Part shown: positions 1-64,000 of the stretch, piece after piece
Numbering within the stretch: position 1 is the first letter of the stretch
Layout of the letters: every line of letters begins with the position of its first letter
Position numbers and translations under genes: made by a program
Assembly: GCA_035480235.1 (NCBI GenBank)
Contig: DATIHX010000008.1
Coordinates: 26,845-90,844 of the forward strand
Source of the DNA: Candidatus Saccharimonadales bacterium
Lineage (GTDB): Bacteria; Patescibacteriota; UBA1384; 2-12-FULL-50-11
Direction of reading: 5' to 3'
DNA length: 64,000 bases
Notes under the pieces: model-generated
Told to the model about the DNA's origin: nothing
The model's input: only the letters and a program-made list of their open reading frames with translations
Databases searched by the model: none

Positions 1-51
1 TCTCAACAGTTGTTAATGAACGTGGGGAATCATACCATATTATACCCGAAA

Positions 52-199
52 AGTCAAGGTCCTAACGGGTAATTTTGTAGTCTTCCAGCTTGTCTATTTC
101 TTCTTTAGTTTTGGCCTGGTAACTACATTGGGAACACTTAAAGCCCTCTTCATTCCTAATCATTGAACCTCGGCATTTGGGGCACTTTTTATACAGCAT
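52..199 (-). CDS. Small zinc-ribbon protein of about 48 aa (MLYKKCPKCRGS...CSQCSYQ).
   Basis: Unlisted short ORF with a CxxC-x16-CxxC motif. It lies inside the putative element and has no clear RBS. Confidence 0.3.
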
Positions 200-263
200 T
201 AACTCTTAATATCTCGGTAACAGGTAGGAAGTCAAATCTTAGAGTTATTAGAGATTTGCTACT

Positions 264-291
264 TGACAAACTATACATATATTTATAATAC
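264..291 (+). promoter_or_regulatory. Sigma70-like promoter (TTGACA 264-269, then TATAAT/TAATAC at 284-291) in an AT-rich block driving 325..2204.
   Basis: Hexamers are seen directly. A GGAGGG RBS precedes the ATG at 325. Confidence 0.4.
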
Positions 292-324
292 TATAATTAT
301 ATTTATAGTAACGATTGGAGGGAT

Positions 325-654
325 ATGCCAACGAAAGAAGCTACAATTCAGATCGCTAATCAAAGTCCGGCCTCGGCTAGTGAGGCTGCCTTATCTCTGA
401 ATCAGCCCCTTCTCGATCACTCCGGCTTCCAATCGATCGACACGGCGTTGCGCTCGATCTTCCCGACTACTCAGGAAGAAACGAAAGTCCAAAAAGCCCG
501 GGCTATCCTCCAAGAAGTTGCCGCTAATCTTTCCGACCAAGAGGTGGAAATCTTTATTACCGAACTCCAGTGCCTGATCGACTCCTGGTTCGACGTCTAT
601 GAGAAAGGCGTTTTTAACGGTTTGACGCTTAAAGAATTAATGAAAGGAGGGTAA
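325..654 (+). CDS. Hypothetical small acidic protein, translationally coupled to the serine recombinase. It could be an accessory or directionality factor.
   Basis: Good RBS. Its stop lies 2 nt before the recombinase ATG. Confidence 0.45.
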   Translation: MPTKEATIQIANQSPASASEAALSLNQPLLDHSGFQSIDTALRSIFPTTQEETKVQKARAILQEVAANLSDQEVEIFITELQCLIDSWFDVYEKGVFNGLTLKELMKGG

Positions 655-656
655 CC

Positions 657-2204
657 ATGGAAAATAAGATAGTTGGCTTAACAGCCAAGCGGATAGAGAA
701 AGCGGTCATTTATTTACGGGTCTCGACCGAAGAGCAGGTCGAGAACTACTCGCTCGATACCCAAAAGGAGATTTGTAAGAAAGAAGCGGACAAACGCCAC
801 TACGAGGTGGCGGAGATATTTCGGGAAGAAGGCCGCTCTGCTAAGACCGCCGATCGGCCGGAGCTGATCCGAATGCTGGAATACTGCCGGAAGCACAAGA
901 AGCAGATCGACACGGTAATAGTTTATCGGCTCGATCGGATCTCCCGCCAAACCTCGGATTATTTAGCCATCCGCAAAAAACTGACCGAGTGCGAGATTAC
1001 TTTAATCTCCGCTTCCGAACCGACCGGTAACAGCCCGACCGAGAAGTTTGTCGAAACGATGCTAGCTGGATTTGCCCAGATGGATAACGATATCCGAAGC
1101 GAACGGTCGCGTAACGGCATGAAAGCTCGGTTTTTAACCGGCCTCACCAACGGCGCGGTTCCTTTGGGCTACATCACCCTCAACGGCTACGCGACGAAAG
1201 ACCCCGAAAGCTGGGATTTGATGAAAGCGGCTTGGGAACGGATGGCCACCGGTACGACAACGCTCCAAGAGATGGCCAATATTCTCACTAAACAGGGCGT
1301 CCAAGAAAAAGTTCGGGGCCGATTGAAGAAGCTCCGCTCCCAGACCATGTCCCGGATCTTCAAGAATAAGTTTTACACTGGCCTCATCGCCTCCAAAACC
1401 TACAACCAGGAGGTTAAAGGCCAACACCCGCCGATGATTACCGAAGAGCTGTTCTACCAAGTCCAGGCGGTCATCGAAGGACGGAACAATAGCAAAGCAG
1501 TCTTACTGGCCAAAAAGAATCCCAATAACCCGAACTTTCCGTTGCGGAGGATTATTAAGTGCAGTATTTGTGGCCATTCTTTCACCGGTGGCTACAGCAA
1601 GGGCAAGAAGGCCCGCTTTGGCTATTATTTCTGTCCACAACGCTGCTACAAGGGCCGCGGGTCCTCCGTGCCGATTGATGACATGGATCAGGAGATGATC
1701 GCCTTGCTGGGGAAGATAACGCTCAAAGAGAAAACCGCTGATTTATTAACGGCTTATATCCGCCGGACCTACCAGGAACGGGCAGCAACGTTAATTACTC
1801 GCCGAGCCGATGCCGACGAAGAGCTCCAGAGCCTCTATAAGATCCGCCAGACGTTGATTGAAAAGAATCTCTCCGGTATTTACTCGGATGATGTCTTTAA
1901 AGAGCAGAATAAGCGGATCGAAGAAAAGATCACGACGATCCAGATCACGAAAAACGATGAAGTCTTGGAGAAGTATAACCTTGAGAGGATTTGCGAATCC
2001 ATTACAGCCAAATTCGCAAACCTCGCTCAAACCTACACAGAATCGTCCCTAGAACAGAAGCGGGTCATGTTGTGTTCGATTTTCCCGGTCGGAGTGCCCT
2101 GGGGCTATCCGGGCTATTCGAACACCCAAATTCATGACGTTTACACCTGTTGCTTGGAACTAAACAGCAATGATGTCTCTTTTGGTGGACCCTACCGGGC
2201 TTGA
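657..2204 (+). CDS. Large serine recombinase with resolvase/invertase N-terminal catalytic domain, recombinase domain and C-terminal Cys-rich zinc ribbon.
   Basis: N-terminus AVIYLRVSTEEQ...YSLDTQ...RLDRISR with catalytic Ser, and central CSICGH...C motifs, are typical of phage or ICE large serine integrases. Confidence 0.85.
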   Translation: MENKIVGLTAKRIEKAVIYLRVSTEEQVENYSLDTQKEICKKEADKRHYEVAEIFREEGRSAKTADRPELIRMLEYCRKHKKQIDTVIVYRLDRISRQTSDYLAIRKKLTECEITLISASEPTGNSPTEKFVETMLAGFAQMDNDIRSERSRNGMKARFLTGLTNGAVPLGYITLNGYATKDPESWDLMKAAWERMATGTTTLQEMANILTKQGVQEKVRGRLKKLRSQTMSRIFKNKFYTGLIASKTYNQEVKGQHPPMITEELFYQVQAVIEGRNNSKAVLLAKKNPNNPNFPLRRIIKCSICGHSFTGGYSKGKKARFGYYFCPQRCYKGRGSSVPIDDMDQEMIALLGKITLKEKTADLLTAYIRRTYQERAATLITRRADADEELQSLYKIRQTLIEKNLSGIYSDDVFKEQNKRIEEKITTIQITKNDEVLEKYNLERICESITAKFANLAQTYTESSLEQKRVMLCSIFPVGVPWGYPGYSNTQIHDVYTCCLELNSNDVSFGGPYRA

Positions 2205-2258
2205 ACCGGTCACCTCCTGACTGCCAGCCAGGCGCTCTACCAAATGAGCTAAGGGCCC
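2183..2258 (-). tRNA. tRNA-Ala (anticodon GGC).
   Basis: Cloverleaf read by hand on the minus strand: acceptor GGGCCCT with a G3:U70 pair, anticodon loop CTGGCAG, T-loop GGTTCAAGCC, and an encoded CCA. Confidence 0.85.
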
Positions 2259-2264
2259 GAGAAA

Positions 2265-2936
2265 CTACGAACCAATAATTTGTGAGATTATCTGCAACTC
2301 ATTATAAATGTTTGCCGAAAAGTAGTCTATACGGCAAACACCTTTGTAGGTTAGTTTGAGCGTGACCCTGCCGTGACTTCGGGCGTCAATTTGTGCATCG
2401 TAAAACTTTTCAAGGGGTATGCCAGTTATTTCTGACCAAAATTTCTCTAGTTCTTTGATGTTTTGATCGGCACGGCATTGAAGGGTGCAGCGAAATTTCG
2501 TTTCGTCGATTGGATAGCATTTTCTCAACAACTTTAGAAACAGTTTAATTATTTTTGGGTCGGAATTGCCAAACATTAAGCTACTTGGTTGCTTTCCGCC
2601 CTCAGTAAGATTGAGAATAGATAGGGCGATGAGCGCGGTTTGACGATCAGAACTAAGTTTATCGCTAAGATTGGCGTACTTATTGCTGATGCCCTGCAAA
2701 TACGCCGCTCGTTTCTTCCGAATTACTTCAAGGGCTTTCAGGCGATTAATGGCCAGTTTTTGGATATTTAGTTTATTTATTCTTGAGCGCTGATTATCAG
2801 CTAACCGAATATCGCTACACCAACCCGCGGCAGTACTTTTTGATACCGCTATATCTAGCTTCGAATTGATTTCAGCATACGTGAGCCCTTGCTTGCGCAA
2901 AGCTCGAAACTTAAATTTTACAGCCTCTGGCTCCAT
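2265..2936 (-). CDS. Hypothetical basic protein flanking tRNA-Ala.
   Basis: Intact 223-aa ORF with no recognisable motif. Confidence 0.45.
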   Translation of the reverse strand: MEPEAVKFKFRALRKQGLTYAEINSKLDIAVSKSTAAGWCSDIRLADNQRSRINKLNIQKLAINRLKALEVIRKKRAAYLQGISNKYANLSDKLSSDRQTALIALSILNLTEGGKQPSSLMFGNSDPKIIKLFLKLLRKCYPIDETKFRCTLQCRADQNIKELEKFWSEITGIPLEKFYDAQIDARSHGRVTLKLTYKGVCRIDYFSANIYNELQIISQIIGS

Positions 2937-2979
2937 AACCTAATCGTACTACAGAACCTTTAAATGTCACTAGAACAAT

Positions 2980-4647
2980 TCACCTAACCGCAGAAGCGGG
3001 AGTATTAGCAACAATCGGAGTCGAAGTTGGAGCGACAGATTCGGCTGGTTCATCAGCTTTCAAAATTAAGCTCTCGCCGGTCATTTCGGGCGACTTTTGA
3101 AGGTTAAATAGCGTGAGAATGGTTGGCGCGACATCAGACAGCGAACCGCCTTGACGTAACAGCCAGCCCTTCGCCACATCACCGGCAATAATAAACGGTA
3201 CAGGACTATTGGTGTGTTCAGTGTCTGGCTCGCCGGTTTTGGGGTTAACCATCTGCTCGACGTTGCCGTGGTCAGCTGTGACGATAAAAATACCGCCCAA
3301 CTTATTAACTGCGTCAAAAATTTGCTGCAAGCCCGCGTCCACTGCTTCACAAGCCTGGATGGCCGCTCGCAAATTGCCGGTGTGGCCGACCATATCGGGG
3401 TTGGCGTAATTGAGGACAATGAAATCATACTTGCCGAGGTTTTCCAAAACCGTTTTAGTGATCGCCGCGCTACTCATCGCCGGTACTTGGTCGTAACTGG
3501 GCACTTTCGGCGACGGAACGACGATCCGGTCTTCGCCGGTAAAAGCTTTTTCTTGGCCGCCGTTAAAAAAATAGGTGACGTGAGCGTATTTTTCGCTTTC
3601 GGCCACGTGAAGTTGCTTTAAACCAGCGGCTGAGAGCACACCGGAGAGCGGTAATTTAACATCTTTGGGTTTGAAGGCTACTTCCATCGGTAAACCCTCC
3701 TGGTAGTAAGTAAACCCGGCAAAATAAACATTTTGGAGGATTTTTTTGCGGTTAAAGCCGTCAAAATCCGGCTTCACAATGGCTTGGGTAATTTCCCGGG
3801 CCCGGTCGCCGCGGAAGTTAAAGAAAATTACCGAATCACCATCTTGAATCGGCACGAAGCTGTTATTCTCGCCCTGAATAACAGTTGGCGGAACGAACTC
3901 GTCGGAGAAACCGTCGCGGTAAGCAGCGGCCACCGCTGCCTCGGCGGTTTTGGCGCTGTTACCGACGCCTTCGGTCATCGCCCGGTAAACTTTTTCAATC
4001 CGCTCCCAGCGATGGTCGCGGTCCATGGCGTAGTAACGCCCTTCCACCGTACAAATCCGGCCAAAGCCGAGCTTTTTCAGGTTGGTAGCGACACGGGCTA
4101 AGTACTCTTCGGCGGCAAATGGCGCCGTATCGCGGCCGTCGGTGAAAGCGTGAATGCAGACGTTGGTAAATTCAACACTTTTGGCCATATCTAGCAACGC
4201 AAAGAGGTGGTCGATGTGGCTATGAATACCACCGTCGCTGCAAAGACCCATAATATGAACGGCCTTGCCGGCCGCTTTGGCATTAGTAAAGGCTTTGATT
4301 AGGACCGGATTTTTTAGAAAACTGCCGTCTTTGATAGCGGTAGTAATAGACGGAAATGCCTCTTGTACAACTTGGCCGCTACCGATATTTAAGTGGCCGA
4401 CCTCCGAGTTGCCGCGGTCGTGGTCTGGCAAGCCAACCGCCTCGCCGGAGGCAGCCAAAGTCGTGTATGGGAAGGTTTTAGTGGCCATATTCATAAACGG
4501 TGTGTGGGCCAAGGCCACGGCGTTACCGCCCCATTCCGGCGCTACCCCCCAGCCGTCCATCACGCAAAGGACAATTGGTCTCGGCCCAGCCGGAGAGCCA
4601 AGCTTACCAGCTTCGCTGGTCGCTATTGGTTTCGGCGGTTTAGGCAT
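2980..4647 (-). CDS. gpmI: 2,3-bisphosphoglycerate-independent phosphoglycerate mutase.
   Basis: iPGM signatures MGLCSDGGIHSH and ADHGN. It overlaps eno by 8 nt. Confidence 0.93.
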   Translation of the reverse strand: MPKPPKPIATSEAGKLGSPAGPRPIVLCVMDGWGVAPEWGGNAVALAHTPFMNMATKTFPYTTLAASGEAVGLPDHDRGNSEVGHLNIGSGQVVQEAFPSITTAIKDGSFLKNPVLIKAFTNAKAAGKAVHIMGLCSDGGIHSHIDHLFALLDMAKSVEFTNVCIHAFTDGRDTAPFAAEEYLARVATNLKKLGFGRICTVEGRYYAMDRDHRWERIEKVYRAMTEGVGNSAKTAEAAVAAAYRDGFSDEFVPPTVIQGENNSFVPIQDGDSVIFFNFRGDRAREITQAIVKPDFDGFNRKKILQNVYFAGFTYYQEGLPMEVAFKPKDVKLPLSGVLSAAGLKQLHVAESEKYAHVTYFFNGGQEKAFTGEDRIVVPSPKVPSYDQVPAMSSAAITKTVLENLGKYDFIVLNYANPDMVGHTGNLRAAIQACEAVDAGLQQIFDAVNKLGGIFIVTADHGNVEQMVNPKTGEPDTEHTNSPVPFIIAGDVAKGWLLRQGGSLSDVAPTILTLFNLQKSPEMTGESLILKADEPAESVAPTSTPIVANTPASAVR

Positions 4648-5854
4648 TCTTATTGGCGGTGAGTTGATCCTCGATAGTTAATAACCGGCGGTATTTGGTC
4701 ATTCTTTCCGGGTGAGCGTCGTTGGGCGCGCCGGTTTTAATAAACTGGGCGCCGATGCCAACGGCGAAATCGGCGATGTAGTCGTCTAATGTTTCGCCGG
4801 AGCGGTGCGAGACGATAATTACGTAACCAGCTTGGCGAGCCTGTTCAACAACTTGCAGCGTTTCAGTGAGGGTGCCGATTTGGTTAAGCTTCACTAAAAT
4901 CGCGTTAGCGGCATTCAACTCGATGCCTTTTTTCAGCCGCTCAGTGTTAGTGACGAATAAATCATCGCCAATCAGCAACAACTTTTTGTTACTAGCGTTC
5001 TGCTTGCTCATTTCGGAACGAAACTCTGCCCAGTTTTGCCAGTCTTCTTCACCGAACGGATCCTCCAGTGAGAGGATGGGGTAATCGTTAATTAAGCCGA
5101 TGTAGCGCTTGGTGGAGACTTCAAAGGTGGCCGGTAAGCTCGAGGCCGCCACGTCAAGAGCGAGCGAAATTTCATCCCAAGGCTTATAACCAGACTGTTT
5201 GATGGCTTGGAGAAGTAAATCCAGGGCGATCTCGTTAGTGTCCAGGTTAGGGGCGTAACCGCCTTCGTCACCGATCGGCACAAATGCCCCGTCGCCACGC
5301 AATATTTGGCCGAGCGTACTAAAAACCAGCTTACCGGCCGAAAGTTGGTTGTGATAACCAGCTACCTTGTCGGGCACCACCATAAACTCTTGCATATCGA
5401 GATTATTATCGGCGTGTTTGCCGCCGTTAATCAGGTTGAACATCGGAATAGGGACGGCAAAGCCCTTGCGGTGGTCTAGTTCACCGATGTACTGATAGAG
5501 CTCTATACCCTTTTCAGCGGCTGCGGCTCGCGATACCGCCAACGAAACGCCGAGCATCGTATTAGCGCCGAGTCGGTTTTTATCGTTGGTACCATCGAGT
5601 TTGATCATCGCCGCGTCAATCTCGGCCTGATCAAATGGGTCTTTGCCCTGCAAGAGCGGTAGAAATTGGTTCTTGATTATTTCCACCGACTTGGCAGGGT
5701 CTACAACTTTCGCCTCAAAAGTACCAACCGACTTGCCGGCCGGGATGGCGGCGGCGCCGGCTTTGCCGCCATCGGTTTCCACTGCCACTTGCAGCGTCGC
5801 ATCGCCGCGCGAGTCGTGGATCACCTCTCCAACAATGTGTTTAATTTTTGCCAT
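4640..5854 (-). CDS. eno: Enolase.
   Basis: MAKIKHIVGEVIHDSRG...SHRSGETEDDYIADFAV...KTGAPNDAHPERMTKY are classic enolase blocks. Confidence 0.95.
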   Translation of the reverse strand: MAKIKHIVGEVIHDSRGDATLQVAVETDGGKAGAAAIPAGKSVGTFEAKVVDPAKSVEIIKNQFLPLLQGKDPFDQAEIDAAMIKLDGTNDKNRLGANTMLGVSLAVSRAAAAEKGIELYQYIGELDHRKGFAVPIPMFNLINGGKHADNNLDMQEFMVVPDKVAGYHNQLSAGKLVFSTLGQILRGDGAFVPIGDEGGYAPNLDTNEIALDLLLQAIKQSGYKPWDEISLALDVAASSLPATFEVSTKRYIGLINDYPILSLEDPFGEEDWQNWAEFRSEMSKQNASNKKLLLIGDDLFVTNTERLKKGIELNAANAILVKLNQIGTLTETLQVVEQARQAGYVIIVSHRSGETLDDYIADFAVGIGAQFIKTGAPNDAHPERMTKYRRLLTIEDQLTANKNA

Positions 5855-5997
5855 AGCGTTAATTAATTCCCTCGCTTATTGTACTCAGCTGAGCTCTTCA
5901 CATTTTCCGATTCGAAATGCTCGCGCCGCTCGCCTCGAACCCGAAAAGGTTCGACATCGTGGATCACCTCTCCAACAATGTGTTTAATTTTTGTCAT
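5814..5997. repeat. 41-nt direct repeat with 1 mismatch: copy A at 5814-5854 is the eno start and copy B at 5957-5997 is the uORF start.
   Basis: tcgtggatcacctctccaacaatgtgtttaatttttg[c/t]cat occurs twice, 143 nt apart. Confidence 0.8.
5863..5997 (-). CDS. 44-aa uORF whose first 14 codons (MTKIKHIVGEVIHD) duplicate the enolase N-terminus. Its start overlaps the pgi/pmi stop (TGATG).
   Basis: Read directly from the sequence. The GAGGG at its 3' end serves as the eno RBS. Confidence 0.3.
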   Translation of the reverse strand: MTKIKHIVGEVIHDVEPFRVRGERREHFESENVKSSAEYNKRGN

Positions 5998-7016
5998 CAG
6001 ATTTTTTTGAGCGCTTCCTTTAGTGTAGCAATTTCTTCGACTGGCGTGGGGTCCACTCCGTAAACGCCGGCCAAATAATAGCTTAACAGGTCGCCGAAGT
6101 GGAGCAGTAACAATTGTTCACCAAGTTGACTACTGGATTGAACCGACAGTGGCACCACCGGAATCTGCTGGTTTTCAAAACTTTGGCTAACAACTTTCGC
6201 CCGCGCCACATTGCGGCTAAAGCTGTAGCTAGATTCTAGTAGTAAGACGGTTAATTTTTCGGGGATAGCGAATTCAAGACCGGCAATCAGGTTATGGCAG
6301 AGCTCCGGCAGGGCGGCCGGAAAAGCAGTGGTTTTACTGTTCTCGTTCAGTTGGGTGGCAAAACGGCGAGCCACCGCCCCTAGCGGCGCGGCGGCAGCGA
6401 TAATCGGCAACTCATTATTAAGGCTCATCGCCAGTGCCTCGGCTTTCGGCTCAAAGGTCCGTTTACTGATGCTGGAGCGAATTTCTTCGATGGCTCGGAA
6501 CAAATCGCCCTCCTTAAATGGGAAGTGGCCGGTTTTGGCCAGTGCCACCAGGAGCGAACCGTACAACTCGCCGATCGCCGCCCGGGGCGGCAGGTCGGGT
6601 TGCAATTTTACGACCGGAAGGCCGTGCATTTCCGCCAACCCCTCCATCTTACCGCCGCTGGTAATCACTAGCGCCGGTATTTTTCGCTCGGCTGCTTGTT
6701 TAACAGCGCTTAATGTTTCTTCGGTTTCGCCCGAGTAGCTAATGGCGATAAACAGAGTCTCGTCGTCGGCCCAGTGCGGCAAATTGTAATCGGCCCAAGT
6801 AAAAATAGGTGTCGGCGCAGCGGCAAATAATTCTTGGGCCAATGCGCCAGCGATGCCTGAGCCGCCCATACCGGCTATTAAAACTTGGTCAAATTCGTTC
6901 GGCAATGCCAAATCTTTTATCCAATGGGTCGTCCAGGTTTTTTCCAATTGATTCGGTAAATCCTGGATTTTTTCCAGCATTTTCCCGTCGTCGAGAACGA
7001 CTATCTGTTCAGACAT
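5997..7016 (-). CDS. Bifunctional phosphoglucose/phosphomannose isomerase family (SIS domains).
   Basis: Two SIS-like nucleotide-sugar phosphate binding blocks (GMGGSGIAG and ISYSGETEET), and glycolytic neighbours. Confidence 0.7.
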   Translation of the reverse strand: MSEQIVVLDDGKMLEKIQDLPNQLEKTWTTHWIKDLALPNEFDQVLIAGMGGSGIAGALAQELFAAAPTPIFTWADYNLPHWADDETLFIAISYSGETEETLSAVKQAAERKIPALVITSGGKMEGLAEMHGLPVVKLQPDLPPRAAIGELYGSLLVALAKTGHFPFKEGDLFRAIEEIRSSISKRTFEPKAEALAMSLNNELPIIAAAAPLGAVARRFATQLNENSKTTAFPAALPELCHNLIAGLEFAIPEKLTVLLLESSYSFSRNVARAKVVSQSFENQQIPVVPLSVQSSSQLGEQLLLLHFGDLLSYYLAGVYGVDPTPVEEIATLKEALKKI

Positions 7017-7221
7017 AAATTAACACTAACAATTTGTGGACCGGATGGGAATTGGACCCACTACTTCCTCAATGCGAATGAGGCGTTCTACCGATGAACT
7101 ACCGGCCCAGAATCATTTTGCCAGTAGTTCTTTCTCGCCTATTGGCTCGAAATGAACTACTGGCCCTTGGTTAGTTCCTACTGTAATTCTACCCTAAATA
7201 TTGATAGAATTAACTAGTTCT

Positions 7222-7305
7222 GCCGGAGTGGTGGAACGGTTTTACACGCACGACTCAAAATCGTGTGAGGGCAACCTCATGTGGGTTCGAATCCCACCTC
7301 CGGCA
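7222..7305 (+). tRNA. tRNA-Leu (anticodon CAA).
   Basis: Acceptor GCCGGAG/CTCCGGC, anticodon stem CACGA/TCGTG with loop CTCAAAA, long variable arm, T-loop GGTTCGAATCC. Confidence 0.85.
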
Positions 7306-7309
7306 CAGC

Positions 7310-8038
7310 ATGAAACAAGTGACCTTTGACGAAAACGACATCAAAAAAATAATTCGGGTGGATACAACGGCCCAAAAGTTTTGGCGGCGGTTTTGGTGGA
7401 CGATTCGCCAGGTCATCTACTTACTGGCGCTTTTTGTTTTCTTCTTTTACGCCTTAAACTACGCTGCCTACTTTAAGCGTTTCCAGTACGCGGTTGAAGC
7501 CAAACCGATTCAAAAAATCGCCATTGCTCCACCGCCCGCCCCAGCCGCCCCGCTACCCGATTACGCCCCAGAAGTGGATATCCCGAAAATTAACGTCAGT
7601 GCACCGTTACTAGTTAACGTCTCGGTGGCCGATATGTTGAGCCAGCTAACCAGCGGCGTGGTTCAATACCTGGATACGGCCCTGCCCGGCCAAACCGGCA
7701 ATATGGTGTTAGTGGGCCATTCGTCAAATTTCCCCTGGATTCACAGCCAATACAACACGGTTTTCGCCCTGGTCGATAAGCTAAGTGCCGGTGACCAAAT
7801 CATTGTGCCGTTTCACGCCCAAAAATATGTTTATGAAGTAACTAGCAGTAAAATTGTTAAACCCACCGACCTGGCCGTTTTAAATAAAACCGACACCCCA
7901 ACTCTGACGCTCTTAACCTGTTACCCAGTCGGCACCACCCGTAGCCGCTATATTGTGCTGGCCAAACTAGTGAGCGATAACGTTTCTGGCAGCCAAACAA
8001 GTGAACCGGCTACCGCTACGGTCCCGTCGCCGCGCTAG
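7310..8038 (+). CDS. Sortase family transpeptidase with an N-terminal membrane anchor.
   Basis: Catalytic His in LVGHSS and TLxTC Cys motif (TLTLLTCYP) plus a downstream Arg. The annotated upstream start overlaps the tRNA, so I place the start at ATG 7310. Confidence 0.8.
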   Translation: MKQVTFDENDIKKIIRVDTTAQKFWRRFWWTIRQVIYLLALFVFFFYALNYAAYFKRFQYAVEAKPIQKIAIAPPPAPAAPLPDYAPEVDIPKINVSAPLLVNVSVADMLSQLTSGVVQYLDTALPGQTGNMVLVGHSSNFPWIHSQYNTVFALVDKLSAGDQIIVPFHAQKYVYEVTSSKIVKPTDLAVLNKTDTPTLTLLTCYPVGTTRSRYIVLAKLVSDNVSGSQTSEPATATVPSPR

Positions 8039-8741
8039 GCATTAAAAGGTCGATTTCTTTAGCCGTGGGGCCGTCAAATATTGTTAGCTGCCAGTTGGCA
8101 GTATCGATATTGAAATTCAGCCGATCGCTAGAGCCGGCCTGGTAAATAGTAAAATCTTGGTTATTTTCAGCAAAAAAGAGGTGGAGTTCGTTGCCTTGTT
8201 GGTATAGATAGCTGGTGTCAAGCCGGTGGGCCTGAACAAGTGGGCTGGCGAAGCGGCTGACTAAACTGCCGAAATCGATCAGTTGGCCGTTTTGAAAAAC
8301 CAATCCAATATCAAACGGGCTATTCGGCCGGTAAACAGCCGCTGGAGCGTCGGTGATTTGCGGTTCTTGAGCGATTAAGATCGCTTTTTTCACGACCCCG
8401 GCTTGGCCGGGGGAGAGTTGGAAAATCCGGTCATACGGGTAGAAACCGGCTCTGGTGATGGCTAGGTCGTAACGGCCGCCCGGTAAGCCGTCTAAGGTAA
8501 TCGGTGTGGCATTACCAACCACTTTGCCGTTTAAGGCTACCGTCACGTCGCTTAAGGAATTATTGACGGCGATCACCGCGGTTGTTTCAAAGCTGCCAGT
8601 GGCCTTATCGAACCTCAAGCCGGTCGCCCAAACGATGGTAGTTAGGGTGATGACCAAGAAAAGGGCGGCGCCGACAAGCGAAATAATTAAACTAATTCGC
8701 CGTTGGCGTTTGGCGTAGCTCATTAATTTAGTATAGCGCAC
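8016..8741 (-). CDS. Membrane-anchored PEGA-domain protein.
   Basis: N-terminal TM helix. The PEGA-like block is NATPITLDGLPGGRYDLAITRAGFYPY. Confidence 0.55.
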   Translation of the reverse strand: MRYTKLMSYAKRQRRISLIISLVGAALFLVITLTTIVWATGLRFDKATGSFETTAVIAVNNSLSDVTVALNGKVVGNATPITLDGLPGGRYDLAITRAGFYPYDRIFQLSPGQAGVVKKAILIAQEPQITDAPAAVYRPNSPFDIGLVFQNGQLIDFGSLVSRFASPLVQAHRLDTSYLYQQGNELHLFFAENNQDFTIYQAGSSDRLNFNIDTANWQLTIFDGPTAKEIDLLMPSAATGP

Positions 8742-8788
8742 TTACTGGCCGTTGTTTCCAGGGAAAGGTTTGGTACAATGCCTCCAAG

Positions 8789-9796
8789 ATGTTACGTCGA
8801 GTGGGAGTGGATTTAGGCACTAATAATATCCTTATTTACGTACCCGGGCAGGGGATTGTGATCGACGAACCGGCCGTGGCGGCACTTGATGCCTACGACA
8901 ATAAAGTGGTGGCTTTCGGCGAAGAAGCCCGCAAAATGCTCGGTAAAACGCCGGACAGTATTATTGCAGCCCGACCTTTGCGCGACGGTGTGATCGCCAG
9001 CTTCAAAATTACCGAAGCGATGCTGCGCTATTTTATTAATAAACTCTCCGGCCGGGTTCGGTTGTTTCGGCCGGATATTATGGTAGCCGTGCCGGTCGGG
9101 GCCACTTCTACCGAGCGCCGGGCCGTCATTGACGCCTGCGTCGCGGCTGGCGCCAAAAACGCCTACATCATTAAAGAACCGGTCGCGGCGGCGCTTGGCG
9201 CGGCTGTCCCGATTACTACCGCCGAAGGCCACTTAATTATTGATATCGGCGCCGGCACCACCGAAGTCGCCGTGATTTCTTTGGGCGATGTAGTGGCCGC
9301 TACCTCAGTCCGGGTCGGCGGCAACAAAATGGATGTAGCGATCGCCAACTTCATCCGCAAAAAATATTCGCTGATTATCGGCGAGCCGACGGCCGAAAAC
9401 CTCAAAATCAAAATCGGGACGGCGATGCCGCTGAAAAAAGAACTGACGATGGAACTCTCCGGCGCCAACTCGGTGACCGGATTGCCGGAATCGGTCTTGG
9501 TTAACTCAACTGATGTAATGACCGCCGTTCAGGAAGAACTGAAAGAAATTATCGGCGCCGTCAAATCGGTCTTGCAAAAAACGCCGCCGGAATTGGCCGC
9601 CGACATTATGGACAAAGGTATGATTATGACCGGTGGGGGATCGATGCTGAAAAACCTCGACGCCTTATTTACGAAAGTTACCGGCGTGCCCTGCCAGCTG
9701 GCCGAAGAACCGCGGCTCTGTGTGGTTAAAGGTACTGGTATCGCCGTGGAACACCTGGACGAATACGTGAGGTCGGTCTTTTGGACGAAGCGTTAA
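8789..9796 (+). CDS. mreB: Rod-shape determining actin homolog MreB/Mbl.
   Basis: VGVDLGTNN...ARPLRDGVIA...IDIGAGTTEVAV blocks. Confidence 0.9.
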   Translation: MLRRVGVDLGTNNILIYVPGQGIVIDEPAVAALDAYDNKVVAFGEEARKMLGKTPDSIIAARPLRDGVIASFKITEAMLRYFINKLSGRVRLFRPDIMVAVPVGATSTERRAVIDACVAAGAKNAYIIKEPVAAALGAAVPITTAEGHLIIDIGAGTTEVAVISLGDVVAATSVRVGGNKMDVAIANFIRKKYSLIIGEPTAENLKIKIGTAMPLKKELTMELSGANSVTGLPESVLVNSTDVMTAVQEELKEIIGAVKSVLQKTPPELAADIMDKGMIMTGGGSMLKNLDALFTKVTGVPCQLAEEPRLCVVKGTGIAVEHLDEYVRSVFWTKR

Positions 9797-10335
9797 CTTA
9801 CAGTCTTTAGAACTTTTTCAGCTACTTGTTTTGGGCTTAATCCGTCAGTTTCAATAACTATCTCCCCCCTGTAGTTTACCGAGGGTTTATCTTTAAGGTA
9901 CTTATCGAGATCGGTACGATTACTAATCCTATAGTTTTCGTTTCTTCTGGAGACGCGCTTTGCAAGCGTCTCGTATGGCGCAGCGAGCGTAACAACTAAA
10001 AACCTATAGTTAGGGAACTTCTCAACCGCACGACGGGCAATATTAATAGTTTTTGGATCTGGCGATGGACGAACATAGATTATGTTCTGGTTTTGAGCGA
10101 GTAGAAATTTTATTACAGGTAGAGTAACTTGATCCATCAACTTTGGGATTCGATGTTCTTCAACAATGTCAAAAATAATATTTTTAAGCTCATGAAACCA
10201 GAATAGTTTCCAACTTAGCGTCTTTTGAATAATTCTGGCGACTGTGATTTTTCCCACGCCAGGTTCACCACGTAAATAAAGAAAGGTTCTTCTTTTATCA
10301 ATCTTCATCTGACCAAACGTAACAAAACTCCCCAA
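9793..10335 (-). CDS. P-loop NTPase, nucleoside/nucleotide-kinase-like.
   Basis: Walker A GEPGVGKIT near the N-terminus and small size. Confidence 0.5.
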   Translation of the reverse strand: MGSFVTFGQMKIDKRRTFLYLRGEPGVGKITVARIIQKTLSWKLFWFHELKNIIFDIVEEHRIPKLMDQVTLPVIKFLLAQNQNIIYVRPSPDPKTINIARRAVEKFPNYRFLVVTLAAPYETLAKRVSRRNENYRISNRTDLDKYLKDKPSVNYRGEIVIETDGLSPKQVAEKVLKTVS

Positions 10336-10467
10336 AAAAAGAAATTTTAGGTATCAACTTCCGGGCTGACGCTCGGCTAAGTTGGATGCTTCAATTCAGC
10401 TCGCTAACACTCGCTAATTGAAGCTATACTACGTATATGTTAGTCTCTCTTCTAGAAAGATGACTTT

Positions 10468-11574
10468 ATGATAAACAGTGGCCTCCTTATTGGCATTGAC
10501 GCTTCACGGGCGGTAAAAGCAAACCCCACTGGCACGGAGTATTATTCGCGCGAAATTATTCGGGCCATTCTGGAGCTGGACCGTCGGAACCAATACCGGC
10601 TTTATGCTCACAAAATGCCAGACAGCAGTTTTGGAGAATATTCTAACGTCGAGTGGAAGATTATCCCGCCTGGCCGGCTTTGGTCGCAATTGAAACTAGC
10701 GGCTGAACTGAAAAAAAGTTCGCCAGACGTTCTATTCGTGCCGGCGCACGTTGTGCCGCTGCTCTCCAACGTCCCAACCGTCGTCACCATTCACGGCTTA
10801 GAATTCTTGTACGCTCCCCAAAATTACGGCCACCGCGAGCGAGCTTATTTAAAATTTTCTACGGCTAGCTCAATCAGTAAAGCGCGCCAAGTGATCGCCC
10901 CTAGCCATTGGACCAAACAAGACATCTTGAAGCATTATCATTGCCCGGCTGGGAAAATTACCGTTATCGCCGAGGCCTACAACAAAGAGCTCTACAACAC
11001 GAACGGCGAAGCGGGGGAGCGGCCGATCAAAGAACCGTACATATTCTCGCTCTCCCGGCTCGAAGAACGGAAAAACCAAGCTTTGCTGGTGGAGGCTTTT
11101 GCGCTGCTGCGTAAAGAAAAAGGCGACGTCAAGCTGGTTCTGGGCGGCAAGCCGGGTTACGGTTTTGAGAAAATCCGCGCCAAGATTGATGCGCTGCCGG
11201 CTACTATTCGTGATTCGGTGTTATTACCGGGCTATTTGAGCGAAACCGACGCCGCTAATTACCTCCGCCACGCCGCCGTTTTTGCCTACCCGTCCAAATA
11301 CGAAGGTTTCGGCATCCCGATGCTTGAAGCCTTTGGCTCGGGTACGCCGGTCGTGGCCAGTAACGCCTCGTGCTTACCGGAAGTGGCCGGTGAGGCAGCG
11401 GTCTTGCTGCCGCCAGATAACGCCCTCAGTTGGGCCGCCGCCTTTAGCCGAATCTTGCACCAGCCCAAATACGCCGAGGAGCTAAAAGCTAAAGGCCTGA
11501 AACGAGCCAGCGAGTTTTCTTGGGCAAGCGCAGCCGAAGCAACACTAATAGTCATCGAAAATGCTGCAGCGTGA
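10468..11574 (+). CDS. GT-B glycosyltransferase (family 4/1 type).
   Basis: C-terminal EGFGIPMLEAFGSGTPVVAS (EX7E) block. Confidence 0.85.
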   Translation: MINSGLLIGIDASRAVKANPTGTEYYSREIIRAILELDRRNQYRLYAHKMPDSSFGEYSNVEWKIIPPGRLWSQLKLAAELKKSSPDVLFVPAHVVPLLSNVPTVVTIHGLEFLYAPQNYGHRERAYLKFSTASSISKARQVIAPSHWTKQDILKHYHCPAGKITVIAEAYNKELYNTNGEAGERPIKEPYIFSLSRLEERKNQALLVEAFALLRKEKGDVKLVLGGKPGYGFEKIRAKIDALPATIRDSVLLPGYLSETDAANYLRHAAVFAYPSKYEGFGIPMLEAFGSGTPVVASNASCLPEVAGEAAVLLPPDNALSWAAAFSRILHQPKYAEELKAKGLKRASEFSWASAAEATLIVIENAAA

Positions 11575-12283
11575 CCGCGTCCGGCTGCTGGGTGTTCGAG
11601 TCGATAGCCTCACTTGGGCCGATTTCGACCGTTGGGCAGAGCAAGCCTTGAGCGGTAACGAAGCTAATCAAGTAGTAACCGTCAACGGCGAACACATTTT
11701 GGCGGCTAATCGCGACCCAAAACACCAAGCGGCGATAAACCAAGCTGATTTGGTCGTGCCAGACTCAACAAATGTTTTGTGGGTTAGTCGTGTCAAAGGC
11801 AGGGGACTGGCCCAGAAAACTGCGGGGGTGGATTTGGTTTTACGGCTTTGCGACATCGCTGCCAAAAACGGCAATTCGATTTTTTTACTCGGCAGCCAGC
11901 CTGGCGTTGCCGACCACGCCGCTAAAAAATTAAAAAGTTGGTTCCCGACGTTAACGATTGCCGGCACTAGCGCCGCGGACCCAAACGACGATTATGCTTT
12001 AAAAAGCATAAAGCAGAGTGGCGCCGATATTGTTTTAGTGGCGTATGGGGCGCCGGCGCAGGAGTATTGGATCGCCGAACACAAAAACGAAACTGGAGCG
12101 AAAATCTTGGTGGGCGTCGGCGGGACCTTCGACATTTTGTCTGGTACTTTACCGCGGGCACCGAAGTTTTTCCGAGCCCTGCAGCTAGAATGGCTCTGGC
12201 GATTAATTTTGCAGCCATCCCGGATTAAACGTATCTGGAACGCCGTCGTCGTTTTCCCCACTAAAGCGTTGTTTAGTAAATAA
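11561..12283 (+). CDS. WecB/TagA/CpsF-family glycosyltransferase.
   Basis: VTVNGEHI...DLVVPDS...LLGSQPGVA...VGVGGTFD blocks. It overlaps the preceding GT, forming a polysaccharide or teichoic-acid-type pair. Confidence 0.85.
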   Translation: MLQRDRVRLLGVRVDSLTWADFDRWAEQALSGNEANQVVTVNGEHILAANRDPKHQAAINQADLVVPDSTNVLWVSRVKGRGLAQKTAGVDLVLRLCDIAAKNGNSIFLLGSQPGVADHAAKKLKSWFPTLTIAGTSAADPNDDYALKSIKQSGADIVLVAYGAPAQEYWIAEHKNETGAKILVGVGGTFDILSGTLPRAPKFFRALQLEWLWRLILQPSRIKRIWNAVVVFPTKALFSK

Positions 12284-12312
12284 AAAGGTCGTCTTTCGAC
12301 GACCAAGTGGCC

Positions 12313-12639
12313 TTACAGACCTAGCAAACTGCCAGCGAATAACGGTACTAGCGTCCCATTCCAACCGTTAAACGAATCTTCGGCTACCCTTCTTAGCTGT
12401 TCAAGAGAGGGGATCTCGCCAGCGCCAGATAAACCCTCCAGCCAAGTTTTAGCGACTTGATCACAGTGGATAGAGATAGCCTCTGGAGACCAGTGACCAG
12501 GAAGCGTTTGTATCTCAACGCGACCGGAAGGAGTTACAAGGCCGCGGACAAACCAATAAGGATCACGATTGTCGTACATTGTATTCCCGCTAGCTTTTGA
12601 GTAGCTGATTTCGAATGATAATGTTAGGTTAGTTGCCAA
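12313..12639 (-). CDS. Hypothetical protein.
   Basis: ORF only. Confidence 0.4.
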   Translation of the reverse strand: MATNLTLSFEISYSKASGNTMYDNRDPYWFVRGLVTPSGRVEIQTLPGHWSPEAISIHCDQVAKTWLEGLSGAGEIPSLEQLRRVAEDSFNGWNGTLVPLFAGSLLGL

Positions 12640-12681
12640 AGTACGCCTCCTACGCTTTCGCGTTTGATAGAGCTATTCTAC

Positions 12682-12745
12682 TTGCAAAACAACAAAAATT
12701 CCAGTAGTATGGCTATATCGTCCAGGATTTGATCCTGGCTTTTTT
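12682..12745 (+). promoter_or_regulatory. nusA leader: promoter (TTGCAA-17-TAGTAT) followed immediately by an intrinsic terminator hairpin (CCAGGAtttgaTCCTGG + CTTTTTT, 12722-12745) before the nusA RBS.
   Basis: Hexamers and hairpin read directly. Attenuator-like arrangement. Confidence 0.4.
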
Positions 12746-12786
12746 CAAAGAAATACCCTTAAATTAACTAAAGGAGACCTACATAC

Positions 12787-14193
12787 ATGGCAATTTCTAC
12801 ATTTGCAGCTGCAATCAACCAACTAGCCGACGAACGGGGGCTTCCCCGCGATATTATTATTGACGCCATCGAGACGGCCGTGGCCGCCGCTTACCGCAAA
12901 GACTACGCCGACCCGGAAGAAACCATCAAAGCCGTTTTGGACGAAGAAACCGGCGAATTTAACGTCACCAAAGTCTTCACCATTATCGACCCAGCCCAGG
13001 AGCTAGCTTTAATGAACGAGAACGCCGAAGCCGTTGAAGGCGACGAACCCAAAGAATTCGTCCAAAACATTCACTCACAGCTAACCTTAGACGAAGCTAA
13101 AGAACTGCTGAAAAACGAAACCAAAGCCATGCACGTCAGCGAATCGGGCAAAAAGACCGCCGCCGTTGGTGATACCGTCCAAATCCCGCTGGAACCGCAC
13201 TCCGACTTTGGAAGAATCGCTGCCATGACCGCCAAACAGGTCATCTCACAAAAACTCCGCGAAGCCGAGAAGGAAATTCTCTACGCCGAGTACAAAGAGA
13301 AACAAGGCCAACTAATTAACGGCTACGTCCAGCAGGTGGAAGGCTACAACGTCATCATGAACATCGGCAAACTAAACGGCCTGATGATCGCCTCCGACCA
13401 AATCCCAAACCAACACTACTACCCCGGCCAACGGCTGAAAATCCTCGTTTACAACGTCGAAGAAACGCCGCGCGGCCCCCGGGTGTTAGTTACCCGCTCG
13501 AGCGCGGATTTCATCACCAAATTGTTTGAACTGGAAGTGCCCGAAATCGCTTCTGGCGCCGTTGCCGTGAAAGTCATCGCCCGCGAAGCTGGTGTCCGCA
13601 CCAAAATGGCCGTGACCGCTACCCAGCCCGGCCTCGACCCAGTTGGTTCGTGCGTCGGCCAGCGCGGCACCCGCGTTCAAGCCGTTCTCTCCGAAATCGG
13701 CGACGAAAAAATCGACATCATCTTGTATAGCGAAGATACCGAAGCCTTGATTCGCGAATCGCTGAAACCCGCCAAAATTGAAAAAATCGTCCTGAAGAAA
13801 AAAGCCAACCGCGCCGAAGTGGTAGTGCCAGAAGACCAATTGAGCCTCGCCATCGGTAAAAACGGCCAGAACGTCCGGTTAGCTTCCAAGCTTTCTGGCT
13901 GGGAGATCGATATTCTGAAAACCGGCGAAGCCAGCCTGCGCCAAAAAGAAGACAAGGTTGAAGAAATGTTGGCCGAAGAAAAACCGGCCGCTGACGTTGC
14001 TGAGCCGAAAATAGTTAAAAAAACCACCAAGAAAACCGAAGGCGACGGCATGGACGACACTGGTAGTGAAAACGAAGTGACGCCTGGCGACCAACTGACT
14101 GACGCGGCACAAACAGACAAAGAAATCCTGGCAGAAACGCCAGCTGAGGCTGCCACCGAGCAAGAGCAGGTCGCCGACGAAGCCGCTAATTAA
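12787..14193 (+). CDS. nusA: Transcription termination/antitermination factor NusA with an acidic C-terminal tail.
   Basis: N-terminal domain, S1 and KH blocks ([22 protein letters not shown]). Confidence 0.9.
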
Positions 14194-14266
14194 CATCGCC
14201 AAACCTTATAGCACCTCCGAGGTGTAACTGGGGGTTAAAAAAGCGGGCCGTAAAGGCCCGTTTTGG

Positions 14267-14890
14267 CTAACTAATTGCTAGGACCGGCTGAGGGAATTCT
14301 GTTAAGAATCCCAATAACCGGGCCTGATCTTCAAATCGCGCTAACATCGCCAGTTCTTCGACTGTCCAATCTGCAATATCCGCCTCAGCTGTCAAGTAGA
14401 CTCCCTGTTTCTGGAACTCTTTGTTCAAGTATCTACTACCGTAATAGACTGAAATCCGAAGACATGTTGTGTTTACGAAACCAGGAAGTATCGTATTGCT
14501 GATTAAAAAGTCCAAATTGCCGCCGTAGCCAGCACTGAGCCAGTGAACAATGCAGCTCTTGAGGCCAGCAATAGTTACTGAATACTCCCTTAAGCGATTC
14601 AATCCTGCCTCGCGAAAGTGTATCCGGTCGTAGACTGAGCCAGTGGCAAATTTGAATGCTTGGACATTGGCATCGTACGGCTGATCTCGCCTTTCAGAGC
14701 TGAAGAACTCGACTTTTGGCGGCTCGTCTCGGACCAGCTCAAGAGTTATTCCGGTTTTTATATAACCGGGTGGGTACAAGGGCTCAAGATCGCCCCACAA
14801 CTGAATAGCGCTGTCCGGGATCAAATCAAGAAGCCGTTGAATGGCCTCGGGACTAAGTGGGCTTTGAAATTCAAATGCTGTAATGTGCAC
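14267..14890 (-). CDS. Hypothetical protein.
   Basis: ORF only, on the strand opposite its neighbours. Confidence 0.45.
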   Translation of the reverse strand: MHITAFEFQSPLSPEAIQRLLDLIPDSAIQLWGDLEPLYPPGYIKTGITLELVRDEPPKVEFFSSERRDQPYDANVQAFKFATGSVYDRIHFREAGLNRLREYSVTIAGLKSCIVHWLSAGYGGNLDFLISNTILPGFVNTTCLRISVYYGSRYLNKEFQKQGVYLTAEADIADWTVEELAMLARFEDQARLLGFLTEFPQPVLAIS

Positions 14891-15015
14891 TGCTTTCCTC
14901 CTATCCGTTTAGCAGAACGATAATGGCATAGTACGCCAGAAGAAGAAGAAAATCAATTGTAACTTCCTGCCTAGACTACTGAAACGGCTCGAATATACTG
15001 GTTGTATGCATCAAT

Positions 15016-15167
15016 ACTTGACCCCGCACTATGTCGGCCGAATCTTTGGCTCCCAATTTTCTAATACTCAGCTTACCTCATTGGAGTATTCTACAGAATG
15101 AGAATTAGTTATAAGCGACGCCAAAGATATAGGGAAAATTGTCGGCCGGAAAGTGCGGGGTTGACAC
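15016..15167. repeat. About 27-bp imperfect inverted repeats (15016-15043 and 15139-15167) flanking about 95 nt upstream of clpC.
   Basis: cttgaccccgcactatgtcggccg pairs with cggccggaaagtgcggggttgac. Confidence 0.5.
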
Positions 15168-15168
15168 A

Positions 15169-15188
15169 ATGTAAAGTTCGCTTTACAT
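15169..15188 (+). promoter_or_regulatory. Perfect palindrome ATGTAAAG-ttcg-CTTTACAT between the TTGACA at 15161 and the TATAAC at 15193, immediately upstream of a near-leaderless clpC. Candidate repressor operator.
   Basis: Seen directly. I found no CtsR heptad or CIRCE element. Confidence 0.5.
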
Positions 15189-15200
15189 TGGCTATAACAA

Positions 15201-17702
15201 ATGCCCAGTAATTACTTCCACAACAGGTTTAGCGAGACGGCCCAGAAGATTTTGCGTGATAGCGAAGTGATCGCCAGCGCCATGGCCGCCGGTATCGACA
15301 CCCAGCACTTGTTGGCATCATTAGCTAACACGCCCGGCACATACTCGTACGAAGCGCTGCGAGAGTTAACCGTCACCCCAGAAAAAATTGGCGCCACTAT
15401 CCACAACCATCAAGACATTATTAAAGCCGTCCAAGGCATCTCGCCCGATATGCGGCGAATTTTGAAAGCCGCTTACAGCCGAGCGGCCCACTACGACACG
15501 CCGACGGTTGATTCCGAGCACATTCTGCTGGCTCTGGTGAGCACCAAAGATTGCAACGCCTACCAAGTCCTAACCCAGATGGATGTGGACCCGAAACTCT
15601 TGCGCGATCAACTGGAGGATTATTTTGAACAAATTCACCAGGAGTTAGCTGAGCACCAAGATAGTGCCGGTAGCGAAGAAGAGCTGGAAGACGACGAGCA
15701 CGACCACTTCGCCCAACCGATGTTGCCGAATCACCAACAAGCGCCAAACCGGCCAAAAACGGCGATCGAGTATTTCACCACCGACCTGACTAAACTGGCG
15801 AAAACCGGCAAACTCGACCCTGTTATCGGCCGCGACAAAGAAACCCGCCGGGTCGTTCAAATTCTCAGCCGCCGGACCAAAAATAACCCGGTCTTAACGG
15901 GTGAGCCGGGCGTGGGGAAAACGGCGATTGCTGAAGGCTTGGCTCAAAAAATCGCCGGTGGTGAGGTACCGAGCCAATTGGCCGACAAACGGGTTCTATC
16001 GCTGGACTTAGCCCTGCTGATCTCTGGCACAACCTATCGCGGCCAGTTTGAAGAACGAGCCAAAAAACTGCTCGACGAAATTATTAAAGCTGGCAACGTC
16101 GTGCTCTTTTTAGACGAAATTCACAGCATTATCGGCGCCGGCGCCGCCGAAGGCTCGATCGATATGAGCACTATTTTAAAACCGGCCTTGGCTAAAGGCC
16201 AGCTCCGCCTGGTTGGCGCCACCACTAACGACGAATACCGCAAATACATCGAGAAAGACCCGGCCTTAGAACGCCGCGTCCAACGCGTTCAAGTGGAAGA
16301 ACCGAGCGTCGAGGAAACCATTGCCATTTTGCACGGTCTGAAAGGGCATTACGAAAAATTCCACAACGTGACGATTAACGACGAAGCGATCACTGCGGCG
16401 GCCGACTTGAGCAAACGCTACGTTAGTGACCGGTTTTTGCCCGACAAAGCCATCGACTTAATCGACGAAGCGGCGGCGGCCACCCAGCTCGAAACCGGTC
16501 AGCTGAAACTTTCCAACCAGCTACTGGAATTAGAAAAACGCCGCGCCCAAGCTAACAGCGAGCACCAGAAAGCCGCTGAGAACATGGAATACGAGAAAGC
16601 CGCCGAGTATCGGGTCCTAGAATTGCGATTAGTCAGCGAGATCGACCGTCTCAAAACTAAATTACCGAAGCGCACCGCCCCACGAGTAATTAACCGCGAA
16701 GACATCGCCAAGATTGTCTCGATGACCACCGGCGTGCCGGTGACGGCACTGGAGAAAACCGACCGAATCCGCTTGACCAATTTGGAGAAAGTCCTCAAAG
16801 AACACATCGTCGGCCAAGACGAAGCGATTCAAAACATCGCCGCCGCCATTAAACGCTCGTCAGCAGGTGTTTCCGACCCCAATCGGCCGCTCGGCTCGTT
16901 CATTTTCCTCGGCCCCACCGGCGTCGGTAAAACCGAGCTCGCCAAAGTCTTAGCTCGGGAAGTCTACGGCCGCCCAGAAGCCCTGGTGAAAATTGATATG
17001 AGCGAGTTTATGGAAAAACATAACGCCTCCCGCCTGGTTGGCGCGCCGCCCGGCTACGTCGGTTACGAAGACGCCGGCAAACTAACCGAAACCATCCGCC
17101 GGCAACCGTACAGCGTCGTCTTGCTCGACGAAATCGAAAAAGCTCACCCCGACGTCTTTAATATGCTCTTACAAATTATGGAAGACGGCTACCTGACCGA
17201 CGCCAAGGGCCGCCGCGTCAATTTCCGCAACACCATTATTATTATGACTTCCAACATCGGCATGGCGGAATTAAACCGGGCTTCGGCGATCGGTTTCAAA
17301 ACGGCTGGCGATAAGCAAGAAAGCCGGTACGAAGAGATTAAAAACCAGGTCATCGAAAAAATTAAAGACCATTTCCGGCCAGAATTCATTAACCGGCTCG
17401 ACAAAATTATCGTCTTTAAACCGCTCGGTCAAGAAGAGATTAAAGAAATTATTAACCGCCAACTGGCTCAACTCAACCGCCGCCTGGGCTTAGACGGCAT
17501 TAGTTTGGATGTTGCTGATAGCGCTAAAGACCTATTGAGCGAAAAAGGCTTCGATCCGGAATTTGGGGCCCGGCCGATCCGTCGGGTGATTACCGAGCTA
17601 ATCGAAGATCCGCTGTCCGACCTGATCTTGGGCGGCAAAGTGGCTGTCCGCCGGGCGCTGCGGGTGCTACGCAAAGGCAGCAAGCTGACGATCGTCAAGT
17701 AA
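15201..17702 (+). CDS. clpC: ATP-dependent Clp protease ATP-binding subunit ClpC-type (Clp_N repeats, two AAA+ modules, UVR-like middle domain).
   Basis: [15 protein letters not shown] and [12 protein letters not shown] Walker A motifs, plus the [12 protein letters not shown] motif. Confidence 0.9.
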
Positions 17703-17791
17703 CCAAAAACCGGGCCGGAAACCCTTGACTTCTGAGCGGTTATAAGGTATAGTTTGGGCGTCCCACAAGAGGGGATGAACATCACAGGAGA

Positions 17792-18100
17792 ATGAATATG
17801 AAACGGATTTCTACAAAGTTTTTCCTCGCCGCGATCGGCGTCTTTGTCCTTTGGTCGCTACTCGGTCCGATCGCCACGAATAACGACCCCTACGTCGTCT
17901 TGGCCTGGCCGAATCCGCTTTTCGTCGGTTCGCTCGTTCTCGGGCTTTTAGGTTTTATTGCCCTTCAGAATGAAACCCAGCAACAGCTCAACGTTGAGCG
18001 TTGCCGTCAAAATAAGCTCGAAGAAAAGCTTCAGCCGCTTGATGACGAAGTAGCAGAGTCGGTCCTTTGGGCCCGAACTCGTCAAGCTTTGGGGATCTAA
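17792..18100 (+). CDS. Small membrane protein, hypothetical.
   Basis: Two predicted TM helices and an RBS. Confidence 0.4.
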   Translation: MNMKRISTKFFLAAIGVFVLWSLLGPIATNNDPYVVLAWPNPLFVGSLVLGLLGFIALQNETQQQLNVERCRQNKLEEKLQPLDDEVAESVLWARTRQALGI

Positions 18101-18159
18101 AACCCAAGCTCAGCCCCGCGCCAATTTGGCCGGGGCTTTTTCTCTACACAAAAATGGCC

Positions 18160-18189
18160 TTGACTTGTTCGGTTTTTGTTCGCTATGGT
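18160..18189 (+). promoter_or_regulatory. Promoter of the [95-aa ORF]-dinB operon with a putative LexA box GTTCGGTTTTTGTTCG (18167-18182) between TTGAC and the -10.
   Basis: The identical 16-mer also sits in the lexA promoter. GTTC-N7-GTTC is the direct-repeat LexA box type. Confidence 0.55.
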
Positions 18190-18197
18190 AAGTATAC

Positions 18198-18485
18198 ATG
18201 GCGGGGGAGGCGAAAGAAAAAATTGGCGAAACAATTCGGGTACTGGCCAGTTTTTCAGAGGCCAAAATCCGGATTCATTTTTTTCACTGGCGCGACCAAA
18301 TATTCAAAGTGGACTCGGTGAATTTGTTTCATATCGAAAAAGACGGCAATAAAAAACGCTACCACTTCGCGGTGTCGGCCAAGGGCAGCGATTACCAGAT
18401 TGCCTTCGACCCGGTAAGCTTAGAGTGGCAGTTGGTGGATAGCGTAATCACCCCCTTCCGTGGCTGGAATCTAAACGTAAGATGA
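18198..18485 (+). CDS. Hypothetical 95-aa protein, SOS-box regulated and translationally coupled to dinB (ATGA overlap).
   Basis: Position and coupling only. Confidence 0.5.
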   Translation: MAGEAKEKIGETIRVLASFSEAKIRIHFFHWRDQIFKVDSVNLFHIEKDGNKKRYHFAVSAKGSDYQIAFDPVSLEWQLVDSVITPFRGWNLNVR

Positions 18486-19744
18486 GCAGAATCATCTTAC
18501 ATTTAGACATGAACTCGTACTTCGCCACCATGGAGCAACAGGCCTACCCGAGCTTAAGAGGCAAGCCGGTGGGCGTGGCGGGAAAAGGCCAAAACGAACG
18601 AACGGTCATTACCGGAGCCTCGATTGAGGCGAAAAAGTTTGGTCTGTATTCGGGTATCTCAACCTGGGAAGCCAAGCGGCTATGCCCGGAGCTAATTATT
18701 ATTCCGGCCGATTACGATCGCTATATTTTTACTAGTAAACGGATCTTTAGCCTACTGGAGCGTTTCACGCCCACCGTTGACGTTTTTTCCATTGACGAGT
18801 GCTTCCTAGAGCTACCAAATTCCACCGACTGGGCAACCGCCGAAAAGATGGCTCATCAAATTAAAAAACTGATCCAGACCCAAATAGGGAGCTGGCTAAC
18901 CTGCTCAATCGGCATCTCGTACGGCAAAACTTTGGCTAAGTTAGCCAGCGAGCTGCAAAAACCCGACGGTTTGGTGGTGATTCGGCTGGAGACGTTTGCG
19001 AAAATGGCGGCCGTAACCCCCGTCCAAGAGCTTTGCGGCGTCGGCCACCGTATTCGGCCGCGGTTGAACCAACTGGGTATTACAACTATTAGCGAGTTAG
19101 GCGCCGCGCCGCCAAAAATGCTTATTCAAACATTTGGCAACCATACCGGCAGCTGGCTGCACCGGATCGGTAACGGCCTGGACGATGATATACTGCGATC
19201 GTTCCGCGACTTACCGCAAGAAAAATCGGTGGGCCACTCGTACACGTTGCCGCGCGACGTTAATTCACTGGAAGACGCTAAAAAGGTTTTACTGCTATTA
19301 AGCGAACGGGTGGGCGTTCGGCTGCGCCGTAAAAACCTGATCGGCCGAACAGTTTCGGTCTATATTCGCTTTAACGACCGAACTGGTTGGGGTCAGCGAA
19401 AATGCCAAAAAGAGTTTGTGCTGGACGGCTACCAAATTTACCAAGCCGGTGTTCAACTCATCCAGTATTTGCCGCCCAGCCGGCCGATTCGGCTGGTGGC
19501 GATTACCATTAGCGACTTAGCCAAACAAACCGAAACGACCCGACCATTATTTGAAACCGACCGTCGGCACGAGCAGCTAATTAAAGCCGTTGATCGCGTT
19601 AACAGCCGCTACGGCGAATTCACCGTTCATCGGGCAGTTTTAGCCAAAATCAAATCCCGGATTTTTAACCTGCCGGACGGGCGGGTCAAACGCCTTTACT
19701 TGCCACAAGTGACGGAGGTAAATCCGTTCACCAAACGGATTTAA
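18482..19744 (+). CDS. dinB: DNA polymerase IV (Y-family).
   Basis: ILHLDMNSYFATMEQ...SIDECFLEL blocks. Confidence 0.92.
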   Translation: MSRIILHLDMNSYFATMEQQAYPSLRGKPVGVAGKGQNERTVITGASIEAKKFGLYSGISTWEAKRLCPELIIIPADYDRYIFTSKRIFSLLERFTPTVDVFSIDECFLELPNSTDWATAEKMAHQIKKLIQTQIGSWLTCSIGISYGKTLAKLASELQKPDGLVVIRLETFAKMAAVTPVQELCGVGHRIRPRLNQLGITTISELGAAPPKMLIQTFGNHTGSWLHRIGNGLDDDILRSFRDLPQEKSVGHSYTLPRDVNSLEDAKKVLLLLSERVGVRLRRKNLIGRTVSVYIRFNDRTGWGQRKCQKEFVLDGYQIYQAGVQLIQYLPPSRPIRLVAITISDLAKQTETTRPLFETDRRHEQLIKAVDRVNSRYGEFTVHRAVLAKIKSRIFNLPDGRVKRLYLPQVTEVNPFTKRI

Positions 19745-19815
19745 CGGTTACTTTTGAGGCTAATTTGTTGTATAATCGACCCATCCTGCAAAGGACGCAA
19801 ATTAGGAGCTAAAAA

Positions 19816-20409
19816 GTGATGAGAAACAAAGATTTCCCCCCACTCGTGAGATTCGAACGCATTGTCTGCGCCTTTATCATCCACCCCAGGACCCACCGAG
19901 TTCTAACGGTCCGGATGGATGGGAACGCCAAGCCCCCAAGCAAGCTTTCCAAAGGAACGGAGCGTCACTTACCCGGAGGAAATGTCAAACACAACCAAAC
20001 GCCCGAAGTCGCGATCCGGCACCAACTGTTAGACAAACTCAACATCACGGTGGAAAAAGTGCACGAATTCATGACGATGGTTCGAAGCGGCACGCTCAAA
20101 GATCCTAACGGAGAACCAGTGTTGGGCGGCAAGGTCTTTGTAACGACCTACTGGTACATTATCGAGCCAGCAGAGCAAAGCTTGGCCAACATCCGAGTAA
20201 ATCCAGGGTTTGACTTAATGGTCGAAAGTGAACTTTGGTCCGAGTTTCATCAGCTGATCGATGGCGACTCCGAGCATTGTTTAGGTGCCACCGCCGGTGA
20301 ACGAACGCCCTATTTAGATATCCAGCCTATCTGGCCGTACGGACACTCGTACCAAAAGCACGAAGCCCCTAGGGAACAAATCGGTTTGCAACAAGCCAAA
20401 CACGATTAA
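19816..20409 (+). CDS. Hypothetical protein with a degenerate Nudix-like box (LPGGNVKHNQTPEVAIRHQLLDKLNI).
   Basis: Weak motif. It sits between dinB and lexA. Confidence 0.45.
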   Translation: MMRNKDFPPLVRFERIVCAFIIHPRTHRVLTVRMDGNAKPPSKLSKGTERHLPGGNVKHNQTPEVAIRHQLLDKLNITVEKVHEFMTMVRSGTLKDPNGEPVLGGKVFVTTYWYIIEPAEQSLANIRVNPGFDLMVESELWSEFHQLIDGDSEHCLGATAGERTPYLDIQPIWPYGHSYQKHEAPREQIGLQQAKHD

Positions 20410-20415
20410 GTCGCC

Positions 20416-20440
20416 GACCCGCGCCCTGCGGGTCTTTTTT
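20416..20440 (+). terminator. Intrinsic terminator GACCCGC-gccct-GCGGGTC + TTTTTT.
   Basis: Seen directly. Confidence 0.7.
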
Positions 20441-20453
20441 GTAACTACCACCC

Positions 20454-20482
20454 TTGACACGTTCGGTTTTTGTTCGTAAGTT
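20454..20482 (+). promoter_or_regulatory. lexA promoter: TTGACA (20454-59), a 17-nt spacer made up of the GTTC-N7-GTTC box (20461-20476), then TAAGTT.
   Basis: Seen directly. Consistent with autoregulation. Confidence 0.6.
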
Positions 20483-20506
20483 GGAGATAAGTAAACAAGG
20501 AGGCGC

Positions 20507-21115
20507 ATGCTCACACCCAAACAAAAACAAATTCTCGATTTCATTCAGGCTTTTATCGGTGAACACGATTATGCGCCGAGTTACCGGGAGATCGCTGACC
20601 ATTTCGAGTTTAGTTCGGTGGCGACGGTCGCCGAACACGTGGATAATTTGAAAAATAAAGGCTACCTTTCCAGCGACGAATCTACCTACCGGTCGCTGAA
20701 AGTCACTGGCGTGGAGATCGAGCAGGGCGGCAGTTTCCTAGGCTTCTTAGTGCCGCTAATGGGGACGATCCAAGCCGGTAAGCCGATCGAGGCGGTGCGG
20801 ACCAGCGAAACATTGGAAATTCCCCGCGATATGATGACCAAAAACGTCTTCGCCCTGAAAGTGAAAGGCGACTCGATGATCGAGGACGCCATTATGGAAG
20901 GGGATTACGTTGTCGTTGAGCCGTGCGAGTCGCCCAAAAACGGCGATATTGTGGTAGCGCTGATTAATAAAGACGAGGTGACGTTAAAGCGTTTTTACCG
21001 CGAGAAAGACCACATTCGTTTGCAACCGGCCAACCGCAAATATCAGCCGATTCGCGTCAAAAAGGTGATTATCCAAGGCCGGGTGCGGGGTGTAATCCGA
21101 AAATTTGGCGGCTAA
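20507..21115 (+). CDS. lexA: LexA repressor (S24 peptidase).
   Basis: N-terminal wHTH. C-terminal blocks VKGDSM and KR..V.G.V. Confidence 0.92.
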   Translation: MLTPKQKQILDFIQAFIGEHDYAPSYREIADHFEFSSVATVAEHVDNLKNKGYLSSDESTYRSLKVTGVEIEQGGSFLGFLVPLMGTIQAGKPIEAVRTSETLEIPRDMMTKNVFALKVKGDSMIEDAIMEGDYVVVEPCESPKNGDIVVALINKDEVTLKRFYREKDHIRLQPANRKYQPIRVKKVIIQGRVRGVIRKFGG

Positions 21116-21343
21116 GCCAAACTGGGGAATACGTTTAACCTCCGCCGGTAGGCGGAGGGCTATGAGGATGTATATATCCCCTTATAGTGCAAATGAAACA
21201 CTCCAAGGGGCGCAAGAGCTAGCTAAAGAACATGGTTCTTGCGGCGCACGAGGTTGCAAGGCTCGCGGCAGCACGAGGCTGCTGAACGCTGAAAAAATTA
21301 TCTAATAATAATTATATTGTGTCAAGGGCCAGGGCTGTGGTAT

Positions 21344-21601
21344 ATGTTAACTATGCCGCGAATCAGCCAACGGAAATTATTCTTATTCGGCCGGTACTCA
21401 TTAGCATTATTACTGCCGAAAAAATGGCTACGCGAACTGGGCATAGAACCGGGCGCGAAGGTGCAATTGGAGTTCGATAAAACCCGCTCACGGATTGTGA
21501 TTCGGTTAAACACCGCCGCCCCCACCAAACCAGCTAAGGGAACCCAAAGCCCGAAAAGACTCGCCAAGGACGCTGGCTGGCAACCCATCCCGCCACTATA
21601 A
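21344..21601 (+). CDS. AbrB/MazE/SpoVT-like swapped-hairpin DNA-binding protein, tentative.
   Basis: GRYSLALLLPKKWLRELGIEPGAKVQLEFD...RIVIR pattern. The start is uncertain. Confidence 0.4.
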   Translation: MLTMPRISQRKLFLFGRYSLALLLPKKWLRELGIEPGAKVQLEFDKTRSRIVIRLNTAAPTKPAKGTQSPKRLAKDAGWQPIPPL

Positions 21602-21652
21602 GTTCTCGGCCAGGGAGCTTGAGAAATATTGCAGCAAAGCTAAGCTGGGTAT

Positions 21653-22198
21653 ATGGCCCGCGATTTTGATTTTGTCCGCCAAAGACCCAACAACCAACCG
21701 GCTGCTCCGAACCAGCCGGTTAAGCCGCTACCGAGAAGCGTCGTCAGCTTACCGCGACCGGGCAAAAAAATATCAGTCTGGATCTGGGTGGTTATCGTTT
21801 TCTTACTGGTGGCCTGGGTGGTGTTCTTTTATTTTCTCTCATTGAAACCGGCCGCGGTCAGCCGAAATACAGCGCCCACGGTTTCGAGTGGCGTGGCAAG
21901 CGGCGGCACGGCCGTTCTGGGCGCCCAGACCACGAACGCCCTGACAATAACGCTTTATAACAGCGGCGCCGGTAGCTTGGCGGTTGACGCTTTAACTCAG
22001 AAACTAAAAACCCAAGGTTACACCACTCAGAACTCGGGCGACTCACAGTTCCAGCTCGATCAAACCTATATCTGGTACCAACCAGCCTATTTGAACGACG
22101 TCCAAAAAATTCAAACACTCCTTGGTAGTAAAAAGGTGGCGTTACGGCCTTACAGCGGCACCGGACCGTACCAAATCCTCATACAGCTTGGTCCGTAA
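21653..22198 (+). CDS. LytR_C (LytR cell-envelope-related transcriptional attenuator C-terminal) domain membrane protein.
   Basis: TM helix followed by ITLYNSGAGSLAVDA...TYIWYQPAYLNDVQKIQ. Confidence 0.7.
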   Translation: MARDFDFVRQRPNNQPAAPNQPVKPLPRSVVSLPRPGKKISVWIWVVIVFLLVAWVVFFYFLSLKPAAVSRNTAPTVSSGVASGGTAVLGAQTTNALTITLYNSGAGSLAVDALTQKLKTQGYTTQNSGDSQFQLDQTYIWYQPAYLNDVQKIQTLLGSKKVALRPYSGTGPYQILIQLGP

Positions 22199-22215
22199 AA
22201 ACGGCCCTAAAAGTA

Positions 22216-22244
22216 TTGACCACTTTTGTGAGATCTGCTAAAGT
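22216..22244 (+). promoter_or_regulatory. Sigma70-like promoter TTGAC-17-TAAAGT.
   Basis: Seen directly. Confidence 0.5.
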
Positions 22245-22250
22245 GTTTCT

Positions 22251-22496
22251 ATCCAACACGGAAATTGGGCTAACCAATGAAGTGGCGGTGAAACACACAA
22301 GACTCTGGCAATAGCTAGAGCAGGAGCCCTACCAATGTCAACGCACTCCCCGCCTTGCCCGGTCAACGCACATTATTTAGGATTGGTGATTTCGAACGCT
22401 GGCACGATGGCCGGCAACACGGACAAGCACGGTGACGCGACCTGACGGTCGGCGCCCACCCAGCCCTCGGCATCGCCGGGGGCTCCCTTTTTATAT
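22251..22496 (+). ncRNA. Candidate stand-alone small RNA of about 245 nt, running from a promoter to an intrinsic terminator (GCCCTCGGC-atc-GCCGGGGGC + U-rich, 22463-22496). Its 5' and 3' ends can pair into a 6S-like closing stem. Identity unknown.
   Basis: No credible ORF. The promoter, terminator and end complementarity (GGGCU...AGCCC) were read by eye. Confidence 0.4.
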
Positions 22497-23045
22497 TTGC
22501 CAAATCCAGAATTTCCTTTCATCATAAGTATAATGAATACTTACCCCAATCAGCGTGTTGGCGTCTTTGTGGATGTACAAAATCTCTATTACAGCGCTAA
22601 GGCGATGTACGAAAGTAACGTCCATTTTGGCCGGGTTCTGGAAGCTGCCACCAAAGGCCGACAGCTAATCCGGGCATTTGCCTACGTGATTAAATCGGAA
22701 GCCCCGAAAGAACAGGGCTTTTTTGAGGCTTTGGAAAAAGCCGGCTTCGAAGTCCGGACGAAAGATATCCAGGTTTTTGCCGACGGTCAGAAAAAAGGGG
22801 ACTGGGACGTCGGGATCGCCATCGACGCCGTTAAAACGGCTGATCGCCTCGACGCGGTGGTCCTAGCCACCGGTGACGGCGACTTTATTCCGCTGGTGAC
22901 GTATTTGCGCGAGAACAAAGGCTGCCGGGTGGAAGGCATCTCTTTTGGCCGCAGCACTTCAACAAAACTGATTGAGACGCTGGATTCTTTTACCGACCTC
23001 GACGAAAAAGTTAGCCATTTCGTCTTCCGGTCGCGTCATGCTTAA
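22497..23045 (+). CDS. NYN (LabA/YacP-like, PIN-like) domain protein.
   Basis: RVGVFVDVQNLYY...DWDVGIAIDAV...LATGDGDF. The start may be the TTG at 22497 or the ATG at 22533. Confidence 0.7.
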   Translation: MPNPEFPFIISIMNTYPNQRVGVFVDVQNLYYSAKAMYESNVHFGRVLEAATKGRQLIRAFAYVIKSEAPKEQGFFEALEKAGFEVRTKDIQVFADGQKKGDWDVGIAIDAVKTADRLDAVVLATGDGDFIPLVTYLRENKGCRVEGISFGRSTSTKLIETLDSFTDLDEKVSHFVFRSRHA

Positions 23046-23763
23046 ACTTAGTCACGTTTCGGTTAAAAGTGGCTGGAGCGCTGGATTGAACGATATCTCA
23101 CTAACCGCTCAAACGGGGGAAGTTGTCGCGATTATCGGGCCAAACGGCAGTAGTAAATCACTTTTATGCCGAACCATCGCCGACCCGGATATTGGCTTTA
23201 ACGGCCAAATTATTATTAACCATTTTGACGCCCGAAGGGAGCCCGACAAAACCAAACGGCAAGTTGGCTACGCGGCCGCGGAGCGTCAAATGGAGCCGTA
23301 TCTAACCGGCTTTGAGTACCTGGAGTTAATCGGTAGTTTTTGCCAACTGGCGCCTGGCGTCAGAGAGCGGCAGATTTTGACGCTAGCCGAACAATTTGGC
23401 TGTGTCGGCGAACTTTACACCTTAGGTGAGCGCCAAACCCTGGCTCTCAACCAAAAAATCCGCTTAATCGCTTCGCTTTTAGCCGAACCGCCGCTGGTCG
23501 TTTGGGACGAGCCGACTTTATTTTTAGACGAACTCGGCCGACAGCAGGTAATGTTATCCGTCAAAAAACTGGCAAAAAATGGCACGACGGTGGTTATGGC
23601 CACCAACGACGTAGCACTAGCCGAGACTATCGCCGACCGAATTGTGGTAATGATGGGCGGTCAGGTGCTAACCGAAGGAACGGTAGGCCAAATCAATCAA
23701 CTGGCTGGCACGCCGCGCCGCGATTTGGCAGCCGCCTTTCGGCATTTAACTGCTCATGATTGA
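23038..23763 (+). CDS. ABC-type ATPase with slightly degenerate motifs.
   Basis: Walker A GPNGSSKS, a degenerate signature TLGERQ, and Walker B LVVWDEPT. Confidence 0.65.
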   Translation: MLKLSHVSVKSGWSAGLNDISLTAQTGEVVAIIGPNGSSKSLLCRTIADPDIGFNGQIIINHFDARREPDKTKRQVGYAAAERQMEPYLTGFEYLELIGSFCQLAPGVRERQILTLAEQFGCVGELYTLGERQTLALNQKIRLIASLLAEPPLVVWDEPTLFLDELGRQQVMLSVKKLAKNGTTVVMATNDVALAETIADRIVVMMGGQVLTEGTVGQINQLAGTPRRDLAAAFRHLTAHD

Positions 23764-25162
23764 CTGGCAGCTGATTAGTTGGCCGGTCAAACGGTGGTTG
23801 CGGCACACACCCCAAGTTAGCGAAGCTGGCTGGTGGCTGACGGTAATCATCAGCGTTACCTACGTCATTACCTGCGATGTTTTTTACCGGTTGGGCTTCC
23901 AGCAGCCCAGTTTACTCGAAATAACGGTCGGCTTTTTTTTAGTTCTTGGTTACGCTCTTGGGCTTTGGCTTGGTTACAGCCGCGTGCTCGGCCAACGGCC
24001 GAACCAGTGGCGGTTAGTTAATCGAATTAATTGGGCCTACCGAGAAATGCTGCCGGGTCTGATAATTTTCCTCCTGGTGGCCGGCGCCACGCTCAACAGC
24101 TTCCTAGCCGGAGCTCAAATTGCCGCCGGCCGCAGCGACGGGTTAATTTTCGTCCAAAACTTTGGGCTCTTGGCCGCCGTGGCCGGCACCGTTATTTTTG
24201 GCAGCTCACTTTCGGTGATAATTAAGGCGATCAGCCGCTCGGGAGTGGTCCGGTTAGCGACCTTAGCCCTGGTAATCTATGCCTCAATTCAGCTAGCCAC
24301 TTGGTTACGGCTACCGCTTAGCGCCTTGGTCAACAGCTTGACGGCGGCCGACTCGAATCAGATTACGCTATCGGTCGTCGGCCTGATCGGATGGTTTGGC
24401 TTGACTGTAGCGATTAGCGAACTGATTTTGCCACACTGGCCGATTAACCCCAAACCAGCCCGCCAATTTATCGCCACCCGCCTGCCAACCAAGGGTCTAG
24501 GTGGCTTTGGGCCGGGCACGGCCATCTTCAGCGCCGAAATTATTCGTTTTCTGCGCAGCAGCCGCTTGTTGCGGCGGTTTATTTTAGCGGTAGCAATTGT
24601 AGTTGCTGGCCTGGTGACATTAAACTTGTTTAGCCACATTTACCCGCAAAATGCCGAACAGCTCTTTATTACCTTGCTGGCTCTGACGATTGGTTGGCTA
24701 ATGGCCCTGATCGGCCAAGATAGCGGTTGGGCGGCAGCCGAACGGATCCAGCAGTACCGAATGTGGCCAGTCGGTTCCCGGAAAATTTTAACGGCGGTTT
24801 TCGCTAGTGGGGTCGCTGTTGCCGTCATCGTGTCGGCAGTTTTGATTGAATTATTCGCTGCTGGCGCTGCCCCGATCAGCCAACTCTTTCTACTAACTGA
24901 AATAGCTTTACTGGTTTACGGCGCGGCGTTTGTTGCCGGTCGGGCCGGTCACCAGCTCGTTAAAACCACTGACGACTCGTGGCTTGGCGAAATCGCCACC
25001 GGAGCGCTGGCCCTGCTAGTGATGATTTTCGGCGCAATTGCCCTATTTTTCTTTGGCATTGTGGTGCCAAGCCTGACCGCCTTAGTGGTAGCGGCTTGGG
25101 CTGGCGGCGTCGTGCTAATTTTTGAGCGATTACGCCGGCGAAACGAAAGCAATAGCCGATGA
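23756..25162 (+). CDS. Polytopic membrane protein, a likely permease partner of the preceding ATPase.
   Basis: Many hydrophobic segments, and an overlapping start. Confidence 0.55.
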   Translation: MIDWQLISWPVKRWLRHTPQVSEAGWWLTVIISVTYVITCDVFYRLGFQQPSLLEITVGFFLVLGYALGLWLGYSRVLGQRPNQWRLVNRINWAYREMLPGLIIFLLVAGATLNSFLAGAQIAAGRSDGLIFVQNFGLLAAVAGTVIFGSSLSVIIKAISRSGVVRLATLALVIYASIQLATWLRLPLSALVNSLTAADSNQITLSVVGLIGWFGLTVAISELILPHWPINPKPARQFIATRLPTKGLGGFGPGTAIFSAEIIRFLRSSRLLRRFILAVAIVVAGLVTLNLFSHIYPQNAEQLFITLLALTIGWLMALIGQDSGWAAAERIQQYRMWPVGSRKILTAVFASGVAVAVIVSAVLIELFAAGAAPISQLFLLTEIALLVYGAAFVAGRAGHQLVKTTDDSWLGEIATGALALLVMIFGAIALFFFGIVVPSLTALVVAAWAGGVVLIFERLRRRNESNSR

Positions 25163-25271
25163 AGCCGGTCCGGGAACACGAAACCTATGGCAGGCGGTTG
25201 CTACGCCGGCTAATTATTGCTGGGCTGATTCTTTTTATTGTCTTGAGTTCTTTGTTACTCTTTATACCAAA

Positions 25272-26633
25272 ATGAACCCAATCAGCATTCCCAATTGGCT
25301 AAAAACTTTGGCCGAACAATTTCAAGCCAAAGGCCGGCAATTTTACATCGTTGGTGGGGCGATTCGCGACGGCTTGCTCGAACGAGAAATTAACGAATGG
25401 GACGCCGCTACTGACGCCAAACCAGCCGAAATCGCCACTATTTTACGCGCCGCCGGCTGTCGGCAGATCGGCACCATCGGCGCCAAATTCGGCACAATCA
25501 CCGCCACTTTTGAGAACGAAACACTGGAAGTCACTACTTTCCGCACCGACCAATACCAAGCAGACTCTCGGGCACCGGCCGTCCAGTTTGGCAGTTCACT
25601 TTTAGACGATTTAGAGCGACGCGATTTTACCGTCAACGCGATCGCTTTCAACCCTTTGAACAACGCCCTTCATGATCCGTTCCACGGTCAGACCGATTTG
25701 AAAGCCAAGATTATCCGAGCCGTTAATGAACCAAAAAAGCGTTTTGAAGAAGACCCCTTGCGGATGCTCCGGGCCATTCGCTTAGCTGTTCAACTTGATT
25801 TCACGATTGAAAAGGAAACGTTAGTAGCGATCGAAAAAGAAAAAGAGCGAATGGGCATTTTATCTGCCGAGCGAATCGCCCAAGAATTCAATAAAATCTT
25901 GTTAAGCGAAAAGCCGAGCCAGGGGCTCGAACTGATTGTTGAAAGCGGCCTCATTAGCTACGTTTTACCGGAATTAATCCCGTCAATTGATCTGGAATTT
26001 GACCCGGGGGAACATAAAGACATTTATCACCATATCTTACAGGTACTTGATAATACCCCGCCGCGCTTGGAGCTACGCTGGTGCGCCCTACTCCACGACA
26101 TCGCCAAGCCGCTGACCCGCAAGAAAATCGGCGGCGAGTACCACTTTTTAGGCCACGAAGTGGTTGGCGCTCGGTTAGCCAAAACGATTCTCCGCCGGTT
26201 GAAATACTCCAACGAGTTCGTCGATTACGTTAGTAAGTTGGTTTACTTGCACCAGCGCATCCCGAACGATCAAGGCAACTGGACCGACGGTGCCGTCCGC
26301 CGGTTTGTCCGCGACGCCGGCGAGGCGCTACAAGACCTATTCACCTTCGCCGAAGCTGACTCGACCGGTAAAAACGAGCGTAAATTAGCCAAATATCGCG
26401 CTGGTCGCGACGAATTGAAGAACCGGATCGAAGTGCTCGAGAAAGAGGCGGAGATCGCTAAAATCAAAAGCCCACTGTCTGGCGAAGAATTAATGAAGCT
26501 GTTTCACCGCCCAGCCGGACCATGGATCAAACCGATTAAAGAAAAACTGCTAGCGCTAGTGCTCGACGGCGAGCTGAGCGAAAAAGATAAAACCAAAGCC
26601 GAAGAAATTGCCCGAACAATCGTCAAAAACTAA
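25272..26633 (+). CDS. cca: CCA tRNA nucleotidyltransferase (class II polymerase-beta head plus HD domain).
   Basis: FYIVGGAIRDGLL...RRDFTVNAIAF, HD motif around LLHDIAKP. Confidence 0.85.
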   Translation: MNPISIPNWLKTLAEQFQAKGRQFYIVGGAIRDGLLEREINEWDAATDAKPAEIATILRAAGCRQIGTIGAKFGTITATFENETLEVTTFRTDQYQADSRAPAVQFGSSLLDDLERRDFTVNAIAFNPLNNALHDPFHGQTDLKAKIIRAVNEPKKRFEEDPLRMLRAIRLAVQLDFTIEKETLVAIEKEKERMGILSAERIAQEFNKILLSEKPSQGLELIVESGLISYVLPELIPSIDLEFDPGEHKDIYHHILQVLDNTPPRLELRWCALLHDIAKPLTRKKIGGEYHFLGHEVVGARLAKTILRRLKYSNEFVDYVSKLVYLHQRIPNDQGNWTDGAVRRFVRDAGEALQDLFTFAEADSTGKNERKLAKYRAGRDELKNRIEVLEKEAEIAKIKSPLSGEELMKLFHRPAGPWIKPIKEKLLALVLDGELSEKDKTKAEEIARTIVKN

Positions 26634-26657
26634 AAAACCGCCGAATGGCGGTCGGGG

Positions 26658-27053
26658 TCAGGCAGCTTGGAGGCTCGGTAACTTCAATCCCATCTCCCGA
26701 AGGATGCTTTTCAGCCGAATGATTGGGTAGCTCTCCGCTCTCCCAACCGGTGGGTGAAAACAGACGCAGTTGAGTGACCGCATTTGCACGTCGCGGTACA
26801 CTTTCATCGGTTTATGGTTAGTCAGCGACGCTGGTGAGTAAATTTCGACCGCCTCAACCTGGTCGAGATACTCCTGATAGCAATCATGATCGGCGATAAT
26901 GAGAATATAGCGCCCTTCTTCGCGAACTGTCGAACGGGCAGCTAGGCCCGGCACCAACAGGTCCGGCTCAAAGACGATGATCAGTATTTTTCGTTCCATC
27001 ATAAGGTGCTCCGATATATCCAAAATTCTAGCATAAAATTGTTTAGTTGTCAC
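26658..27053 (-). CDS. Hypothetical protein.
   Basis: ORF only. The terminator for this gene is ACCGCC-gaat-GGCGGT + T-run at 26634-26655. Confidence 0.4.
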   Translation of the reverse strand: MTTKQFYARILDISEHLMMERKILIIVFEPDLLVPGLAARSTVREEGRYILIIADHDCYQEYLDQVEAVEIYSPASLTNHKPMKVYRDVQMRSLNCVCFHPPVGRAESYPIIRLKSILREMGLKLPSLQAA

Positions 27054-27093
27054 GACTTGGCAGACGCAATAATCGCGGTTAAGCTAATTAAAG

Positions 27094-28260
27094 ATGGACG
27101 AATTTAACCCAGCGACCCGGCCACCCGAAACCAGCCAACCGCTCAAACACTCTCGTTTCAAAGCCTGGCTGGCGGCCCGGAAAAAGTTATTACTGATTAC
27201 TGTGCCGATTATTAGCTTGGTAATAGTGCTGGCAGTTTTTTGGTCAATTAATAATAACCAACCGGTCAGTAGCGGCCAAATCAAAATAAAAACGACGACC
27301 CCAACCCCAGCTGTGAAAGTAGCCAGTCCGCTTACTGGCCTCTTAATCGACGCCGACACGGCTAAGAAACCCGTCGCAGCCGTGATGATCGAGAACTCCA
27401 CCGACGCTCGGCCACAATCCGGTTTGAGCCAAGCTGGTGTGGTCTACGAAGCGATCGCCGAGGGCGGCATCACTCGTTATATGGCCTTGTTCCAAGAGCC
27501 GTTTCCGTCCGTTTTAGGCCCAGTCCGGAGTGTGCGGCCGTATTACGCCGACTGGGTGAGCGAGTACAACGTGCCGATCGTTCATGCCGGTGGCAGCCAA
27601 CCGGGGCTGGCCAAAGTGAATAGCGGCAGTTTTAAAAATGTTGAGGCATTGGTTCAAGCCAGCGGTTTTTACCGCGCCACCGACCGAGCCGCGCCGCACA
27701 ATTTGTATACCAAAACCGATTTGTTGGCTAATTTGCTGACCAAAATGAAATTTGACGCTGCTCCCGCCTTCACTGGCTTGGCCCGCAAAGACGATAAGCC
27801 ACCGGTCGCCACCACCACGCCAGCCACCGCCACCGTTCCGGCCAGTACCGTCCCAGCGGCGGCCGCTCACCCGAAAATTAACATTACCTTCGGTATCGCC
27901 GCCTATAACGTCCAGTACGATTACGATTTAGCGACCAATAGTTACAAACGAACAAACGGCGCCGCGGCGACCATCGACCGCAACACCAACGCTCAAGTCA
28001 GCGTCAAAAACGTGGTCGTCCTGCAGTTCCCAGTTAGTTATAGTACCCAAGGCAACGGCAAGCCGGAAACAATTTACAAACTAACAGGAAGCGGCAAAGC
28101 CTTCTTCTTTATGGACGGCAACGCCGTGGTGGGCACCTGGAGCAAAACCAGCGACACCGCTATTACTACTTACGCCGACGCTAACGGCACTGCCATCACC
28201 TTTAACCGCGGCAATACTTGGATTTCCGCCATCCCCACCGGCAACGCCGTGACGTATTAA
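27094..28260 (+). CDS. DUF3048 (YerB-like) secreted or lipo-protein.
   Basis: VMIENSTDARPQSGLSQAGVVYEAIAEGGITRYMALF block. Confidence 0.75.
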   Translation: MDEFNPATRPPETSQPLKHSRFKAWLAARKKLLLITVPIISLVIVLAVFWSINNNQPVSSGQIKIKTTTPTPAVKVASPLTGLLIDADTAKKPVAAVMIENSTDARPQSGLSQAGVVYEAIAEGGITRYMALFQEPFPSVLGPVRSVRPYYADWVSEYNVPIVHAGGSQPGLAKVNSGSFKNVEALVQASGFYRATDRAAPHNLYTKTDLLANLLTKMKFDAAPAFTGLARKDDKPPVATTTPATATVPASTVPAAAAHPKINITFGIAAYNVQYDYDLATNSYKRTNGAAATIDRNTNAQVSVKNVVVLQFPVSYSTQGNGKPETIYKLTGSGKAFFFMDGNAVVGTWSKTSDTAITTYADANGTAITFNRGNTWISAIPTGNAVTY

Positions 28261-28298
28261 GAAGCTACTAGCTTCTGGCAACTAGCTTTAGGGCTAGT

Positions 28299-28322
28299 AA
28301 AAAACTGCCGATTGCTCGGCAG
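28299..28322 (-). terminator. Intrinsic terminator for 28329..29045: CTGCCGAG-caa-TCGGCAG + TTTTTT as read on the minus strand.
   Basis: Seen directly. Confidence 0.6.
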
Positions 28323-28328
28323 TGATAG

Positions 28329-29045
28329 TTAGTAAACAGCCTTAGCTAACAGCGCTGCGCTCTGGCCATCGTAAGCACTGTAGAGCAAGTCAATTTGCCC
28401 GGCTTCAAAACCGGCAAATTCCTCACCCCTTGGACCAGACACTCGCTGCACCAGCTCGGCAAATGTCCCGTAGGCTTCCGTAAGACCGAAGAAGCATTGA
28501 CGAAGCGTTGCCCCTGCCGAGTCCGTAAACTCAAAAGGAGAGCCTATAAATTCAAAGCCCTGGCAGCCAATTGCCTTGCGGACCTGCTCTAGATCGGCGC
28601 TCTCGTCTACGCGATAGGCGAGATGCTGAGGCTTGCCGGGAAAGAGCTCGCCACCGTCACCGCCGACACAGTGAGTGCCGTATAGGCGTAGGAAGTTTGA
28701 TAGGGGTGCGTCGTGTTGCAAATCCTCCAAGTTCGGCACCGAGAGTCCAATCATTGGCTGCCCAGCTTTGTGGGCAAGGGCAATATGCCGAGCTGGATAG
28801 ATCATCGTCCGCCAAACGCCAGCAAGGTCATAACCACGCCCTTGCCAATAATCACCGAATGCTTTTTCCATGTCGGGGTGAACAACGAATGTTAGGTGAT
28901 CTTCCATCGTTACCCCTTTTACTTCTTCTTTTAGAAGCGGGAGGGCGGGAAGGGACGAAAACCGCCCTAAAAGATATTGCATTGAACCACTAAGCATTTT
29001 TCCTCCAAATTGTTCGCCGTTACCAGCAAGAACGAATTGAGGCAA
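28329..29045 (-). CDS. VOC (glyoxalase/dioxygenase-fold)-like protein, tentative.
   Basis: Two beta-alpha-beta-beta-beta-like repeats. The gene looks GC-richer than its surroundings. Confidence 0.45.
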   Translation of the reverse strand: MPQFVLAGNGEQFGGKMLSGSMQYLLGRFSSLPALPLLKEEVKGVTMEDHLTFVVHPDMEKAFGDYWQGRGYDLAGVWRTMIYPARHIALAHKAGQPMIGLSVPNLEDLQHDAPLSNFLRLYGTHCVGGDGGELFPGKPQHLAYRVDESADLEQVRKAIGCQGFEFIGSPFEFTDSAGATLRQCFFGLTEAYGTFAELVQRVSGPRGEEFAGFEAGQIDLLYSAYDGQSAALLAKAVY

Positions 29046-29382
29046 TAATAAACCAATTTCTGGATAAAATCAACTCCTTGCCGCCCATAAAATAGTTCCT
29101 AAAACCGGAGGAGCAAACAGTGCCAGTTGCCGGTTTGCAGCCGGAGGTTTTCACAATACCCCAGTGGGAAGCTTGCGGGGGTGAGAAAGCGAATGCTTGG
29201 AGCTTTCGAACGGAAGCCGCTGCAAAAGTTATAATTTTTCCCTAGCTTTTGCCAAGCGGCGAGCGAGTAGCCAGGAGTTTGAGTGTGTAGGGGGCGGCTT
29301 AGCAAATTAGCCCCCTCACCCTCAAATAATAGTCAGTGGCGCTAGCCACATACAGATAGTGAGAAACACTATTCTGGTTTCC

Positions 29383-29409
29383 AAAAAGGACCCATTCGGG
29401 TCCTTTTTG
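29383..29409 (-). terminator. Bidirectional hairpin terminator AAAAA-GGACCC-attc-GGGTCC-TTTTT downstream of the Rpf-like gene.
   Basis: Seen directly. Confidence 0.6.
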
Positions 29410-29427
29410 TTTCAGTTCTTAACAACT

Positions 29428-30123
29428 TCAGCCGACGTAGCGCGCCCAGCAAGAACGACTAGCGTTCCAGGGGGCGGTACCGCGCAACTGCAGCGCTTGG
29501 CTAGCCTTTTGATCTTGAATTTCAGCCGGTGCGTCCTTAGCTCTCTGGTAACCACCGAAGCGGGCCCAGGTCGAGTCGAGGAACTGATAAGCGCCGGAGG
29601 CGCTAGAGCGGCGATTTTGGGCCTGATAATCGTTACGGCTTTCGCAGTAACGAATAGCGGCTAACATATCGCCCTGCGGCTTAGCGGCAACTGGCGTAGT
29701 GATGGCTTTTTTGGCGACAGCTTGCGCAGCTGCTTGCTTAACCGCTTCTGAGGCTTTCAGGCGAGCTTGCTCATCCAAATACAGCGAGCTCGGCGTGACT
29801 TCGATACTAATTGCCCGAGCACCACTAACTTCCGCTACTTGCGGCGTTAAGGCTTGCACCGTCGGCATTGGGCCAAAGGCTTGAACGCCGGCTACGGTGG
29901 TGGTAATCGGCGAAGTGGAAGCGGCGCTAACCAGCGTCATCGGCAAGATGAGCGTGGTAGCTAACACGACATAACCGACATAACGTAAGCTCTTGGCTTT
30001 GTTAAGATTGCGTTTGGTTCGAACGAACTGAACTTTACCAGCCTTAAAGATCCGGCCGGCAACCCTCCCTGTATTTTCGACGATTAAGTCGAGAATAATA
30101 GGGATAGTATAAATACTAATCAA
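29428..30123 (-). CDS. Secreted Rpf-type (resuscitation-promoting-factor-like) lytic transglycosylase domain protein.
   Basis: IRYCESRNDYQAQN...GAYQFLDSTWARFGG...APWNASRSCW matches the Rpf transglycosylase-like fold, with the catalytic Glu in CES and a C-terminal Cys pair. N-terminal TM/signal region present. Start codon uncertain. Confidence 0.75.
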   Translation of the reverse strand: MISIYTIPIILDLIVENTGRVAGRIFKAGKVQFVRTKRNLNKAKSLRYVGYVVLATTLILPMTLVSAASTSPITTTVAGVQAFGPMPTVQALTPQVAEVSGARAISIEVTPSSLYLDEQARLKASEAVKQAAAQAVAKKAITTPVAAKPQGDMLAAIRYCESRNDYQAQNRRSSASGAYQFLDSTWARFGGYQRAKDAPAEIQDQKASQALQLRGTAPWNASRSCWARYVG

Positions 30124-30304
30124 CTCCTTTTTAATTTGCCCACTTGGGGCGGTTCCGAATATGACGCTTCAAGGCGTTCGTTACCGAACGGCTAACAAAA
30201 AGCTTCCTTTCGGAAGTATGGGCAGTATAGCTGATTGGGAAAGCTTGTCAAGCCTTTGGGGGTAAAGTAAGACCCCGGACGAACCGGGGCCGAATGCTTA
30301 GGAG

Positions 30305-30487
30305 CTAGGTCCGAACCATTTCCTTGCGTCCCTCCGGCGCGTCACGTCCGAACATGCCCTCGTAATCCCTGCCAGTTGGCGTGTAGGTGGTGAAATTTGG
30401 CCCCTTGGGAACTTGGCACAGGCCCAGCTGCTTAACCATCTCATACACTTTCGAGCTATTAACTCGCCCCTGACTATTATTATCCAT
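30305..30487 (-). CDS. Small 60-aa protein with a strong RBS.
   Basis: GGAGGG lies 7 nt upstream of the ATG. Confidence 0.35.
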   Translation of the reverse strand: MDNNSQGRVNSSKVYEMVKQLGLCQVPKGPNFTTYTPTGRDYEGMFGRDAPEGRKEMVRT

Positions 30488-30659
30488 CGAATTACCCTCC
30501 TGGTAATTTTTAGTGCGAAGCAACGCCAGGATAGCATATGCCGTCCTTAAAGTCAAGGCCATTGCCTTAAATTTAACGTCCCTCGTTACGCACTTTCAAT
30601 ATTTTAACCGCTTTCTATTGCCGGCGAAAGAAAAAGCCCCGCCGAAACGGGGTGGTGGC

Positions 30660-31196
30660 TTAGGGTTTGAGCCGGCGAGAAGCCTGGAGGCGCCAACCAT
30701 CACCGCTCTCGAGGTAAACCTCGATCGAAACGATGGGAACCTTAGTCGGTTCGAATTCGCCGTTTGTTTGGACGTAGTTTTCTAACCAGGCCTGGGATGC
30801 CGCCGCTGTGAGGTCTTTGGCTACCGCTACGTGAAAATCAAAAAGAAAGGCTGGGTTAACGTAGCGATTGAGTTGATCAACGCAACGTTCCCGGATTAGG
30901 TCCAGCTCCGCGCAATGCCCAACCTTTAGCGAAACCACCCGGCTAGTTTCGTCGGCATTGGGATGTTCTTTTAGCCCAACGAGCGCCAGCGAAAACGGTT
31001 GCACACCCTGAATAGCATAATCAACAACCTCAATAACCTCTTGAGCTGGTTGGTGGAAACCCTCACTCGGCGCATCAGATACTTCAATAGGGTGAATGAT
31101 GGTCACATGCCGCGGCAAGTTGCCAGCTTCGGGCCGTAATCCTTCCCGGAGAAACTTGGCTGGGCAGTCACAACAGATATAAACTTTTTGGCTCAC
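30660..31196 (-). CDS. 2H phosphoesterase (LigT/ThpR-like) family, tentative.
   Basis: Two H-x-T/S-x-like motifs (HVTI, HVAV). Confidence 0.4.
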   Translation of the reverse strand: MSQKVYICCDCPAKFLREGLRPEAGNLPRHVTIIHPIEVSDAPSEGFHQPAQEVIEVVDYAIQGVQPFSLALVGLKEHPNADETSRVVSLKVGHCAELDLIRERCVDQLNRYVNPAFLFDFHVAVAKDLTAAASQAWLENYVQTNGEFEPTKVPIVSIEVYLESGDGWRLQASRRLKP

Positions 31197-31276
31197 GAGC
31201 CACCTCCTAAAGAACGAATATACTTCCTTGTACCGCTTTGCTGGCCTGGAGACAACTTTTTCGCTACGCTGTTGGC

Positions 31277-31609
31277 ATGGAAGACTGTTTGTTCTGCCAA
31301 ATTGTTCGCGAAGAAGTTCAGAGCGAGCAAATTATTGAGACGACAAATTACGTCGCCTTTAAAGATATCCACCCGAAAGCGCCGGTACACGTTTTGATCG
31401 TGCCGAAACGGCATGTGGAACGGCCGGAAGAACTCCGGGGCGACGAGATTACCGATATGCTCCAAGGCGCCGAAGAAGTTGCCCAGATCATGGGCGTGAA
31501 AGACACCGGCTACCGGCTGGTTTTTAATGTTGGCAACCATCCCGGCCAAGTCATCGACCATGTCCACCTGCACTTGCTCGGTGGGGCACCAGCTAAAAGC
31601 ATGTACTAA
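31277..31609 (+). CDS. HIT-family (histidine triad) hydrolase.
   Basis: HVHLHLLGG triad. Confidence 0.85.
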   Translation: MEDCLFCQIVREEVQSEQIIETTNYVAFKDIHPKAPVHVLIVPKRHVERPEELRGDEITDMLQGAEEVAQIMGVKDTGYRLVFNVGNHPGQVIDHVHLHLLGGAPAKSMY

Positions 31610-31610
31610 A

Positions 31611-32258
31611 ATGGCGACTGAACCGGAAATCGACCAACTCGCCAAAAAGCTCTGGGATTACGGCCTGCTGCACCAAAAGCTAGAAAAAGCTGATGCGATC
31701 ATCGTTTTTGGTAGTTATAACCCGAGTATTGCTTTGCGAGCGATTGAACTTTACGAGCAAGGGCTAGCGCCAATCGTGGTTTTCTCTGGTAATCGGAGCG
31801 ATTCCACCACCGCTTGGGCTAAAACTGAGGCCGAAACCATGGCTGATCTAGCCATAGAGCACGGATTGCCGAAAGAAGTGACCCGAATCGAGCCAAATGC
31901 TAAGAATTCTGGCGAAAATACTCGATTCTCCAGAGCGTTACTGGAGAAAGAGGGGATTAAAACCAAAAAAATCATTGTCGTCCAAAAGCCGTACGCCGAA
32001 AGGCGGGCTTACGCCACCGTCAGAAAGCAATGGCCAGAAGTTGAAGTGCGAGTGACATCGCCACAAGTAAGTTACGAGCAATATATGGACGAAACCCCTA
32101 AAGACAAAAATGGCTCGATTGCTACGATGGTGGGGGACGTACAACGAATAAAAGTTTACGGCGCCAATGGCTTTCAAATCCCGCAAGAAATCCCTGCCAA
32201 CGTTTGGAAGGCTTATGAGGGGCTAGTTGAGCTAGGTTTCAGTAAATGGTTAGTGTAA
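31611..32258 (+). CDS. DUF218/YdcF-like protein.
   Basis: DAIIVFGS...VVFSGNR...IIVVQKPYAERRA pattern. Confidence 0.7.
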   Translation: MATEPEIDQLAKKLWDYGLLHQKLEKADAIIVFGSYNPSIALRAIELYEQGLAPIVVFSGNRSDSTTAWAKTEAETMADLAIEHGLPKEVTRIEPNAKNSGENTRFSRALLEKEGIKTKKIIVVQKPYAERRAYATVRKQWPEVEVRVTSPQVSYEQYMDETPKDKNGSIATMVGDVQRIKVYGANGFQIPQEIPANVWKAYEGLVELGFSKWLV

Positions 32259-32298
32259 TTCCTATTGCCTGGAAATAACCGCCAGGTATAATAATTTC

Positions 32299-32709
32299 AT
32301 GAAAACCACATTGAATCCCTACCTGCATTTCAACGGCGACTGCGAAAAAGCCATGAATTTTTATAAAAGCGTTTTTGGCGGCGAATTAGCCCTCACCAAA
32401 TTTGGCGATATGCCGATGCCTGGTAACGACGCCGACCCAGCCAAAATTATGCACTCGGAACTAAAGGCGACCGACGGCTTTAACTTTATGGCCTCCGACG
32501 GCGGCAAAGGCACCATGAACACCGACAACTTTTCTATTTCCTTAAACGGCGAAGACGCAGAAACCCTAAAGAAGTACTTTGATGCCCTAGCCGAAGGCGG
32601 CAAAGTCACCGTTCCGGTCGCTAAACACCCTTGGGGCGCCGAATTTGGCATGCTCAAAGACCAATTCGGTATCGACTGGATGGTTAATATCGTCTCGGAA
32701 GAAAAGTAA
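32299..32709 (+). CDS. VOC-family protein, PhnB-like.
   Basis: PYLHFNGDCEKAMNFYKSVFGG is the PhnB-type start. Confidence 0.8.
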   Translation: MKTTLNPYLHFNGDCEKAMNFYKSVFGGELALTKFGDMPMPGNDADPAKIMHSELKATDGFNFMASDGGKGTMNTDNFSISLNGEDAETLKKYFDALAEGGKVTVPVAKHPWGAEFGMLKDQFGIDWMVNIVSEEK

Positions 32710-32805
32710 GCAACAGCAAACTAGCCTACGTCAAATCAGCTGACGCTGCTTGATTAATTGGTTAATTTGTTTACTATCAACTTAATATACCTTCAGGAGG
32801 ATGTT

Positions 32806-33432
32806 ATGCCTTTTTGGTTGTTCTTTACAATAAGTTTTGTGGTCGTTGCCCTGGTATTTGGCCTGTGCCTTTGGTTTGGCTACACGCGTCATATTACGCC
32901 GAGTGGAGAACCGGGTAGCCCCGGGCCAGGCGGTGGGACGATAATTGCCGCGGTAGCGGCGGGGTTTTTTGCTCAGATAGGCCTGATTCAAGGATTCTCT
33001 CCACAGACAGCCTTGGTTAACTCAAAGGGTGAGGTGGTAGCGGACTATCCTAATGGCCTTGGGTTCTTTTCGTGGCAGAATCCGGCAGCCCATCTCCAAG
33101 TAGTCGACTACGGGCCAGCGATTACCAGTGAGTCGTTTTCAGTTAGCAGCGAAAAATCGTTTTCGGTCAGCCTAAAAACGAGCGGGAGGCTGAGCGACTA
33201 TCTAGCGCTGACTGACTTGCTTAAAAAAGAGGGCGCTCAGTCGCTGGATGAATGGTTAAAAATTCACTACGGCGACGATCGAAAGGCTCTTGTGGCCAGC
33301 TACAATAAGCTGATCACCTTCCGCCAGAATCTGGGTAAAGAAGTGGAAGCGGCGACTTTTCAAGAAGCTGCCGATTCATACTTTGAGCCCAAGCTAGGAA
33401 AATACGGTATCAGCTTAAGTTCCGTTCCGTAA
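32806..33432 (+). CDS. Membrane-anchored hypothetical protein.
   Basis: CAGGAGG RBS 5 nt before the ATG. N-terminal TM helix. Confidence 0.5.
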   Translation: MPFWLFFTISFVVVALVFGLCLWFGYTRHITPSGEPGSPGPGGGTIIAAVAAGFFAQIGLIQGFSPQTALVNSKGEVVADYPNGLGFFSWQNPAAHLQVVDYGPAITSESFSVSSEKSFSVSLKTSGRLSDYLALTDLLKKEGAQSLDEWLKIHYGDDRKALVASYNKLITFRQNLGKEVEAATFQEAADSYFEPKLGKYGISLSSVP

Positions 33433-33507
33433 CCAGCAACCGCGACAAACTAACGTCGCGGTTTTTTAATTCTCGACAAATCCGAGCCTGAGGGTACAAT
33501 TTAGAAA

Positions 33508-34041
33508 ATGTCATTATTTTTTATTACTGGGAGTAAAAATAAGTTTGAAGAAGTAAAAACTGTCATCTCTGACGTCGAGCAGCTGGATATTGATTTGCCG
33601 GAAATTCAGCACAACGATGCGCATGAGATCATTAAAGCCAAGCTCCAGGAAGCCGTTAAGCACCGACAAAGCGAATTGATGGTCGAAGATACTTCGCTTT
33701 ATTTCGACTGCCTAAACGGTTTACCGGGGCCGCTAATTAAGTGGTTTATGAAAACGGTTGGTAATGACGGCTTGGCAAATATTGCTGAGAAGCTGGGCAA
33801 CACTAAAGCCCAAGCGAAAACAATTATCGGTTACGCCAATAGCAAAGGTGAAGTAGAGTTTTTTGAAGGGGTGATTGAAGGTACCATCGTTGCTCCCCGG
33901 GGCGAAACAGGCTTTGGCTGGGATCCGATTTTTCTACCCGACGGCCACCAGAAAACCTTTGCCGAAATGGGCCAAGACGAGAAAAATACACTCAGCATGC
34001 GTAAAATCGCCGCATTAAAACTACAAGAACGACTTTCTTAG
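33508..34041 (+). CDS. rdgB: Non-canonical purine NTP pyrophosphatase (Ham1/RdgB).
   Basis: FITGSKNKFEE...EDTSLYFD...FGWDPIF blocks. Confidence 0.88.
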   Translation: MSLFFITGSKNKFEEVKTVISDVEQLDIDLPEIQHNDAHEIIKAKLQEAVKHRQSELMVEDTSLYFDCLNGLPGPLIKWFMKTVGNDGLANIAEKLGNTKAQAKTIIGYANSKGEVEFFEGVIEGTIVAPRGETGFGWDPIFLPDGHQKTFAEMGQDEKNTLSMRKIAALKLQERLS

Positions 34042-34091
34042 TGAAAACCTACTTAACACTCGTCATTTTTCGTGGTAAAATTGATTAATCA

Positions 34092-34355
34092 ATGACTGAA
34101 GAAACGCCAACAGTTGAACAGCCGCAAACTCGCCCACAAGGTGAGTACGCCGCCCGTGGCCCACGCCGCGAACGTGACGAGCGCGAAGGCGCCCCTGTTG
34201 AGGTAGTTCTGCGCCGCTTTTTCCGCGATGTCCAGCAATCCGACATCATGACCGAAATTAAACGCCGCAAATACTACGAAAAATCGCCGACCCGTAACTT
34301 CCGCCGCCGAGCCGCTCACGGCAAAATGGCCCGTCGGGCCAAACGAGACTTCTAG
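34092..34355 (+). CDS. rpsU: 30S ribosomal protein S21 with an N-terminal extension.
   Basis: VEVVLRRFFRDVQQSDIMTEIKRRKYYEKSPTRNFRRRAAHGKMARRAKR. Confidence 0.7.
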   Translation: MTEETPTVEQPQTRPQGEYAARGPRRERDEREGAPVEVVLRRFFRDVQQSDIMTEIKRRKYYEKSPTRNFRRRAAHGKMARRAKRDF

Positions 34356-34363
34356 AAAGAAAA

Positions 34364-34486
34364 CACGAAGCACTAAATTCGAAATCCGAAACAATACTTA
34401 ATGTTCAAAATTCTAAAAACTGAAACTTTGAAAATTTGGAACTTTGAATTTGTTTCGGATTTCGTGCTTCGATTTTCGGATTTTTT
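34364..34486 (+). promoter_or_regulatory. Long imperfect hairpin between rpsU and yqeY. The arms at 34364-34397 and 34451-34480 enclose an AT-rich loop of about 55 nt with aactttgaa repeats, followed by a T-rich run. Candidate attenuator.
   Basis: Arms GAAGCACTAAATTCGAAATCCGAAACA and TGTTTCGGATTTCGTGCTTCG are complementary. Confidence 0.45.
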
Positions 34487-34491
34487 CTAGC

Positions 34492-34938
34492 ATGTCACTC
34501 CAAACACAACTTGACGAACAACTGATCGCCGCCATGAAGGCGGGGGAAACCGAGAAACGTGACGTTTTACGGATGTTGAAAAGCGCGATCAAAAATGCCG
34601 CGATTGAAGAAAGTAAGGCCGAGCTGCCAGACGACGAAGTTTTGGCCGTCATCCGCAAAGAAGCGAAAAAGCGGAAAGAATCCATTCTGGCTTTTGAGCA
34701 AGCTAATAAACCATATTTAGTGGCTGCGGAAAAAGCCGAACTAGCAATTTTAGAAACGTATTTGCCGGCCCAAATGGATGAAGCGGGGATTCGCACCAAA
34801 GTTAAAGAGTATTTAGCGGCCCACCCGTCGACCGTCGCCCAAACTGGCCAAGTAATGGGCGGGTTGTCTGGTGAACTCAGCGGCCAAGCCGACATGGGCT
34901 TAGTCGCCAAAATCGTCCGCGAAGAGCTTAATTCTTAA
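34492..34938 (+). CDS. yqeY: GatB/YqeY-domain protein.
   Basis: Typical YqeY blocks and the conserved rpsU-yqeY linkage. Confidence 0.8.
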   Translation: MSLQTQLDEQLIAAMKAGETEKRDVLRMLKSAIKNAAIEESKAELPDDEVLAVIRKEAKKRKESILAFEQANKPYLVAAEKAELAILETYLPAQMDEAGIRTKVKEYLAAHPSTVAQTGQVMGGLSGELSGQADMGLVAKIVREELNS

Positions 34939-34940
34939 CC

Positions 34941-35327
34941 ATGCCGAAACTAGTTGTAGATTTTACTAACGAAACGACTATTTCGGTTGATTTGAAGCCG
35001 TTACAGGGACATTTGGAGAAAACCCTCGAGCGCTTAAACGAAACTAAAGATTTAGCGGTGGAATTAACAATAATCGATCAAGAAAAAATCCAGCAATTGA
35101 ACCGCGACTTTTTACAGCACGATTACCCAACCGACGTCTTAAGTTTTTTGGCTCCAGAGGAGCCGACCCTGAGCGAAGTCGAAGGGCCAAGCCCACTCGG
35201 TAGTATCGCTATCTGCCTACCCGTCGCCCAAAAACAAGCCACTGATGCTGGCATCACCCTTGAAGACGAGCTCAAAGTCTTGGCCGGCCACAGCCTGCTG
35301 CATTTACTTGGCTTTCATCACAAATAA
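34941..35327 (+). CDS. ybeY: Endoribonuclease YbeY.
   Basis: HSLLHLLGFHH zinc-binding motif. Confidence 0.85.
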   Translation: MPKLVVDFTNETTISVDLKPLQGHLEKTLERLNETKDLAVELTIIDQEKIQQLNRDFLQHDYPTDVLSFLAPEEPTLSEVEGPSPLGSIAICLPVAQKQATDAGITLEDELKVLAGHSLLHLLGFHHK

Positions 35328-35364
35328 AAAAGCCACCGGATTAAAATCGGTGGCGCTCGGGAGT

Positions 35365-35913
35365 TCAGCGAGAGGAGAGTAGCTCTTCTGATACCCTGAT
35401 TAAGGTTTCACAGAAATTGACCAGATCGTTTTCGGCGGATTGGCATTCTAGCTCAAGATTTGCACGCTGCTTCCGCATTTCCGAGGCATTACTCCTGATG
35501 ATGAGATTGGTCTTGTGCCACTCCTTCATTGCATCAGGAATTCGGGTGAGAGCCTTCGCGACCAAGAGAAGCTCGTTAGCCTTCATAGTCACAATCTTTA
35601 CCTCGCCCTTACAATCTCTCGGGATCTTAGCCACACGAAATGGCTGATCATCCTTGAGAATGAGTAGTGAAGTAAAGCCTTCGGGCTCATTCTGCCAAAA
35701 GAAAATGCTTTTCCACTGATGATGTTTGATAAAGATCCGAAAGATGTGATCGTTATACCTCAATACCAGCTCAATTAGAGGCGTGAGCATTTGAAGAAGT
35801 TTTGTCTGAGCTTCTTTTGGCCTCTCCAAGTCGTATTCTGCAGAGGCTTCGAGTTCTTCCGCTTGAAGAGACTTGAACGCATCCTCGATAAGATTCAGTG
35901 TTTTTTGATCCAA
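35365..35913 (-). CDS. Hypothetical protein, an orphan on the minus strand between ybeY and ftsA.
   Basis: ORF only. It looks AT-richer than its neighbours. Confidence 0.45.
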   Translation of the reverse strand: MDQKTLNLIEDAFKSLQAEELEASAEYDLERPKEAQTKLLQMLTPLIELVLRYNDHIFRIFIKHHQWKSIFFWQNEPEGFTSLLILKDDQPFRVAKIPRDCKGEVKIVTMKANELLLVAKALTRIPDAMKEWHKTNLIIRSNASEMRKQRANLELECQSAENDLVNFCETLIRVSEELLSSR

Positions 35914-36084
35914 TTCATCCTCCAGCCGTAACTCAGTTGTCAGCAGGCTTTGTAAAATGTGCTAGCGAAACTATATCAGTAAGAATTTAAATAGTAAAGC
36001 CTTCAAGGCAGAAAAACAAGGGCTTAACGTCAGTTTCACTACTTTTTGACGTCAGCCCATTAAACTGGCTTAATATATAGACGG

Positions 36085-37323
36085 ATGGCACGAGATAATC
36101 TTTTAGTCGGTGTGGATATTGGCAGCTCGAAAATTGCCGTTTGTGTCGGCACGATGACCGAGGACGGCCTGCAAATTGTGGGAATCAGCGCTGTAACGCA
36201 CACTGGATTACGCAAAGGCGTGGTGACCGACCTGGAAGAAACGGTTAGCGCGATTTCCCACGCTCTGGAAGAAGCCGAGCGGATGGCCGGTACCAATTTA
36301 GCCCACGCTTACGTCGCCATTAACGGCGCCCACATCGAATCAAGGTTAGCCAAGGGGATTGTGGCGATCTCCAAACCGAACGGCGAGATCGACCAGAACG
36401 ACGTGGAACGAGTGCTGGACGCGGCCCGAACCGCTACATTGCCGCAAAACCACGAACCGATTCACGTTTTTCCGCTGCATTTTATTGTTGACGGCCAAAG
36501 TGACGTCCGCGACCCGGTCGGGATGACGGGGATTCGCTTGGAAGTGGAGGCCTTAATTGTCAGCGCCTCGGCCGCCGCCAGCCGCAACCTAACCAAAGCC
36601 GTTTACCAGAGCGGGCTGGAGATCGACGGCCTAGTCTTTGGGCCGCTAGCCACCGCCAAAGCCATCACCAGCAAAAAACAGCGCGAAAGCGGCGTGGCCT
36701 TGGTAGATTTCGGTGCCGGCTCCACTAATATCGCCATTTTTGAAGAGGGCCAAGTGATCGATGCGATTAGTATCCCGATCGGCTCAATGCATATCACTAA
36801 TGACATCGCCATCGGCTTGCGAACCAATTTAGATGTGGCCGAGACCATTAAAATGAAATACGGGACGGTACTGCCGGACGGGGTTCGGGATAGCGACCAA
36901 ATTAACCTTTCAACCTTGGATCCCGGCGAATCGGATAAGGTTTCCCGCAAACAAGTGGCGGAAATTATCGAGGCCCGGGTACTGGAAGTTTTCCATCTGA
37001 TTAAAGAGCGCTTGCAAGAGATCGGGAAAGATGGTTTACTGCCGGCAGGCTTGATCTTTACCGGCGGCGGTAGCGAGCTAGAGGGGCTAACGGAATTGGC
37101 TCGGCAAAATCTCCATTTACCGGCTCAAGTGGGGTTCCCCGTAGTGCCGATGAGCGGAATTGTTGACAAGATCGATAGCCCGTTATACGCTACCAGCGTT
37201 GGGTTAGTGCTCTGGGCACTCGAAGAACACCCAGACACAAGCGCACCTTTATGGCAAGGATTCGGGAAATTTGGGGGGGTATTTGACCGATTCAAGGGCA
37301 TACTGAAAAATTTCACAAACTAA
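36085..37323 (+). CDS. ftsA: Cell division protein FtsA.
   Basis: Actin-fold blocks VGVDIGSSKIAV...DFGAGSTNIA. Confidence 0.9.
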   Translation: MARDNLLVGVDIGSSKIAVCVGTMTEDGLQIVGISAVTHTGLRKGVVTDLEETVSAISHALEEAERMAGTNLAHAYVAINGAHIESRLAKGIVAISKPNGEIDQNDVERVLDAARTATLPQNHEPIHVFPLHFIVDGQSDVRDPVGMTGIRLEVEALIVSASAAASRNLTKAVYQSGLEIDGLVFGPLATAKAITSKKQRESGVALVDFGAGSTNIAIFEEGQVIDAISIPIGSMHITNDIAIGLRTNLDVAETIKMKYGTVLPDGVRDSDQINLSTLDPGESDKVSRKQVAEIIEARVLEVFHLIKERLQEIGKDGLLPAGLIFTGGGSELEGLTELARQNLHLPAQVGFPVVPMSGIVDKIDSPLYATSVGLVLWALEEHPDTSAPLWQGFGKFGGVFDRFKGILKNFTN

Positions 37324-37346
37324 CTAGATTGGTGAATTGGCTTTAA

Positions 37347-38630
37347 ATGGACAGGGATAGTTTAGATACCTTCGCAAATATTAAAGTCTGTGGCGTCGGC
37401 GGTTCCGGTGGGAACGCGATCGCCCGGATGATTGCCGCCCGGGTTCGGGGGGTAGAGTTTATTGCGATCAATACCGACGCTCAGGCGCTCATTAATAACC
37501 CGGCGCCGACCAAGGTGCAGATCGGTAAAGAAACGACGCGCGGCTTAGGGGCCGGGGCCGATACCGAAGTTGGCCGCAAGTCCGCCGAAGAAAATAAAGA
37601 CGAGATTTACGAGGTGCTGAAAGGCGCCGATATGGTGTTCGTCACTTTTGGTGCCGGCGGCGGTACCGGTACTGGCGCCGCCCCGATGGTGGCTCAGATC
37701 GCTCGTGAGCTCGGTGCGCTAACCGTTGGCGTCGTCACCAAGCCGTTCAGCTTTGAAGGCCTCCGCCGGAAAAAGATGGCCGAATTCGGCATCGAGGATT
37801 TGCGCGATAAAGTCGACACGTTAATTACGATTCCCAACGACCGGTTGCTGCAGGTGATCGACAAAAAAACCTCATTGCCGGACGCTTTCGGTATTGTGGA
37901 CGACATTTTGCGCCAAGGCGTCCAGGGCATTTCCGATTTAATTATTATCCCCGGTATTATTAACGTCGACTTCGCCGACGTCCGAACAATTATGAAAGAC
38001 GCCGGTTCGGCCTTGATGGGCATCGGCCGAGCCTCGGGCGAGAACCGAGCGATTGAAGCGGCCCGCCAAGCCATTGACTCGCCGCTGCTGGAGCTCTCCA
38101 TCGACGGCGCGATGGGTATTTTGTACAACATCACCGGCGGGCCCGACATGACGATGTATGAGGTAGAAGAGGCTTCTAAAGCCATCACCGAAGCCGCCCA
38201 CCCCGAAGCCAATATTATCTTTGGCGCCATTGTGGATGACGCGATGAGTGGTGAAATTAAAATTACCGTTATCGCCACTGGTTTTGAAACCGAGATGCAA
38301 AAGGCGCCGCCGAAACGCCGCAGCTCTGGCACCAGTGAAGAAGGGATTGGCTTCCACTCGCCGCTGGCCGATGTGCCGATGAATCCGTCGCCATCGATTC
38401 CGTTTTTTGGCCGCGACAGACAGGTGCCGCCGCAACAAACCTATCAGCCGCCAACCCCATACCAGCCAGACGAGCCAGATTACGATTTACCAGCCGCGCC
38501 GCCGCGCCGCGCTGAGCGCCGCAACCCCGTCGAGCCGCCAAAACCGCTGGCCCCGCCACCCCGCGCCAACCAAGAAGACGACGGCGACGATCTGGACGTG
38601 CCAGCGTTTATCAGACGGAAGTTGCGGTAA
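37347..38630 (+). CDS. ftsZ: Cell division GTPase FtsZ with a Pro-rich C-terminal linker.
   Basis: [18 protein letters not shown] and NTDAQAL motifs. Confidence 0.95.
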
Positions 38631-38669
38631 GAAAAGGACCGGTTAACGGCCCTTGGAATTAACTTGAGT

Positions 38670-39212
38670 TTATTCAGCTAGGACTAGCGGCGGCGAGAAG
38701 TGTCCAAGCAAACCGCCTCGATACTCTGAGTGGAAGGGGAGATTTATTTCGGTTGCGGAGCAGAAAATTGATTCATCGCCACCAAACCACTCGAACCCCT
38801 TTGAAGACTTGCTTTTGTGTGGATCGAGTCTATTGCGGTACCTCATACCGTCCATTTCGAATTCCATCGGCCCAAGGCCATTCAACCAAGCCCCGTGCCT
38901 TTTCCATCGTTCAAAAGCTTCCTCTAATGCAAATGCTCTCAAGGCGAGAACATTTTGGTCATTTTTCACGCACCAACCATGTAAATCCATATACCAAAGA
39001 GGTACAGAGTCCTTGGTAATAATTGTTCTCTCTAGCTTACACTCCATCGCTGCTGGCAGTCTTATGTGAGTGAAACTAAGACTCCCCTTGACGTACACTT
39101 GACCGCCCACGAGCGTCTCTTGTATCTTCCCCGAGCGTGACCGTCTCATTCCCAGAAAATAGAACTCTTGCAGCTCTAAGATTTCACCGCTATTCATGTG
39201 CAGCTCCTTCAA
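38670..39212 (-). CDS. Hypothetical protein, an orphan on the minus strand between ftsZ and nrdJ.
   Basis: ORF only. Confidence 0.4.
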   Translation of the reverse strand: MKELHMNSGEILELQEFYFLGMRRSRSGKIQETLVGGQVYVKGSLSFTHIRLPAAMECKLERTIITKDSVPLWYMDLHGWCVKNDQNVLALRAFALEEAFERWKRHGAWLNGLGPMEFEMDGMRYRNRLDPHKSKSSKGFEWFGGDESIFCSATEINLPFHSEYRGGLLGHFSPPLVLAE

Positions 39213-39404
39213 AGCCTCGCTTTGTTACTCGTATTTTAATACAACTCTGGAAACCGATCAACTCGTTATACAAACAAATACCGTACAAAACATATGCTAG
39301 TGAACAATACCCGAACAATTATGTGGTTTTTGCCCTTGACGGCCAGGTAAACCGTTATGCTAGGGTGAAAAAAGTGTAAGCAAAATAACGGGAGGTGAAA
39401 AGGG

Positions 39405-42400
39405 ATGGCGAAGGGACAAAGTGAGAATCGAGCGGCCGAAATTGCGTTGCAACCGGTGGAAATTTCCATCGAATTGCCGGGTAACGAAGCGAAAAAGAAA
39501 AAGACCGGTTTGAAGGTTAATCGCCGCTACACCAAGCCAGGTGAAGACGTCTTTGGTCAAATCGCTTGGGAAAAACGGACCTCGTTAATCACCGACGAAA
39601 AGGGCAACGTTATCTCCCAAATTACCGACCTGGAAATCCCTTCTACTTGGTCGCAGCTGGCCACCGATATTATCGCTTACAAATACCTCCGCAAGGCCGG
39701 CGTCCCCACGCCAGAAGGCCGGGAAACTTCCGCTAAACAGGCCGTTTACCGGATCGCTCACACGATGGCCGATTTCGGCGAAAAGTTCGGCTACTTTGCC
39801 ACCAAAGAAGACCGTCAGACCTTTGAAGACGAGCTAACCCATCTATTAATCAACCAAAAGGCCGCTTTCAATTCGCCGGTTTGGTTTAACTGCGGTTTGT
39901 ATCACCAATATAAAATTGAGGGCTCGGGCGGCTCGTTCTACTGGGACTTCAAAGAAGACAAAGTCTTGCCAGTGAAATACGGCTATCGCAACCCGCAGTG
40001 TTCGGCTTGCTTTATTTTAGCCGTCAAAGACACGCTGCCCGGCATTTTCGACGCTTTGAAAACCGAATCGCACATCTTTAAGTACGGTTCCGGTTCGGGC
40101 GCCAATTTCTCCACCTTACGGAGTAAATACGAAAAACTTTCGGGCGGCGGCACTAGCTCGGGCATGATGGCTTTTTTGCGGGTTTTTGACCGCGGCGCTG
40201 ACGCCGTTAAATCCGGCGGTACCACCCGCCGAGCGGCCAAAATGGTGGTGGTGAATATGGACCACCCCGAGATAGTAGAATTTATTAACTGGAAAGTTAA
40301 CGAAGAGAAAAAAGTTCAAGCCTTAATTAATGAAGGTTACTCGGCGGATTTTAACGGCGAAGCTTATCACACCGTTTCGGGCCAAAACGCCAACAACTCG
40401 GTGCGAATATCTGATGAATTTATGAAGGCCTACGAGCAAGACGGCGAGTGGAGCACCGTTTTCAAAACGACCGGCCAGGTCCACAAAACCTACAAAGCCC
40501 GGGAGATGATGGATATGATCGCCAACGCCGCTTGGCAGTGCGCCGACCCGGGGGTGCAGTTTGACACGACGATTAACGAGTGGCACACGTCTCCTAACAC
40601 TGATCGGATTAACGCTTCGAACCCGTGTTCGGAGTATATGTTCCTAGACGAAAGTGCTTGCAACCTGGCGTCGATCAACCTGGCAAAATATATTAATGAA
40701 GACGGCCAGTTTGACGTGGCTGGCTACCGCCACGCCGCCAGGATCATGTTCATCGGCCAAGAAATTGCCGTAGACTTGTCGAGTTACCCAACCGACCCAA
40801 TCGCCAAGAACTCCCACGATTACCGCCCGCTCGGCCTGGGCTACGCCAACCTTGGGACGCTTTTGATGCTCCGCGGCGTGCCGTACGACTCGCCAGAAGG
40901 TGCCGCTATCGGCGGGGCGTTAACGGCCATCATGACCGGCCACGCCTATAAGACTTCCGCGGAGATGGCCGCTGTTAAAGGCCCGTTCGCTGGTTTTATG
41001 AAAAACCGGGCGCCGATGCTGAATGTGATGAAGAAACACCGGGCGGCCGCTTACCGGATCAACGAAAAATACTGCCCAACCGAGATGTTGAACGCCGCTC
41101 ATCAGGACTGGGACGAAGCGGTAGCGTTAGGCGAGCAATTTGGTTACCGGAACGCCCAGGCCACGGTGATCGCCCCAACCGGCACGATCGGTCTTTTGAT
41201 GGACTGCGACACCACCGGCGTGGAACCGGACTTTGCCTTAGTGAAGTTCAAAAAACTGGCCGGCGGCGGCAGCATGAAAATCGTCAACAACGCCGTGCCA
41301 AAAGCCTTAAGTAACTTGGGTTACAATCCTGAACAGCAAAAAGAAATTATCGACTACGCTTTGGGCACTGGCACCTTGAACGGCAACACACCAATCAACC
41401 GGACATCTTTGCTAGCCAAGGGCCTAACCGACGTTGAACTGGACGCTGTGGAAAAAACTTTGCCAACCGCTTTCGACATTAACTACAGCTTCAACCGCTA
41501 CGTGCTGGGCGACGCCGCCATGGAGAAACTGGGCATTACCGCCAAAGACGAAGAGAAAAGCGACTTTTCCGTTTTGCGGAAGCTCGGCTTCGCTGAGTCG
41601 GAAATCAACCAGAGTAATGAGAAAATTTGCGGCACCCAGATGCTGGAAGGCGCCCCAAACCTGAAAAAAGAACACTACGCCGTGTTTGACTGCGCCAATA
41701 AGTGCGGCCAACGGGGGACCCGTTACATCGAAGCGATGGGCCACGTCCGGATGATGGCGGCCGTCCAGCCGTTTATTTCTGGAGCGATCTCTAAAACTAT
41801 CAACCTGCCGAACGACGCCACGGTGGAAGACGTAAAAAATGTCTATATTCAGTCGTGGAAACTCGGGCTGAAAGCCTTGGCACTGTACCGCGACGGCTCC
41901 AAACTTTCCCAACCGTTGAACGCCAGCCGCGACAAAGACGTTGAAGACAAAGAGGCCGCGCCGGTCGTTGCCGCCGTTAATGGCGTCCCGCACCGCCGCC
42001 GAATGCCGGACGACCGCCAAGCCATCACCCACAAATTCCGGATCGCTGGCCACAAAGGCTACATAACGGTTGGCTTGTTCGAGGACGGAACGCCGGGCGA
42101 GATCTTCATCACCATGGCTAAGCAGGGCAGCTTGATCTCGGGCCTGATGGACGCTTTCGCCACCTCGTTCTCGATCTCTTTGCAGTACGGCGTGCCGCTC
42201 TCGATCTGGGTGAGGAAATTTATCAACAGCCACTACGAACCGTACGGTTTTACGAGTAACCCGCAGATCCGGATCGCCAAATCGTTCACCGACTACATCG
42301 TCCGCTACCTGGCCATTAAGTTCTTAAGCAATGAAGAGCTAGATGAGCTAGGGATTAAAGTAGAAGGCGCCGGCCCGGCTCAAGCGGCCTTGTTTGAAGT

Positions 42401-42638
42401 ACCCCAACCGCCAGTGAGTGAAGCGAAAACCGTAGCCGCGCCAGAAGTACTGGCAACCGATCCGCTGCCAGTCGGTACAGCGGTAGAGAGCACGAGCGGT
42501 TTGCCGGAAGAACTGCCGGTGATGCCGGCCGCCCAAAGCGACGCGCCACCTTGCGCCACTTGCGGCTCAATGACCACCAAAACCGGCACCTGCTACACCT
42601 GCCTCTCCTGTGGCTCCACCACCGGCGGCTGCTCGTAG
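39405..42638 (+). CDS. nrdJ: Class II (adenosylcobalamin-dependent) ribonucleotide reductase with a C-terminal zinc-ribbon tail.
   Basis: NPCSEYMFLDESACNLASINL active-site block. C-terminal CATCGS...CYTCLSCGS. Confidence 0.92.
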   Translation: MAKGQSENRAAEIALQPVEISIELPGNEAKKKKTGLKVNRRYTKPGEDVFGQIAWEKRTSLITDEKGNVISQITDLEIPSTWSQLATDIIAYKYLRKAGVPTPEGRETSAKQAVYRIAHTMADFGEKFGYFATKEDRQTFEDELTHLLINQKAAFNSPVWFNCGLYHQYKIEGSGGSFYWDFKEDKVLPVKYGYRNPQCSACFILAVKDTLPGIFDALKTESHIFKYGSGSGANFSTLRSKYEKLSGGGTSSGMMAFLRVFDRGADAVKSGGTTRRAAKMVVVNMDHPEIVEFINWKVNEEKKVQALINEGYSADFNGEAYHTVSGQNANNSVRISDEFMKAYEQDGEWSTVFKTTGQVHKTYKAREMMDMIANAAWQCADPGVQFDTTINEWHTSPNTDRINASNPCSEYMFLDESACNLASINLAKYINEDGQFDVAGYRHAARIMFIGQEIAVDLSSYPTDPIAKNSHDYRPLGLGYANLGTLLMLRGVPYDSPEGAAIGGALTAIMTGHAYKTSAEMAAVKGPFAGFMKNRAPMLNVMKKHRAAAYRINEKYCPTEMLNAAHQDWDEAVALGEQFGYRNAQATVIAPTGTIGLLMDCDTTGVEPDFALVKFKKLAGGGSMKIVNNAVPKALSNLGYNPEQQKEIIDYALGTGTLNGNTPINRTSLLAKGLTDVELDAVEKTLPTAFDINYSFNRYVLGDAAMEKLGITAKDEEKSDFSVLRKLGFAESEINQSNEKICGTQMLEGAPNLKKEHYAVFDCANKCGQRGTRYIEAMGHVRMMAAVQPFISGAISKTINLPNDATVEDVKNVYIQSWKLGLKALALYRDGSKLSQPLNASRDKDVEDKEAAPVVAAVNGVPHRRRMPDDRQAITHKFRIAGHKGYITVGLFEDGTPGEIFITMAKQGSLISGLMDAFATSFSISLQYGVPLSIWVRKFINSHYEPYGFTSNPQIRIAKSFTDYIVRYLAIKFLSNEELDELGIKVEGAGPAQAALFEVPQPPVSEAKTVAAPEVLATDPLPVGTAVESTSGLPEELPVMPAAQSDAPPCATCGSMTTKTGTCYTCLSCGSTTGGCS

Positions 42639-42698
42639 GGGAAAGTTTCAAAAGGGGACTCTCGCCAAGCGGGTCCTGCTTTTGATACAAGGAGGTTA

Positions 42699-43247
42699 AT
42701 GGCTAAAATCTATACTCGTGGCGGCGATAAAGGCCAAACTGGTTTGCCGGGCGAGCGGCGGGTGAGTAAAACCGATCAGCTATTTGAAGTGTTGGGCTTC
42801 TTAGATCAAACCAACGCCCAGATCGGGCTGGCAATTAGTCTGGCGCGGCAAGAAAAAGACGAAAATCCAGTACCCACACTGGAAAGAGTGCAAAGAATGT
42901 TGCTAACTATTGGTTCGGCGCTGGCCAGCGAGGCTGGATTTCAAGAGACGATCCTCCAAAAATTGACCACCGAAGTAACGTGGATGGAGGGGGTGATAGA
43001 CAAGCTCGATGAAGAGTTGCCTCTGCTGAGAAACTTCATACTAGTTGGCGGCACGCCGGCTGGCGCCACGCTTCATTTGGTGCGAACGAGCGTCCGGCAG
43101 ACCGAGCGGCAATTCCACCGGTTGGGCGGGAAGCAAAAGCCGGCTGAAGCCGCTCAATACTTAAACCGCCTCAGCGACTTCTTTTTCCAGATTGCCCGGT
43201 ACTACAACTTTAAGCACAACCGCAAAGAGGCCATCTGGAAACCCTAA
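42699..43247 (+). CDS. pduO: PduO-type ATP:cob(I)alamin adenosyltransferase.
   Basis: MAKIYTRGGDKGQTGL...RVSKTD N-terminus. Confidence 0.85.
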   Translation: MAKIYTRGGDKGQTGLPGERRVSKTDQLFEVLGFLDQTNAQIGLAISLARQEKDENPVPTLERVQRMLLTIGSALASEAGFQETILQKLTTEVTWMEGVIDKLDEELPLLRNFILVGGTPAGATLHLVRTSVRQTERQFHRLGGKQKPAEAAQYLNRLSDFFFQIARYYNFKHNRKEAIWKP

Positions 43248-43269
43248 ACTAGAATTCGCCGTAAAGCAC

Positions 43270-43498
43270 TTGACTGGTGAGAAAATATGTCGTACAATGT
43301 CCCCGTACATTAGAAGAGTTTTTTACGAGGTTAGTAGTACCGAGATGGGGCCCGATCCCCTCCCGTGGTTCTCGTCCCGGTACTACCAACTTCGTAAAAT
43401 GAACCGACTTCACCTAGCTCGGCCTCGGGCCTTTGGTGTAACTGCCGGGCCCCGTGTTTTGACGATCAGCTTCTAGTCAACACGGCGGCCCTTTTTTT
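43270..43498 (+). promoter_or_regulatory. Riboswitch-like leader: promoter TTGACT-17-TACAAT, a structured segment of about 150 nt, then a long terminator hairpin + TTTTTTT (43447-43498) ahead of the 43528 gene. The structured segment has a 9-bp stem GUAGUACCG/CGGUACUAC enclosing a GGGG-CCCGAU-CCCC hairpin.
   Basis: Seen directly. I do not recognise the aptamer class. Confidence 0.45.
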
Positions 43499-43527
43499 GC
43501 GCAAAAAATTTGGTAATGTGAAAACTC

Positions 43528-44067
43528 ATGGGGGAAACACCAAAGCCAACGGCTTTTTTATTGACGATTCTAGCGATATTCGGCCGTCTGTTGCCACACC
43601 CACCAAACTTCACGCCGCTGACTGGCGCGACGCTGTTTGGTGGCAGTAAACTCAGCCGTCCGCTTAATTATTTATTACCGCTCGGGGTGCTATTTCTGAC
43701 CGACTTTTTTTTGGGTTGGCACAAAACCATGCCTTACGTCTACGGTAGTTTTTTGCTGATCGCCGTGATGGGGGAGTGGGGCTTGAAAAAATCGTCGAGC
43801 CTCGGGCGAGTGGCCCTGTTTAGTTTAGCAAGTTCAGTTTTATTTTTTGTTATTACGAATTTTGGAGTTTGGCAAGTTGGTGGCTTGTACCCACATACAC
43901 TCATCGGCTTGAGCCAATCGTATATTATCGCTCTGCCATTTTTCCGAAACACGATACTGGGCGATTTGGTATTTTCAATGGGCTTTTTCGTGTTATACCA
44001 ATGGGCCGAGAATCGAGTGGTGGTCGCGAGATTTGACAAGAAAATTTTAAACTGGCTAGTTAGTTAA
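43528..44067 (+). CDS. Small polytopic membrane protein (about 5-6 TM, conserved LPHPPNFTP near the N-terminus). Possibly an ECF-S-component/vitamin-transporter-like protein.
   Basis: Hydrophobicity pattern and size. The function is inferred from context only. Confidence 0.5.
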   Translation: MGETPKPTAFLLTILAIFGRLLPHPPNFTPLTGATLFGGSKLSRPLNYLLPLGVLFLTDFFLGWHKTMPYVYGSFLLIAVMGEWGLKKSSSLGRVALFSLASSVLFFVITNFGVWQVGGLYPHTLIGLSQSYIIALPFFRNTILGDLVFSMGFFVLYQWAENRVVVARFDKKILNWLVS

Positions 44068-44077
44068 AAGGAGGGAA

Positions 44078-44362
44078 ATGGCAGAACCGCAGGTAAAATT
44101 GATAGACTTTTGGGCCGCTTGGTGCGGGCCGTGCAAAGTAATGAATCCGATCATTGAAGAAATTGAGGCTCAGTTCGCGGGTAAAATTGTGGTTGAAAAG
44201 ATTGATGTTGACGCGACTGAAAACCAAGAAGCGGTGGCTAAATATCGAGTAATGGCGATGCCAACGTATTTTGTTGTAAAAAATGGTGAGGTATTCGAAC
44301 AATTTGTCGGCGCTCAGAGTAAGACCACCCTTATTAACTCCATCAACAAAGCCCTTGGCTAA
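44078..44362 (+). CDS. trxA: Thioredoxin.
   Basis: WCGPC active site. Confidence 0.9.
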   Translation: MAEPQVKLIDFWAAWCGPCKVMNPIIEEIEAQFAGKIVVEKIDVDATENQEAVAKYRVMAMPTYFVVKNGEVFEQFVGAQSKTTLINSINKALG

Positions 44363-44392
44363 CAAACCGGAAACGGATCATACTGCGTAGAG

Positions 44393-45526
44393 ATGCGACA
44401 GTGGGCTATTAAAAGTACTCGAATTGCCTATCAGTCGTTCCTGAAACCCGCCTTCTTCCAACAGAATCCTGAAGCTGTTCACCATCGAATTACTCGATTT
44501 GGGGAGAACCTGGGACGGAGCCAATTCTGGAAAAACGTCATCGGCCGACTCTTCAACGCAAGCAACCCAAAGTTGAGCCAAAAAGTTGCTGGGGTTGTAT
44601 TTAGTAACCCGATCGGGCTGGCAGCAGGTTTTGATTACGAAGCACGATTAACTCAAATCTTGCCGTTCATGGGCTTTGGTTGGCAAACAATTGGAACAAT
44701 TACAGCTCTGGCTAGCGGTGGCAACGCTTCGCCGCAGCTTGGCCGGCTACCCATCTCAAAATCGCTAATGGTTAACAAGGGCTTCCGAAACCTAGGGATA
44801 ACTCAGACGCTAATAAGATTGCGTGGGCTACGGTTCGTGCGGCCGGTTGGAATTTCGATCGGCCGCACCAATAACCCAGCTGTTGCGACGCTAGAGGCTT
44901 CAGTTAAAGATATCGTAACCAGCTTTCGCGAGGTAGAAAAGAATCGCGTCCCTTTTAGCTATTACGAGCTAAATATCAGTTGCCCAAATTTAGGAAAAGG
45001 CGCAAGTTTCTACGAAGTAAAAAACTTACGCGTCCTACTGACCCAACTCGATAAACTCAAACTCAGTCAGTCGGTCTTTATTAAAATGCCAATCACTCAA
45101 CCAAACGAAGTGGTCCAGCAACTACTTAAAGAAATCTGCCGCCACTCCATTACCGGGATAATTATCGGCAACGTCCAAACGGACCGAACGGTGCCCAGCC
45201 TCGACCCGGGCGAAGTTGCCAAATTCAAGATGGGCAATTTTAGCGGTAAGCCAACCCAAGCTCGGTCGGACGAGCTAATTGCGTTAGCGTACAAAAATTT
45301 TGGCAAAAAATTAGTGATCGTTGGCTGCGGCGGCGTTTTTAACGCCGAAGACGCTTACCAAAAAATCCAACTCGGTGCGACGCTTATTCAGATGATCACT
45401 GGCCTAATTTTTGAAGGCCCACAAGTTGTAACGGAAATTAACCTTGGGCTACTGAAGCTGCTGGAGCGCGACGGCTATAGAAATATCAGCGAAGCAATTG
45501 GGACTGAGACCTACTCGAAGCCTTGA
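44393..45526 (+). CDS. pyrD: Dihydroorotate dehydrogenase family with class-2-type N-terminal extension and architecture, but Cys at the catalytic-base position (NISCPN).
   Basis: NPIGLAAGFD, GFGWQTIGTIT...GN..PR, NISCPN and IVGCGGV blocks. Confidence 0.8.
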   Translation: MRQWAIKSTRIAYQSFLKPAFFQQNPEAVHHRITRFGENLGRSQFWKNVIGRLFNASNPKLSQKVAGVVFSNPIGLAAGFDYEARLTQILPFMGFGWQTIGTITALASGGNASPQLGRLPISKSLMVNKGFRNLGITQTLIRLRGLRFVRPVGISIGRTNNPAVATLEASVKDIVTSFREVEKNRVPFSYYELNISCPNLGKGASFYEVKNLRVLLTQLDKLKLSQSVFIKMPITQPNEVVQQLLKEICRHSITGIIIGNVQTDRTVPSLDPGEVAKFKMGNFSGKPTQARSDELIALAYKNFGKKLVIVGCGGVFNAEDAYQKIQLGATLIQMITGLIFEGPQVVTEINLGLLKLLERDGYRNISEAIGTETYSKP

Positions 45527-45581
45527 GCACGTTCTAAAAATTTGGTAGACTAACCGCAGTCTCAAATATGAGGGGGAATTA

Positions 45582-46253
45582 ATGAAAGTCGTACCTTTAA
45601 TCCATGGGATTGGAGCGGGAAATAACAAAGACCGAATCGAAACAATCGGCAATGATGTGTACGTCAAAGCGGTTTATAACGCTCTGCTGGCACTGGTAAA
45701 AAACGGGGACCAACTTGAAGACGGTCACGTTTTGGGCTGGCAACAGGACAGTACTGGTGTCCGCGAGGCCACTGCCTTCAAGAACGCATTCGTCAACGAG
45801 GCTAGGGAGCAGAAAGCGATTGCTATTCACCGACACGAATCGCACATGCCAATCTGCCGAGATCACGAATGCCTCGAAAAGTTTGGACTCAACCTTGAAT
45901 GCATCGAAGGGCCAAACTCGCTGGAGGCGATCGTCGAATGGGCGGACAAATTCAGCAATAAGGAACCAGGCGCGCTGTTGATTACCGACGAAGTTCGGCG
46001 GATGACGGCAATCTGCGAGCTCCGTTACTTCTGCGGCTGGAGCGAAATCGATGCAACGAAGTTTGTCCTTGGTTTGCCCAGGCCTGATAGCTGTTTCAAG
46101 AGCCTGCCTTACTGGCAAGCAGCCAAACAACGAGAGATACGAAAGTACATCCACTCGTGTAAAGACAACCATCTGAAGCCAACGTTAGAGGGATTCAGCG
46201 AGTATTCGATATTCGACTACCGGGATCACAATCTGAAAACCCCGATCGTCTAA
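45582..46253 (+). CDS. Hypothetical Cys-rich protein.
   Basis: ORF only, with atypical composition. Confidence 0.45.
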   Translation: MKVVPLIHGIGAGNNKDRIETIGNDVYVKAVYNALLALVKNGDQLEDGHVLGWQQDSTGVREATAFKNAFVNEAREQKAIAIHRHESHMPICRDHECLEKFGLNLECIEGPNSLEAIVEWADKFSNKEPGALLITDEVRRMTAICELRYFCGWSEIDATKFVLGLPRPDSCFKSLPYWQAAKQREIRKYIHSCKDNHLKPTLEGFSEYSIFDYRDHNLKTPIV

Positions 46254-46268
46254 GTAGCCCGCCGCGGA

Positions 46269-46295
46269 AGCAAGTCTGCGGCTTTTTATTACAGC
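46269..46295 (+). terminator. Intrinsic terminator GCCGCGG-aagcaagt-CTGCGGC + TTTTT.
   Basis: Seen directly. It overlaps the stop of the convergent helicase gene. Confidence 0.6.
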
Positions 46296-49216
46296 GAGGG
46301 GAAGGTAGCGCAAATTTGGCAACCGCGATCGGTGAGTAGGCGGGTGTGGGCAAATTTGTCGAGCATAAGAATATCTGCCCGTGCCTGCTCAATGGTCTTT
46401 TTCAGCGCTGCGATCTCTTCACGAGAAACTGTAAAAACTTCGCGACGGAACGTTTGCTTATCGTCGACAAACTGGACAACGTATTCCTTAACGGTGAAGC
46501 GGAACTGCGGATCGAGTTCGGCGAGCAGGGCATAGAAAACCAACTGCTGCTTAATTTCGCCATCGCTGTTTTGGGTCGTACCTTCGATCTCGTTACGAGT
46601 TTTAGCTTCGCCCGTTTTGTAATCGATCAGGCGAACCGTTCGGGCTTTCGGATCGATCGGTTCGATGCGGTCGAGCTTACCGGTGAGCGGAATGTCGCCG
46701 AGCATAACGTGGTGCGACGAGAAACTATACTCTACAGCCTCCGGCTTCGGGGCAGTTGTAAGGACTTGATCGTAAAAGGCCGCCAAAACGGCCCGGCCTT
46801 TTTCCAGCGCTTGCTGGCGACTGCCGGCATGAATTAGCCGACGCACAGCAGCGGCGAAGAAAGTAAGAAGTTGGCTTTTAGTGGGTAGCGCCTTGATGCC
46901 TTTTTGAAGACGGCCAAACTCTTCAAGGGCAGCGTGAACGGCGGTGCCGTATTCTTGAGCCGGTGATGGGGGAGTGGGTAAACGCAAAACCGAGGAGAGT
47001 AAGAACTGCCTTGGGCAGACTTGGTAGGCGTGAAGTGAACTGGCGGAAAAGGCCATTTCTCGAACACGTTGCCGAATGTAACTTAATTCGGCCGCGGCGA
47101 GCGGTGCAGCAATCGGTTGGCTGAGAGAATTTTCTAAAACCGTTTTAACCTTACTTTCCGTCGGCACTATTTCCCGAACGATGATAGTATCGCCGCACTC
47201 ACGGGCAAATAGGCAAGGCAAATTGGGCTGCCCGCCACTACCAGTCTTGGCGTAGGTCAGATAGAGCTGGTTTTTTGCCCTCGTCATGCCGACGTAAAAA
47301 AGCCGTCGCTGATCGTCTTCGTCGTCGGTCGGTATGGTTTTTAAGCCGGTTAGGCTCGGCAAAGCGATAGGGTTGCGATCGGGTCGGGGCTTGTATGAGG
47401 CTTCGTCAACGTCAACTAGGAAGACCACCTCGAATTCCAAACCCTTGGCTTTATGAAGGGTAGAAAGATGAACTCCAGCGGCACTGGTGGCTAACGTGTC
47501 AGCTTCGGCGCCTAGGCCTTGTTCGATCATCGTCTCGACCGAGCGAACAAAATCGGCTGGACCCGCCGTGGGTTTAGCCTTGGCAAAACTATCAGCCAGA
47601 GCCACAAAAGTTCGGAGAAGCTCTAGGTGGTTAATCTCGTCGACCGGCGAAAGCTGTTCAGTCAGCCGCGACTCTTTAATCAGCTCCAGCAGTAAGTCGA
47701 CTAACCCGCTGAGCTGGTATTTCTTGTGGTAACTGGTAATTATTTCCGCGACTTTTTTCGTGGCTTTATTAGCGCTCAGCGCTTCGATTAGCGGCGTCTG
47801 TTCACGCTGAGCTTGGTGCTGAATAGTCAGAAGGGCCACGAGCTGATCGCGACCCAAAAGCAGACGAGCTAAGGCGTAGGTAGCCTGGGTATTATTGGGA
47901 TTGATGACCGCTCGGAGCGCTTGGAGAAGAGCCTGAACAATCGGTTCGGTAACAATATTTTTGGCCGACAAAGTGGCTAGCGGCAAACCACAGCTTTCGG
48001 CAAAGCGCCGGAAGGCTTCAACGGTGACGTTAGTCCGGGCCAGAACAGCCATTTCCGACCACTCGGTGCCAGCGGCATGGGCTTTTTTTAGCTCGTCAAC
48101 GATAAACTGCCACTGAAGAACAGGCGAGGCAAACGCCACCAGTTGAGGCTGTGAGCCAGACTTCTTAACAGCGCTCAGTTCCGGCTGAAAATCTTTCAAA
48201 AACTGGCCGATCTGGACTTGGTTATGATTAATAACCGCCGTCGCCGCGCTCAATATTTCCGGCGTGCTCCGATAGTTCTTTTTGAGCTCGATCATTTTAA
48301 GCGATGGGTATTTTTTAGCGAAGTGAAGCAGGTTCGCCACCGAAGCGCCTTGAAAACGGTAGATTGCTTGTTTGTCGTCGCCGACAACAAAAAGGTTGGG
48401 GTTGGGAAAAAAGTCGGCCAAAAGTTCGACGAGACGGTTCTGGGCGTTATTAGTGTCTTGGTATTCGTCAACCAATAGATACTGGTACTTTTCTTGGAAA
48501 AAGGCCCGAACTTCGGCGTTAGTTTCCAAAGCCTTACCAACGAAAAGAATCGTATCTTCGAAATCGTAGCCGCCCGTTTCCGCGAGCTTGGCTTGGTAGG
48601 CGTCAAAAAAGTCGGCGAATTCAGCCAAACGTTTAACCTGGTTTTGCCGCTGATCGCGTTTGACTTTATTTTTTTCTGTGGCGGCAGCGGCCTGTTCAGT
48701 TTTAACAAACTTTCGCAGTGCGTCGCTCGTCACCGCTTCTTGCTTACAGACTTTTAAGCGGCTACTAATGTCTTTAATAAACCGTCCCGGCGCGCGGAGC
48801 GGCCGAAGCAACTGCCACTGAGGGTGAGCGTCGAGTAACTCTTGAATGAGGGTGAAGCGACTAATCTCGGTGAGTTGAGTTAATTCGCGGGTTTGTTGGA
48901 AAACGTGCGGAAAGGAACCGATTATTTCACCAGCAAAACCGTGGAAAGTTTGAATAGCGACCCGGTAACCTTCCGCACCGATCAGGTCGATGAGGCGCTG
49001 ACGCATTTCGGTAGCGCCAGCTTCGGTGAAAGTTAGGGCCAAGATATTACTCGGGTTAACTTGGGTTTTTTGGAGAATCTCACCGATCCGCGTGGCAACC
49101 ACCTGGGTTTTACCAGTACCGGGCCCCGCCAAGACCATGACTGGACCCTCGATGGTTTCCACTGCCTGGCGCTGTTCGGGGTTGAGCCGTTTTTTGAGCT
49201 GGGAAAAAGTTGACAT
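46289..49216 (-). CDS. UvrD/PcrA-type SF1 helicase fused to a C-terminal PD-(D/E)XK (RecB/AddA-like) nuclease domain.
   Basis: N-terminal LNPEQRQAV...AGPGTGKTQ and helicase motifs. C-terminal D...D-YK block plus a Cys cluster. I chose the start at ATG 49216. Confidence 0.85.
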   Translation of the reverse strand: MSTFSQLKKRLNPEQRQAVETIEGPVMVLAGPGTGKTQVVATRIGEILQKTQVNPSNILALTFTEAGATEMRQRLIDLIGAEGYRVAIQTFHGFAGEIIGSFPHVFQQTRELTQLTEISRFTLIQELLDAHPQWQLLRPLRAPGRFIKDISSRLKVCKQEAVTSDALRKFVKTEQAAAATEKNKVKRDQRQNQVKRLAEFADFFDAYQAKLAETGGYDFEDTILFVGKALETNAEVRAFFQEKYQYLLVDEYQDTNNAQNRLVELLADFFPNPNLFVVGDDKQAIYRFQGASVANLLHFAKKYPSLKMIELKKNYRSTPEILSAATAVINHNQVQIGQFLKDFQPELSAVKKSGSQPQLVAFASPVLQWQFIVDELKKAHAAGTEWSEMAVLARTNVTVEAFRRFAESCGLPLATLSAKNIVTEPIVQALLQALRAVINPNNTQATYALARLLLGRDQLVALLTIQHQAQREQTPLIEALSANKATKKVAEIITSYHKKYQLSGLVDLLLELIKESRLTEQLSPVDEINHLELLRTFVALADSFAKAKPTAGPADFVRSVETMIEQGLGAEADTLATSAAGVHLSTLHKAKGLEFEVVFLVDVDEASYKPRPDRNPIALPSLTGLKTIPTDDEDDQRRLFYVGMTRAKNQLYLTYAKTGSGGQPNLPCLFARECGDTIIVREIVPTESKVKTVLENSLSQPIAAPLAAAELSYIRQRVREMAFSASSLHAYQVCPRQFLLSSVLRLPTPPSPAQEYGTAVHAALEEFGRLQKGIKALPTKSQLLTFFAAAVRRLIHAGSRQQALEKGRAVLAAFYDQVLTTAPKPEAVEYSFSSHHVMLGDIPLTGKLDRIEPIDPKARTVRLIDYKTGEAKTRNEIEGTTQNSDGEIKQQLVFYALLAELDPQFRFTVKEYVVQFVDDKQTFRREVFTVSREEIAALKKTIEQARADILMLDKFAHTRLLTDRGCQICATFPSL

Positions 49217-49224
49217 GAAACTAT

Positions 49225-49376
49225 TGACATTCTTTCGGAAACGTGATATATTAGCAACACATTGCCTCAGTGGAATTCTGTGGCCTTGTCCGGCACTAGA
49301 CTCTGGCATAGGTCGCCGACACAAGAAGGAGATGCCAAACCAACCCCGAACGATCGTGTTCGGGGTTCTCTTTATT
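49225..49376 (+). ncRNA. Promoter (TTGACA-17-TATATT, 49225-49253) to intrinsic terminator (CCCCGAAC-gatcgt-GTTCGGGG + U-run, 49344-49376): candidate sRNA of about 115 nt, or a very short peptide gene.
   Basis: Hexamers and hairpin read directly. Its only ORF is a 25-aa hydrophobic peptide with an AAGGAG RBS. Confidence 0.35.
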
Positions 49377-49439
49377 CTATTTCCCCTAACGCTTCGACGG
49401 TAGCGTTACCATCGAAGAGATTTTCTTTACTTCCCAGGC

Positions 49440-49620
49440 TTGACAAGAGCCTAGTATTGTGGTAGGATTTTAGTAACAAGTGTCAATCGTGGGTGAACCT
49501 GACCCGGTTAGCGATTTGGCGACTTGCCAGCAGTTGTCCGGTGTAAACCGTAGAGCCATTGTGAGTTCTTGACAGCTGCGCCACCTTGCCAGACCCCGCA
49601 CCCGCGGGGTCAACTTTTTT
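49440..49620 (+). ncRNA. Second promoter (TTGACA-17-TAGGAT) to terminator (GACCCCGC-accc-GCGGGGTC + TTTTTT, 49592-49620) unit: candidate sRNA of about 150 nt immediately upstream of the rluA-family gene.
   Basis: Seen directly. No ORF. It shares a UUGUCCGG motif with the preceding unit. Confidence 0.35.
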
Positions 49621-49636
49621 AGATATACTTAGGGCG

Positions 49637-50362
49637 ATGACCGAACCAACGATTCTTGCCGAAACGGACGATTATTTTGTGCTTAACAAACCGGCGGGGT
49701 ATTCGGTGGAAACACTAGCCAACACACATTCGCTTGTTGATTGGTTGCAGACACAATATGTGTTCAAACACATACAGCAGTCTGGTCTGGAACGCGGGGG
49801 GGTAGTGCATCGGTTGGACGTGGAGACCAGTGGAGCAGTGATTTGGGCCAAGACGGCGGCGGCGCAACACGAACTCAAAACATTGTGGCAGGGGAGACAA
49901 GTGGAGAAAACATATTTGGCGCTGGTGATTGGCGAAACTGAAAGTAGCGGCACGATTGATTTAAATATCGAACGCGACAACAAAAACGACCGCCAAAAAG
50001 TGGCGATGTTAATGACGGAGAAGTCCCGGCCGGCGATCACGACGTATAAGCGCTTAGCGATAGGCACCTCGACTTCACTCGGGGTAAAGGGGCTGGGCGA
50101 GAAAAAAATAAGCTTACTAGAAGTTCACCCAATTACTGGCCGAACGCACCAAATCCGTGTGCATTTGAAAGCGATCGGCCACCCAATTATCGGCGATAAA
50201 CTCTACGGCGAAAAGGGGACTGACGAGCTGGCCAAAAGCCTAGACCTCAGTCGACAGTTTTTGCACGCCTGGAAGATTAAAATTCAAGACCAGAGCTTTA
50301 CGGCACCCCTAACCGACGAGCTAGAGGCGGTTTTGGAAAAAGTTGGCCTTTCGGTTGGTTGA
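49637..50362 (+). CDS. RluA-family pseudouridine synthase.
   Basis: HRLDVETSGAVIWAKT catalytic block. Confidence 0.85.
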   Translation: MTEPTILAETDDYFVLNKPAGYSVETLANTHSLVDWLQTQYVFKHIQQSGLERGGVVHRLDVETSGAVIWAKTAAAQHELKTLWQGRQVEKTYLALVIGETESSGTIDLNIERDNKNDRQKVAMLMTEKSRPAITTYKRLAIGTSTSLGVKGLGEKKISLLEVHPITGRTHQIRVHLKAIGHPIIGDKLYGEKGTDELAKSLDLSRQFLHAWKIKIQDQSFTAPLTDELEAVLEKVGLSVG

Positions 50363-50393
50363 ACTCGGCTACTTTCTCTGTTAACTTTACCTA

Positions 50394-51446
50394 ATGCGTC
50401 AGGTAGTAATTATGGCCGGGGGGAGCGGAACGCGGCTGTGGCCGATCAGCCGACAAGCAACACCTAAACAGTTTCAGAAACTAATTGGCGACCAAACATT
50501 ATTACAACAAACCTTCGGCCGAGCCGCTCAATTATTACCGACTGAACAAATCTGGGTGATGACTGGCGAGCAGTACGCCACGACGGTCGCCGAACAGTTG
50601 CCAGAGCTGCCCAAGAAAAACATCATTACCGAACCAGCGGCGCGCAACACCGCGGCGGCTAGCGGCTTGGCGACGCTGAAGATTACGGCGACCGACCCGG
50701 CAGCGTTGATCGCCATCTTACCGAGCGACCATTACATTGGGCGGGAAAAAGTTTTTATTAAAGCCCTCGACCAAGCTTTCAAGTTTGTGGAAACCCATAG
50801 CCAAACGATCGTGACAATCGGCATCCACCCAAGCACACCAAACACTGGCTACGGCTACATCGAAGTGGGGGACAGGCTCACCAACGGCAGCAAAACAATT
50901 AATAAAGTGGTTTCGTTCCACGAAAAACCCGATTTAGCGACCGCCGAAAAATATTTGGAAAACGGCCAATTTTTATGGAACGGCGGCTACTTTATTTTCA
51001 GCGCTCAAACAATGATAACGGCGTTTGAGGATCAGGCTACTGATATTTTGAGAAAGCTGGAAAGCTACATTGCCACGCCATCTAAAGAAGTATACGAAGC
51101 GATCCCCAAAGAACCGATCGATAAAGCCATCATGGAGAAGCTAACCGACTTAGCGGTGATTCCGGCCGAGATGGGCTGGAGCGACATCGGCGACTGGGCG
51201 GCTTTGCACGAGATACTCGCGGCCGAAAATAAAAATAGCGCCGTGGCAGTAGGGGAGCACATCGGCTCGAATACCGAGAATTCGCTGGTCATTGGCGGCA
51301 ATAAATTGATCGTGACTGTTGGCGTCAAAGATATTGTAGTGATCGATACTGACGACGTGATTTTAATTTGCGACAAAAATAGCGCCCAAGACGTGAAGAA
51401 GATTGTGGAGGCGCTCCAAGCCAAAGGTGACAATAGCCACCTTTAA
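50394..51446 (+). CDS. manC: Mannose-1-phosphate guanylyltransferase (nucleotidyltransferase plus cupin-like C-terminus).
   Basis: VIMAGGSGTRLWP N-terminus. Confidence 0.85.
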   Translation: MRQVVIMAGGSGTRLWPISRQATPKQFQKLIGDQTLLQQTFGRAAQLLPTEQIWVMTGEQYATTVAEQLPELPKKNIITEPAARNTAAASGLATLKITATDPAALIAILPSDHYIGREKVFIKALDQAFKFVETHSQTIVTIGIHPSTPNTGYGYIEVGDRLTNGSKTINKVVSFHEKPDLATAEKYLENGQFLWNGGYFIFSAQTMITAFEDQATDILRKLESYIATPSKEVYEAIPKEPIDKAIMEKLTDLAVIPAEMGWSDIGDWAALHEILAAENKNSAVAVGEHIGSNTENSLVIGGNKLIVTVGVKDIVVIDTDDVILICDKNSAQDVKKIVEALQAKGDNSHL

Positions 51447-51464
51447 AGTTAAGATGGGCCAGTA

Positions 51465-52724
51465 ATGCGACGGAATTTCTGGATCGGTTTAGTGTTAATT
51501 TTAGCCTTGATCGGCTTGGCTGGTTACATTAGTTGGCCAACAACCACCAAGTTTTTAAACCACTCGGTGTCCGTCCGCCAGGGGCTCGACTTGCAGGGCG
51601 GCGTGCGGTTAGTGTATCAACTAGATTTAAGTAAAACTGCCAAAAGCGATGTGGCTAACGCCATCCAATCGACGGTGCAGGTTATGGAACGCCGGGTGAA
51701 CGCCACTGGCGCCAGCGAGCCAGTGATCACCCCTGGCAAAACCTTAAAGGGCGAAAATATTATAACGGTGGAGCTACCGGGCATTAAAGACGTGCAAAGC
51801 GCCATCGATCTAATCGGTAAAACGGCCCAATTGGATTTCCGGGAAGAAGATTCGAAAGATTCCAGTAAATTTATACCCACCGGTTTGAGCGGTAAACAGC
51901 TTTCGAAAGCGACGGTGACGTTTGATCAAAATACTAATGTGCCGCAGATTAGTTTGCAATTCAACGCCGACGGCAGCCGACTCTTTGGCGACATCACCAC
52001 CCGTAACGTCAACAAGCCGATCGGGATTTTCTTGGACAATCAGGAGCTTTCGGCGCCAAACGTCAGCGAGCCAATAACCAGCGGCCAAGCGGTGATTACC
52101 GGCCGATTTACCATCGCCCAAGTGCGGCAGTTAACCACGCTCTTGAACGCCGGCGCCCTGGACGTGCCGCTCAAACAAACCTCGCAACAAACCGTCGGCG
52201 CAACGCTCGGCGCCGATTCAGTGAAAAAGAGCTTAGTCGCTGGCGTCATCGGCTTGAGCTTGGTAATGCTGTTTATGATTTTCAATTACCGGCTGGCTGG
52301 CTTCGTCGCTGTATTGGCGTTAGTAGGTTACACACTTATTACGTTCGCGCTGTTTAAGTGGATTCCCGTAACGCTAACGCTAGCTGGCATTGCTGGGTTT
52401 ATTTTGAGTATCGGTATGGCGGTGGACGCTAACATCTTAATTTTCGAACGGATGCGCGAGGAGTTGCGGCAGGGGAGGGAGCTGAAAATCGCGATGGAAG
52501 AGGGCTTTCGCCGGGCCTGGCCGAGCGTCCGCGACTCGAACGCCTCGACCCTCATTACCTCCGGAATTTTGTATGCTACCACGACGGGATTAGTGCGAGG
52601 CTTTGCACTGACCTTGGCGATTGGCGTATTGGTTTCACTCTTCAGCTCAATTACCTTAAGCCGGACCTTTTTGCGGTTGTTTAGCAGGGGAGTAGTGTTT
52701 CAAAAATGGCTAGCAAAAGTTTAA
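51465..52724 (+). CDS. secD: Protein translocase subunit SecD.
   Basis: Periplasmic domain followed by the 6-TM RND-like block. Confidence 0.92.
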   Translation: MRRNFWIGLVLILALIGLAGYISWPTTTKFLNHSVSVRQGLDLQGGVRLVYQLDLSKTAKSDVANAIQSTVQVMERRVNATGASEPVITPGKTLKGENIITVELPGIKDVQSAIDLIGKTAQLDFREEDSKDSSKFIPTGLSGKQLSKATVTFDQNTNVPQISLQFNADGSRLFGDITTRNVNKPIGIFLDNQELSAPNVSEPITSGQAVITGRFTIAQVRQLTTLLNAGALDVPLKQTSQQTVGATLGADSVKKSLVAGVIGLSLVMLFMIFNYRLAGFVAVLALVGYTLITFALFKWIPVTLTLAGIAGFILSIGMAVDANILIFERMREELRQGRELKIAMEEGFRRAWPSVRDSNASTLITSGILYATTTGLVRGFALTLAIGVLVSLFSSITLSRTFLRLFSRGVVFQKWLAKV

Positions 52725-52947
52725 TAATGAGTTTGGCCAAAGGAATAATTCCTTCTCGAACCGCCCTCTCCGGCCCAGCGGCCTCCGGGGCTTCACACTC
52801 AGCGATTTTTCCTCGAGTACTCGGAACCATGCAAAATCGCCTCCGTACGTTCTTCGAAGAAATTATTCCATCGGCCTTCACATTAATTGTTAATGGAGAA
52901 AATATTTTTCATACTAAGCTACCTGCATTTTTTGAAAGGGGAGGGAG

Positions 52948-53862
52948 ATGAGATTTTTGGGGAGAAAGAAATTCTGGTGGTTGGCGATTTCAGCCTTAAT
53001 TATGATTCCCGGCATTATCTCGTTATTTGTGTACAAGTTGCCGCTGGGGATTGATTTCAAAGGGGGAGCGCTGCTGCAAATTCAGTTTAGCAAACCTGTT
53101 AGTGAAGACGCGTTGAGAGGGGAGTTAGCTAAAATTCAAGAAGCTAAGGGGGCAACCGTCTCGAACGCCGGGAAGAGCAACGAATTTTTTGTCAAAACTT
53201 TGCCGATTAGCGAAGCTGACCATCGAAAAATTACTGATTCGCTGAAAAAAGATTTCGGCAATTTGAACGAAGAAGCGTTTCAATCTGTTGGCCCGAGCGT
53301 CTCGGCTGAACTCGCCCGTAAAGCAATTATCGCTCTGGTGGCGGCTTCGCTTGCGATTATCCTCTACCTCGCCTACGCTTTCCGGCAGGTGGCGAAGCCC
53401 GTTTCTTCCTGGACGTTTGGCACCGTCGCCGTGGCGGCCTTGATTCACGACTTGGTAATTTCGGTCGGGGTTTTCTCGATCGTCGCCCATTTCTTGCACT
53501 ACGAAGTCGACTCGAGTTTTATTACGGCTTTGCTGACGATTATGGGCTTTTCGGTGCACGACACAATCGTCGTCTTTGACCGGATTCGGGAAAACTTACT
53601 AAAGAACCGGGTCAACAGTGCCGAGGAATTTGAAGCGCTTGCCGACCAGTCGTTAAGTGAAACGCTAAACCGATCGTTATCAACAAGTTTAACGGTAATT
53701 GTGACGCTGACCGCGCTAGTGGTACTGGGTGGTGAAAGCATCCGGCCGTTTGTGACCACATTATTAATCGGCATTACCATCGGCACCTACTCATCGATTT
53801 TCACGGCCACGCCGCTCTTAGCATTGTGGCAAACGCGGCTTTTTAGACGGAACCGCTCGTAA
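52948..53862 (+). CDS. secF: Protein translocase subunit SecF.
   Basis: LGIDFKGGALLQIQF N-terminal block. Confidence 0.92.
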   Translation: MRFLGRKKFWWLAISALIMIPGIISLFVYKLPLGIDFKGGALLQIQFSKPVSEDALRGELAKIQEAKGATVSNAGKSNEFFVKTLPISEADHRKITDSLKKDFGNLNEEAFQSVGPSVSAELARKAIIALVAASLAIILYLAYAFRQVAKPVSSWTFGTVAVAALIHDLVISVGVFSIVAHFLHYEVDSSFITALLTIMGFSVHDTIVVFDRIRENLLKNRVNSAEEFEALADQSLSETLNRSLSTSLTVIVTLTALVVLGGESIRPFVTTLLIGITIGTYSSIFTATPLLALWQTRLFRRNRS

Positions 53863-53966
53863 GTTTTGGCTGTTAGACGAACAAGTAATCGTCTAATTTA
53901 TAAAACATGCTTAGAACGAAATTTTGACCGTAAAGTATGTTTTTCTTGGTTCAGAGCATATGTTTT

Positions 53967-53991
53967 GCCCGGCCGTAAGACCGGGCATTTT
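53967..53991 (+). terminator. Intrinsic terminator GCCCGG-ccgtaaga-CCGGGC + ATTTT downstream of secF.
   Basis: Seen directly. Confidence 0.55.
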
Positions 53992-54254
53992 CAGTAATCT
54001 TTTCGCATTCTCCGAAGCCTCCCGTAGTCAATGCAAACTTCCTTGATTTCCAGGCTCCAAAGCCACAAGGGCTTGAGTGAGTACAAGAAGATTCCAGCGC
54101 AGAGTAGACCCCAGATAAAAGGGTCTCCGTAGCCGCCGCGACGAATCTGCATCCAGCCAGTTGGAACGAGAACCCAAGCAAAAAGCCCTGAGCCGAAAAC
54201 TACTAATAAGACCACAAAACCGAAGAAGAACAGATAGGCGACTCGATAGAACAT
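53991..54254 (-). CDS. Small 2-TM membrane protein.
   Basis: GGAGG RBS 7 nt upstream, and a hydrophobic N-terminus. Confidence 0.45.
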   Translation of the reverse strand: MFYRVAYLFFFGFVVLLVVFGSGLFAWVLVPTGWMQIRRGGYGDPFIWGLLCAGIFLYSLKPLWLWSLEIKEVCIDYGRLRRMRKDY

Positions 54255-54545
54255 AGAACCTCCAATGGACTTGCTTTAGTTTAGCTGATCAACGAAAAGA
54301 ATCAAGAATAAAGCATCAAGCTATGTCCGGCAATGTATCTTGTGCGACGTAATAAAAATAATCAGGGCATTTAAGGGTAATTAGGCCTCGGCCTCCCTCA
54401 GGCCTCAAAGAGCGTGAAATAGCAGTGGAGCACTACCGTCTTAGCCCCGGCTCCCGGGTGTAATCACCAACAATTTGCAAAAATTTATGCACTCCCCCAC
54501 AACCGGCGGGGGAGGGGCGTCAAAAGAAAAAATAATAAGGGTAAA

Positions 54546-57500
54546 TTACAGCTCGTCGATCGGCTGAAAATCGTCAATTGGCGCTTTGGCGTCAACGGTT
54601 GTATTTGGCAGTTTTAAGCCGAGTTCGTCGGCCTTGTCCCAGGTAATTAGGTGCCCATTTTCGTCACTCGTCTCGCCTACTCCCCCACTCTGAACAGGTT
54701 GTGGTTCAGTGTTTTGATTCTCTTGGACAGTTGTTTCAACTTTCGGCTCCTCAACTTCAACCGAATTTGGCCCTGCTAGCGTTCCCCCGCCTGATAACTC
54801 CCCTGCTTCCGTTGGCGAGCTAACGGAGTACCATTTCCGATTAAAGCGATCGGAAAGCATCTCCAGTTTTCGGCCGGTCAGCGGTTCTTTTGGTTTTTCA
54901 CTCACTACTCCCCTATCCGCCGGCTGATTGGCCGGTTGATCGTCGGAGCGCTCTTCGACCGGTACTCCCCTATCGTCAAGGTTTTTTGGGGCCGACGCTG
55001 GCTCACTTTCCGCTTGTTCAACCGGTTGGTGCTCTAGTACTAGAGCACCGTTCGCTGGCACTTCCGATTCAGAAATTACCGGTGCCGTTGGCAAGACCGG
55101 AGTTGGCTTCGGGGTGACGATCCGCTCCCAATCTTGTTTGAGGCTTTTGGTTTTTTTATCTTCGTCGAGCGACAAGTTAACCGGTACCGACCAGTCGGTG
55201 ATGTAATCTTCCACGTCGGCGCGGGCAGTGGCGTACTGCTCTCGACTTCGTTCGATCACTAAATCTTTCAGCCGAGCTTTTTCTTCCGGCGGCGGTAAAG
55301 TAGCTGCTGAAAAAGCCGGTACCGTCACCCCATCGATCGCCATTTTCAAATAAATTTGGCGGTTCGGTAGATTAACTAAATCGTTGACGTCGAAAACCGG
55401 CTGGAACTCGTTTTTCATCGCTTCCGCGTCGCCCGAGCCCACCCGAAACGCGATCATCGTGCCGACGTTACCGAAGACGGCGTTGGCCACCGTTTCCGGC
55501 ATTTGGCTGATGTACTGGTTAATCATCACGAGATTGAGCCGATATTTGCGGGCTTCGGAAAGAATCGTCGCGAACGAATCGGTAGCGAAGTTTTGAAACT
55601 CGTCGACGTAGAGGTAGAAATCTCGGCGATCTTCTTCGGCCATATTGGTCCGGCTCATCGCCGCCAGTTGGATTTTGGTAATCAACATCGCGCCAAGTAA
55701 CGCCGAGTTGTCTTCGCCGATCTTACCGGTAGAAAGATCGGCTAGCAGGATTTTGCCGCCGTCCATGACTTGGCGAATGTCGAAAGCACTTTTCGGCTGG
55801 CCGACGATATTGCGGATAGTCGAGCTGGAGGTAAACTGGCCGACTTTATTTTGAATTGGGGCGATCGCTTCTTGGCGAAATTTTGGTTCGTATTTTTCGA
55901 ATTCGTTAATAAAGAAGTCTTTAACGACCGGGTCGTTAACGTTAGAAATAACTTGCCGGCGGTAAGCGTTATCGGTGAGGATTCGCATGACGCCGAGCAG
56001 GGTGGAATTGGGCGATTCTAAAAGAGCCAAAACCGAATTTCGTAAGATGTATTCCAGCCGCGGCCCCCAGCTCTCACCGAAGATTTTTTTGAAAATGCCG
56101 ACCACCCCAGATGCGACGACGTTGCGCATTTCCGGATCAACGTATTCCAGCACGTTAAAACCGATGGGGAAATGGTAATCGGCCGGCGAGAAATAAACAA
56201 CGTCGTTAACCCGTTCTTCGGGAATGAAATCTAAGATGTGGTCGATTAGTTCGCCGTGTGGATCCACCACCGCCACGCCGCGGCCTTCACGAATGTCGTC
56301 AAAAATCATGTTTTCCATCAGCGTCGATTTGCCGGTGCCGGTTTTGCCGATGATATAGCTGTGGAGGCGACGGTCTGGCTTTTTAATGCCGAATTTTTGT
56401 TCTTTGGCCCGGAAATTAACTTTCGCAAACACCGTTAACTCGTCAGCCGGGACGCTGCCGATTATCGGCAAATTAGCTGGCGGTTCGCCTTTTTTGCTGC
56501 CCGACCAAGCGATTTGTGGCGTCGCCACCGTTTGCGAAGGGAAATGGTAAATTGACGCCAGCTCGGTGATGTTGAAGAGCATGTCCGGCGCGCCAATCGC
56601 CCGGGCCTGGTACAAATCGATGGCGGCCGGGTCGTGAGAAATTTCTTTAGAAACGAAGGAATTAAGGTTAATACTATTGTATTGTTTGTAGGCGCCGATT
56701 AACTGCTCGAGTTTGGCGGTGGCAAAATTTGGGTCGCGGGCGATGGCCACCAGCCGAATCACCACTTCGAAACCGAGTTTAGTAATTTTTTCTTCGATCC
56801 CCTTGACCGCTTGCTGCTGCGAGCCGGTCAGCTCCTCTTTGTTATCTTTTTTCTCTTCTTTTTTCTCCGGCTCGGCGACTTTGCCGGTGAAAACCGCCCG
56901 GCCAAAATCCAGAACAAAAAGCAGTGATTTTTCACGAATTAACTCCGGCCAATGTTTGTGTTTCGGCGGTTTTTTGATGTTTTTTATCTCAGTTTCGCCT
57001 TGATCTTGCCAGTCGTCGTCAACCGGCCGGATGATGGTCTGAACCCAAAGCGACTCCCCTTCTCCGGCCGAACTTAATACGCCAGTGACGCCCGAGAGCG
57101 GATCAACTTCGAAATTTTGAAAAGTTTTAATTGGGTAGGTGCTCGGCCGCTTCAACGTTAGTTCGGTGGCGGCAACGGCGTTACCCTCGCTAAATTTGGC
57201 GTAATCTTCTTCGGCCGATAGTTCCTTGACATCAATGTTTGGGTACTGGGAGTAAATTTGGCTTAAAACAAAGTCTTTCAAGTCGGTGGGGACGTGAATA
57301 TAAAAAACGATATTTTGCTGGGTGTTAGCGATCTCAAAACTGATGCTCGGCTGGGCCTCGGCGTTAGTCCGAAAAATGCCGTGCAAGGCGGCAAAGAGCT
57401 GCTCGGCCGCTTGGGGAGTGCGCTCGTTATTGCGCGGCACGGCGATCGATAAAAGCTTGCTTTGGCCAGCCTCAACCGGCAACAACGGAACGTTTTGCTT

Positions 57501-57593
57501 AACTCGCAAGCGCCGGGTGGCTTGCCAAAAATATATCGCCCCCAGTAAAAAAAGGCCGATAAAACCGATATTAATGTAGGCGTAGAGTTGCAT
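54546..57593 (-). CDS. Membrane-anchored VirD4/TraG/TraD-like (FtsK-HerA superfamily) ATPase, paralog 2, with a C-terminal disordered acidic Pro/Glu/Val-rich tail of about 230 aa.
   Basis: N-terminal TM helix. Walker A GKTGTGKST, Walker B YLYVDEFQNF, followed by ARKYRLNLVMINQYISQ (TraG-D_C-like). Confidence 0.7.
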   Translation of the reverse strand: MQLYAYINIGFIGLFLLGAIYFWQATRRLRVKQNVPLLPVEAGQSKLLSIAVPRNNERTPQAAEQLFAALHGIFRTNAEAQPSISFEIANTQQNIVFYIHVPTDLKDFVLSQIYSQYPNIDVKELSAEEDYAKFSEGNAVAATELTLKRPSTYPIKTFQNFEVDPLSGVTGVLSSAGEGESLWVQTIIRPVDDDWQDQGETEIKNIKKPPKHKHWPELIREKSLLFVLDFGRAVFTGKVAEPEKKEEKKDNKEELTGSQQQAVKGIEEKITKLGFEVVIRLVAIARDPNFATAKLEQLIGAYKQYNSINLNSFVSKEISHDPAAIDLYQARAIGAPDMLFNITELASIYHFPSQTVATPQIAWSGSKKGEPPANLPIIGSVPADELTVFAKVNFRAKEQKFGIKKPDRRLHSYIIGKTGTGKSTLMENMIFDDIREGRGVAVVDPHGELIDHILDFIPEERVNDVVYFSPADYHFPIGFNVLEYVDPEMRNVVASGVVGIFKKIFGESWGPRLEYILRNSVLALLESPNSTLLGVMRILTDNAYRRQVISNVNDPVVKDFFINEFEKYEPKFRQEAIAPIQNKVGQFTSSSTIRNIVGQPKSAFDIRQVMDGGKILLADLSTGKIGEDNSALLGAMLITKIQLAAMSRTNMAEEDRRDFYLYVDEFQNFATDSFATILSEARKYRLNLVMINQYISQMPETVANAVFGNVGTMIAFRVGSGDAEAMKNEFQPVFDVNDLVNLPNRQIYLKMAIDGVTVPAFSAATLPPPEEKARLKDLVIERSREQYATARADVEDYITDWSVPVNLSLDEDKKTKSLKQDWERIVTPKPTPVLPTAPVISESEVPANGALVLEHQPVEQAESEPASAPKNLDDRGVPVEERSDDQPANQPADRGVVSEKPKEPLTGRKLEMLSDRFNRKWYSVSSPTEAGELSGGGTLAGPNSVEVEEPKVETTVQENQNTEPQPVQSGGVGETSDENGHLITWDKADELGLKLPNTTVDAKAPIDDFQPIDEL

Positions 57594-59990
57594 TTAAGTG
57601 GTGGGTTTAGCCGCTGAGGCGTTTGGGGCGAGGATTTGGACGGGGCCCTTGGCGTAGAGCGAACGGTTGTTGGCACGGATCCAGTTGGCCATCTCGACGG
57701 TTCCGGCGCCCGGCGTTTTCAGGCCGTTCATACTGAAGGGTTTGGTCGGCGTCAGATCCACCAGCAGTTTAACATATGTTTGAAAACGATCAAGATTAGT
57801 GAAGTCTTCGATCGTCAAACCGACCATCTCGCGGGCTAAGAATTCGGCGTCTTCGGCGCCGATGCGGTAACTAATGAGGGTGCCGACGTTGCCAATTACC
57901 GCGTCGCGGATTTTTTCCGTCAACTGGGCGAAGTACTGGTTGGTGATGTTTAAGCCCAGCCGATATTTGCGGGCTTCAGCCAAAATGGTGGCGAAGGTGT
58001 CGGTCGTAAAGTTTTGAAATTCGTCCACATAGAGGTAAAAGTCCTTACGATCAGTTTCGGCAATATTTGCTCGGCTAAAAGCGGCGATCTGAATTTTCGA
58101 AACCAAAATCAGGCCGAGCAAATTCGAGTTAATCTCGCCGATTTTGCCTTTAGCTAAATTAACAAAGAGGATTTTGCCGTCGTCCATCAGCTGCCGAAAA
58201 TTAAACGAGCTCTCTTTTTGGCCGATGATGTTGCGCATTAAATCGTTGGTCATAAAACGGCCAAATTTGGAGATGAAATAGTTGTACATCTCGGACTTGT
58301 GAAAATCGGCGGTTTTGGCCAGCTGCTGATCCCAGAAGGCTTTGACGACCGGATCGGTGAGATTGGCCACTGACGCGTCGCGGAAAGCGTCGTCGGTGAA
58401 GAGCCTTGGCAAGTCAATGAGCGTGCCGCCGCCCGGATTATTCATCACCGTTAAAGCAGCGTTGCGAGCCCAGTGCTCCCACTGCGGGCCGACGATACCG
58501 GTGCGGTTCGGGTCGAAAAGTTTGTAGAAAATTTCAATCACTTCTTGAATTAAGAAATCGCGTTCCTCGGGTTTTTGATACTCCAGCAAGTTCAAGCCAA
58601 ACGGGTATTGAGTGTCGGATGGGTCGAATAAAACCACGTCTTTAGCCCGTTCGGTCGGGACTTTCTTGAGGAGCGACTCGATAGCGTCGCCAAGTGGGTC
58701 GATGAAACACAGGCCTTTGCCGGCCGCCATATCTTGCTCGATCATTGTCTCAAACAGCGTCGTTTTACCGACGCCGGTTTTCCCAATCATAAAAATGTGG
58801 CGGCGGCGATCTTCATCTTGCAGGCGGACGTATTGTTTGACGCTGCGGTAGACCGATTCGCCGATGACGATGCCGGCTTTCGGTAAGTTGGCCGGCGCTG
58901 GCAATTTTTTCGCCCCCACCCATTTGACGCCGGGGGTTTCGAGAACGCGGGTGGGTAGATGGAAGAGGCTGGACAACTCCTCGACGTTCAAAAGCATTTT
59001 CGGGGCGCTATTAAACGAGCGCAACAAATACTCCCGGCTGATTTTTTGGCCGGTGGTTTTGCGGTATTTCAAACTATTATATTGCGGCGCGTAAAACTGC
59101 GAGAAAGCGCTAATAATGGTGGTCAGCCCGGCAGCGGCCGAAGCGTCGTCTTTGTCGGTGACGACCACCCGCAACACCGCCTCAAAACCGGTTTTACTGC
59201 CCTTTTCTTGCAAACCTTTCAAGAGCATCTCTTGTTCGGGGCTGACTTTTAAATCTTTGATCGGCGCGGTCGGTTTGACGACTTCGCCGATCTGGCCCAA
59301 AACTCGGGCGGTGCCGGTGCGGTTGACGAGATGGGCCTTGCCTTGCTGGACGTGGCCGGCAGCGATGTTGGTGTGCAGCCGCCAGTTTTCGCCGGTCGGC
59401 CGGATTAGTAGTTGAATCGCCGCGCCGTACGGCAGTTTAGTCATGGCGTTAGTGATCGCTTGGAGCGGATCGGCTTCCAGCGTTTGGTAGGTTTTAATCG
59501 GCAAGACAAAGTTTTTAGCCTGTTGGAAGATTGCCCCTGCCACCACCGGCGTTTCTTTGGTGAATAAACGCGGCGGCGGGCCAAGGGTAATTTCAGCGTG
59601 GGGAAAGTAACTTTGGAGCTGCCGTTCGATCACCTGCTGGACGCGCTTGGGTGCGACAATAGCGAAACTAATAACACCGCCCGAGGAGATAATTTCAAAA
59701 CTGACGTGGGCCGGGTTGCTGAAAAGCCAGTCGAGGAAGTTGCGCTGGTGAATAATGGTGGTGAGCGAGCCGAAAAATTGCTCCATCGGCGCGATCAGAT
59801 CTTTGAAATCCTTGACCGGTTCGTTGACCGATTTGTCGTCACGCTGATTGTCGCGCGGTAGTGAAACCAGCATACAAACCAGGCTGCCGGTGTCGGTGAG
59901 ATCTTCCCGGCGCTGAAAAAACCGAACCAAGAGCATCAAGGCCAGCGGCACCAACACAATAATAAGTAAAATGATGACCAGCGCGCTCAT
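57594..59990 (-). CDS. Membrane-anchored VirD4/TraG/TraD-like ATPase, paralog 1.
   Basis: N-terminal TM helix. Walker A GKTGVGKTT, Walker B YLYVDEFQNF, RKYRLGLNITNQYFAQ. It abuts paralog 2 (stop and start are adjacent). Confidence 0.7.
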   Translation of the reverse strand: MSALVIILLIIVLVPLALMLLVRFFQRREDLTDTGSLVCMLVSLPRDNQRDDKSVNEPVKDFKDLIAPMEQFFGSLTTIIHQRNFLDWLFSNPAHVSFEIISSGGVISFAIVAPKRVQQVIERQLQSYFPHAEITLGPPPRLFTKETPVVAGAIFQQAKNFVLPIKTYQTLEADPLQAITNAMTKLPYGAAIQLLIRPTGENWRLHTNIAAGHVQQGKAHLVNRTGTARVLGQIGEVVKPTAPIKDLKVSPEQEMLLKGLQEKGSKTGFEAVLRVVVTDKDDASAAAGLTTIISAFSQFYAPQYNSLKYRKTTGQKISREYLLRSFNSAPKMLLNVEELSSLFHLPTRVLETPGVKWVGAKKLPAPANLPKAGIVIGESVYRSVKQYVRLQDEDRRRHIFMIGKTGVGKTTLFETMIEQDMAAGKGLCFIDPLGDAIESLLKKVPTERAKDVVLFDPSDTQYPFGLNLLEYQKPEERDFLIQEVIEIFYKLFDPNRTGIVGPQWEHWARNAALTVMNNPGGGTLIDLPRLFTDDAFRDASVANLTDPVVKAFWDQQLAKTADFHKSEMYNYFISKFGRFMTNDLMRNIIGQKESSFNFRQLMDDGKILFVNLAKGKIGEINSNLLGLILVSKIQIAAFSRANIAETDRKDFYLYVDEFQNFTTDTFATILAEARKYRLGLNITNQYFAQLTEKIRDAVIGNVGTLISYRIGAEDAEFLAREMVGLTIEDFTNLDRFQTYVKLLVDLTPTKPFSMNGLKTPGAGTVEMANWIRANNRSLYAKGPVQILAPNASAAKPTT

Positions 59991-60283
59991 GGGTGTTGCT
60001 CGAATTGTTGAGCCAGGCTGTCTTCTAATTGGTCGGCCGGTAGATCGGCCTTAGTGGCAAGGAGCGTTTCTAGACTGATGGGCGGCGGCGCAGTGATTGG
60101 TTCGGCGGTAAGGGGTTGGGGCGAGCTAATCGGTTCATGGCCGAGCGGCGCTACTTCCGCCGGAATTGCTTGGCGAGCGCTCGCCTGTTCTTGGTCGTTA
60201 ATAATAACTGGCGGTGCCGGCTCACCAGCAACATTGGGCAGCGCTTCCGGCCCCACACCAAGAATACTCGGTTTCCCCTCCAT
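59987..60283 (-). CDS. 98-aa acidic Pro-rich protein, translationally coupled (ATGA) to ATPase paralog 1.
   Basis: GGAGGG-like RBS context (taaagtaATGGAGGGG). Low complexity. Confidence 0.4.
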   Translation of the reverse strand: MEGKPSILGVGPEALPNVAGEPAPPVIINDQEQASARQAIPAEVAPLGHEPISSPQPLTAEPITAPPPISLETLLATKADLPADQLEDSLAQQFEQHP

Positions 60284-60300
60284 TACTTTATTACTGTAAC

Positions 60301-61425
60301 TTAACCAAGATACTTTTGGTAGCGCTTCAGAAAACTGCCGTCTTCGATCGAAGCCCGGATGTTTTTCATCAGATTTAAGACAACTGAGAGGTTGTGATAA
60401 CTCAGCGCCCGAAGCGCGAAAGTTTCTTGACTGATGAGCAAATGACGCAGATAAGATTTCGAGAAATTTTGGCAGATTTTGCAGTGGCAATCGGGGTCGA
60501 GCGGCGCGGAATCGGTCCGGTATTGGGCGTTTTTGAGGTCGTGTTGAGTCAGTTTGGTCGTCCAGAAACTGCCGTGGCGAGCCAGGCGGGTGGGCAAAAC
60601 GCAATCGAACATATCGAAGCCCTGGTGGACAGCCCGAATCAGATCCTCAGGGTAACCGACGCCCATAAGGTAATGAGGGCGAAGCGGGTCCAGACCTTTG
60701 GCAACGTAATCGACAGCTTTATTAATCTTGTCTTTGCCTTCCGAGGCGATGGCGACGCCGCCAACCGCTATCCCGTCAAAGGGCAGGGCTTGAATTTCGT
60801 TCATCGACCGAAGGCGGAGATTTTCGTATAAACCGCCCTGAATAATACCAAATAACATTTTTTCCGACTTCCCTCTCCCCTCTTTCTGCCAATGGTCGAT
60901 GGAGCGTTTGGCCCACTCCCCTGTCCTGATGACAGCTGATTCGACCCGTTTCTCCGTTGCCTCTATGGGCGGGCAATCGTCCAGCGGCATCACAATATCG
61001 CTGCCGATTTTAGCTTGAATATCTAAAACCGATTCTGGGGTGAAAAAATGGGCTGAGCCGTCGTATGGCGAATAAAATTTGACGCCGTCGTTGGTAGTTT
61101 TGGCGCTTTTGGCTCGAGTTTCACCGAGCGAGTAGGCTTGGTAGCCACCGGAATCAGTCAGAATCGGCCGCGACCATTCTGACCACTCATTTAAACCACC
61201 GGCTTCGGCGATTAAGTCTTCGCCCGGCCGCAAATGGAGGTGGTAGGTGTTGCCTAAAATGATTTCGGCTCCCAGTTCCTCCATTTCCCAAGGCGCTAGC
61301 GTTTTGACGATGCCTTGGGTGCCGACCGGCATGAAAGCCGGCGTCTGAACGGTGCCGTGCGGCAACTCTAAAATGCCCGTTCGGGCTAAAGACCCTTTAA
61401 GAATTGACTTTATATTAAATTTCAT
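60301..61425 (-). CDS. tgt: Queuine tRNA-ribosyltransferase.
   Basis: GTVQTPAFMPVGT, DSGGYQ and Zn-site CxCxxC...H blocks. Confidence 0.9.
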   Translation of the reverse strand: MKFNIKSILKGSLARTGILELPHGTVQTPAFMPVGTQGIVKTLAPWEMEELGAEIILGNTYHLHLRPGEDLIAEAGGLNEWSEWSRPILTDSGGYQAYSLGETRAKSAKTTNDGVKFYSPYDGSAHFFTPESVLDIQAKIGSDIVMPLDDCPPIEATEKRVESAVIRTGEWAKRSIDHWQKEGRGKSEKMLFGIIQGGLYENLRLRSMNEIQALPFDGIAVGGVAIASEGKDKINKAVDYVAKGLDPLRPHYLMGVGYPEDLIRAVHQGFDMFDCVLPTRLARHGSFWTTKLTQHDLKNAQYRTDSAPLDPDCHCKICQNFSKSYLRHLLISQETFALRALSYHNLSVVLNLMKNIRASIEDGSFLKRYQKYLG

Positions 61426-61483
61426 AATTAGTTGAACCTGCAATATATATTATAATATATACGGGGATTTAGAGATATATTGA

Positions 61484-62005
61484 TTAAATGCCCGCAGGAT
61501 TGATTTTTTGGCACTCGACAGGAACTTCACCGGCGAAAACCAAGCGGTAGCCTTGGCTCATTTGGCAAGGAAAATCTAATTCTTCGGTTGTAAAGCCGAG
61601 ATGAGCTACCATCGACTCGATCGGATCTTCGTGGAACGACAACACAATCTGCTCACCGGCGTGTTTTTGGCAAAGTTCCTGTAAAAAATCTTTGAAAGCC
61701 GCTCCCCGCTCGGCGTAACCCTGCACCTGGCCGTGATACATTTCCGCTAATTCAGACCGGCTGATTATATCCCCTGGAATCTCCGCCGCCACTTTAATAA
61801 TTTCGGCCGTTTCGACGGCCCGCTTCATGTGACTAGAATAAATGACTGATGGCGCAAAACTTTTCAGATACTCCCCTACTCTTTTTTCTTGCGCTCTCCC
61901 CTCTTCCGTTAACACCCGCTCGTTATCGATACCCGCGTCGCTACTAAAATCTTTGTCGGTTTGCCCATGCCGGATGAAAAAAATTACTGTCTGAAGTTTG
62001 GACAT
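61484..62005 (-). CDS. Histidine phosphatase family (PGAM/SixA-like).
   Basis: FFIRHGQT catalytic motif. Confidence 0.8.
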   Translation of the reverse strand: MSKLQTVIFFIRHGQTDKDFSSDAGIDNERVLTEEGRAQEKRVGEYLKSFAPSVIYSSHMKRAVETAEIIKVAAEIPGDIISRSELAEMYHGQVQGYAERGAAFKDFLQELCQKHAGEQIVLSFHEDPIESMVAHLGFTTEELDFPCQMSQGYRLVFAGEVPVECQKINPAGI

Positions 62006-62056
62006 CCCTGTAATTTTACCAGGAAATGTGAGAAAATGCCTTTACACTAACACGTA

Positions 62057-63217
62057 GTGGAGGTCCCAAAAGTGAACATTGACATTATCGGCTGGGGCGA
62101 CACCCCGACTAACCCTAAATTCGCCGTGTTTAACGACGAGGTCATCGACCGAGTCCTGAAACGCCAAGCTAATCTGATATTAAGAGCCCATCACGAAAAA
62201 AAACTTGACGAAGTTGCCAAGTGGGAAGCCGAACTAGAAAAGATGCGGAAACTGACCCCCGAGGCAATAACCGAAAAAATTGGCGTCGTCTGCCGCCAGT
62301 ATTGCTGGGGCAAAACTTCTTATCAATTAGCGGTTGAAGCGGCTAAGCGAGCGATTGAAAAAGCCTATCAAAATGACCCCGATTTCCACGTTTGGAAAAT
62401 TGCGGCTGTATATTTTGGCTCTTCGTCAGCCGACAATGCCTACCCTGGTGGGCACGCTTACGCTCATTACTGCCAAGAGGCGCTCAACTTAGGGCGGGTG
62501 GAGGGCATAACCATTGCTGACGCCTGTTGTTCGGCAACGGCCGTGATGGCGATGGCTCATCGGACGATGAGCTGGAGGCCGGAACGCTACCCGTACATTC
62601 TGGCTCTTTTTGGCGAAGTTGTTGGTTCAACACACAACGCCTTTGAAGATGAGAACGCTACCCTCTGGGGTGATGGCGGCGCGGCTTTAATCCTGCGAGC
62701 CAACCCAAGGGGTGACCCGGCTTGCGGTATCATCGACTCCTATGGTCGAGTAGACGGCACCAGCAACCGACCAGACGGCAAAAACCCGAAATACCTCGCG
62801 ACACTCAGCGAAGGTAACGGCGCCGCCTTGATTCATCGGTGGCTACGGCTTAACAACTCAATGTGCGGCAAAGAGAAGCAGATCTTCCGGGCGGTTGTGG
62901 GCGAGATACCCGACGATATCTTGGAGAACTTCATTTATCCGAACAACTACCTGGAGCTCTTGCGAAGCGAACGGAGCGAGCTCTACCCGCATAACGGCAA
63001 CGAGCATATGCTGGAATCAAACGGCGCCAAATTGGGTATTTCACCCGAACGTATTCGGCACCGTGTTCGGGACAGGGCCAACCAGTCGTCAGTTTCGTCG
63101 GTAAGTAGTTTTGCCTACCACGCCGATCTTGGCTTAGTTACTTCCGGCAAAGCCGTCTGGTTTGAGACGTTTGCCAGCGGGCTTGAGTGGTGGATGCTAC
63201 TAAATGTTATTCCTTGA
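62057..63217 (+). CDS. Thiolase-fold condensing enzyme, FabH/KAS-III-like.
   Basis: Active-site Cys block ADACCSATAV and the ATLWGDGGAAL block. The C-terminal half is divergent. Confidence 0.6.
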   Translation: MEVPKVNIDIIGWGDTPTNPKFAVFNDEVIDRVLKRQANLILRAHHEKKLDEVAKWEAELEKMRKLTPEAITEKIGVVCRQYCWGKTSYQLAVEAAKRAIEKAYQNDPDFHVWKIAAVYFGSSSADNAYPGGHAYAHYCQEALNLGRVEGITIADACCSATAVMAMAHRTMSWRPERYPYILALFGEVVGSTHNAFEDENATLWGDGGAALILRANPRGDPACGIIDSYGRVDGTSNRPDGKNPKYLATLSEGNGAALIHRWLRLNNSMCGKEKQIFRAVVGEIPDDILENFIYPNNYLELLRSERSELYPHNGNEHMLESNGAKLGISPERIRHRVRDRANQSSVSSVSSFAYHADLGLVTSGKAVWFETFASGLEWWMLLNVIP

Positions 63218-63224
63218 ACTCTAT

Positions 63225-63248
63225 CCCCTACTTCGGTGGGGGTTTTTT
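63225..63248 (+). terminator. Intrinsic terminator CCCCTAC-ttcg-GTGGGGG + TTTTTT.
   Basis: Seen directly. Confidence 0.65.
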
Positions 63249-63250
63249 AC

Positions 63251-63609
63251 TTGCCACCCCCCTATTTCGTGGTTACAGTTAAGTCATGCCCTATTGGGGG
63301 GAAAATTTGAGGAACGCCCGCCCGTGTTCTTGGGGACGTTCACGAGATTAGCCGAAGCGGCTCGGTGTTTTGTTTGGGTACGCAGACCGACTGCCGAAGC
63401 GAGCGCCTCCGCGCCGATACTAGTACCACGTCTTTGTTCTTTAGAGATCGGTGAATCGTCCCGGCTTAGTCCTACCACGGGGCAAACGGGCGTCAACCGC
63501 GTACGGAATTTGCGTTCTGTCCAGGCGAATTAGTTGATCATCTTCGTCTGCAGCATGAGGCGGTTGGGAGTGCAAGCAGTGGGAGAACCTCGGCGCGCAA
63601 ACGCCGAGG
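63251..63609 (+). ncRNA. Candidate ncRNA of about 330 nt: promoter TTGCCA-17-TACAGT (63251-63279) to a strong terminator AACCTCGGCG-cgcaaa-CGCCGAGGTT + U-run (63577-63609). No credible ORF. Contains CCCGGCUUA and duplicated GCCGAAGCG motifs.
   Basis: Architecture read directly. I cannot match it by eye to RNase P, tmRNA, SRP or 6S. Confidence 0.4.
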
Positions 63610-63626
63610 TTTCTTTTTAATTACTT

Positions 63627-63839
63627 TTAACTTTTGACTGGCCAGAAGGCGGTGAAAATCGGCCCTTCCAGGCTTTTGACATCTTTCGTTTGCCAGTTGG
63701 CGAGTTTAGCTAGTTCGCGGACTTTTTGGTTTCTGTGGTTTTGGCTGAGGGCGGCGAAAGCTTGCCCTTCTTTTTTGGTCAGTCCCTTACCGTGAGCGGC
63801 TTGGAATAAGTCAGCGAAGCTGTAAGCGCAGTAGTGCAT
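63627..63839 (-). CDS. Hypothetical 70-aa protein.
   Basis: ORF only, with no RBS. Confidence 0.3.
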   Translation of the reverse strand: MHYCAYSFADLFQAAHGKGLTKKEGQAFAALSQNHRNQKVRELAKLANWQTKDVKSLEGPIFTAFWPVKS

Positions 63840-63853
63840 TGGCCCACTGTAAC

Positions 63854-63878
63854 AAAAAACCCGCCGTGATGGCGGGGC
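63854..63878 (-). terminator. Intrinsic terminator (CCCGCC-atcac-GGCGGG + TTTTTT as read on the minus strand) for the gene entering from the right edge.
   Basis: Seen directly. Confidence 0.55.
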
Positions 63879-63880
63879 CT

Positions 63881-64000
63881 AGTTAGGGATACCGAGCGGT
63901 GGCGGTGAAGATCGATCGACAACGATGACTTCGGCATCAATTGCGGCGGCATAGGCCAACATGAACCCATAGCCATTGGCAATGTCGTCTTGGTTCTCGA
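63881..64000 (-). CDS. C-terminal fragment of a gene continuing beyond the window (...IANGYGFMLAYAAAIDAEVIVVDRSSPPPLGIPN*).
   Basis: Open frame running to the window edge. Confidence 0.35.

Follow-up and report, generated by a model that had tools for sequence, protein, structure and literature searches.

The region described here lies within a 64-kb window (the whole stretch of DNA that was analyzed) and carries four genes on the + strand. The first, nrdJ (39405 to 42638), encodes a class II, adenosylcobalamin (AdoCbl)-dependent ribonucleotide reductase of 1077 amino acids, which scores 1327.5 bits against NF005122 (cutoff, 859) and 589 bits against TIGR02504 and contains the Pfam domains PF08471 (Ribonuc_red_2_N) and PF02867. 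Its start region is led by a Shine-Dalgarno (SD) sequence (AACGGGAGGUGAAAAGGGAUG). The second encodes a PduO-type cob(I)alamin adenosyltransferase of 182 amino acids (42699 to 43247; PF01923, E = 7.9e-48; TIGR00636, 135.9 bits, cutoff 108.45). Beyond an intergenic region lie a gene for a 179-amino-acid DUF6580 membrane protein (43528 to 44067) and trx, which encodes a thioredoxin of 94 amino acids (44078 to 44362; PF00085, E = 4.9e-24) and has a strong SD in its start region (AAAGGAGGGAAAUG); trx is syntenic in all relatives, and its product is the likely reductant of NrdJ. A preliminary description of this DNA had paired nrdJ with a PduO-type enzyme and proposed an AdoCbl salvage module. The profile scores bear out the pair, and the module is real, with nrdJ, pduO, DUF6580, and trx in that order in all close relatives. 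The host has a reduced Saccharimonadales genome, in which the gene for the reductase is clustered with those for an enzyme that activates B12 and a protein that probably takes it up.

DUF6580 is a probable corrinoid uptake protein

The membrane protein belongs to PF20221 (E = 1.8e-45) and carries the sequence RLLPHPPNFTP, in agreement with the HPP-containing motif previously noted for it. Residues R20, P23, H24, N27, D59, H65, Y72, N111, and W115 are invariant. The best PDB matches to its AlphaFold model (pLDDT 86), which has a predicted ECF S-component-like fold, are ECF S-components only (FolT, BtuM, and ECF-FolT), with TM scores of 0.65 for BtuM, 0.66 to 0.69 for ECF-FolT, and 0.55 to 0.69 for FolT chains overall. 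The family profile also gives a weak match (E = 0.0095, over the first 80 residues) to 6fnp_A, the 182-amino-acid chain of the ECF-CbrT cobalamin transporter entry; the hit table labels this chain only "Membrane protein," and we take it to be CbrT. In other lineages, a cobalamin riboswitch (Cobalamin or AdoCbl-II) lies within 4 kb of DUF6580 on the same strand in 15 of 31 loci, several of them ordered riboswitch, DUF4430, DUF6580, pduO. Because the predicted fold, the CbrT profile match, and the riboswitch association all point the same way, a role for DUF6580 as a probable corrinoid (B12) uptake protein is well supported. The suggestion that it is a cofactor-uptake S-component thus holds up, and the protein did not fall into a family unrelated to cofactors.

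DUF6580 resembles CbrT (the S-component of an ECF cobalamin transporter; PDB 6FNP) and BtuM (a solitary S-component-like B12 transporter; PDB 6FFV and 8C7P) in size (about 180 amino acids), predicted helical S-component fold, and B12 genomic context, and CbrT in the profile match as well. It differs from both in forming a separate Pfam family and in that transport is, for DUF6580, a prediction. BtuM is defined by an invariant cysteine that serves as an axial cobalt ligand (PMC6072759); DUF6580 lacks such a cysteine and has invariant H24, H65, D59, and Y72 instead. No EcfT or EcfA genes were found within the 64-kb window.

A conserved hairpin RNA lies upstream of DUF6580

Between pduO and DUF6580, a consensus scan identified a promoter-like site, here P1 (TTGACT, 17 bp, TACAAT; + strand, 43270 to 43298). 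This near-consensus site matches the promoter that had been placed ahead of a structured RNA, and its pattern (TTGAC plus T, C, or A, exactly 17 bp, then TAnnnT) recurs in 18 of 18 related loci, with the variant TTGATT in L003. From a comparison of 18 leaders, we infer a transcription start that would give the RNA a short single-stranded 5' leader (43305 to 43320) beginning GUACAUUAGAAGAG; this leader is weakly conserved, reading CGUWAA and then a purine-rich AGAG.

The putative leader is followed by a long hairpin (+ strand, 43321 to 43399), visible as an inverted repeat. Searches with covariance models R1 and R2 recovered it in 18 distinct loci, in each case immediately upstream of DUF6580 and on the same strand. 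Its lower stem includes GUAGUACCG paired with CGGUACUAC; at the tip, an apical helix (C43353-G43365 and G43354-C43364) closes a 9-nt loop, AUCCCCUCC (43355 to 43363), next to a 3' bulge at U43366. The stem is a long, nearly perfect double-stranded RNA of 26 to 40 bp across copies, with stabilities of -31 to -53 kcal/mol. Every copy folds as a hairpin (z of -4.6 to -8.9; -5.8 for the copy in the window), and the + strand hairpin is stabler than that of the - strand in 16 of 18 copies. Among the 18 distinct sequences, 90.9% of aligned cells are paired, compared with 33 to 46% when one arm is slid, and double (compensatory) changes occur at 17 of 20 pairs, a figure that 0 of 500 shuffles match. 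The stems diverge, and the apical loop, NN-CCCCUCC, is invariant; CCCCUCC resembles the anti-SD end of 16S rRNA. Within the stem, G22-C76 and G27-C71 are kept in all 18 loci and U23-A75 in 17, with covarying pairs around them, and this conserved box lies about 10 to 23 bp from the loop.

Each locus has a single copy of the hairpin, with none elsewhere in the 808 kb searched. Its place directly before DUF6580 is kept even in loci where pduO lies farther away, beyond about 1 kb of other DNA in L005 and beyond a gene of 734 amino acids in L003 and L100. Among the loci fetched, the hairpin is limited to one clade, with DUF6580 proteins at least about 49% identical to that of the window.

Downstream of the hairpin, a variable linker (43400 to 43446) is not conserved in relatives; it is absent from L001 and L097, 13 nt long in L002, and up to about 100 nt long elsewhere. 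It leads to an intrinsic terminator (43447 to 43498), recognized as an inverted repeat in which GGGCCCCGUGUU pairs with AACACGGCGGCC (hairpin, 43447 to 43490), followed by U7 (T7 at 43492 to 43498), as had been described. A separate hairpin with a T-rich run occupies the equivalent place in 14 of the other 17 loci; the site is weak in L004 and L006. In L001 and L097, it is the C-loop hairpin that carries a U6 tail. If the two weak sites and the two U6 tails are included, a terminator follows the hairpin in about 16 of the 18 loci.

The leader in the window is, over its whole length, strongly structured (MFE z = -3.9), and to this extent the preliminary account of a structured RNA of about 150 nt stands; as an aptamer of that length it does not, since only the hairpin at 43321 to 43399 is conserved. 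The 9-bp P1-like stem proposed to close it (43319 to 43327 with 43500 to 43508) is not conserved in relatives, and neither are linker positions 43400 to 43445. An Rfam search of the whole window at gathering thresholds returned three tRNAs only, and a search of 43200 to 43580 at E of ≤10 gave just one miRNA hit and one lncRNA hit, both attributable to chance; the leader accordingly matched no known riboswitch class, as anticipated, and no known housekeeping attenuator. Judged by eye, no conserved alternative pairing with the terminator (antiterminator) was seen. On this comparative evidence, the intergenic RNA is a real, conserved, and previously undescribed small RNA, and its appearance is not that of a classical B12 riboswitch.

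DUF6580 probably has its own promoter and a leaderless start

The preliminary description had also placed a ribosome-binding site ahead of the membrane protein. The ATG at 43528 has no SD in front of it, and of the 18 loci only 2 have an SD-like sequence, the other 16 lacking one. What lies there instead is an extended -10 box, TGGTAATGT (P2; + strand, 43511 to 43519), 8 nt before the ATG. TAnnnT occurs 7 to 14 nt before the DUF6580 ATG in 18 of 18 loci (shuffles, mean of 5.7 and maximum of 14 of 18), directly preceded by a TGn extension in 9. Because a ribosome-binding site is lacking and a -10 box precedes the start at this distance in all 18 loci, the DUF6580 mRNA probably starts at a promoter of its own and is leaderless or nearly so. 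The same layout is found at other genes of the window, e.g., mreB, ftsA, and Ham1, and leaderless-type starts are common in the genome. The "classic riboswitch architecture" originally read into this region therefore dissolves into a very stable hairpin of which only the apical loop is invariant and a downstream gene that has its own putative promoter and no ribosome-binding site.

DISCUSSION

How might this RNA act? The preliminary description pointed to a cis-acting riboswitch or attenuator of a new class, which would sense B12 (or a different cofactor) and regulate DUF6580 by way of the terminator. The element does sit where AdoCbl-II and Cobalamin riboswitches precede DUF6580 or DUF4430-DUF6580-pduO operons in other phyla; it is always flanked by a promoter on one side and DUF6580 on the other, in the same orientation, and has a terminator after it. 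No known B12 riboswitch occurs anywhere in the hairpin-bearing loci, and therefore B12 control, if any, needs another device. In L001 and L097, moreover, the hairpin is the terminator, a layout comparable to that of the small HMP-PP riboswitch. Nevertheless, conservation is confined to the 9 nt of the apical loop and a few pairs of the stem; the junction or internal loop that forms the core of corrinoid-binding RNAs (for a ligand of 1.3 to 1.6 kDa) is missing, and a hairpin of this length and stability is too stable to switch. The unconserved linker and P1-like stem, the lack of a visible antiterminator, and the -10 box of DUF6580 weigh in the same direction; a read-through mRNA would present an internal AUG with no SD. 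Compared with RF00174 (Cobalamin) and RF01689 (AdoCbl-II), the RNA shares the position and the order promoter, structured RNA, terminator, but it has no match to either model at E of ≤10, no four-way junction, and no B12 box and is a single rigid hairpin. We consider a riboswitch unlikely, and slightly more so than the reading in which the hairpin is a binding site for a protein or RNA polymerase that affects DUF6580-trx read-through or RNA stability. It might be a site for a KH protein that binds C-rich loops, an RNase III substrate, or a put/boxB-like antitermination signal, among other options. An invariant loop and three (near-)invariant stem pairs amid covarying neighbors are typical of sequence-specific recognition, the stem offers long double-stranded RNA, and the element is promoter-proximal and upstream of terminators. 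That binding-site reading is itself unlikely: the variable distance between stem box and loop does not sit easily with the footprint of one protein, the neighborhood retains no candidate gene for RNA binding, and DUF6580 has a putative promoter of its own.

It is less probable again that the hairpin and terminator have no regulatory function and serve only to stop transcription from nrdJ-pduO and to shield the DUF6580 promoter, with the upstream promoter incidental. Transcripts of the operon meet no terminator after pduO and must therefore reach the hairpin, and U6 follows the hairpin in L001 and L097. Such a role does not account for a loop of 7 to 8 nt that is invariant though DUF6580 proteins are only about 50% identical across lineages, for a near-consensus promoter with exact spacing in every locus, or for a second, separate terminator in most loci; in L003 and L100, the unit comes after a different gene rather than pduO. 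A divergent housekeeping RNA (6S, SRP, or another universal small RNA) lying here by chance would fit the strong conserved promoter, the stable structure, and the single copy per locus. We regard it as very improbable, as no Rfam family (6S, SRP, tmRNA, and RNase P included) matched even at E of ≤10, the RNA has neither a 5'-3' closing stem nor the central bubble that 6S requires, and it was found in one clade only among the loci fetched. It also lacks, to our knowledge, both a GNRA loop and an SRP domain IV motif.

We tentatively favor a base-pairing regulatory small RNA that forms its own transcription unit and carries an anti-SD-like loop, with DUF6580 expressed separately and leaderless; both promoters and the leaderless start are predicted from sequence. 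P1 would drive an RNA of about 190 nt in the window (about 100 to 140 nt in some relatives) made up of a brief purine-rich 5' segment, a single long and highly stable hairpin with the NN-CCCCUCC loop, and the intrinsic terminator, and DUF6580 would be transcribed from P2, directly after the terminator. By analogy with 6C, the C-rich loop may bind G-rich SD regions, and the best candidate targets would be the SD-led nrdJ and trx of the same module. We infer not only these targets but also the sign of their regulation and any connection with the B12 level. The loop sequence CCUCCCGU can pair with ACGGGAGG at nrdJ in the window, L081, L082, L084, and L089, and nrdJ is second among 57 start regions of the window (-19.5 kcal/mol; median, -8.5). 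As a predicted target, nrdJ ranks first or second in 7 of 9 loci and trx first to third in 7 of 9. Against these targets, the complementarity is largely generic anti-SD, and pairs beyond the SD show no covariation. In L003 and L100, the loop has CCCAU, yet the nrdJ region is UAAGGAGGG and comes no higher than 4th of 15; L086, L088, and L002 also lack an extension of complementarity beyond the SD.

The closest known system is the 6C small RNA (B11) of Actinobacteria (RF01066), whose C-rich loops bind G-rich ribosome-binding sites independently of a chaperone and whose targets include DNA replication genes (PMC6486639). Shared features are a C-rich loop (here CCCCUCC) on a stable hairpin with an intrinsic terminator, a genome rich in leaderless starts, and a best predicted target, nrdJ, that serves DNA synthesis. 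Unlike 6C, the RNA described here has no covariance-model match, has one conserved hairpin rather than several C-rich loops, and is limited to a Saccharimonadales-like clade, always beside DUF6580, with targets that are only predicted. The UCCCCUG motif in the 3' untranslated region (3'UTR) of Staphylococcus aureus icaR and the C-rich motifs of RsaE/RoxS are single stranded, pair with SD sequences, and block translation. Similarly, the hairpin here can also form the 3' end of the transcript from nrdJ-pduO, and its loop and the SD region of nrdJ are complementary; the element differs in having its own conserved promoter and, in L003 and L100, in being separated from pduO by another gene.

Loop pairing leaves unexplained the strong helix that closes the 9-nt loop and the three near-invariant stem pairs (G-C, U-A, and G-C). 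Some cis role is plausible, because a trans-acting small RNA need not stay beside DUF6580, and a B12-linked cis function is kept alive by the B12 riboswitch that holds the same position in other lineages. Taken together, the region would constitute a self-contained module, comprising NrdJ, a PduO-type adenosyltransferase, DUF6580 as the most likely corrinoid importer, and thioredoxin, in which deoxyribonucleotides would be made with scavenged B12.

Gene content of the locus

Four same-strand genes and one 280-nt intergenic region make up the locus in the window, and the three enzymes and the DUF6580 protein encoded there belong to known families. The first gene, nrdJ (39405-42638), encodes a class II, AdoCbl-dependent ribonucleotide reductase (RNR), which scores above the NCBIfam equivalog cutoffs (NF005122, 1327.5 bits versus 859; TIGR02504, 588.9 bits versus 400) and carries the class II N-terminal domain PF08471 together with PF02867. 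The product of the second gene, pduO (42699-43247), is a PduO-type ATP:cob(I)alamin adenosyltransferase by two models, both above cutoff (TIGR00636, 135.9 bits versus 108.45; PF01923, 163 bits versus 24). Beyond the intergenic region lie the gene for a 179-aa DUF6580 membrane protein (43528-44067; PF20221, 155.5 bits versus a cutoff of 27) and ORFs for thioredoxin (trx; 44078-44362) and dihydroorotate dehydrogenase (44393-45526). The DUF6580 protein of the window is identical to one recorded from a "Candidatus Saccharimonadales bacterium" MAG (P0001). The order nrdJ, pduO, a gap of 240 to 330 nt, DUF6580, and trx is kept in every close relative that was fetched.

Among the comparison DUF6580 loci (designated L001 to L100), a gene for a MazG-like nucleotide pyrophosphohydrolase lies between nrdJ and pduO in L086 (3836-4207), L088 (3745-4116), and L099, where the interval also holds a PNPOx-like gene (the two genes of L099 lie at 1419-1784 and 1792-2208). 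The window has no MazG-like gene there, and the small ORFs at this place in L081 and L082 match nothing in Pfam. In L100 (CAYIGA010000007.1), nrdJ (1877-6514) encodes 1,545 aa, and its RNR barrel domain is interrupted by an intein that carries domains of HNH/NUMOD3 homing endonucleases. The interval between ftsZ and nrdJ in the window holds a minus-strand ORF of 180 aa (38670-39212) with a weak, subthreshold match to DUF5680 and no NCBIfam match; relatives have something different at this position, e.g., a peptidase M3 gene. Elsewhere in the window, a large serine recombinase gene (657-2204; Resolvase and Recombinase domains), whose end adjoins a tRNA (2186-2258), and two neighboring large ORFs with TrwB/T4SS coupling-protein-like domains (54546-59990) may be what remains of integrative or conjugative elements.

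The preliminary description had proposed looking for other B12-dependent enzymes and for btu and cbi genes. Pfam matches for the remaining larger ORFs of the 64-kb window were to housekeeping genes; among them were neither another B12 enzyme nor btu or cbi genes, nor a partner ECF module (EcfT plus two EcfA).

DUF6580 as a predicted corrinoid importer

The DUF6580 family, of which at least 4,590 members are detectable in a protein search, is named only as a "putative transport protein." The 27 homologues that we compared have the motif R-L-L-P-H-P-P-N-F-T-P in common, and residues R20, P23, H24, N27, D59, H65, Y72, N111, and W115 are invariant among them. Foldseek comparison of an AlphaFold model of the protein (pLDDT 85.9) with the PDB returned S-components for all of the best-scoring matches (ranks 1 to 7 and 9; probability of at least 0.75, TM score of 0.52 to 0.69), including FolT (4huq_S and 4z7f), ECF-FolT (7nnt_C, TM score of 0.66 to 0.69), and BtuM (8c7p, TM score of 0.65). 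Since the top matches of the model are all S-components, the fold predicted for the protein is that of an S-component, with six helices in a small membrane domain.

At the sequence level, the DUF6580 profile matched one relevant solved chain, 6fnp_A (E = 0.0095, 18.9 bits, residues 9 to 87 only), a 182-aa chain named only "Membrane protein" in the match table. We take this chain to be CbrT, on the assumption that PDB entry 6FNP is the ECF-CbrT cobalamin transporter; homology of DUF6580 to CbrT amounts to this weak, partial match. The BtuM family is defined by an invariant cobalt-ligating cysteine, which is Cys80 in Thiobacillus denitrificans BtuM (PMC6072759). Among the 27 DUF6580 sequences no cysteine is invariant or nearly so, and the DUF6580 profile has no sequence-level match to BtuM. 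Because the defining cysteine is missing, DUF6580 is not BtuM, despite the similarity in fold. The earlier guess that the membrane protein is an S-component for cofactor uptake thus gains from its fold, from the match to 6fnp_A, and from its B12-related genomic context, and the family assignment called for at that time yields DUF6580/PF20221, which is S-component-like but neither BtuM nor clearly CbrT.

A Cobalamin or AdoCbl-II riboswitch lies on the same strand within 4 kb at 13 of the 17 DUF6580 loci from other phyla and at 2 of 14 further CPR loci, for a total of 15. In L027 the riboswitch is directly 5' of DUF6580-pduO; in L024 and L019 a DUF4430 gene stands between the riboswitch and DUF6580, with pduO next in L019. 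Many lineages have DUF6580 flanked by pduO and class II RNR.

In many CPR and other genomes, the gene immediately 5' of DUF6580 encodes a small secreted or membrane-anchored DUF4430 protein and often follows an AdoCbl-II riboswitch (L031, 3430-3852; L077, 3505-3924; L063, 56-478; L024, 3587-3973; L019, 3573-3947; Pfam-confirmed in the first three). DUF4430 and the B12-binding domain of transcobalamin-type proteins are related, and these neighbors may serve DUF6580 as an extracellular partner that captures B12. The DUF4430 gene is missing from the clade of the window. Cobalamin riboswitches are also found just 3' of DUF6580, in L012 (4527-4599), L016 (4508-4672), L023 (5133-5210), L026 (5091-5228), and L030 (5115-5191), and in the last three the riboswitch is just 3' of pduO as well. 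All five point into the next gene, so that DUF6580 lies there inside larger clusters with more than one B12 riboswitch-controlled unit.

Taken together, the riboswitches, DUF4430, pduO, and class II RNR in the genomic context are the strongest argument for a B12 role, and on their account we consider it highly probable that DUF6580 functions in corrinoid uptake. No paper of the literature searched mentions "DUF6580," and relative to that literature the prediction of a corrinoid importer of this kind is new.

A conserved hairpin with an invariant C-rich loop upstream of DUF6580

The leader between pduO and DUF6580 in the window folds better than all 200 of its shuffles (z = -3.9). When the corresponding gaps of relatives were aligned, a single conserved element emerged, a long hairpin (43321-43399 in the window) that we refer to as the C-loop hairpin. 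Two covariance models, R1 (built from 5 copies) and R2 (built from 18), together place it in 18 distinct loci, always on the plus strand and 60 to 230 nt upstream of DUF6580. No copy was found elsewhere in the 808 kb of fetched DNA, which covers the remainder of the window as well as 70-odd other DUF6580 loci, and R2 found no further copies in all 95 sources. A narrow DNA-pattern scan of metagenomes for the motif in other contexts gave one true match, identical to L086; two further matches lie inside high-GC coding DNA and were discarded as chance.

Each copy folds on its own into a hairpin of 26 to 40 bp (z of -4.6 to -8.9; -31 to -53 kcal/mol), and the plus-strand fold is the stabler one in 16 of 18 copies. 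Paired cells make up 90.9% of a MAFFT alignment that was not fitted to structure, versus 33 to 46% with one arm slid. The covariation analysis with homologous leaders suggested in the preliminary description was clear in its outcome, with both sides changed in 17 of 20 hairpin pairs and 0 of 500 shuffles reaching any of the measures, statistics that rest on 18 copies, all of the same synteny. The apical loop, invariant in its CCCCUCC, begins with two variable bases. A 2-bp helix (C-G/G-C; U-A/G-C in L003, L005, and L006) closes the loop, with a bulged U on the 3' side, and three pairs of the lower stem (G-C, U-A, and G-C) are invariant or nearly so. The loop region of the window reads CGAUCCCCUCCCGU, resembling the anti-Shine-Dalgarno (anti-SD) 3' end of 16S rRNA (GAUCACCUCC).

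Predicted transcription units

A P1-type promoter (43270-43298 in the window) precedes the hairpin in all 18 loci, with TTGAC followed by T, C, or A (TTGATT in L003), a spacer of exactly 17 bp, and TAnnnT. Its -10 box ends 11 to 37 nt before the hairpin; the exception is L097 (2723-2879), in which an insertion of about 135 nt separates the two. Between the hairpin and the -10 box of DUF6580, an intrinsic terminator is present in approximately 16 of the 18 loci, a count that includes weak sites in L004 and L006 as well as L001 and L097, where U6 stands directly 3' of the hairpin, which doubles as the terminator. The linker is absent in these last two loci, is 13 nt long in L002, and reaches about 100 nt. 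A leader peptide was considered and rejected: the only AUG of the window copy (43344) opens a frame through the loop, the apical stem carrying it is deleted in L084 and L002, and no ORF in the small RNA is conserved. With its own promoter, its terminator, and no conserved ORF, the element has the sequence features of an independent small RNA gene, whose predicted product is about 190 nt long in the window and about 100 to 140 nt in L002 and L001. In L005, where approximately 1 kb of other DNA intervenes between the RNA and pduO, and in L003/L100, where a 734-aa gene does so, the RNA still adjoins DUF6580; its association is therefore with DUF6580 and trx and not simply with the 3' end of a pduO transcript.

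The DUF6580 gene itself lacks an SD-like sequence in 16 of 18 loci. TAnnnT stands 7 to 14 nt before the ATG in all 18, directly preceded by a TGn extension in nine; for shuffles, the mean is 5.7 of 18 and the maximum 14. The box of the window, P2, reads TGGTAATGT (43511-43519) and ends 8 nt 5' of the ATG. Such geometry points to a promoter that would produce a leaderless DUF6580 mRNA. Similar geometry, with a hexamer 6 to 12 nt before the start, is found in 10 to 11 of the 35 Pfam-supported genes of the window (e.g., mreB, ftsA, and Ham1), and only 9 of the 35 have an SD, among them nrdJ, pduO, and trx. Leaderless-type starts (TAnnnT, often TGnTAnnnT, without an SD) are located at 8789, 27094, 33508, 36085, 43528, 50394, 51465, and 62057, among others, which suggests that leaderless mRNAs are widespread in this Saccharimonadales genome. 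We infer both promoters, the leaderless start, and termination from sequence and conservation; most simply read, the locus would yield a discrete small RNA, and the leaderless gene after it would be transcribed separately.

Riboswitch and other explanations

The window had previously been described as having a riboswitch-like leader, and part of this description holds: a conserved structured RNA, a promoter, and a terminator are present, but an expression platform and a ribosome-binding site (RBS) are not. The proposed 9-bp P1-like stem (43319-43327 with 43500-43508) is peculiar to the window and not conserved in relatives, and ahead of the membrane protein gene there is no SD, with the P2 box in its place. 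The remark that the aptamer was not recognizable as a known B12, TPP, or preQ1 class agrees with cmscan results, as no relevant Rfam family was found in the whole window at gathering thresholds or in the leader at an E value of ≤10. In particular, the cobalamin riboswitch families RF00174, RF01689, and RF01482 gave no match in the window at the gathering threshold or in 43200-43580 at an E value of ≤10; the same search finds them in 15 other DUF6580 loci.

Nothing in the leader qualifies as an expression platform mutually exclusive with an aptamer, given the unconserved linker and P1-like stem and a hairpin that is far too stable to switch. Inspection of the 18 leaders revealed no conserved antiterminator, and one candidate, a perfect 8-bp pairing in the window of GGGGCCCG (43347-43354) with CGGGCCCC (43446-43453), is lost in L082, L084, and L002. 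A T-box was also considered, as the loop has Pro codons and UGGU occurs downstream; it was rejected for want of an Rfam T-box match, because the UGGU belongs to the -10 box, and because the neighboring genes do not fit. With no Rfam match, conservation confined to the hairpin, excessive stability of that hairpin, and a following gene that has its own P2 box and no RBS, the C-loop RNA does not look like a classical riboswitch. A riboswitch does occupy the equivalent position in other phyla, which speaks for a cis-acting B12-responsive element of some other kind; against the features just listed, we regard this as quite improbable. A plain terminator or insulator would fit the two loci in which the hairpin doubles as terminator and is very unlikely as an account of the element. 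With no Rfam match, a divergent housekeeping RNA is hardly credible. A protein- or polymerase-binding element is unlikely.

A rigid stem presenting an invariant C-rich loop is a hallmark of loop-mediated RNA-RNA recognition. We tentatively propose, as a reading with a real though limited chance of being correct, that the C-loop RNA is a small RNA that acts by base pairing on those genes of the RNR module that have an SD. Its C-rich loop would pair with the SD regions of nrdJ and trx as candidate targets. The nrdJ start region of the window contains ACGGGAGG, a perfect complement of the loop plus its 3' flank (CCUCCCGU), and this region ranks second among 57 window start regions for a 16-nt loop segment (-19.5 kcal/mol versus a median of -8.5). 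Across nine loci, nrdJ ranks first or second in seven and trx first to third in seven. The complementarity to nrdJ is essentially that of anti-SD to SD, and pairs beyond the SD do not covary. Specific targeting of nrdJ was rejected on the evidence of L100, whose loop region has CCCAU but whose nrdJ region reads UAAGGAGGG and not AUGGG; the extension is also missing in L086, L088, and L002. The rankings thus hint only faintly at pairing with nrdJ and trx.

The best predicted loop pairing in the window is with the start region (AGAGGGGAUGA) of a 103-aa ORF with no assigned function (17792-18100; -20.9 kcal/mol), which may be spurious. For duplexes between the RNA and the 5' part of the DUF6580 coding sequence, z is about 0 and no site is consistent across the 18 loci. 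Pairing of the loop (CCCRU) with the start codon region (AUGGG) was dropped, since the codons after the AUG vary. A pseudoknot of the loop with a 5' purine-rich run (AGAG/GGAG) was also set aside; the run is present in most leaders and offers only 3 to 5 bp at variable positions, and the invariance of the loop leaves such a pseudoknot without a covariation signal.

Discussion

The best precedent for the proposed base-pairing small RNA is the actinobacterial 6C sRNA, which needs no chaperone for its C-rich loops to bind G-rich ribosome-binding sites and which regulates DNA-replication genes among others (PMC6486639). By analogy, the C-loop RNA would work most like a 6C-type sRNA with C-rich loops. 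It is not a member of 6C (RF01066), to which it has no Rfam match at an E value of ≤10, and whereas the 6C model needs at least two hairpins with C-rich loops, only one is conserved here.

The C-loop RNA matches no curated family and is new relative to the literature searched, in which we found nothing on structured RNAs of this group or on riboswitches together with cobalamin in Patescibacteria. It is a conserved noncoding RNA with strong covariation in Patescibacteria/CPR. The layout is unusual as well, with a strong predicted promoter, a small RNA, and a terminator in tandem with a second promoter for a leaderless mRNA, at a place where other phyla have a riboswitch. It is doubtful that this is a new B12-linked regulatory RNA that replaces the cobalamin riboswitch in Saccharimonadales-like bacteria. 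If it were, the RNA would couple corrinoid supply to expression of a module of B12 importer and B12-dependent RNR, either by sensing corrinoid, alone or with a partner, or through an anti-SD-like loop acting on translation of nrdJ and trx against a background of many apparently leaderless genes.

For DUF6580, a family recurrently found under cobalamin riboswitches and beside pduO, class II RNR, and DUF4430, the analysis provides a testable function in corrinoid uptake. This role would add a family of B12 importers beside BtuCDF, ECF-CbrT, and BtuM, and import by DUF6580 would explain how ultra-small epibiotic bacteria supply B12 to their only visible B12 enzyme.

Follow-up and report, generated by a model that had tools for sequence, protein, structure and literature searches.

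What, if anything, is encoded in a gap of about 330 nt between two protein genes is the question raised by a locus in DNA labelled by NCBI as a MAG of Candidatus Saccharimonadales bacterium (CPR/Patescibacteria). Coding density is very high throughout the whole stretch analysed (64 kb, hereafter the window) and a 330-nt gap stands out within it. On the plus strand, in the last 2 kb of the window, the upstream neighbour is a FabH-like gene (62072-63217) whose product is 100% identical to the NCBI protein HSX42104.1, and 3' of this gene lie a terminator, a sigma-70-like site, a stretch of about 300 nt in which no ORF is credible, and a second, strong terminator. An earlier note, made by reading the letters of the window, had proposed a terminator-flanked and separately promoted noncoding locus of ~330 nt; all of the features that it named are present where it had placed them and, with the locus conserved in two other genomes, they jointly exceed what chance would produce.

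In order to find related loci we used the FabH-like protein, which is rare, with 8 matches among 5.8 billion proteins of which 3 are close. One locus (L001) carries the same sequence as the window in an independent assembly. Two more are distinct, namely L002, on a 327-kb contig of GCA_034680565.1 with a FabH-like protein 87% identical to that of the window, and L003, where the protein is 65% identical. Both come from Saccharimonadales-like genomes and in both the RNA element follows directly after the gene. The RNA family as analysed here thus consists of three distinct sequences (window, L002 and L003) and all figures for structure and selection rest on these. The order of genes is the same in all three genomes, with a His_Phos_1 gene, the FabH-like gene, the RNA and a convergent gene for a hypothetical protein of 70 aa that is 59-73% identical between them; in L002 only, an insertion of two orphan genes (1.1 kb) sets the RNA apart from the 70-aa gene. 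Comparative alignment had been suggested as a check in the earlier note, with a lack of conservation to be held against the locus, and it finds the locus conserved in both L002 and L003.

The search for further members yielded none. After the FabH-like genes of distant relatives (31-45% identity; L004-L007 and L009-L012) neither the RNA element nor room for one is present. Scans of the GTDB species-representative genomes with the exact blocks CCACGGGGNAAACGGNCGNCAACCG and CCAGGCGAAN{1,3}GTTGATCANCTTCG, of JGI metagenomes with GGTTGGGAGTGCA...TGGGNGANCC and a terminator 20-mer, and of IMG/VR with five patterns gave no true homolog, all matches being chance occurrences in high-GC coding DNA or phage genes as judged with nhmmer and by eye. 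BLAST against plasmid and phage collections gave no match to the RNA, and no paralog was found in the window or in the retrieved loci by blastn, nhmmer or a covariance model of the 3' domain. Across the collections searched the RNA family is narrowly distributed.

The boundaries of the putative gene are well marked. Upstream, the intrinsic terminator of the FabH-like gene (63225..63248, plus strand; hairpin at 63225-63242 followed by T6) is matched in L002 and L003 by a terminator at the same position, in which the stem sequence has changed yet pairing is kept, and it separates the RNA gene from the FabH-like mRNA. It is followed on the plus strand by a sigma-70-type promoter-like site (63251..63279) composed of TTGCCA (-35), a 17-nt spacer and TACAGT (-10). 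This site is weak, matching the consensus at 9 of 12 positions, and taken alone is not significant (1 found versus 0.5±0.8 in shuffles); across the 3 genomes, however, neither hexamer changes and the spacing stays at 17 nt, although the spacer sequence itself varies. Transcription is predicted to start at a conserved A at about 63286, giving an RNA gene at 63286..63618 (plus strand). In it a closing helix at the 5' end is followed by a 5' domain of lower conservation, a 3' domain of high conservation and the hairpin of the terminator. The closing helix starts 4 nt past the inferred start and ends 1 nt short of the terminator hairpin. With invariant hexamers over a variable spacer, a terminator on either side and a closing helix that fits both ends, the locus has the sequence features of an independent transcription unit.

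The downstream terminator (H13 in the fold described below) together with its U-tract occupies 63585..63620 on the plus strand, with a hairpin at 63585-63612 that has an 11-bp stem containing 7 G-C pairs, a 6-nt loop and a following CTTTTT. A block of 29 nt over this hairpin, CCTCGGCGCGCAAACGCCGAGGTTTCTTT, is identical in all three genomes with the loop included, whereas the neighbouring FabH-like terminator drifts freely. That the block and its loop are invariant next to a terminator that drifts suggests that the hairpin is also a functional element. Its GCAA-like loop could, speculatively, make a tertiary contact.

We then asked whether the region could encode a protein. The longest ORF (63204-63533, 109 aa) starts within the FabH-like gene and crosses the terminator of that gene; Pfam holds no domain that matches it, and a comparison with 5.8 billion proteins recovers nothing but its own copy on another assembly, bearing out the earlier judgement that it is implausible. 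When 1.84 billion representatives were searched with a 57-aa minus-frame query, one repeat-like chance match came up. Gene callers have placed ORFs over the RNA on opposite strands, with 109 aa on the plus strand in L001 and 85 aa on the minus strand in L002, and the NCBI accessions of the proteins of the flanking genes are consecutive (HSX42103, HSX42104 and HSX42105), so that presumably no CDS was called over the RNA in that annotation. Pairwise indels within the RNA measure 1, 2, 4 and 29 nt, stops are present in every frame of every homolog, with those of L003 falling in the conserved core, and reading UGA as glycine (code 25) leaves no frame open in all three homologs. Substitutions show neither codon periodicity nor codon-phase bias. 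On account of the non-triplet indels, the stops in all frames, the missing codon periodicity and the lack of homologs, the locus cannot encode a conserved protein.

A neutral reference for the rate of change was provided by the fourfold-degenerate sites of the adjacent FabH-like gene, compared over the three genome pairs. These sites are 48, 35 and 44% identical, which is near saturation. Over its whole length the RNA is 82, 69 and 75% identical across the same pairs, and its 3' two-thirds (from 63403) reach 87.5, 79.5 and 83%, similar to codon positions 1 and 2 (74-93%). The 5' domain is only 49-72% identical between genomes. Measured in this way, purifying selection on the RNA is about as strong as that on the codon positions that determine amino acids. 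Conservation extends to unpaired columns, 88 of 192 being invariant, with invariant unpaired segments of 9-13 nt.

A consensus fold was obtained with RNAalifold on an alignment (A3) of the three sequences and was scored on the same alignment that yielded it. It contains 92 pairs in 13 helices, and 94.2% of the pair cells are standard pairs. Compensatory double changes occur in 16 pairs, in comparison with 6.5±2.0 in shuffled alignments (0/500) and 0-3 when the partners are slid by 1-3 columns. In a further test alignment columns were shuffled within conservation classes and refolded; none of these shuffles attains 16 compensatory pairs, and the consensus energy has a z of -5.4 (0/300 shuffles), or -3.8 without the terminator (0/200). 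Folding is more favourable for the plus strand than for its reverse (-77 versus -58 kcal/mol), in agreement with the orientation of promoter and terminator. Folded singly, the sequence does no better than its shuffles (z = -0.32), and on neither strand is the result significant. Four helices (H5, H8, H12 and H13) never vary and are uninformative on the fold, and two (H2 and H9) fit L003 poorly. Within these three sequences the substitutions preserve a multi-branched fold, as is generally expected of a structured ncRNA. The proposal of an unidentified structured RNA at this locus is thus upheld by conservation above neutral, indels that break the frame and compensatory changes of pairs.

In overall plan the 5' end is tied by the closing helix to the sequence just ahead of the terminator, two hairpins make up the variable 5' domain, and the strongly conserved 3' domain rests on a pair of contiguous long-range helices from which four hairpin arms branch; the fold has three nested multi-helix junctions. 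All of the following positions are on the plus strand. The closing helix H1 (63290-63296 / 63577-63583) has 7 pairs with 95% of cells paired; one pair shows a double compensatory change (U-A versus G-C) and there are one-sided changes in two cases. The two hairpins of the 5' domain (63312..63400), which varies between genomes, are H2 (63312-63319 / 63333-63341), with 2 pairs that carry double compensatory changes, and H3+H4, in which H3 (63351-63352 / 63399-63400) forms the base and H4 (63357-63366 / 63386-63394) has 5 such pairs. A duplicated 9-mer, GCCGAAGCG, had been pointed out here in the earlier reading; it is indeed present twice, at 63351 and 63393, where the two copies flank the base of H3/H4, but it is absent in L002 and L003, and with 3 copies in the window versus 1.5 expected by chance no significance attaches to it.

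The conserved 3' domain is enclosed by H5 (63403-63410 / 63567-63573; 7 pairs, 95% paired and mostly invariant). Within it the H6/H7 arm (63412..63453) has a basal stem CGCCGAU/AUCGGUG and an invariant pyrimidine-rich segment, GUUCUUUAGAGA, at 63436-63447; three consecutive pairs of H6 covary, the stem reading CGCCGAU/AUCGGUG in the window, CAACAAU/AUUGUUG in L002 and CAAUAAU/AUUAUUG in L003. The H8/H9 arm (63457..63492) carries the conserved segments CCGGCUU and CCACGGGG(C/U)AAACGG, with H8 100% paired and nearly invariant and H9 83% paired. The long-range helix H10 (63494-63500 / 63560-63566), whose 3' strand directly adjoins that of H5, has 1 double compensatory pair and encloses H11, H12 and a variable linker. 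In H11 (63503-63520) there are 3 double compensatory pairs (ACGGAAU/GUUCUGU versus CUGGAGU/GCUCUAG). H12 (63522-63550) is invariant and its 13-nt loop, UUAGUUGAUCAUC, holds the palindrome UGAUCA, which one might speculate to be a kissing-dimer site, its chance of occurring at random being about 1 in 8 by our own estimate. The variable linker of L003 carries the 29-nt insertion, by eye a self-contained hairpin, and it is by such hairpins that the variable arms of structured RNAs grow. An alternative pairing of the 5' arm of the terminator with 63403-63417 was considered and, on inspection, is not conserved in L002.

The length of the RNA and its own promoter and terminator invite comparison with housekeeping RNAs, and the earlier note had proposed a cmscan for RNase P, tmRNA, SRP and 6S RNA. 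No match to these was found. At the gathering score the 4227 families of Rfam 15 matched only three tRNAs in the whole window, and when the 551 nt around the locus (63150-63700) were taken by themselves, with permissive filters and E≤10, none of RNase P, tmRNA, SRP or 6S appeared, the matches at that level being chance ones to terminator-like models (NsiR1, suhB and abiF) and to an unstructured frameshift element. ARAGORN, which covers permuted forms, found 3 tRNAs and no tmRNA in the window.

RNase P RNA resembles the RNA of the window in its similar length, its own transcription unit, a closing helix that joins the ends and a CCGGCUU segment. Its models (RF00010 and RF00011) do not match and the P4 strands GAGGAAAGUCCGG and ACAGAAnCCGGCUUA were not found: the nearest match to the 5' strand, GAGGAACGCCCGC, is 3 mismatches from the 13-nt motif and occurs in the window only and not in L002 or L003, and the best match to the 3' strand has at least 5 mismatches. 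The CCGGCUUA-like 3' element seen by eye does exist (63461-63469) and is conserved as CCGGCUU, but its RNase P context does not hold, as the segment pairs locally within H8 in the middle of the molecule and not in a P4 pseudoknot, which in RNase P RNA lies near the 3' end.

With tmRNA the RNA shares a similar length and the form of a stand-alone gene with promoter and terminator. It differs in lacking a tRNA-like domain and a tag frame; neither RF00023 nor the permuted families match, there is no T-arm GGUUCGAnUCC and no CCA end, and the 3' end is an intrinsic terminator. The absence of the P4 motif and of the tRNA-like 3' end of tmRNA, previously judged by eye, is confirmed by motif search in the three homologs. 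For SRP RNA (RF00169 and RF01854) there is no cmscan match and the one segment of domain IV tested, GGAAGCAGCC, has no conserved match. 6S RNA is a rod of ~180 nt with a central bubble, unlike the three nested multi-helix junctions of this RNA of ~330 nt; its model (RF00013) does not match and the fold, with 13 helices over ~330 nt, is multi-branched and not a rod. It is similar in being a stand-alone regulatory RNA of an abundant type that binds a protein, a likeness that counts only if a ribonucleoprotein (RNP) role is the right guess for the present RNA. Of the larger orphan classes, which apart from HEARO we believe to be included in Rfam 15, raiA, OLE, ROOL and GOLLD gave no match among the 4227 models on the RNA region, nor did HEARO. 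Of the three descriptions offered at first reading, namely a divergent, permuted or novel RNA, the last is the one that stands; divergent and permuted forms are not supported given the lack of any Rfam match to these families at E≤10 or of an ARAGORN match and motifs that are absent or unconserved.

The neighbourhood bears on roles that depend on a partner gene. No nuclease, recombinase, reverse transcriptase or Cas protein is found near the RNA, and for this reason a guide-type RNA (omega RNA, bridge RNA, retron RNA or tracrRNA) is unlikely. A role as riboswitch or cis-regulatory leader is excluded by the convergent orientation of the next gene in both the window and L003; in L002 a different gene follows, unrelated and with by eye its own promoter and ribosome-binding site, and no riboswitch model matches. 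The 70-aa neighbour belongs to no family that we could find and its predicted structure is helical at low confidence (pLDDT 61). Further on lies an XRE-type HTH gene, which is not conserved.

Taken together these results make it quite probable that the locus is a real gene for a structured ncRNA whose family is undescribed; the combined claim, that the gene is genuine and that its RNA belongs to no known family, is likewise probable if less so. That it might not be an independent RNA gene, representing instead a small-protein gene or pseudogene, a 3' UTR or an element acting at the DNA level, is very improbable. This reading could draw on the ORFs placed by gene callers, on the long open frames of a GC-rich stretch and on two 1-nt indels, 42 nt apart, that between the window and L002 restore the same plus frame. 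Those ORFs lie on opposite strands however, L003 has stops in its conserved core in every frame, indels are not multiples of three, codon periodicity, homologs and domains are all lacking, substitutions are compensatory across helices, and a terminator and conserved promoter part the region from the upstream mRNA. Just as little credence can be given to a housekeeping RNA (RNase P, tmRNA, SRP or 6S) in a highly divergent or permuted form that standard models have missed owing to CPR divergence. A length that fits RNase P RNA or tmRNA, an own promoter and terminator, the resemblance of CCGGCUU to the P4 3' strand and the presence, in the window only, of GAGGAACGCCCGC at 3 mismatches from the P4 5' motif are outweighed by negative cmscan (at gathering score and at E≤10) and ARAGORN searches, by a P4-like motif that is not conserved, by the absence of T-arm, CCA end, tag frame and SRP domain IV motif, and by a nested multi-junction fold in place of a P1-P4 pseudoknot core, tRNA-like domain or 6S rod. 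Such an RNA would also be expected throughout the order, yet the element is found neither beside distant FabH-like genes nor in the exact-block scans.

Among functional roles for a genuine RNA gene, a regulatory sRNA that pairs with mRNAs through an invariant loop as seed, the remainder serving stability, is unlikely. Like typical trans-encoded sRNAs the RNA forms a stand-alone unit from promoter to terminator, it offers unpaired invariant segments of 9-13 nt, and the terminator hairpin and U-tail are strictly conserved as in chaperone-bound sRNAs; at ~330 nt and 13 helices the molecule is nevertheless far larger and more intricate than typical seed-type sRNAs, its conservation spans ~200 nt and not one seed, and within the 64-kb window, a small part of the genome, the only complement of the conserved loops is their own antisense strand. 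Quite improbable too is a catalytic or ligand-sensing RNA, meaning a new ribozyme or a trans-acting sensor similar to a riboswitch. Its multi-junction fold, long-range helices and 88 invariant columns among 192 unpaired ones recall ribozymes and large aptamers, but invariance is weak evidence with three sequences, known ribozyme and riboswitch models do not match and there is no substrate context in the form of an intron, a repeat or a downstream gene under control. The boldest reading is that the RNA is the founding member of an undescribed class of large folded ncRNA specific to a sub-lineage of Saccharimonadales, which could serve as an RNP subunit, assemble with itself or act as a ribozyme, and we put its probability at roughly 0.55.

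How the RNA might work can be guessed, with low confidence, from its architecture and from analogy with large bacterial ncRNAs. It would act in trans as a folded RNA, either binding protein or serving as a scaffold, that is as the RNA part of an RNP or as a self-assembling RNA. Its size, nested junctions, invariant loops and invariant 3' hairpin are more like those of protein-binding, scaffold or self-assembling RNAs than of seed-type sRNAs, and a cis-regulator or simple base-pairing sRNA is less likely than a trans-acting folded RNA. Contacts would be made by the terminator hairpin and by the loops GUUCUUUAGAGA, AGUUGAUCA and CCGGCUU, all of them invariant.

The closest analogy in kind is offered by raiA, OLE, ROOL and GOLLD, stand-alone RNAs with intricate folds supported by covariation and functions that are at most partly known. 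In size the RNA of the window lies between raiA, which we take to be ~200 nt, and the larger OLE, ROOL and GOLLD, and its host lineage (Saccharimonadales) differs from theirs. OLE works with a membrane protein partner (PMC3413148), ROOL, GOLLD and OLE form homo-oligomers (PMC12286853), and raiA is an abundant stand-alone RNA of unknown function (PMC10861870, PMC12968392) present in more than 2700 species (PMC12968392), in contrast with three genomes for the RNA described here. The comparison set of orphan large ncRNAs was also drawn from PMC5737381.

In kind, as a stand-alone and highly structured bacterial ncRNA, the RNA is thus familiar, and it is the family that is new. A search of the literature for such an RNA in Saccharibacteria or Patescibacteria came back empty, no RNA class confined to Saccharibacteria is known to us, and to our knowledge the RNA biology of the Saccharimonadales lineage is almost undescribed. 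CPR/Patescibacteria genomes are among the smallest and most streamlined of bacteria, those of Saccharimonadales measuring ~1 Mb. In a streamlined and dense genome, and under constraint similar to that on the codon positions that determine amino acids, a noncoding gene of 330 nt is probably not dispensable. Bacterial RNAs of large size and complexity are rare and have historically turned out to be ribozymes or the cores of RNPs. Self-assembling RNA architectures are a more recent outcome (PMC12286853). The importance of the present RNA is bounded by its narrow known distribution in three genomes and by a neighbourhood that offers no functional clue; should the family prove wider or a partner be found, it could reveal an RNA biology specific to this lineage of episymbiotic bacteria.

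Variation among the homologous loci points to one part of the RNA (window 63286-63618, + strand) at which additional sequence can be accommodated. In one of the two other Saccharimonadales-like genomes (locus L003, 2657-2700) the linker that joins hairpin H12 of the RNA to the long-range helix H10 is interrupted by a 29-nt insertion. Folded by eye the insertion forms a hairpin of its own, UUCG-CC-UCAGC-ACAG-GCUGA-CGAA, and the H12-H10 linker is therefore a tolerated expansion site of the RNA. The other genome (locus L002, 11560-12680) has 1.1 kb that is extra in comparison with both the window and L003, inserted exactly between the terminator of the RNA and the convergent 70-aa gene. This insert carries two orphan genes of 143 and 165 aa, neither of which had a match in PHROGs or NCBIfam and each of which, as read by eye, has an apparent promoter-like site and terminator of its own.

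The 70-aa gene belongs to a small operon on the - strand convergent with the RNA (window 63627-64000, continuing at 2634-3176 of L001, the same sequence from an independent assembly), in which a gene for a 96-aa XRE-type HTH protein with weak matches to both MqsA-like antitoxins and phage repressors is followed by that for the conserved 70-aa helical hypothetical protein. The latter gene is retained beside the RNA in all three genomes and the HTH gene is not; the two proteins may constitute a toxin-antitoxin-like pair. On the upstream side of the RNA the FabH-like protein (window 62072-63217, + strand) scores 59-67 bits with the NCBIfam fabH models against cut-offs of 249-292, a large distance from genuine FabH. 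The protein is very rare as well, with only 8 matches among 5.8 billion proteins (E≤0.001). To our knowledge Saccharibacteria are without fatty-acid synthesis.

A second promoter-to-terminator noncoding unit lies on the + strand at window 22215-22495, where a promoter-like site (TTGACC-17-TAAAGT) is followed by an ORF-free stretch of ~240 nt and a GC-rich hairpin with a T-run (about 22460-22495), directly upstream of a gene read by eye as NYN/LabA-like and starting at about 22534. Rfam gave no credible match at E≤10, the single-sequence fold had a z of -1.3 and similarity to the RNA studied here was not found; the unit may represent a further ncRNA that has escaped annotation, or else a long leader.

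Elsewhere in the window, a large serine recombinase gene with Resolvase, Recombinase and Zn_ribbon_recom domains (657-2201, + strand) overlaps at its 3' end a tRNA-Ala(GGC) gene on the opposite strand (2183-2258), an arrangement suggestive of an element that has integrated at the tRNA gene. Two large VirD4/TrwB-type coupling-protein-like ATPases of 1015 and 798 aa are encoded in tandem at 54549-59990 on the - strand, a pair also kept in L002, and are presumably part of the type IV secretion-like machinery of Patescibacteria discussed in PMC12102498.
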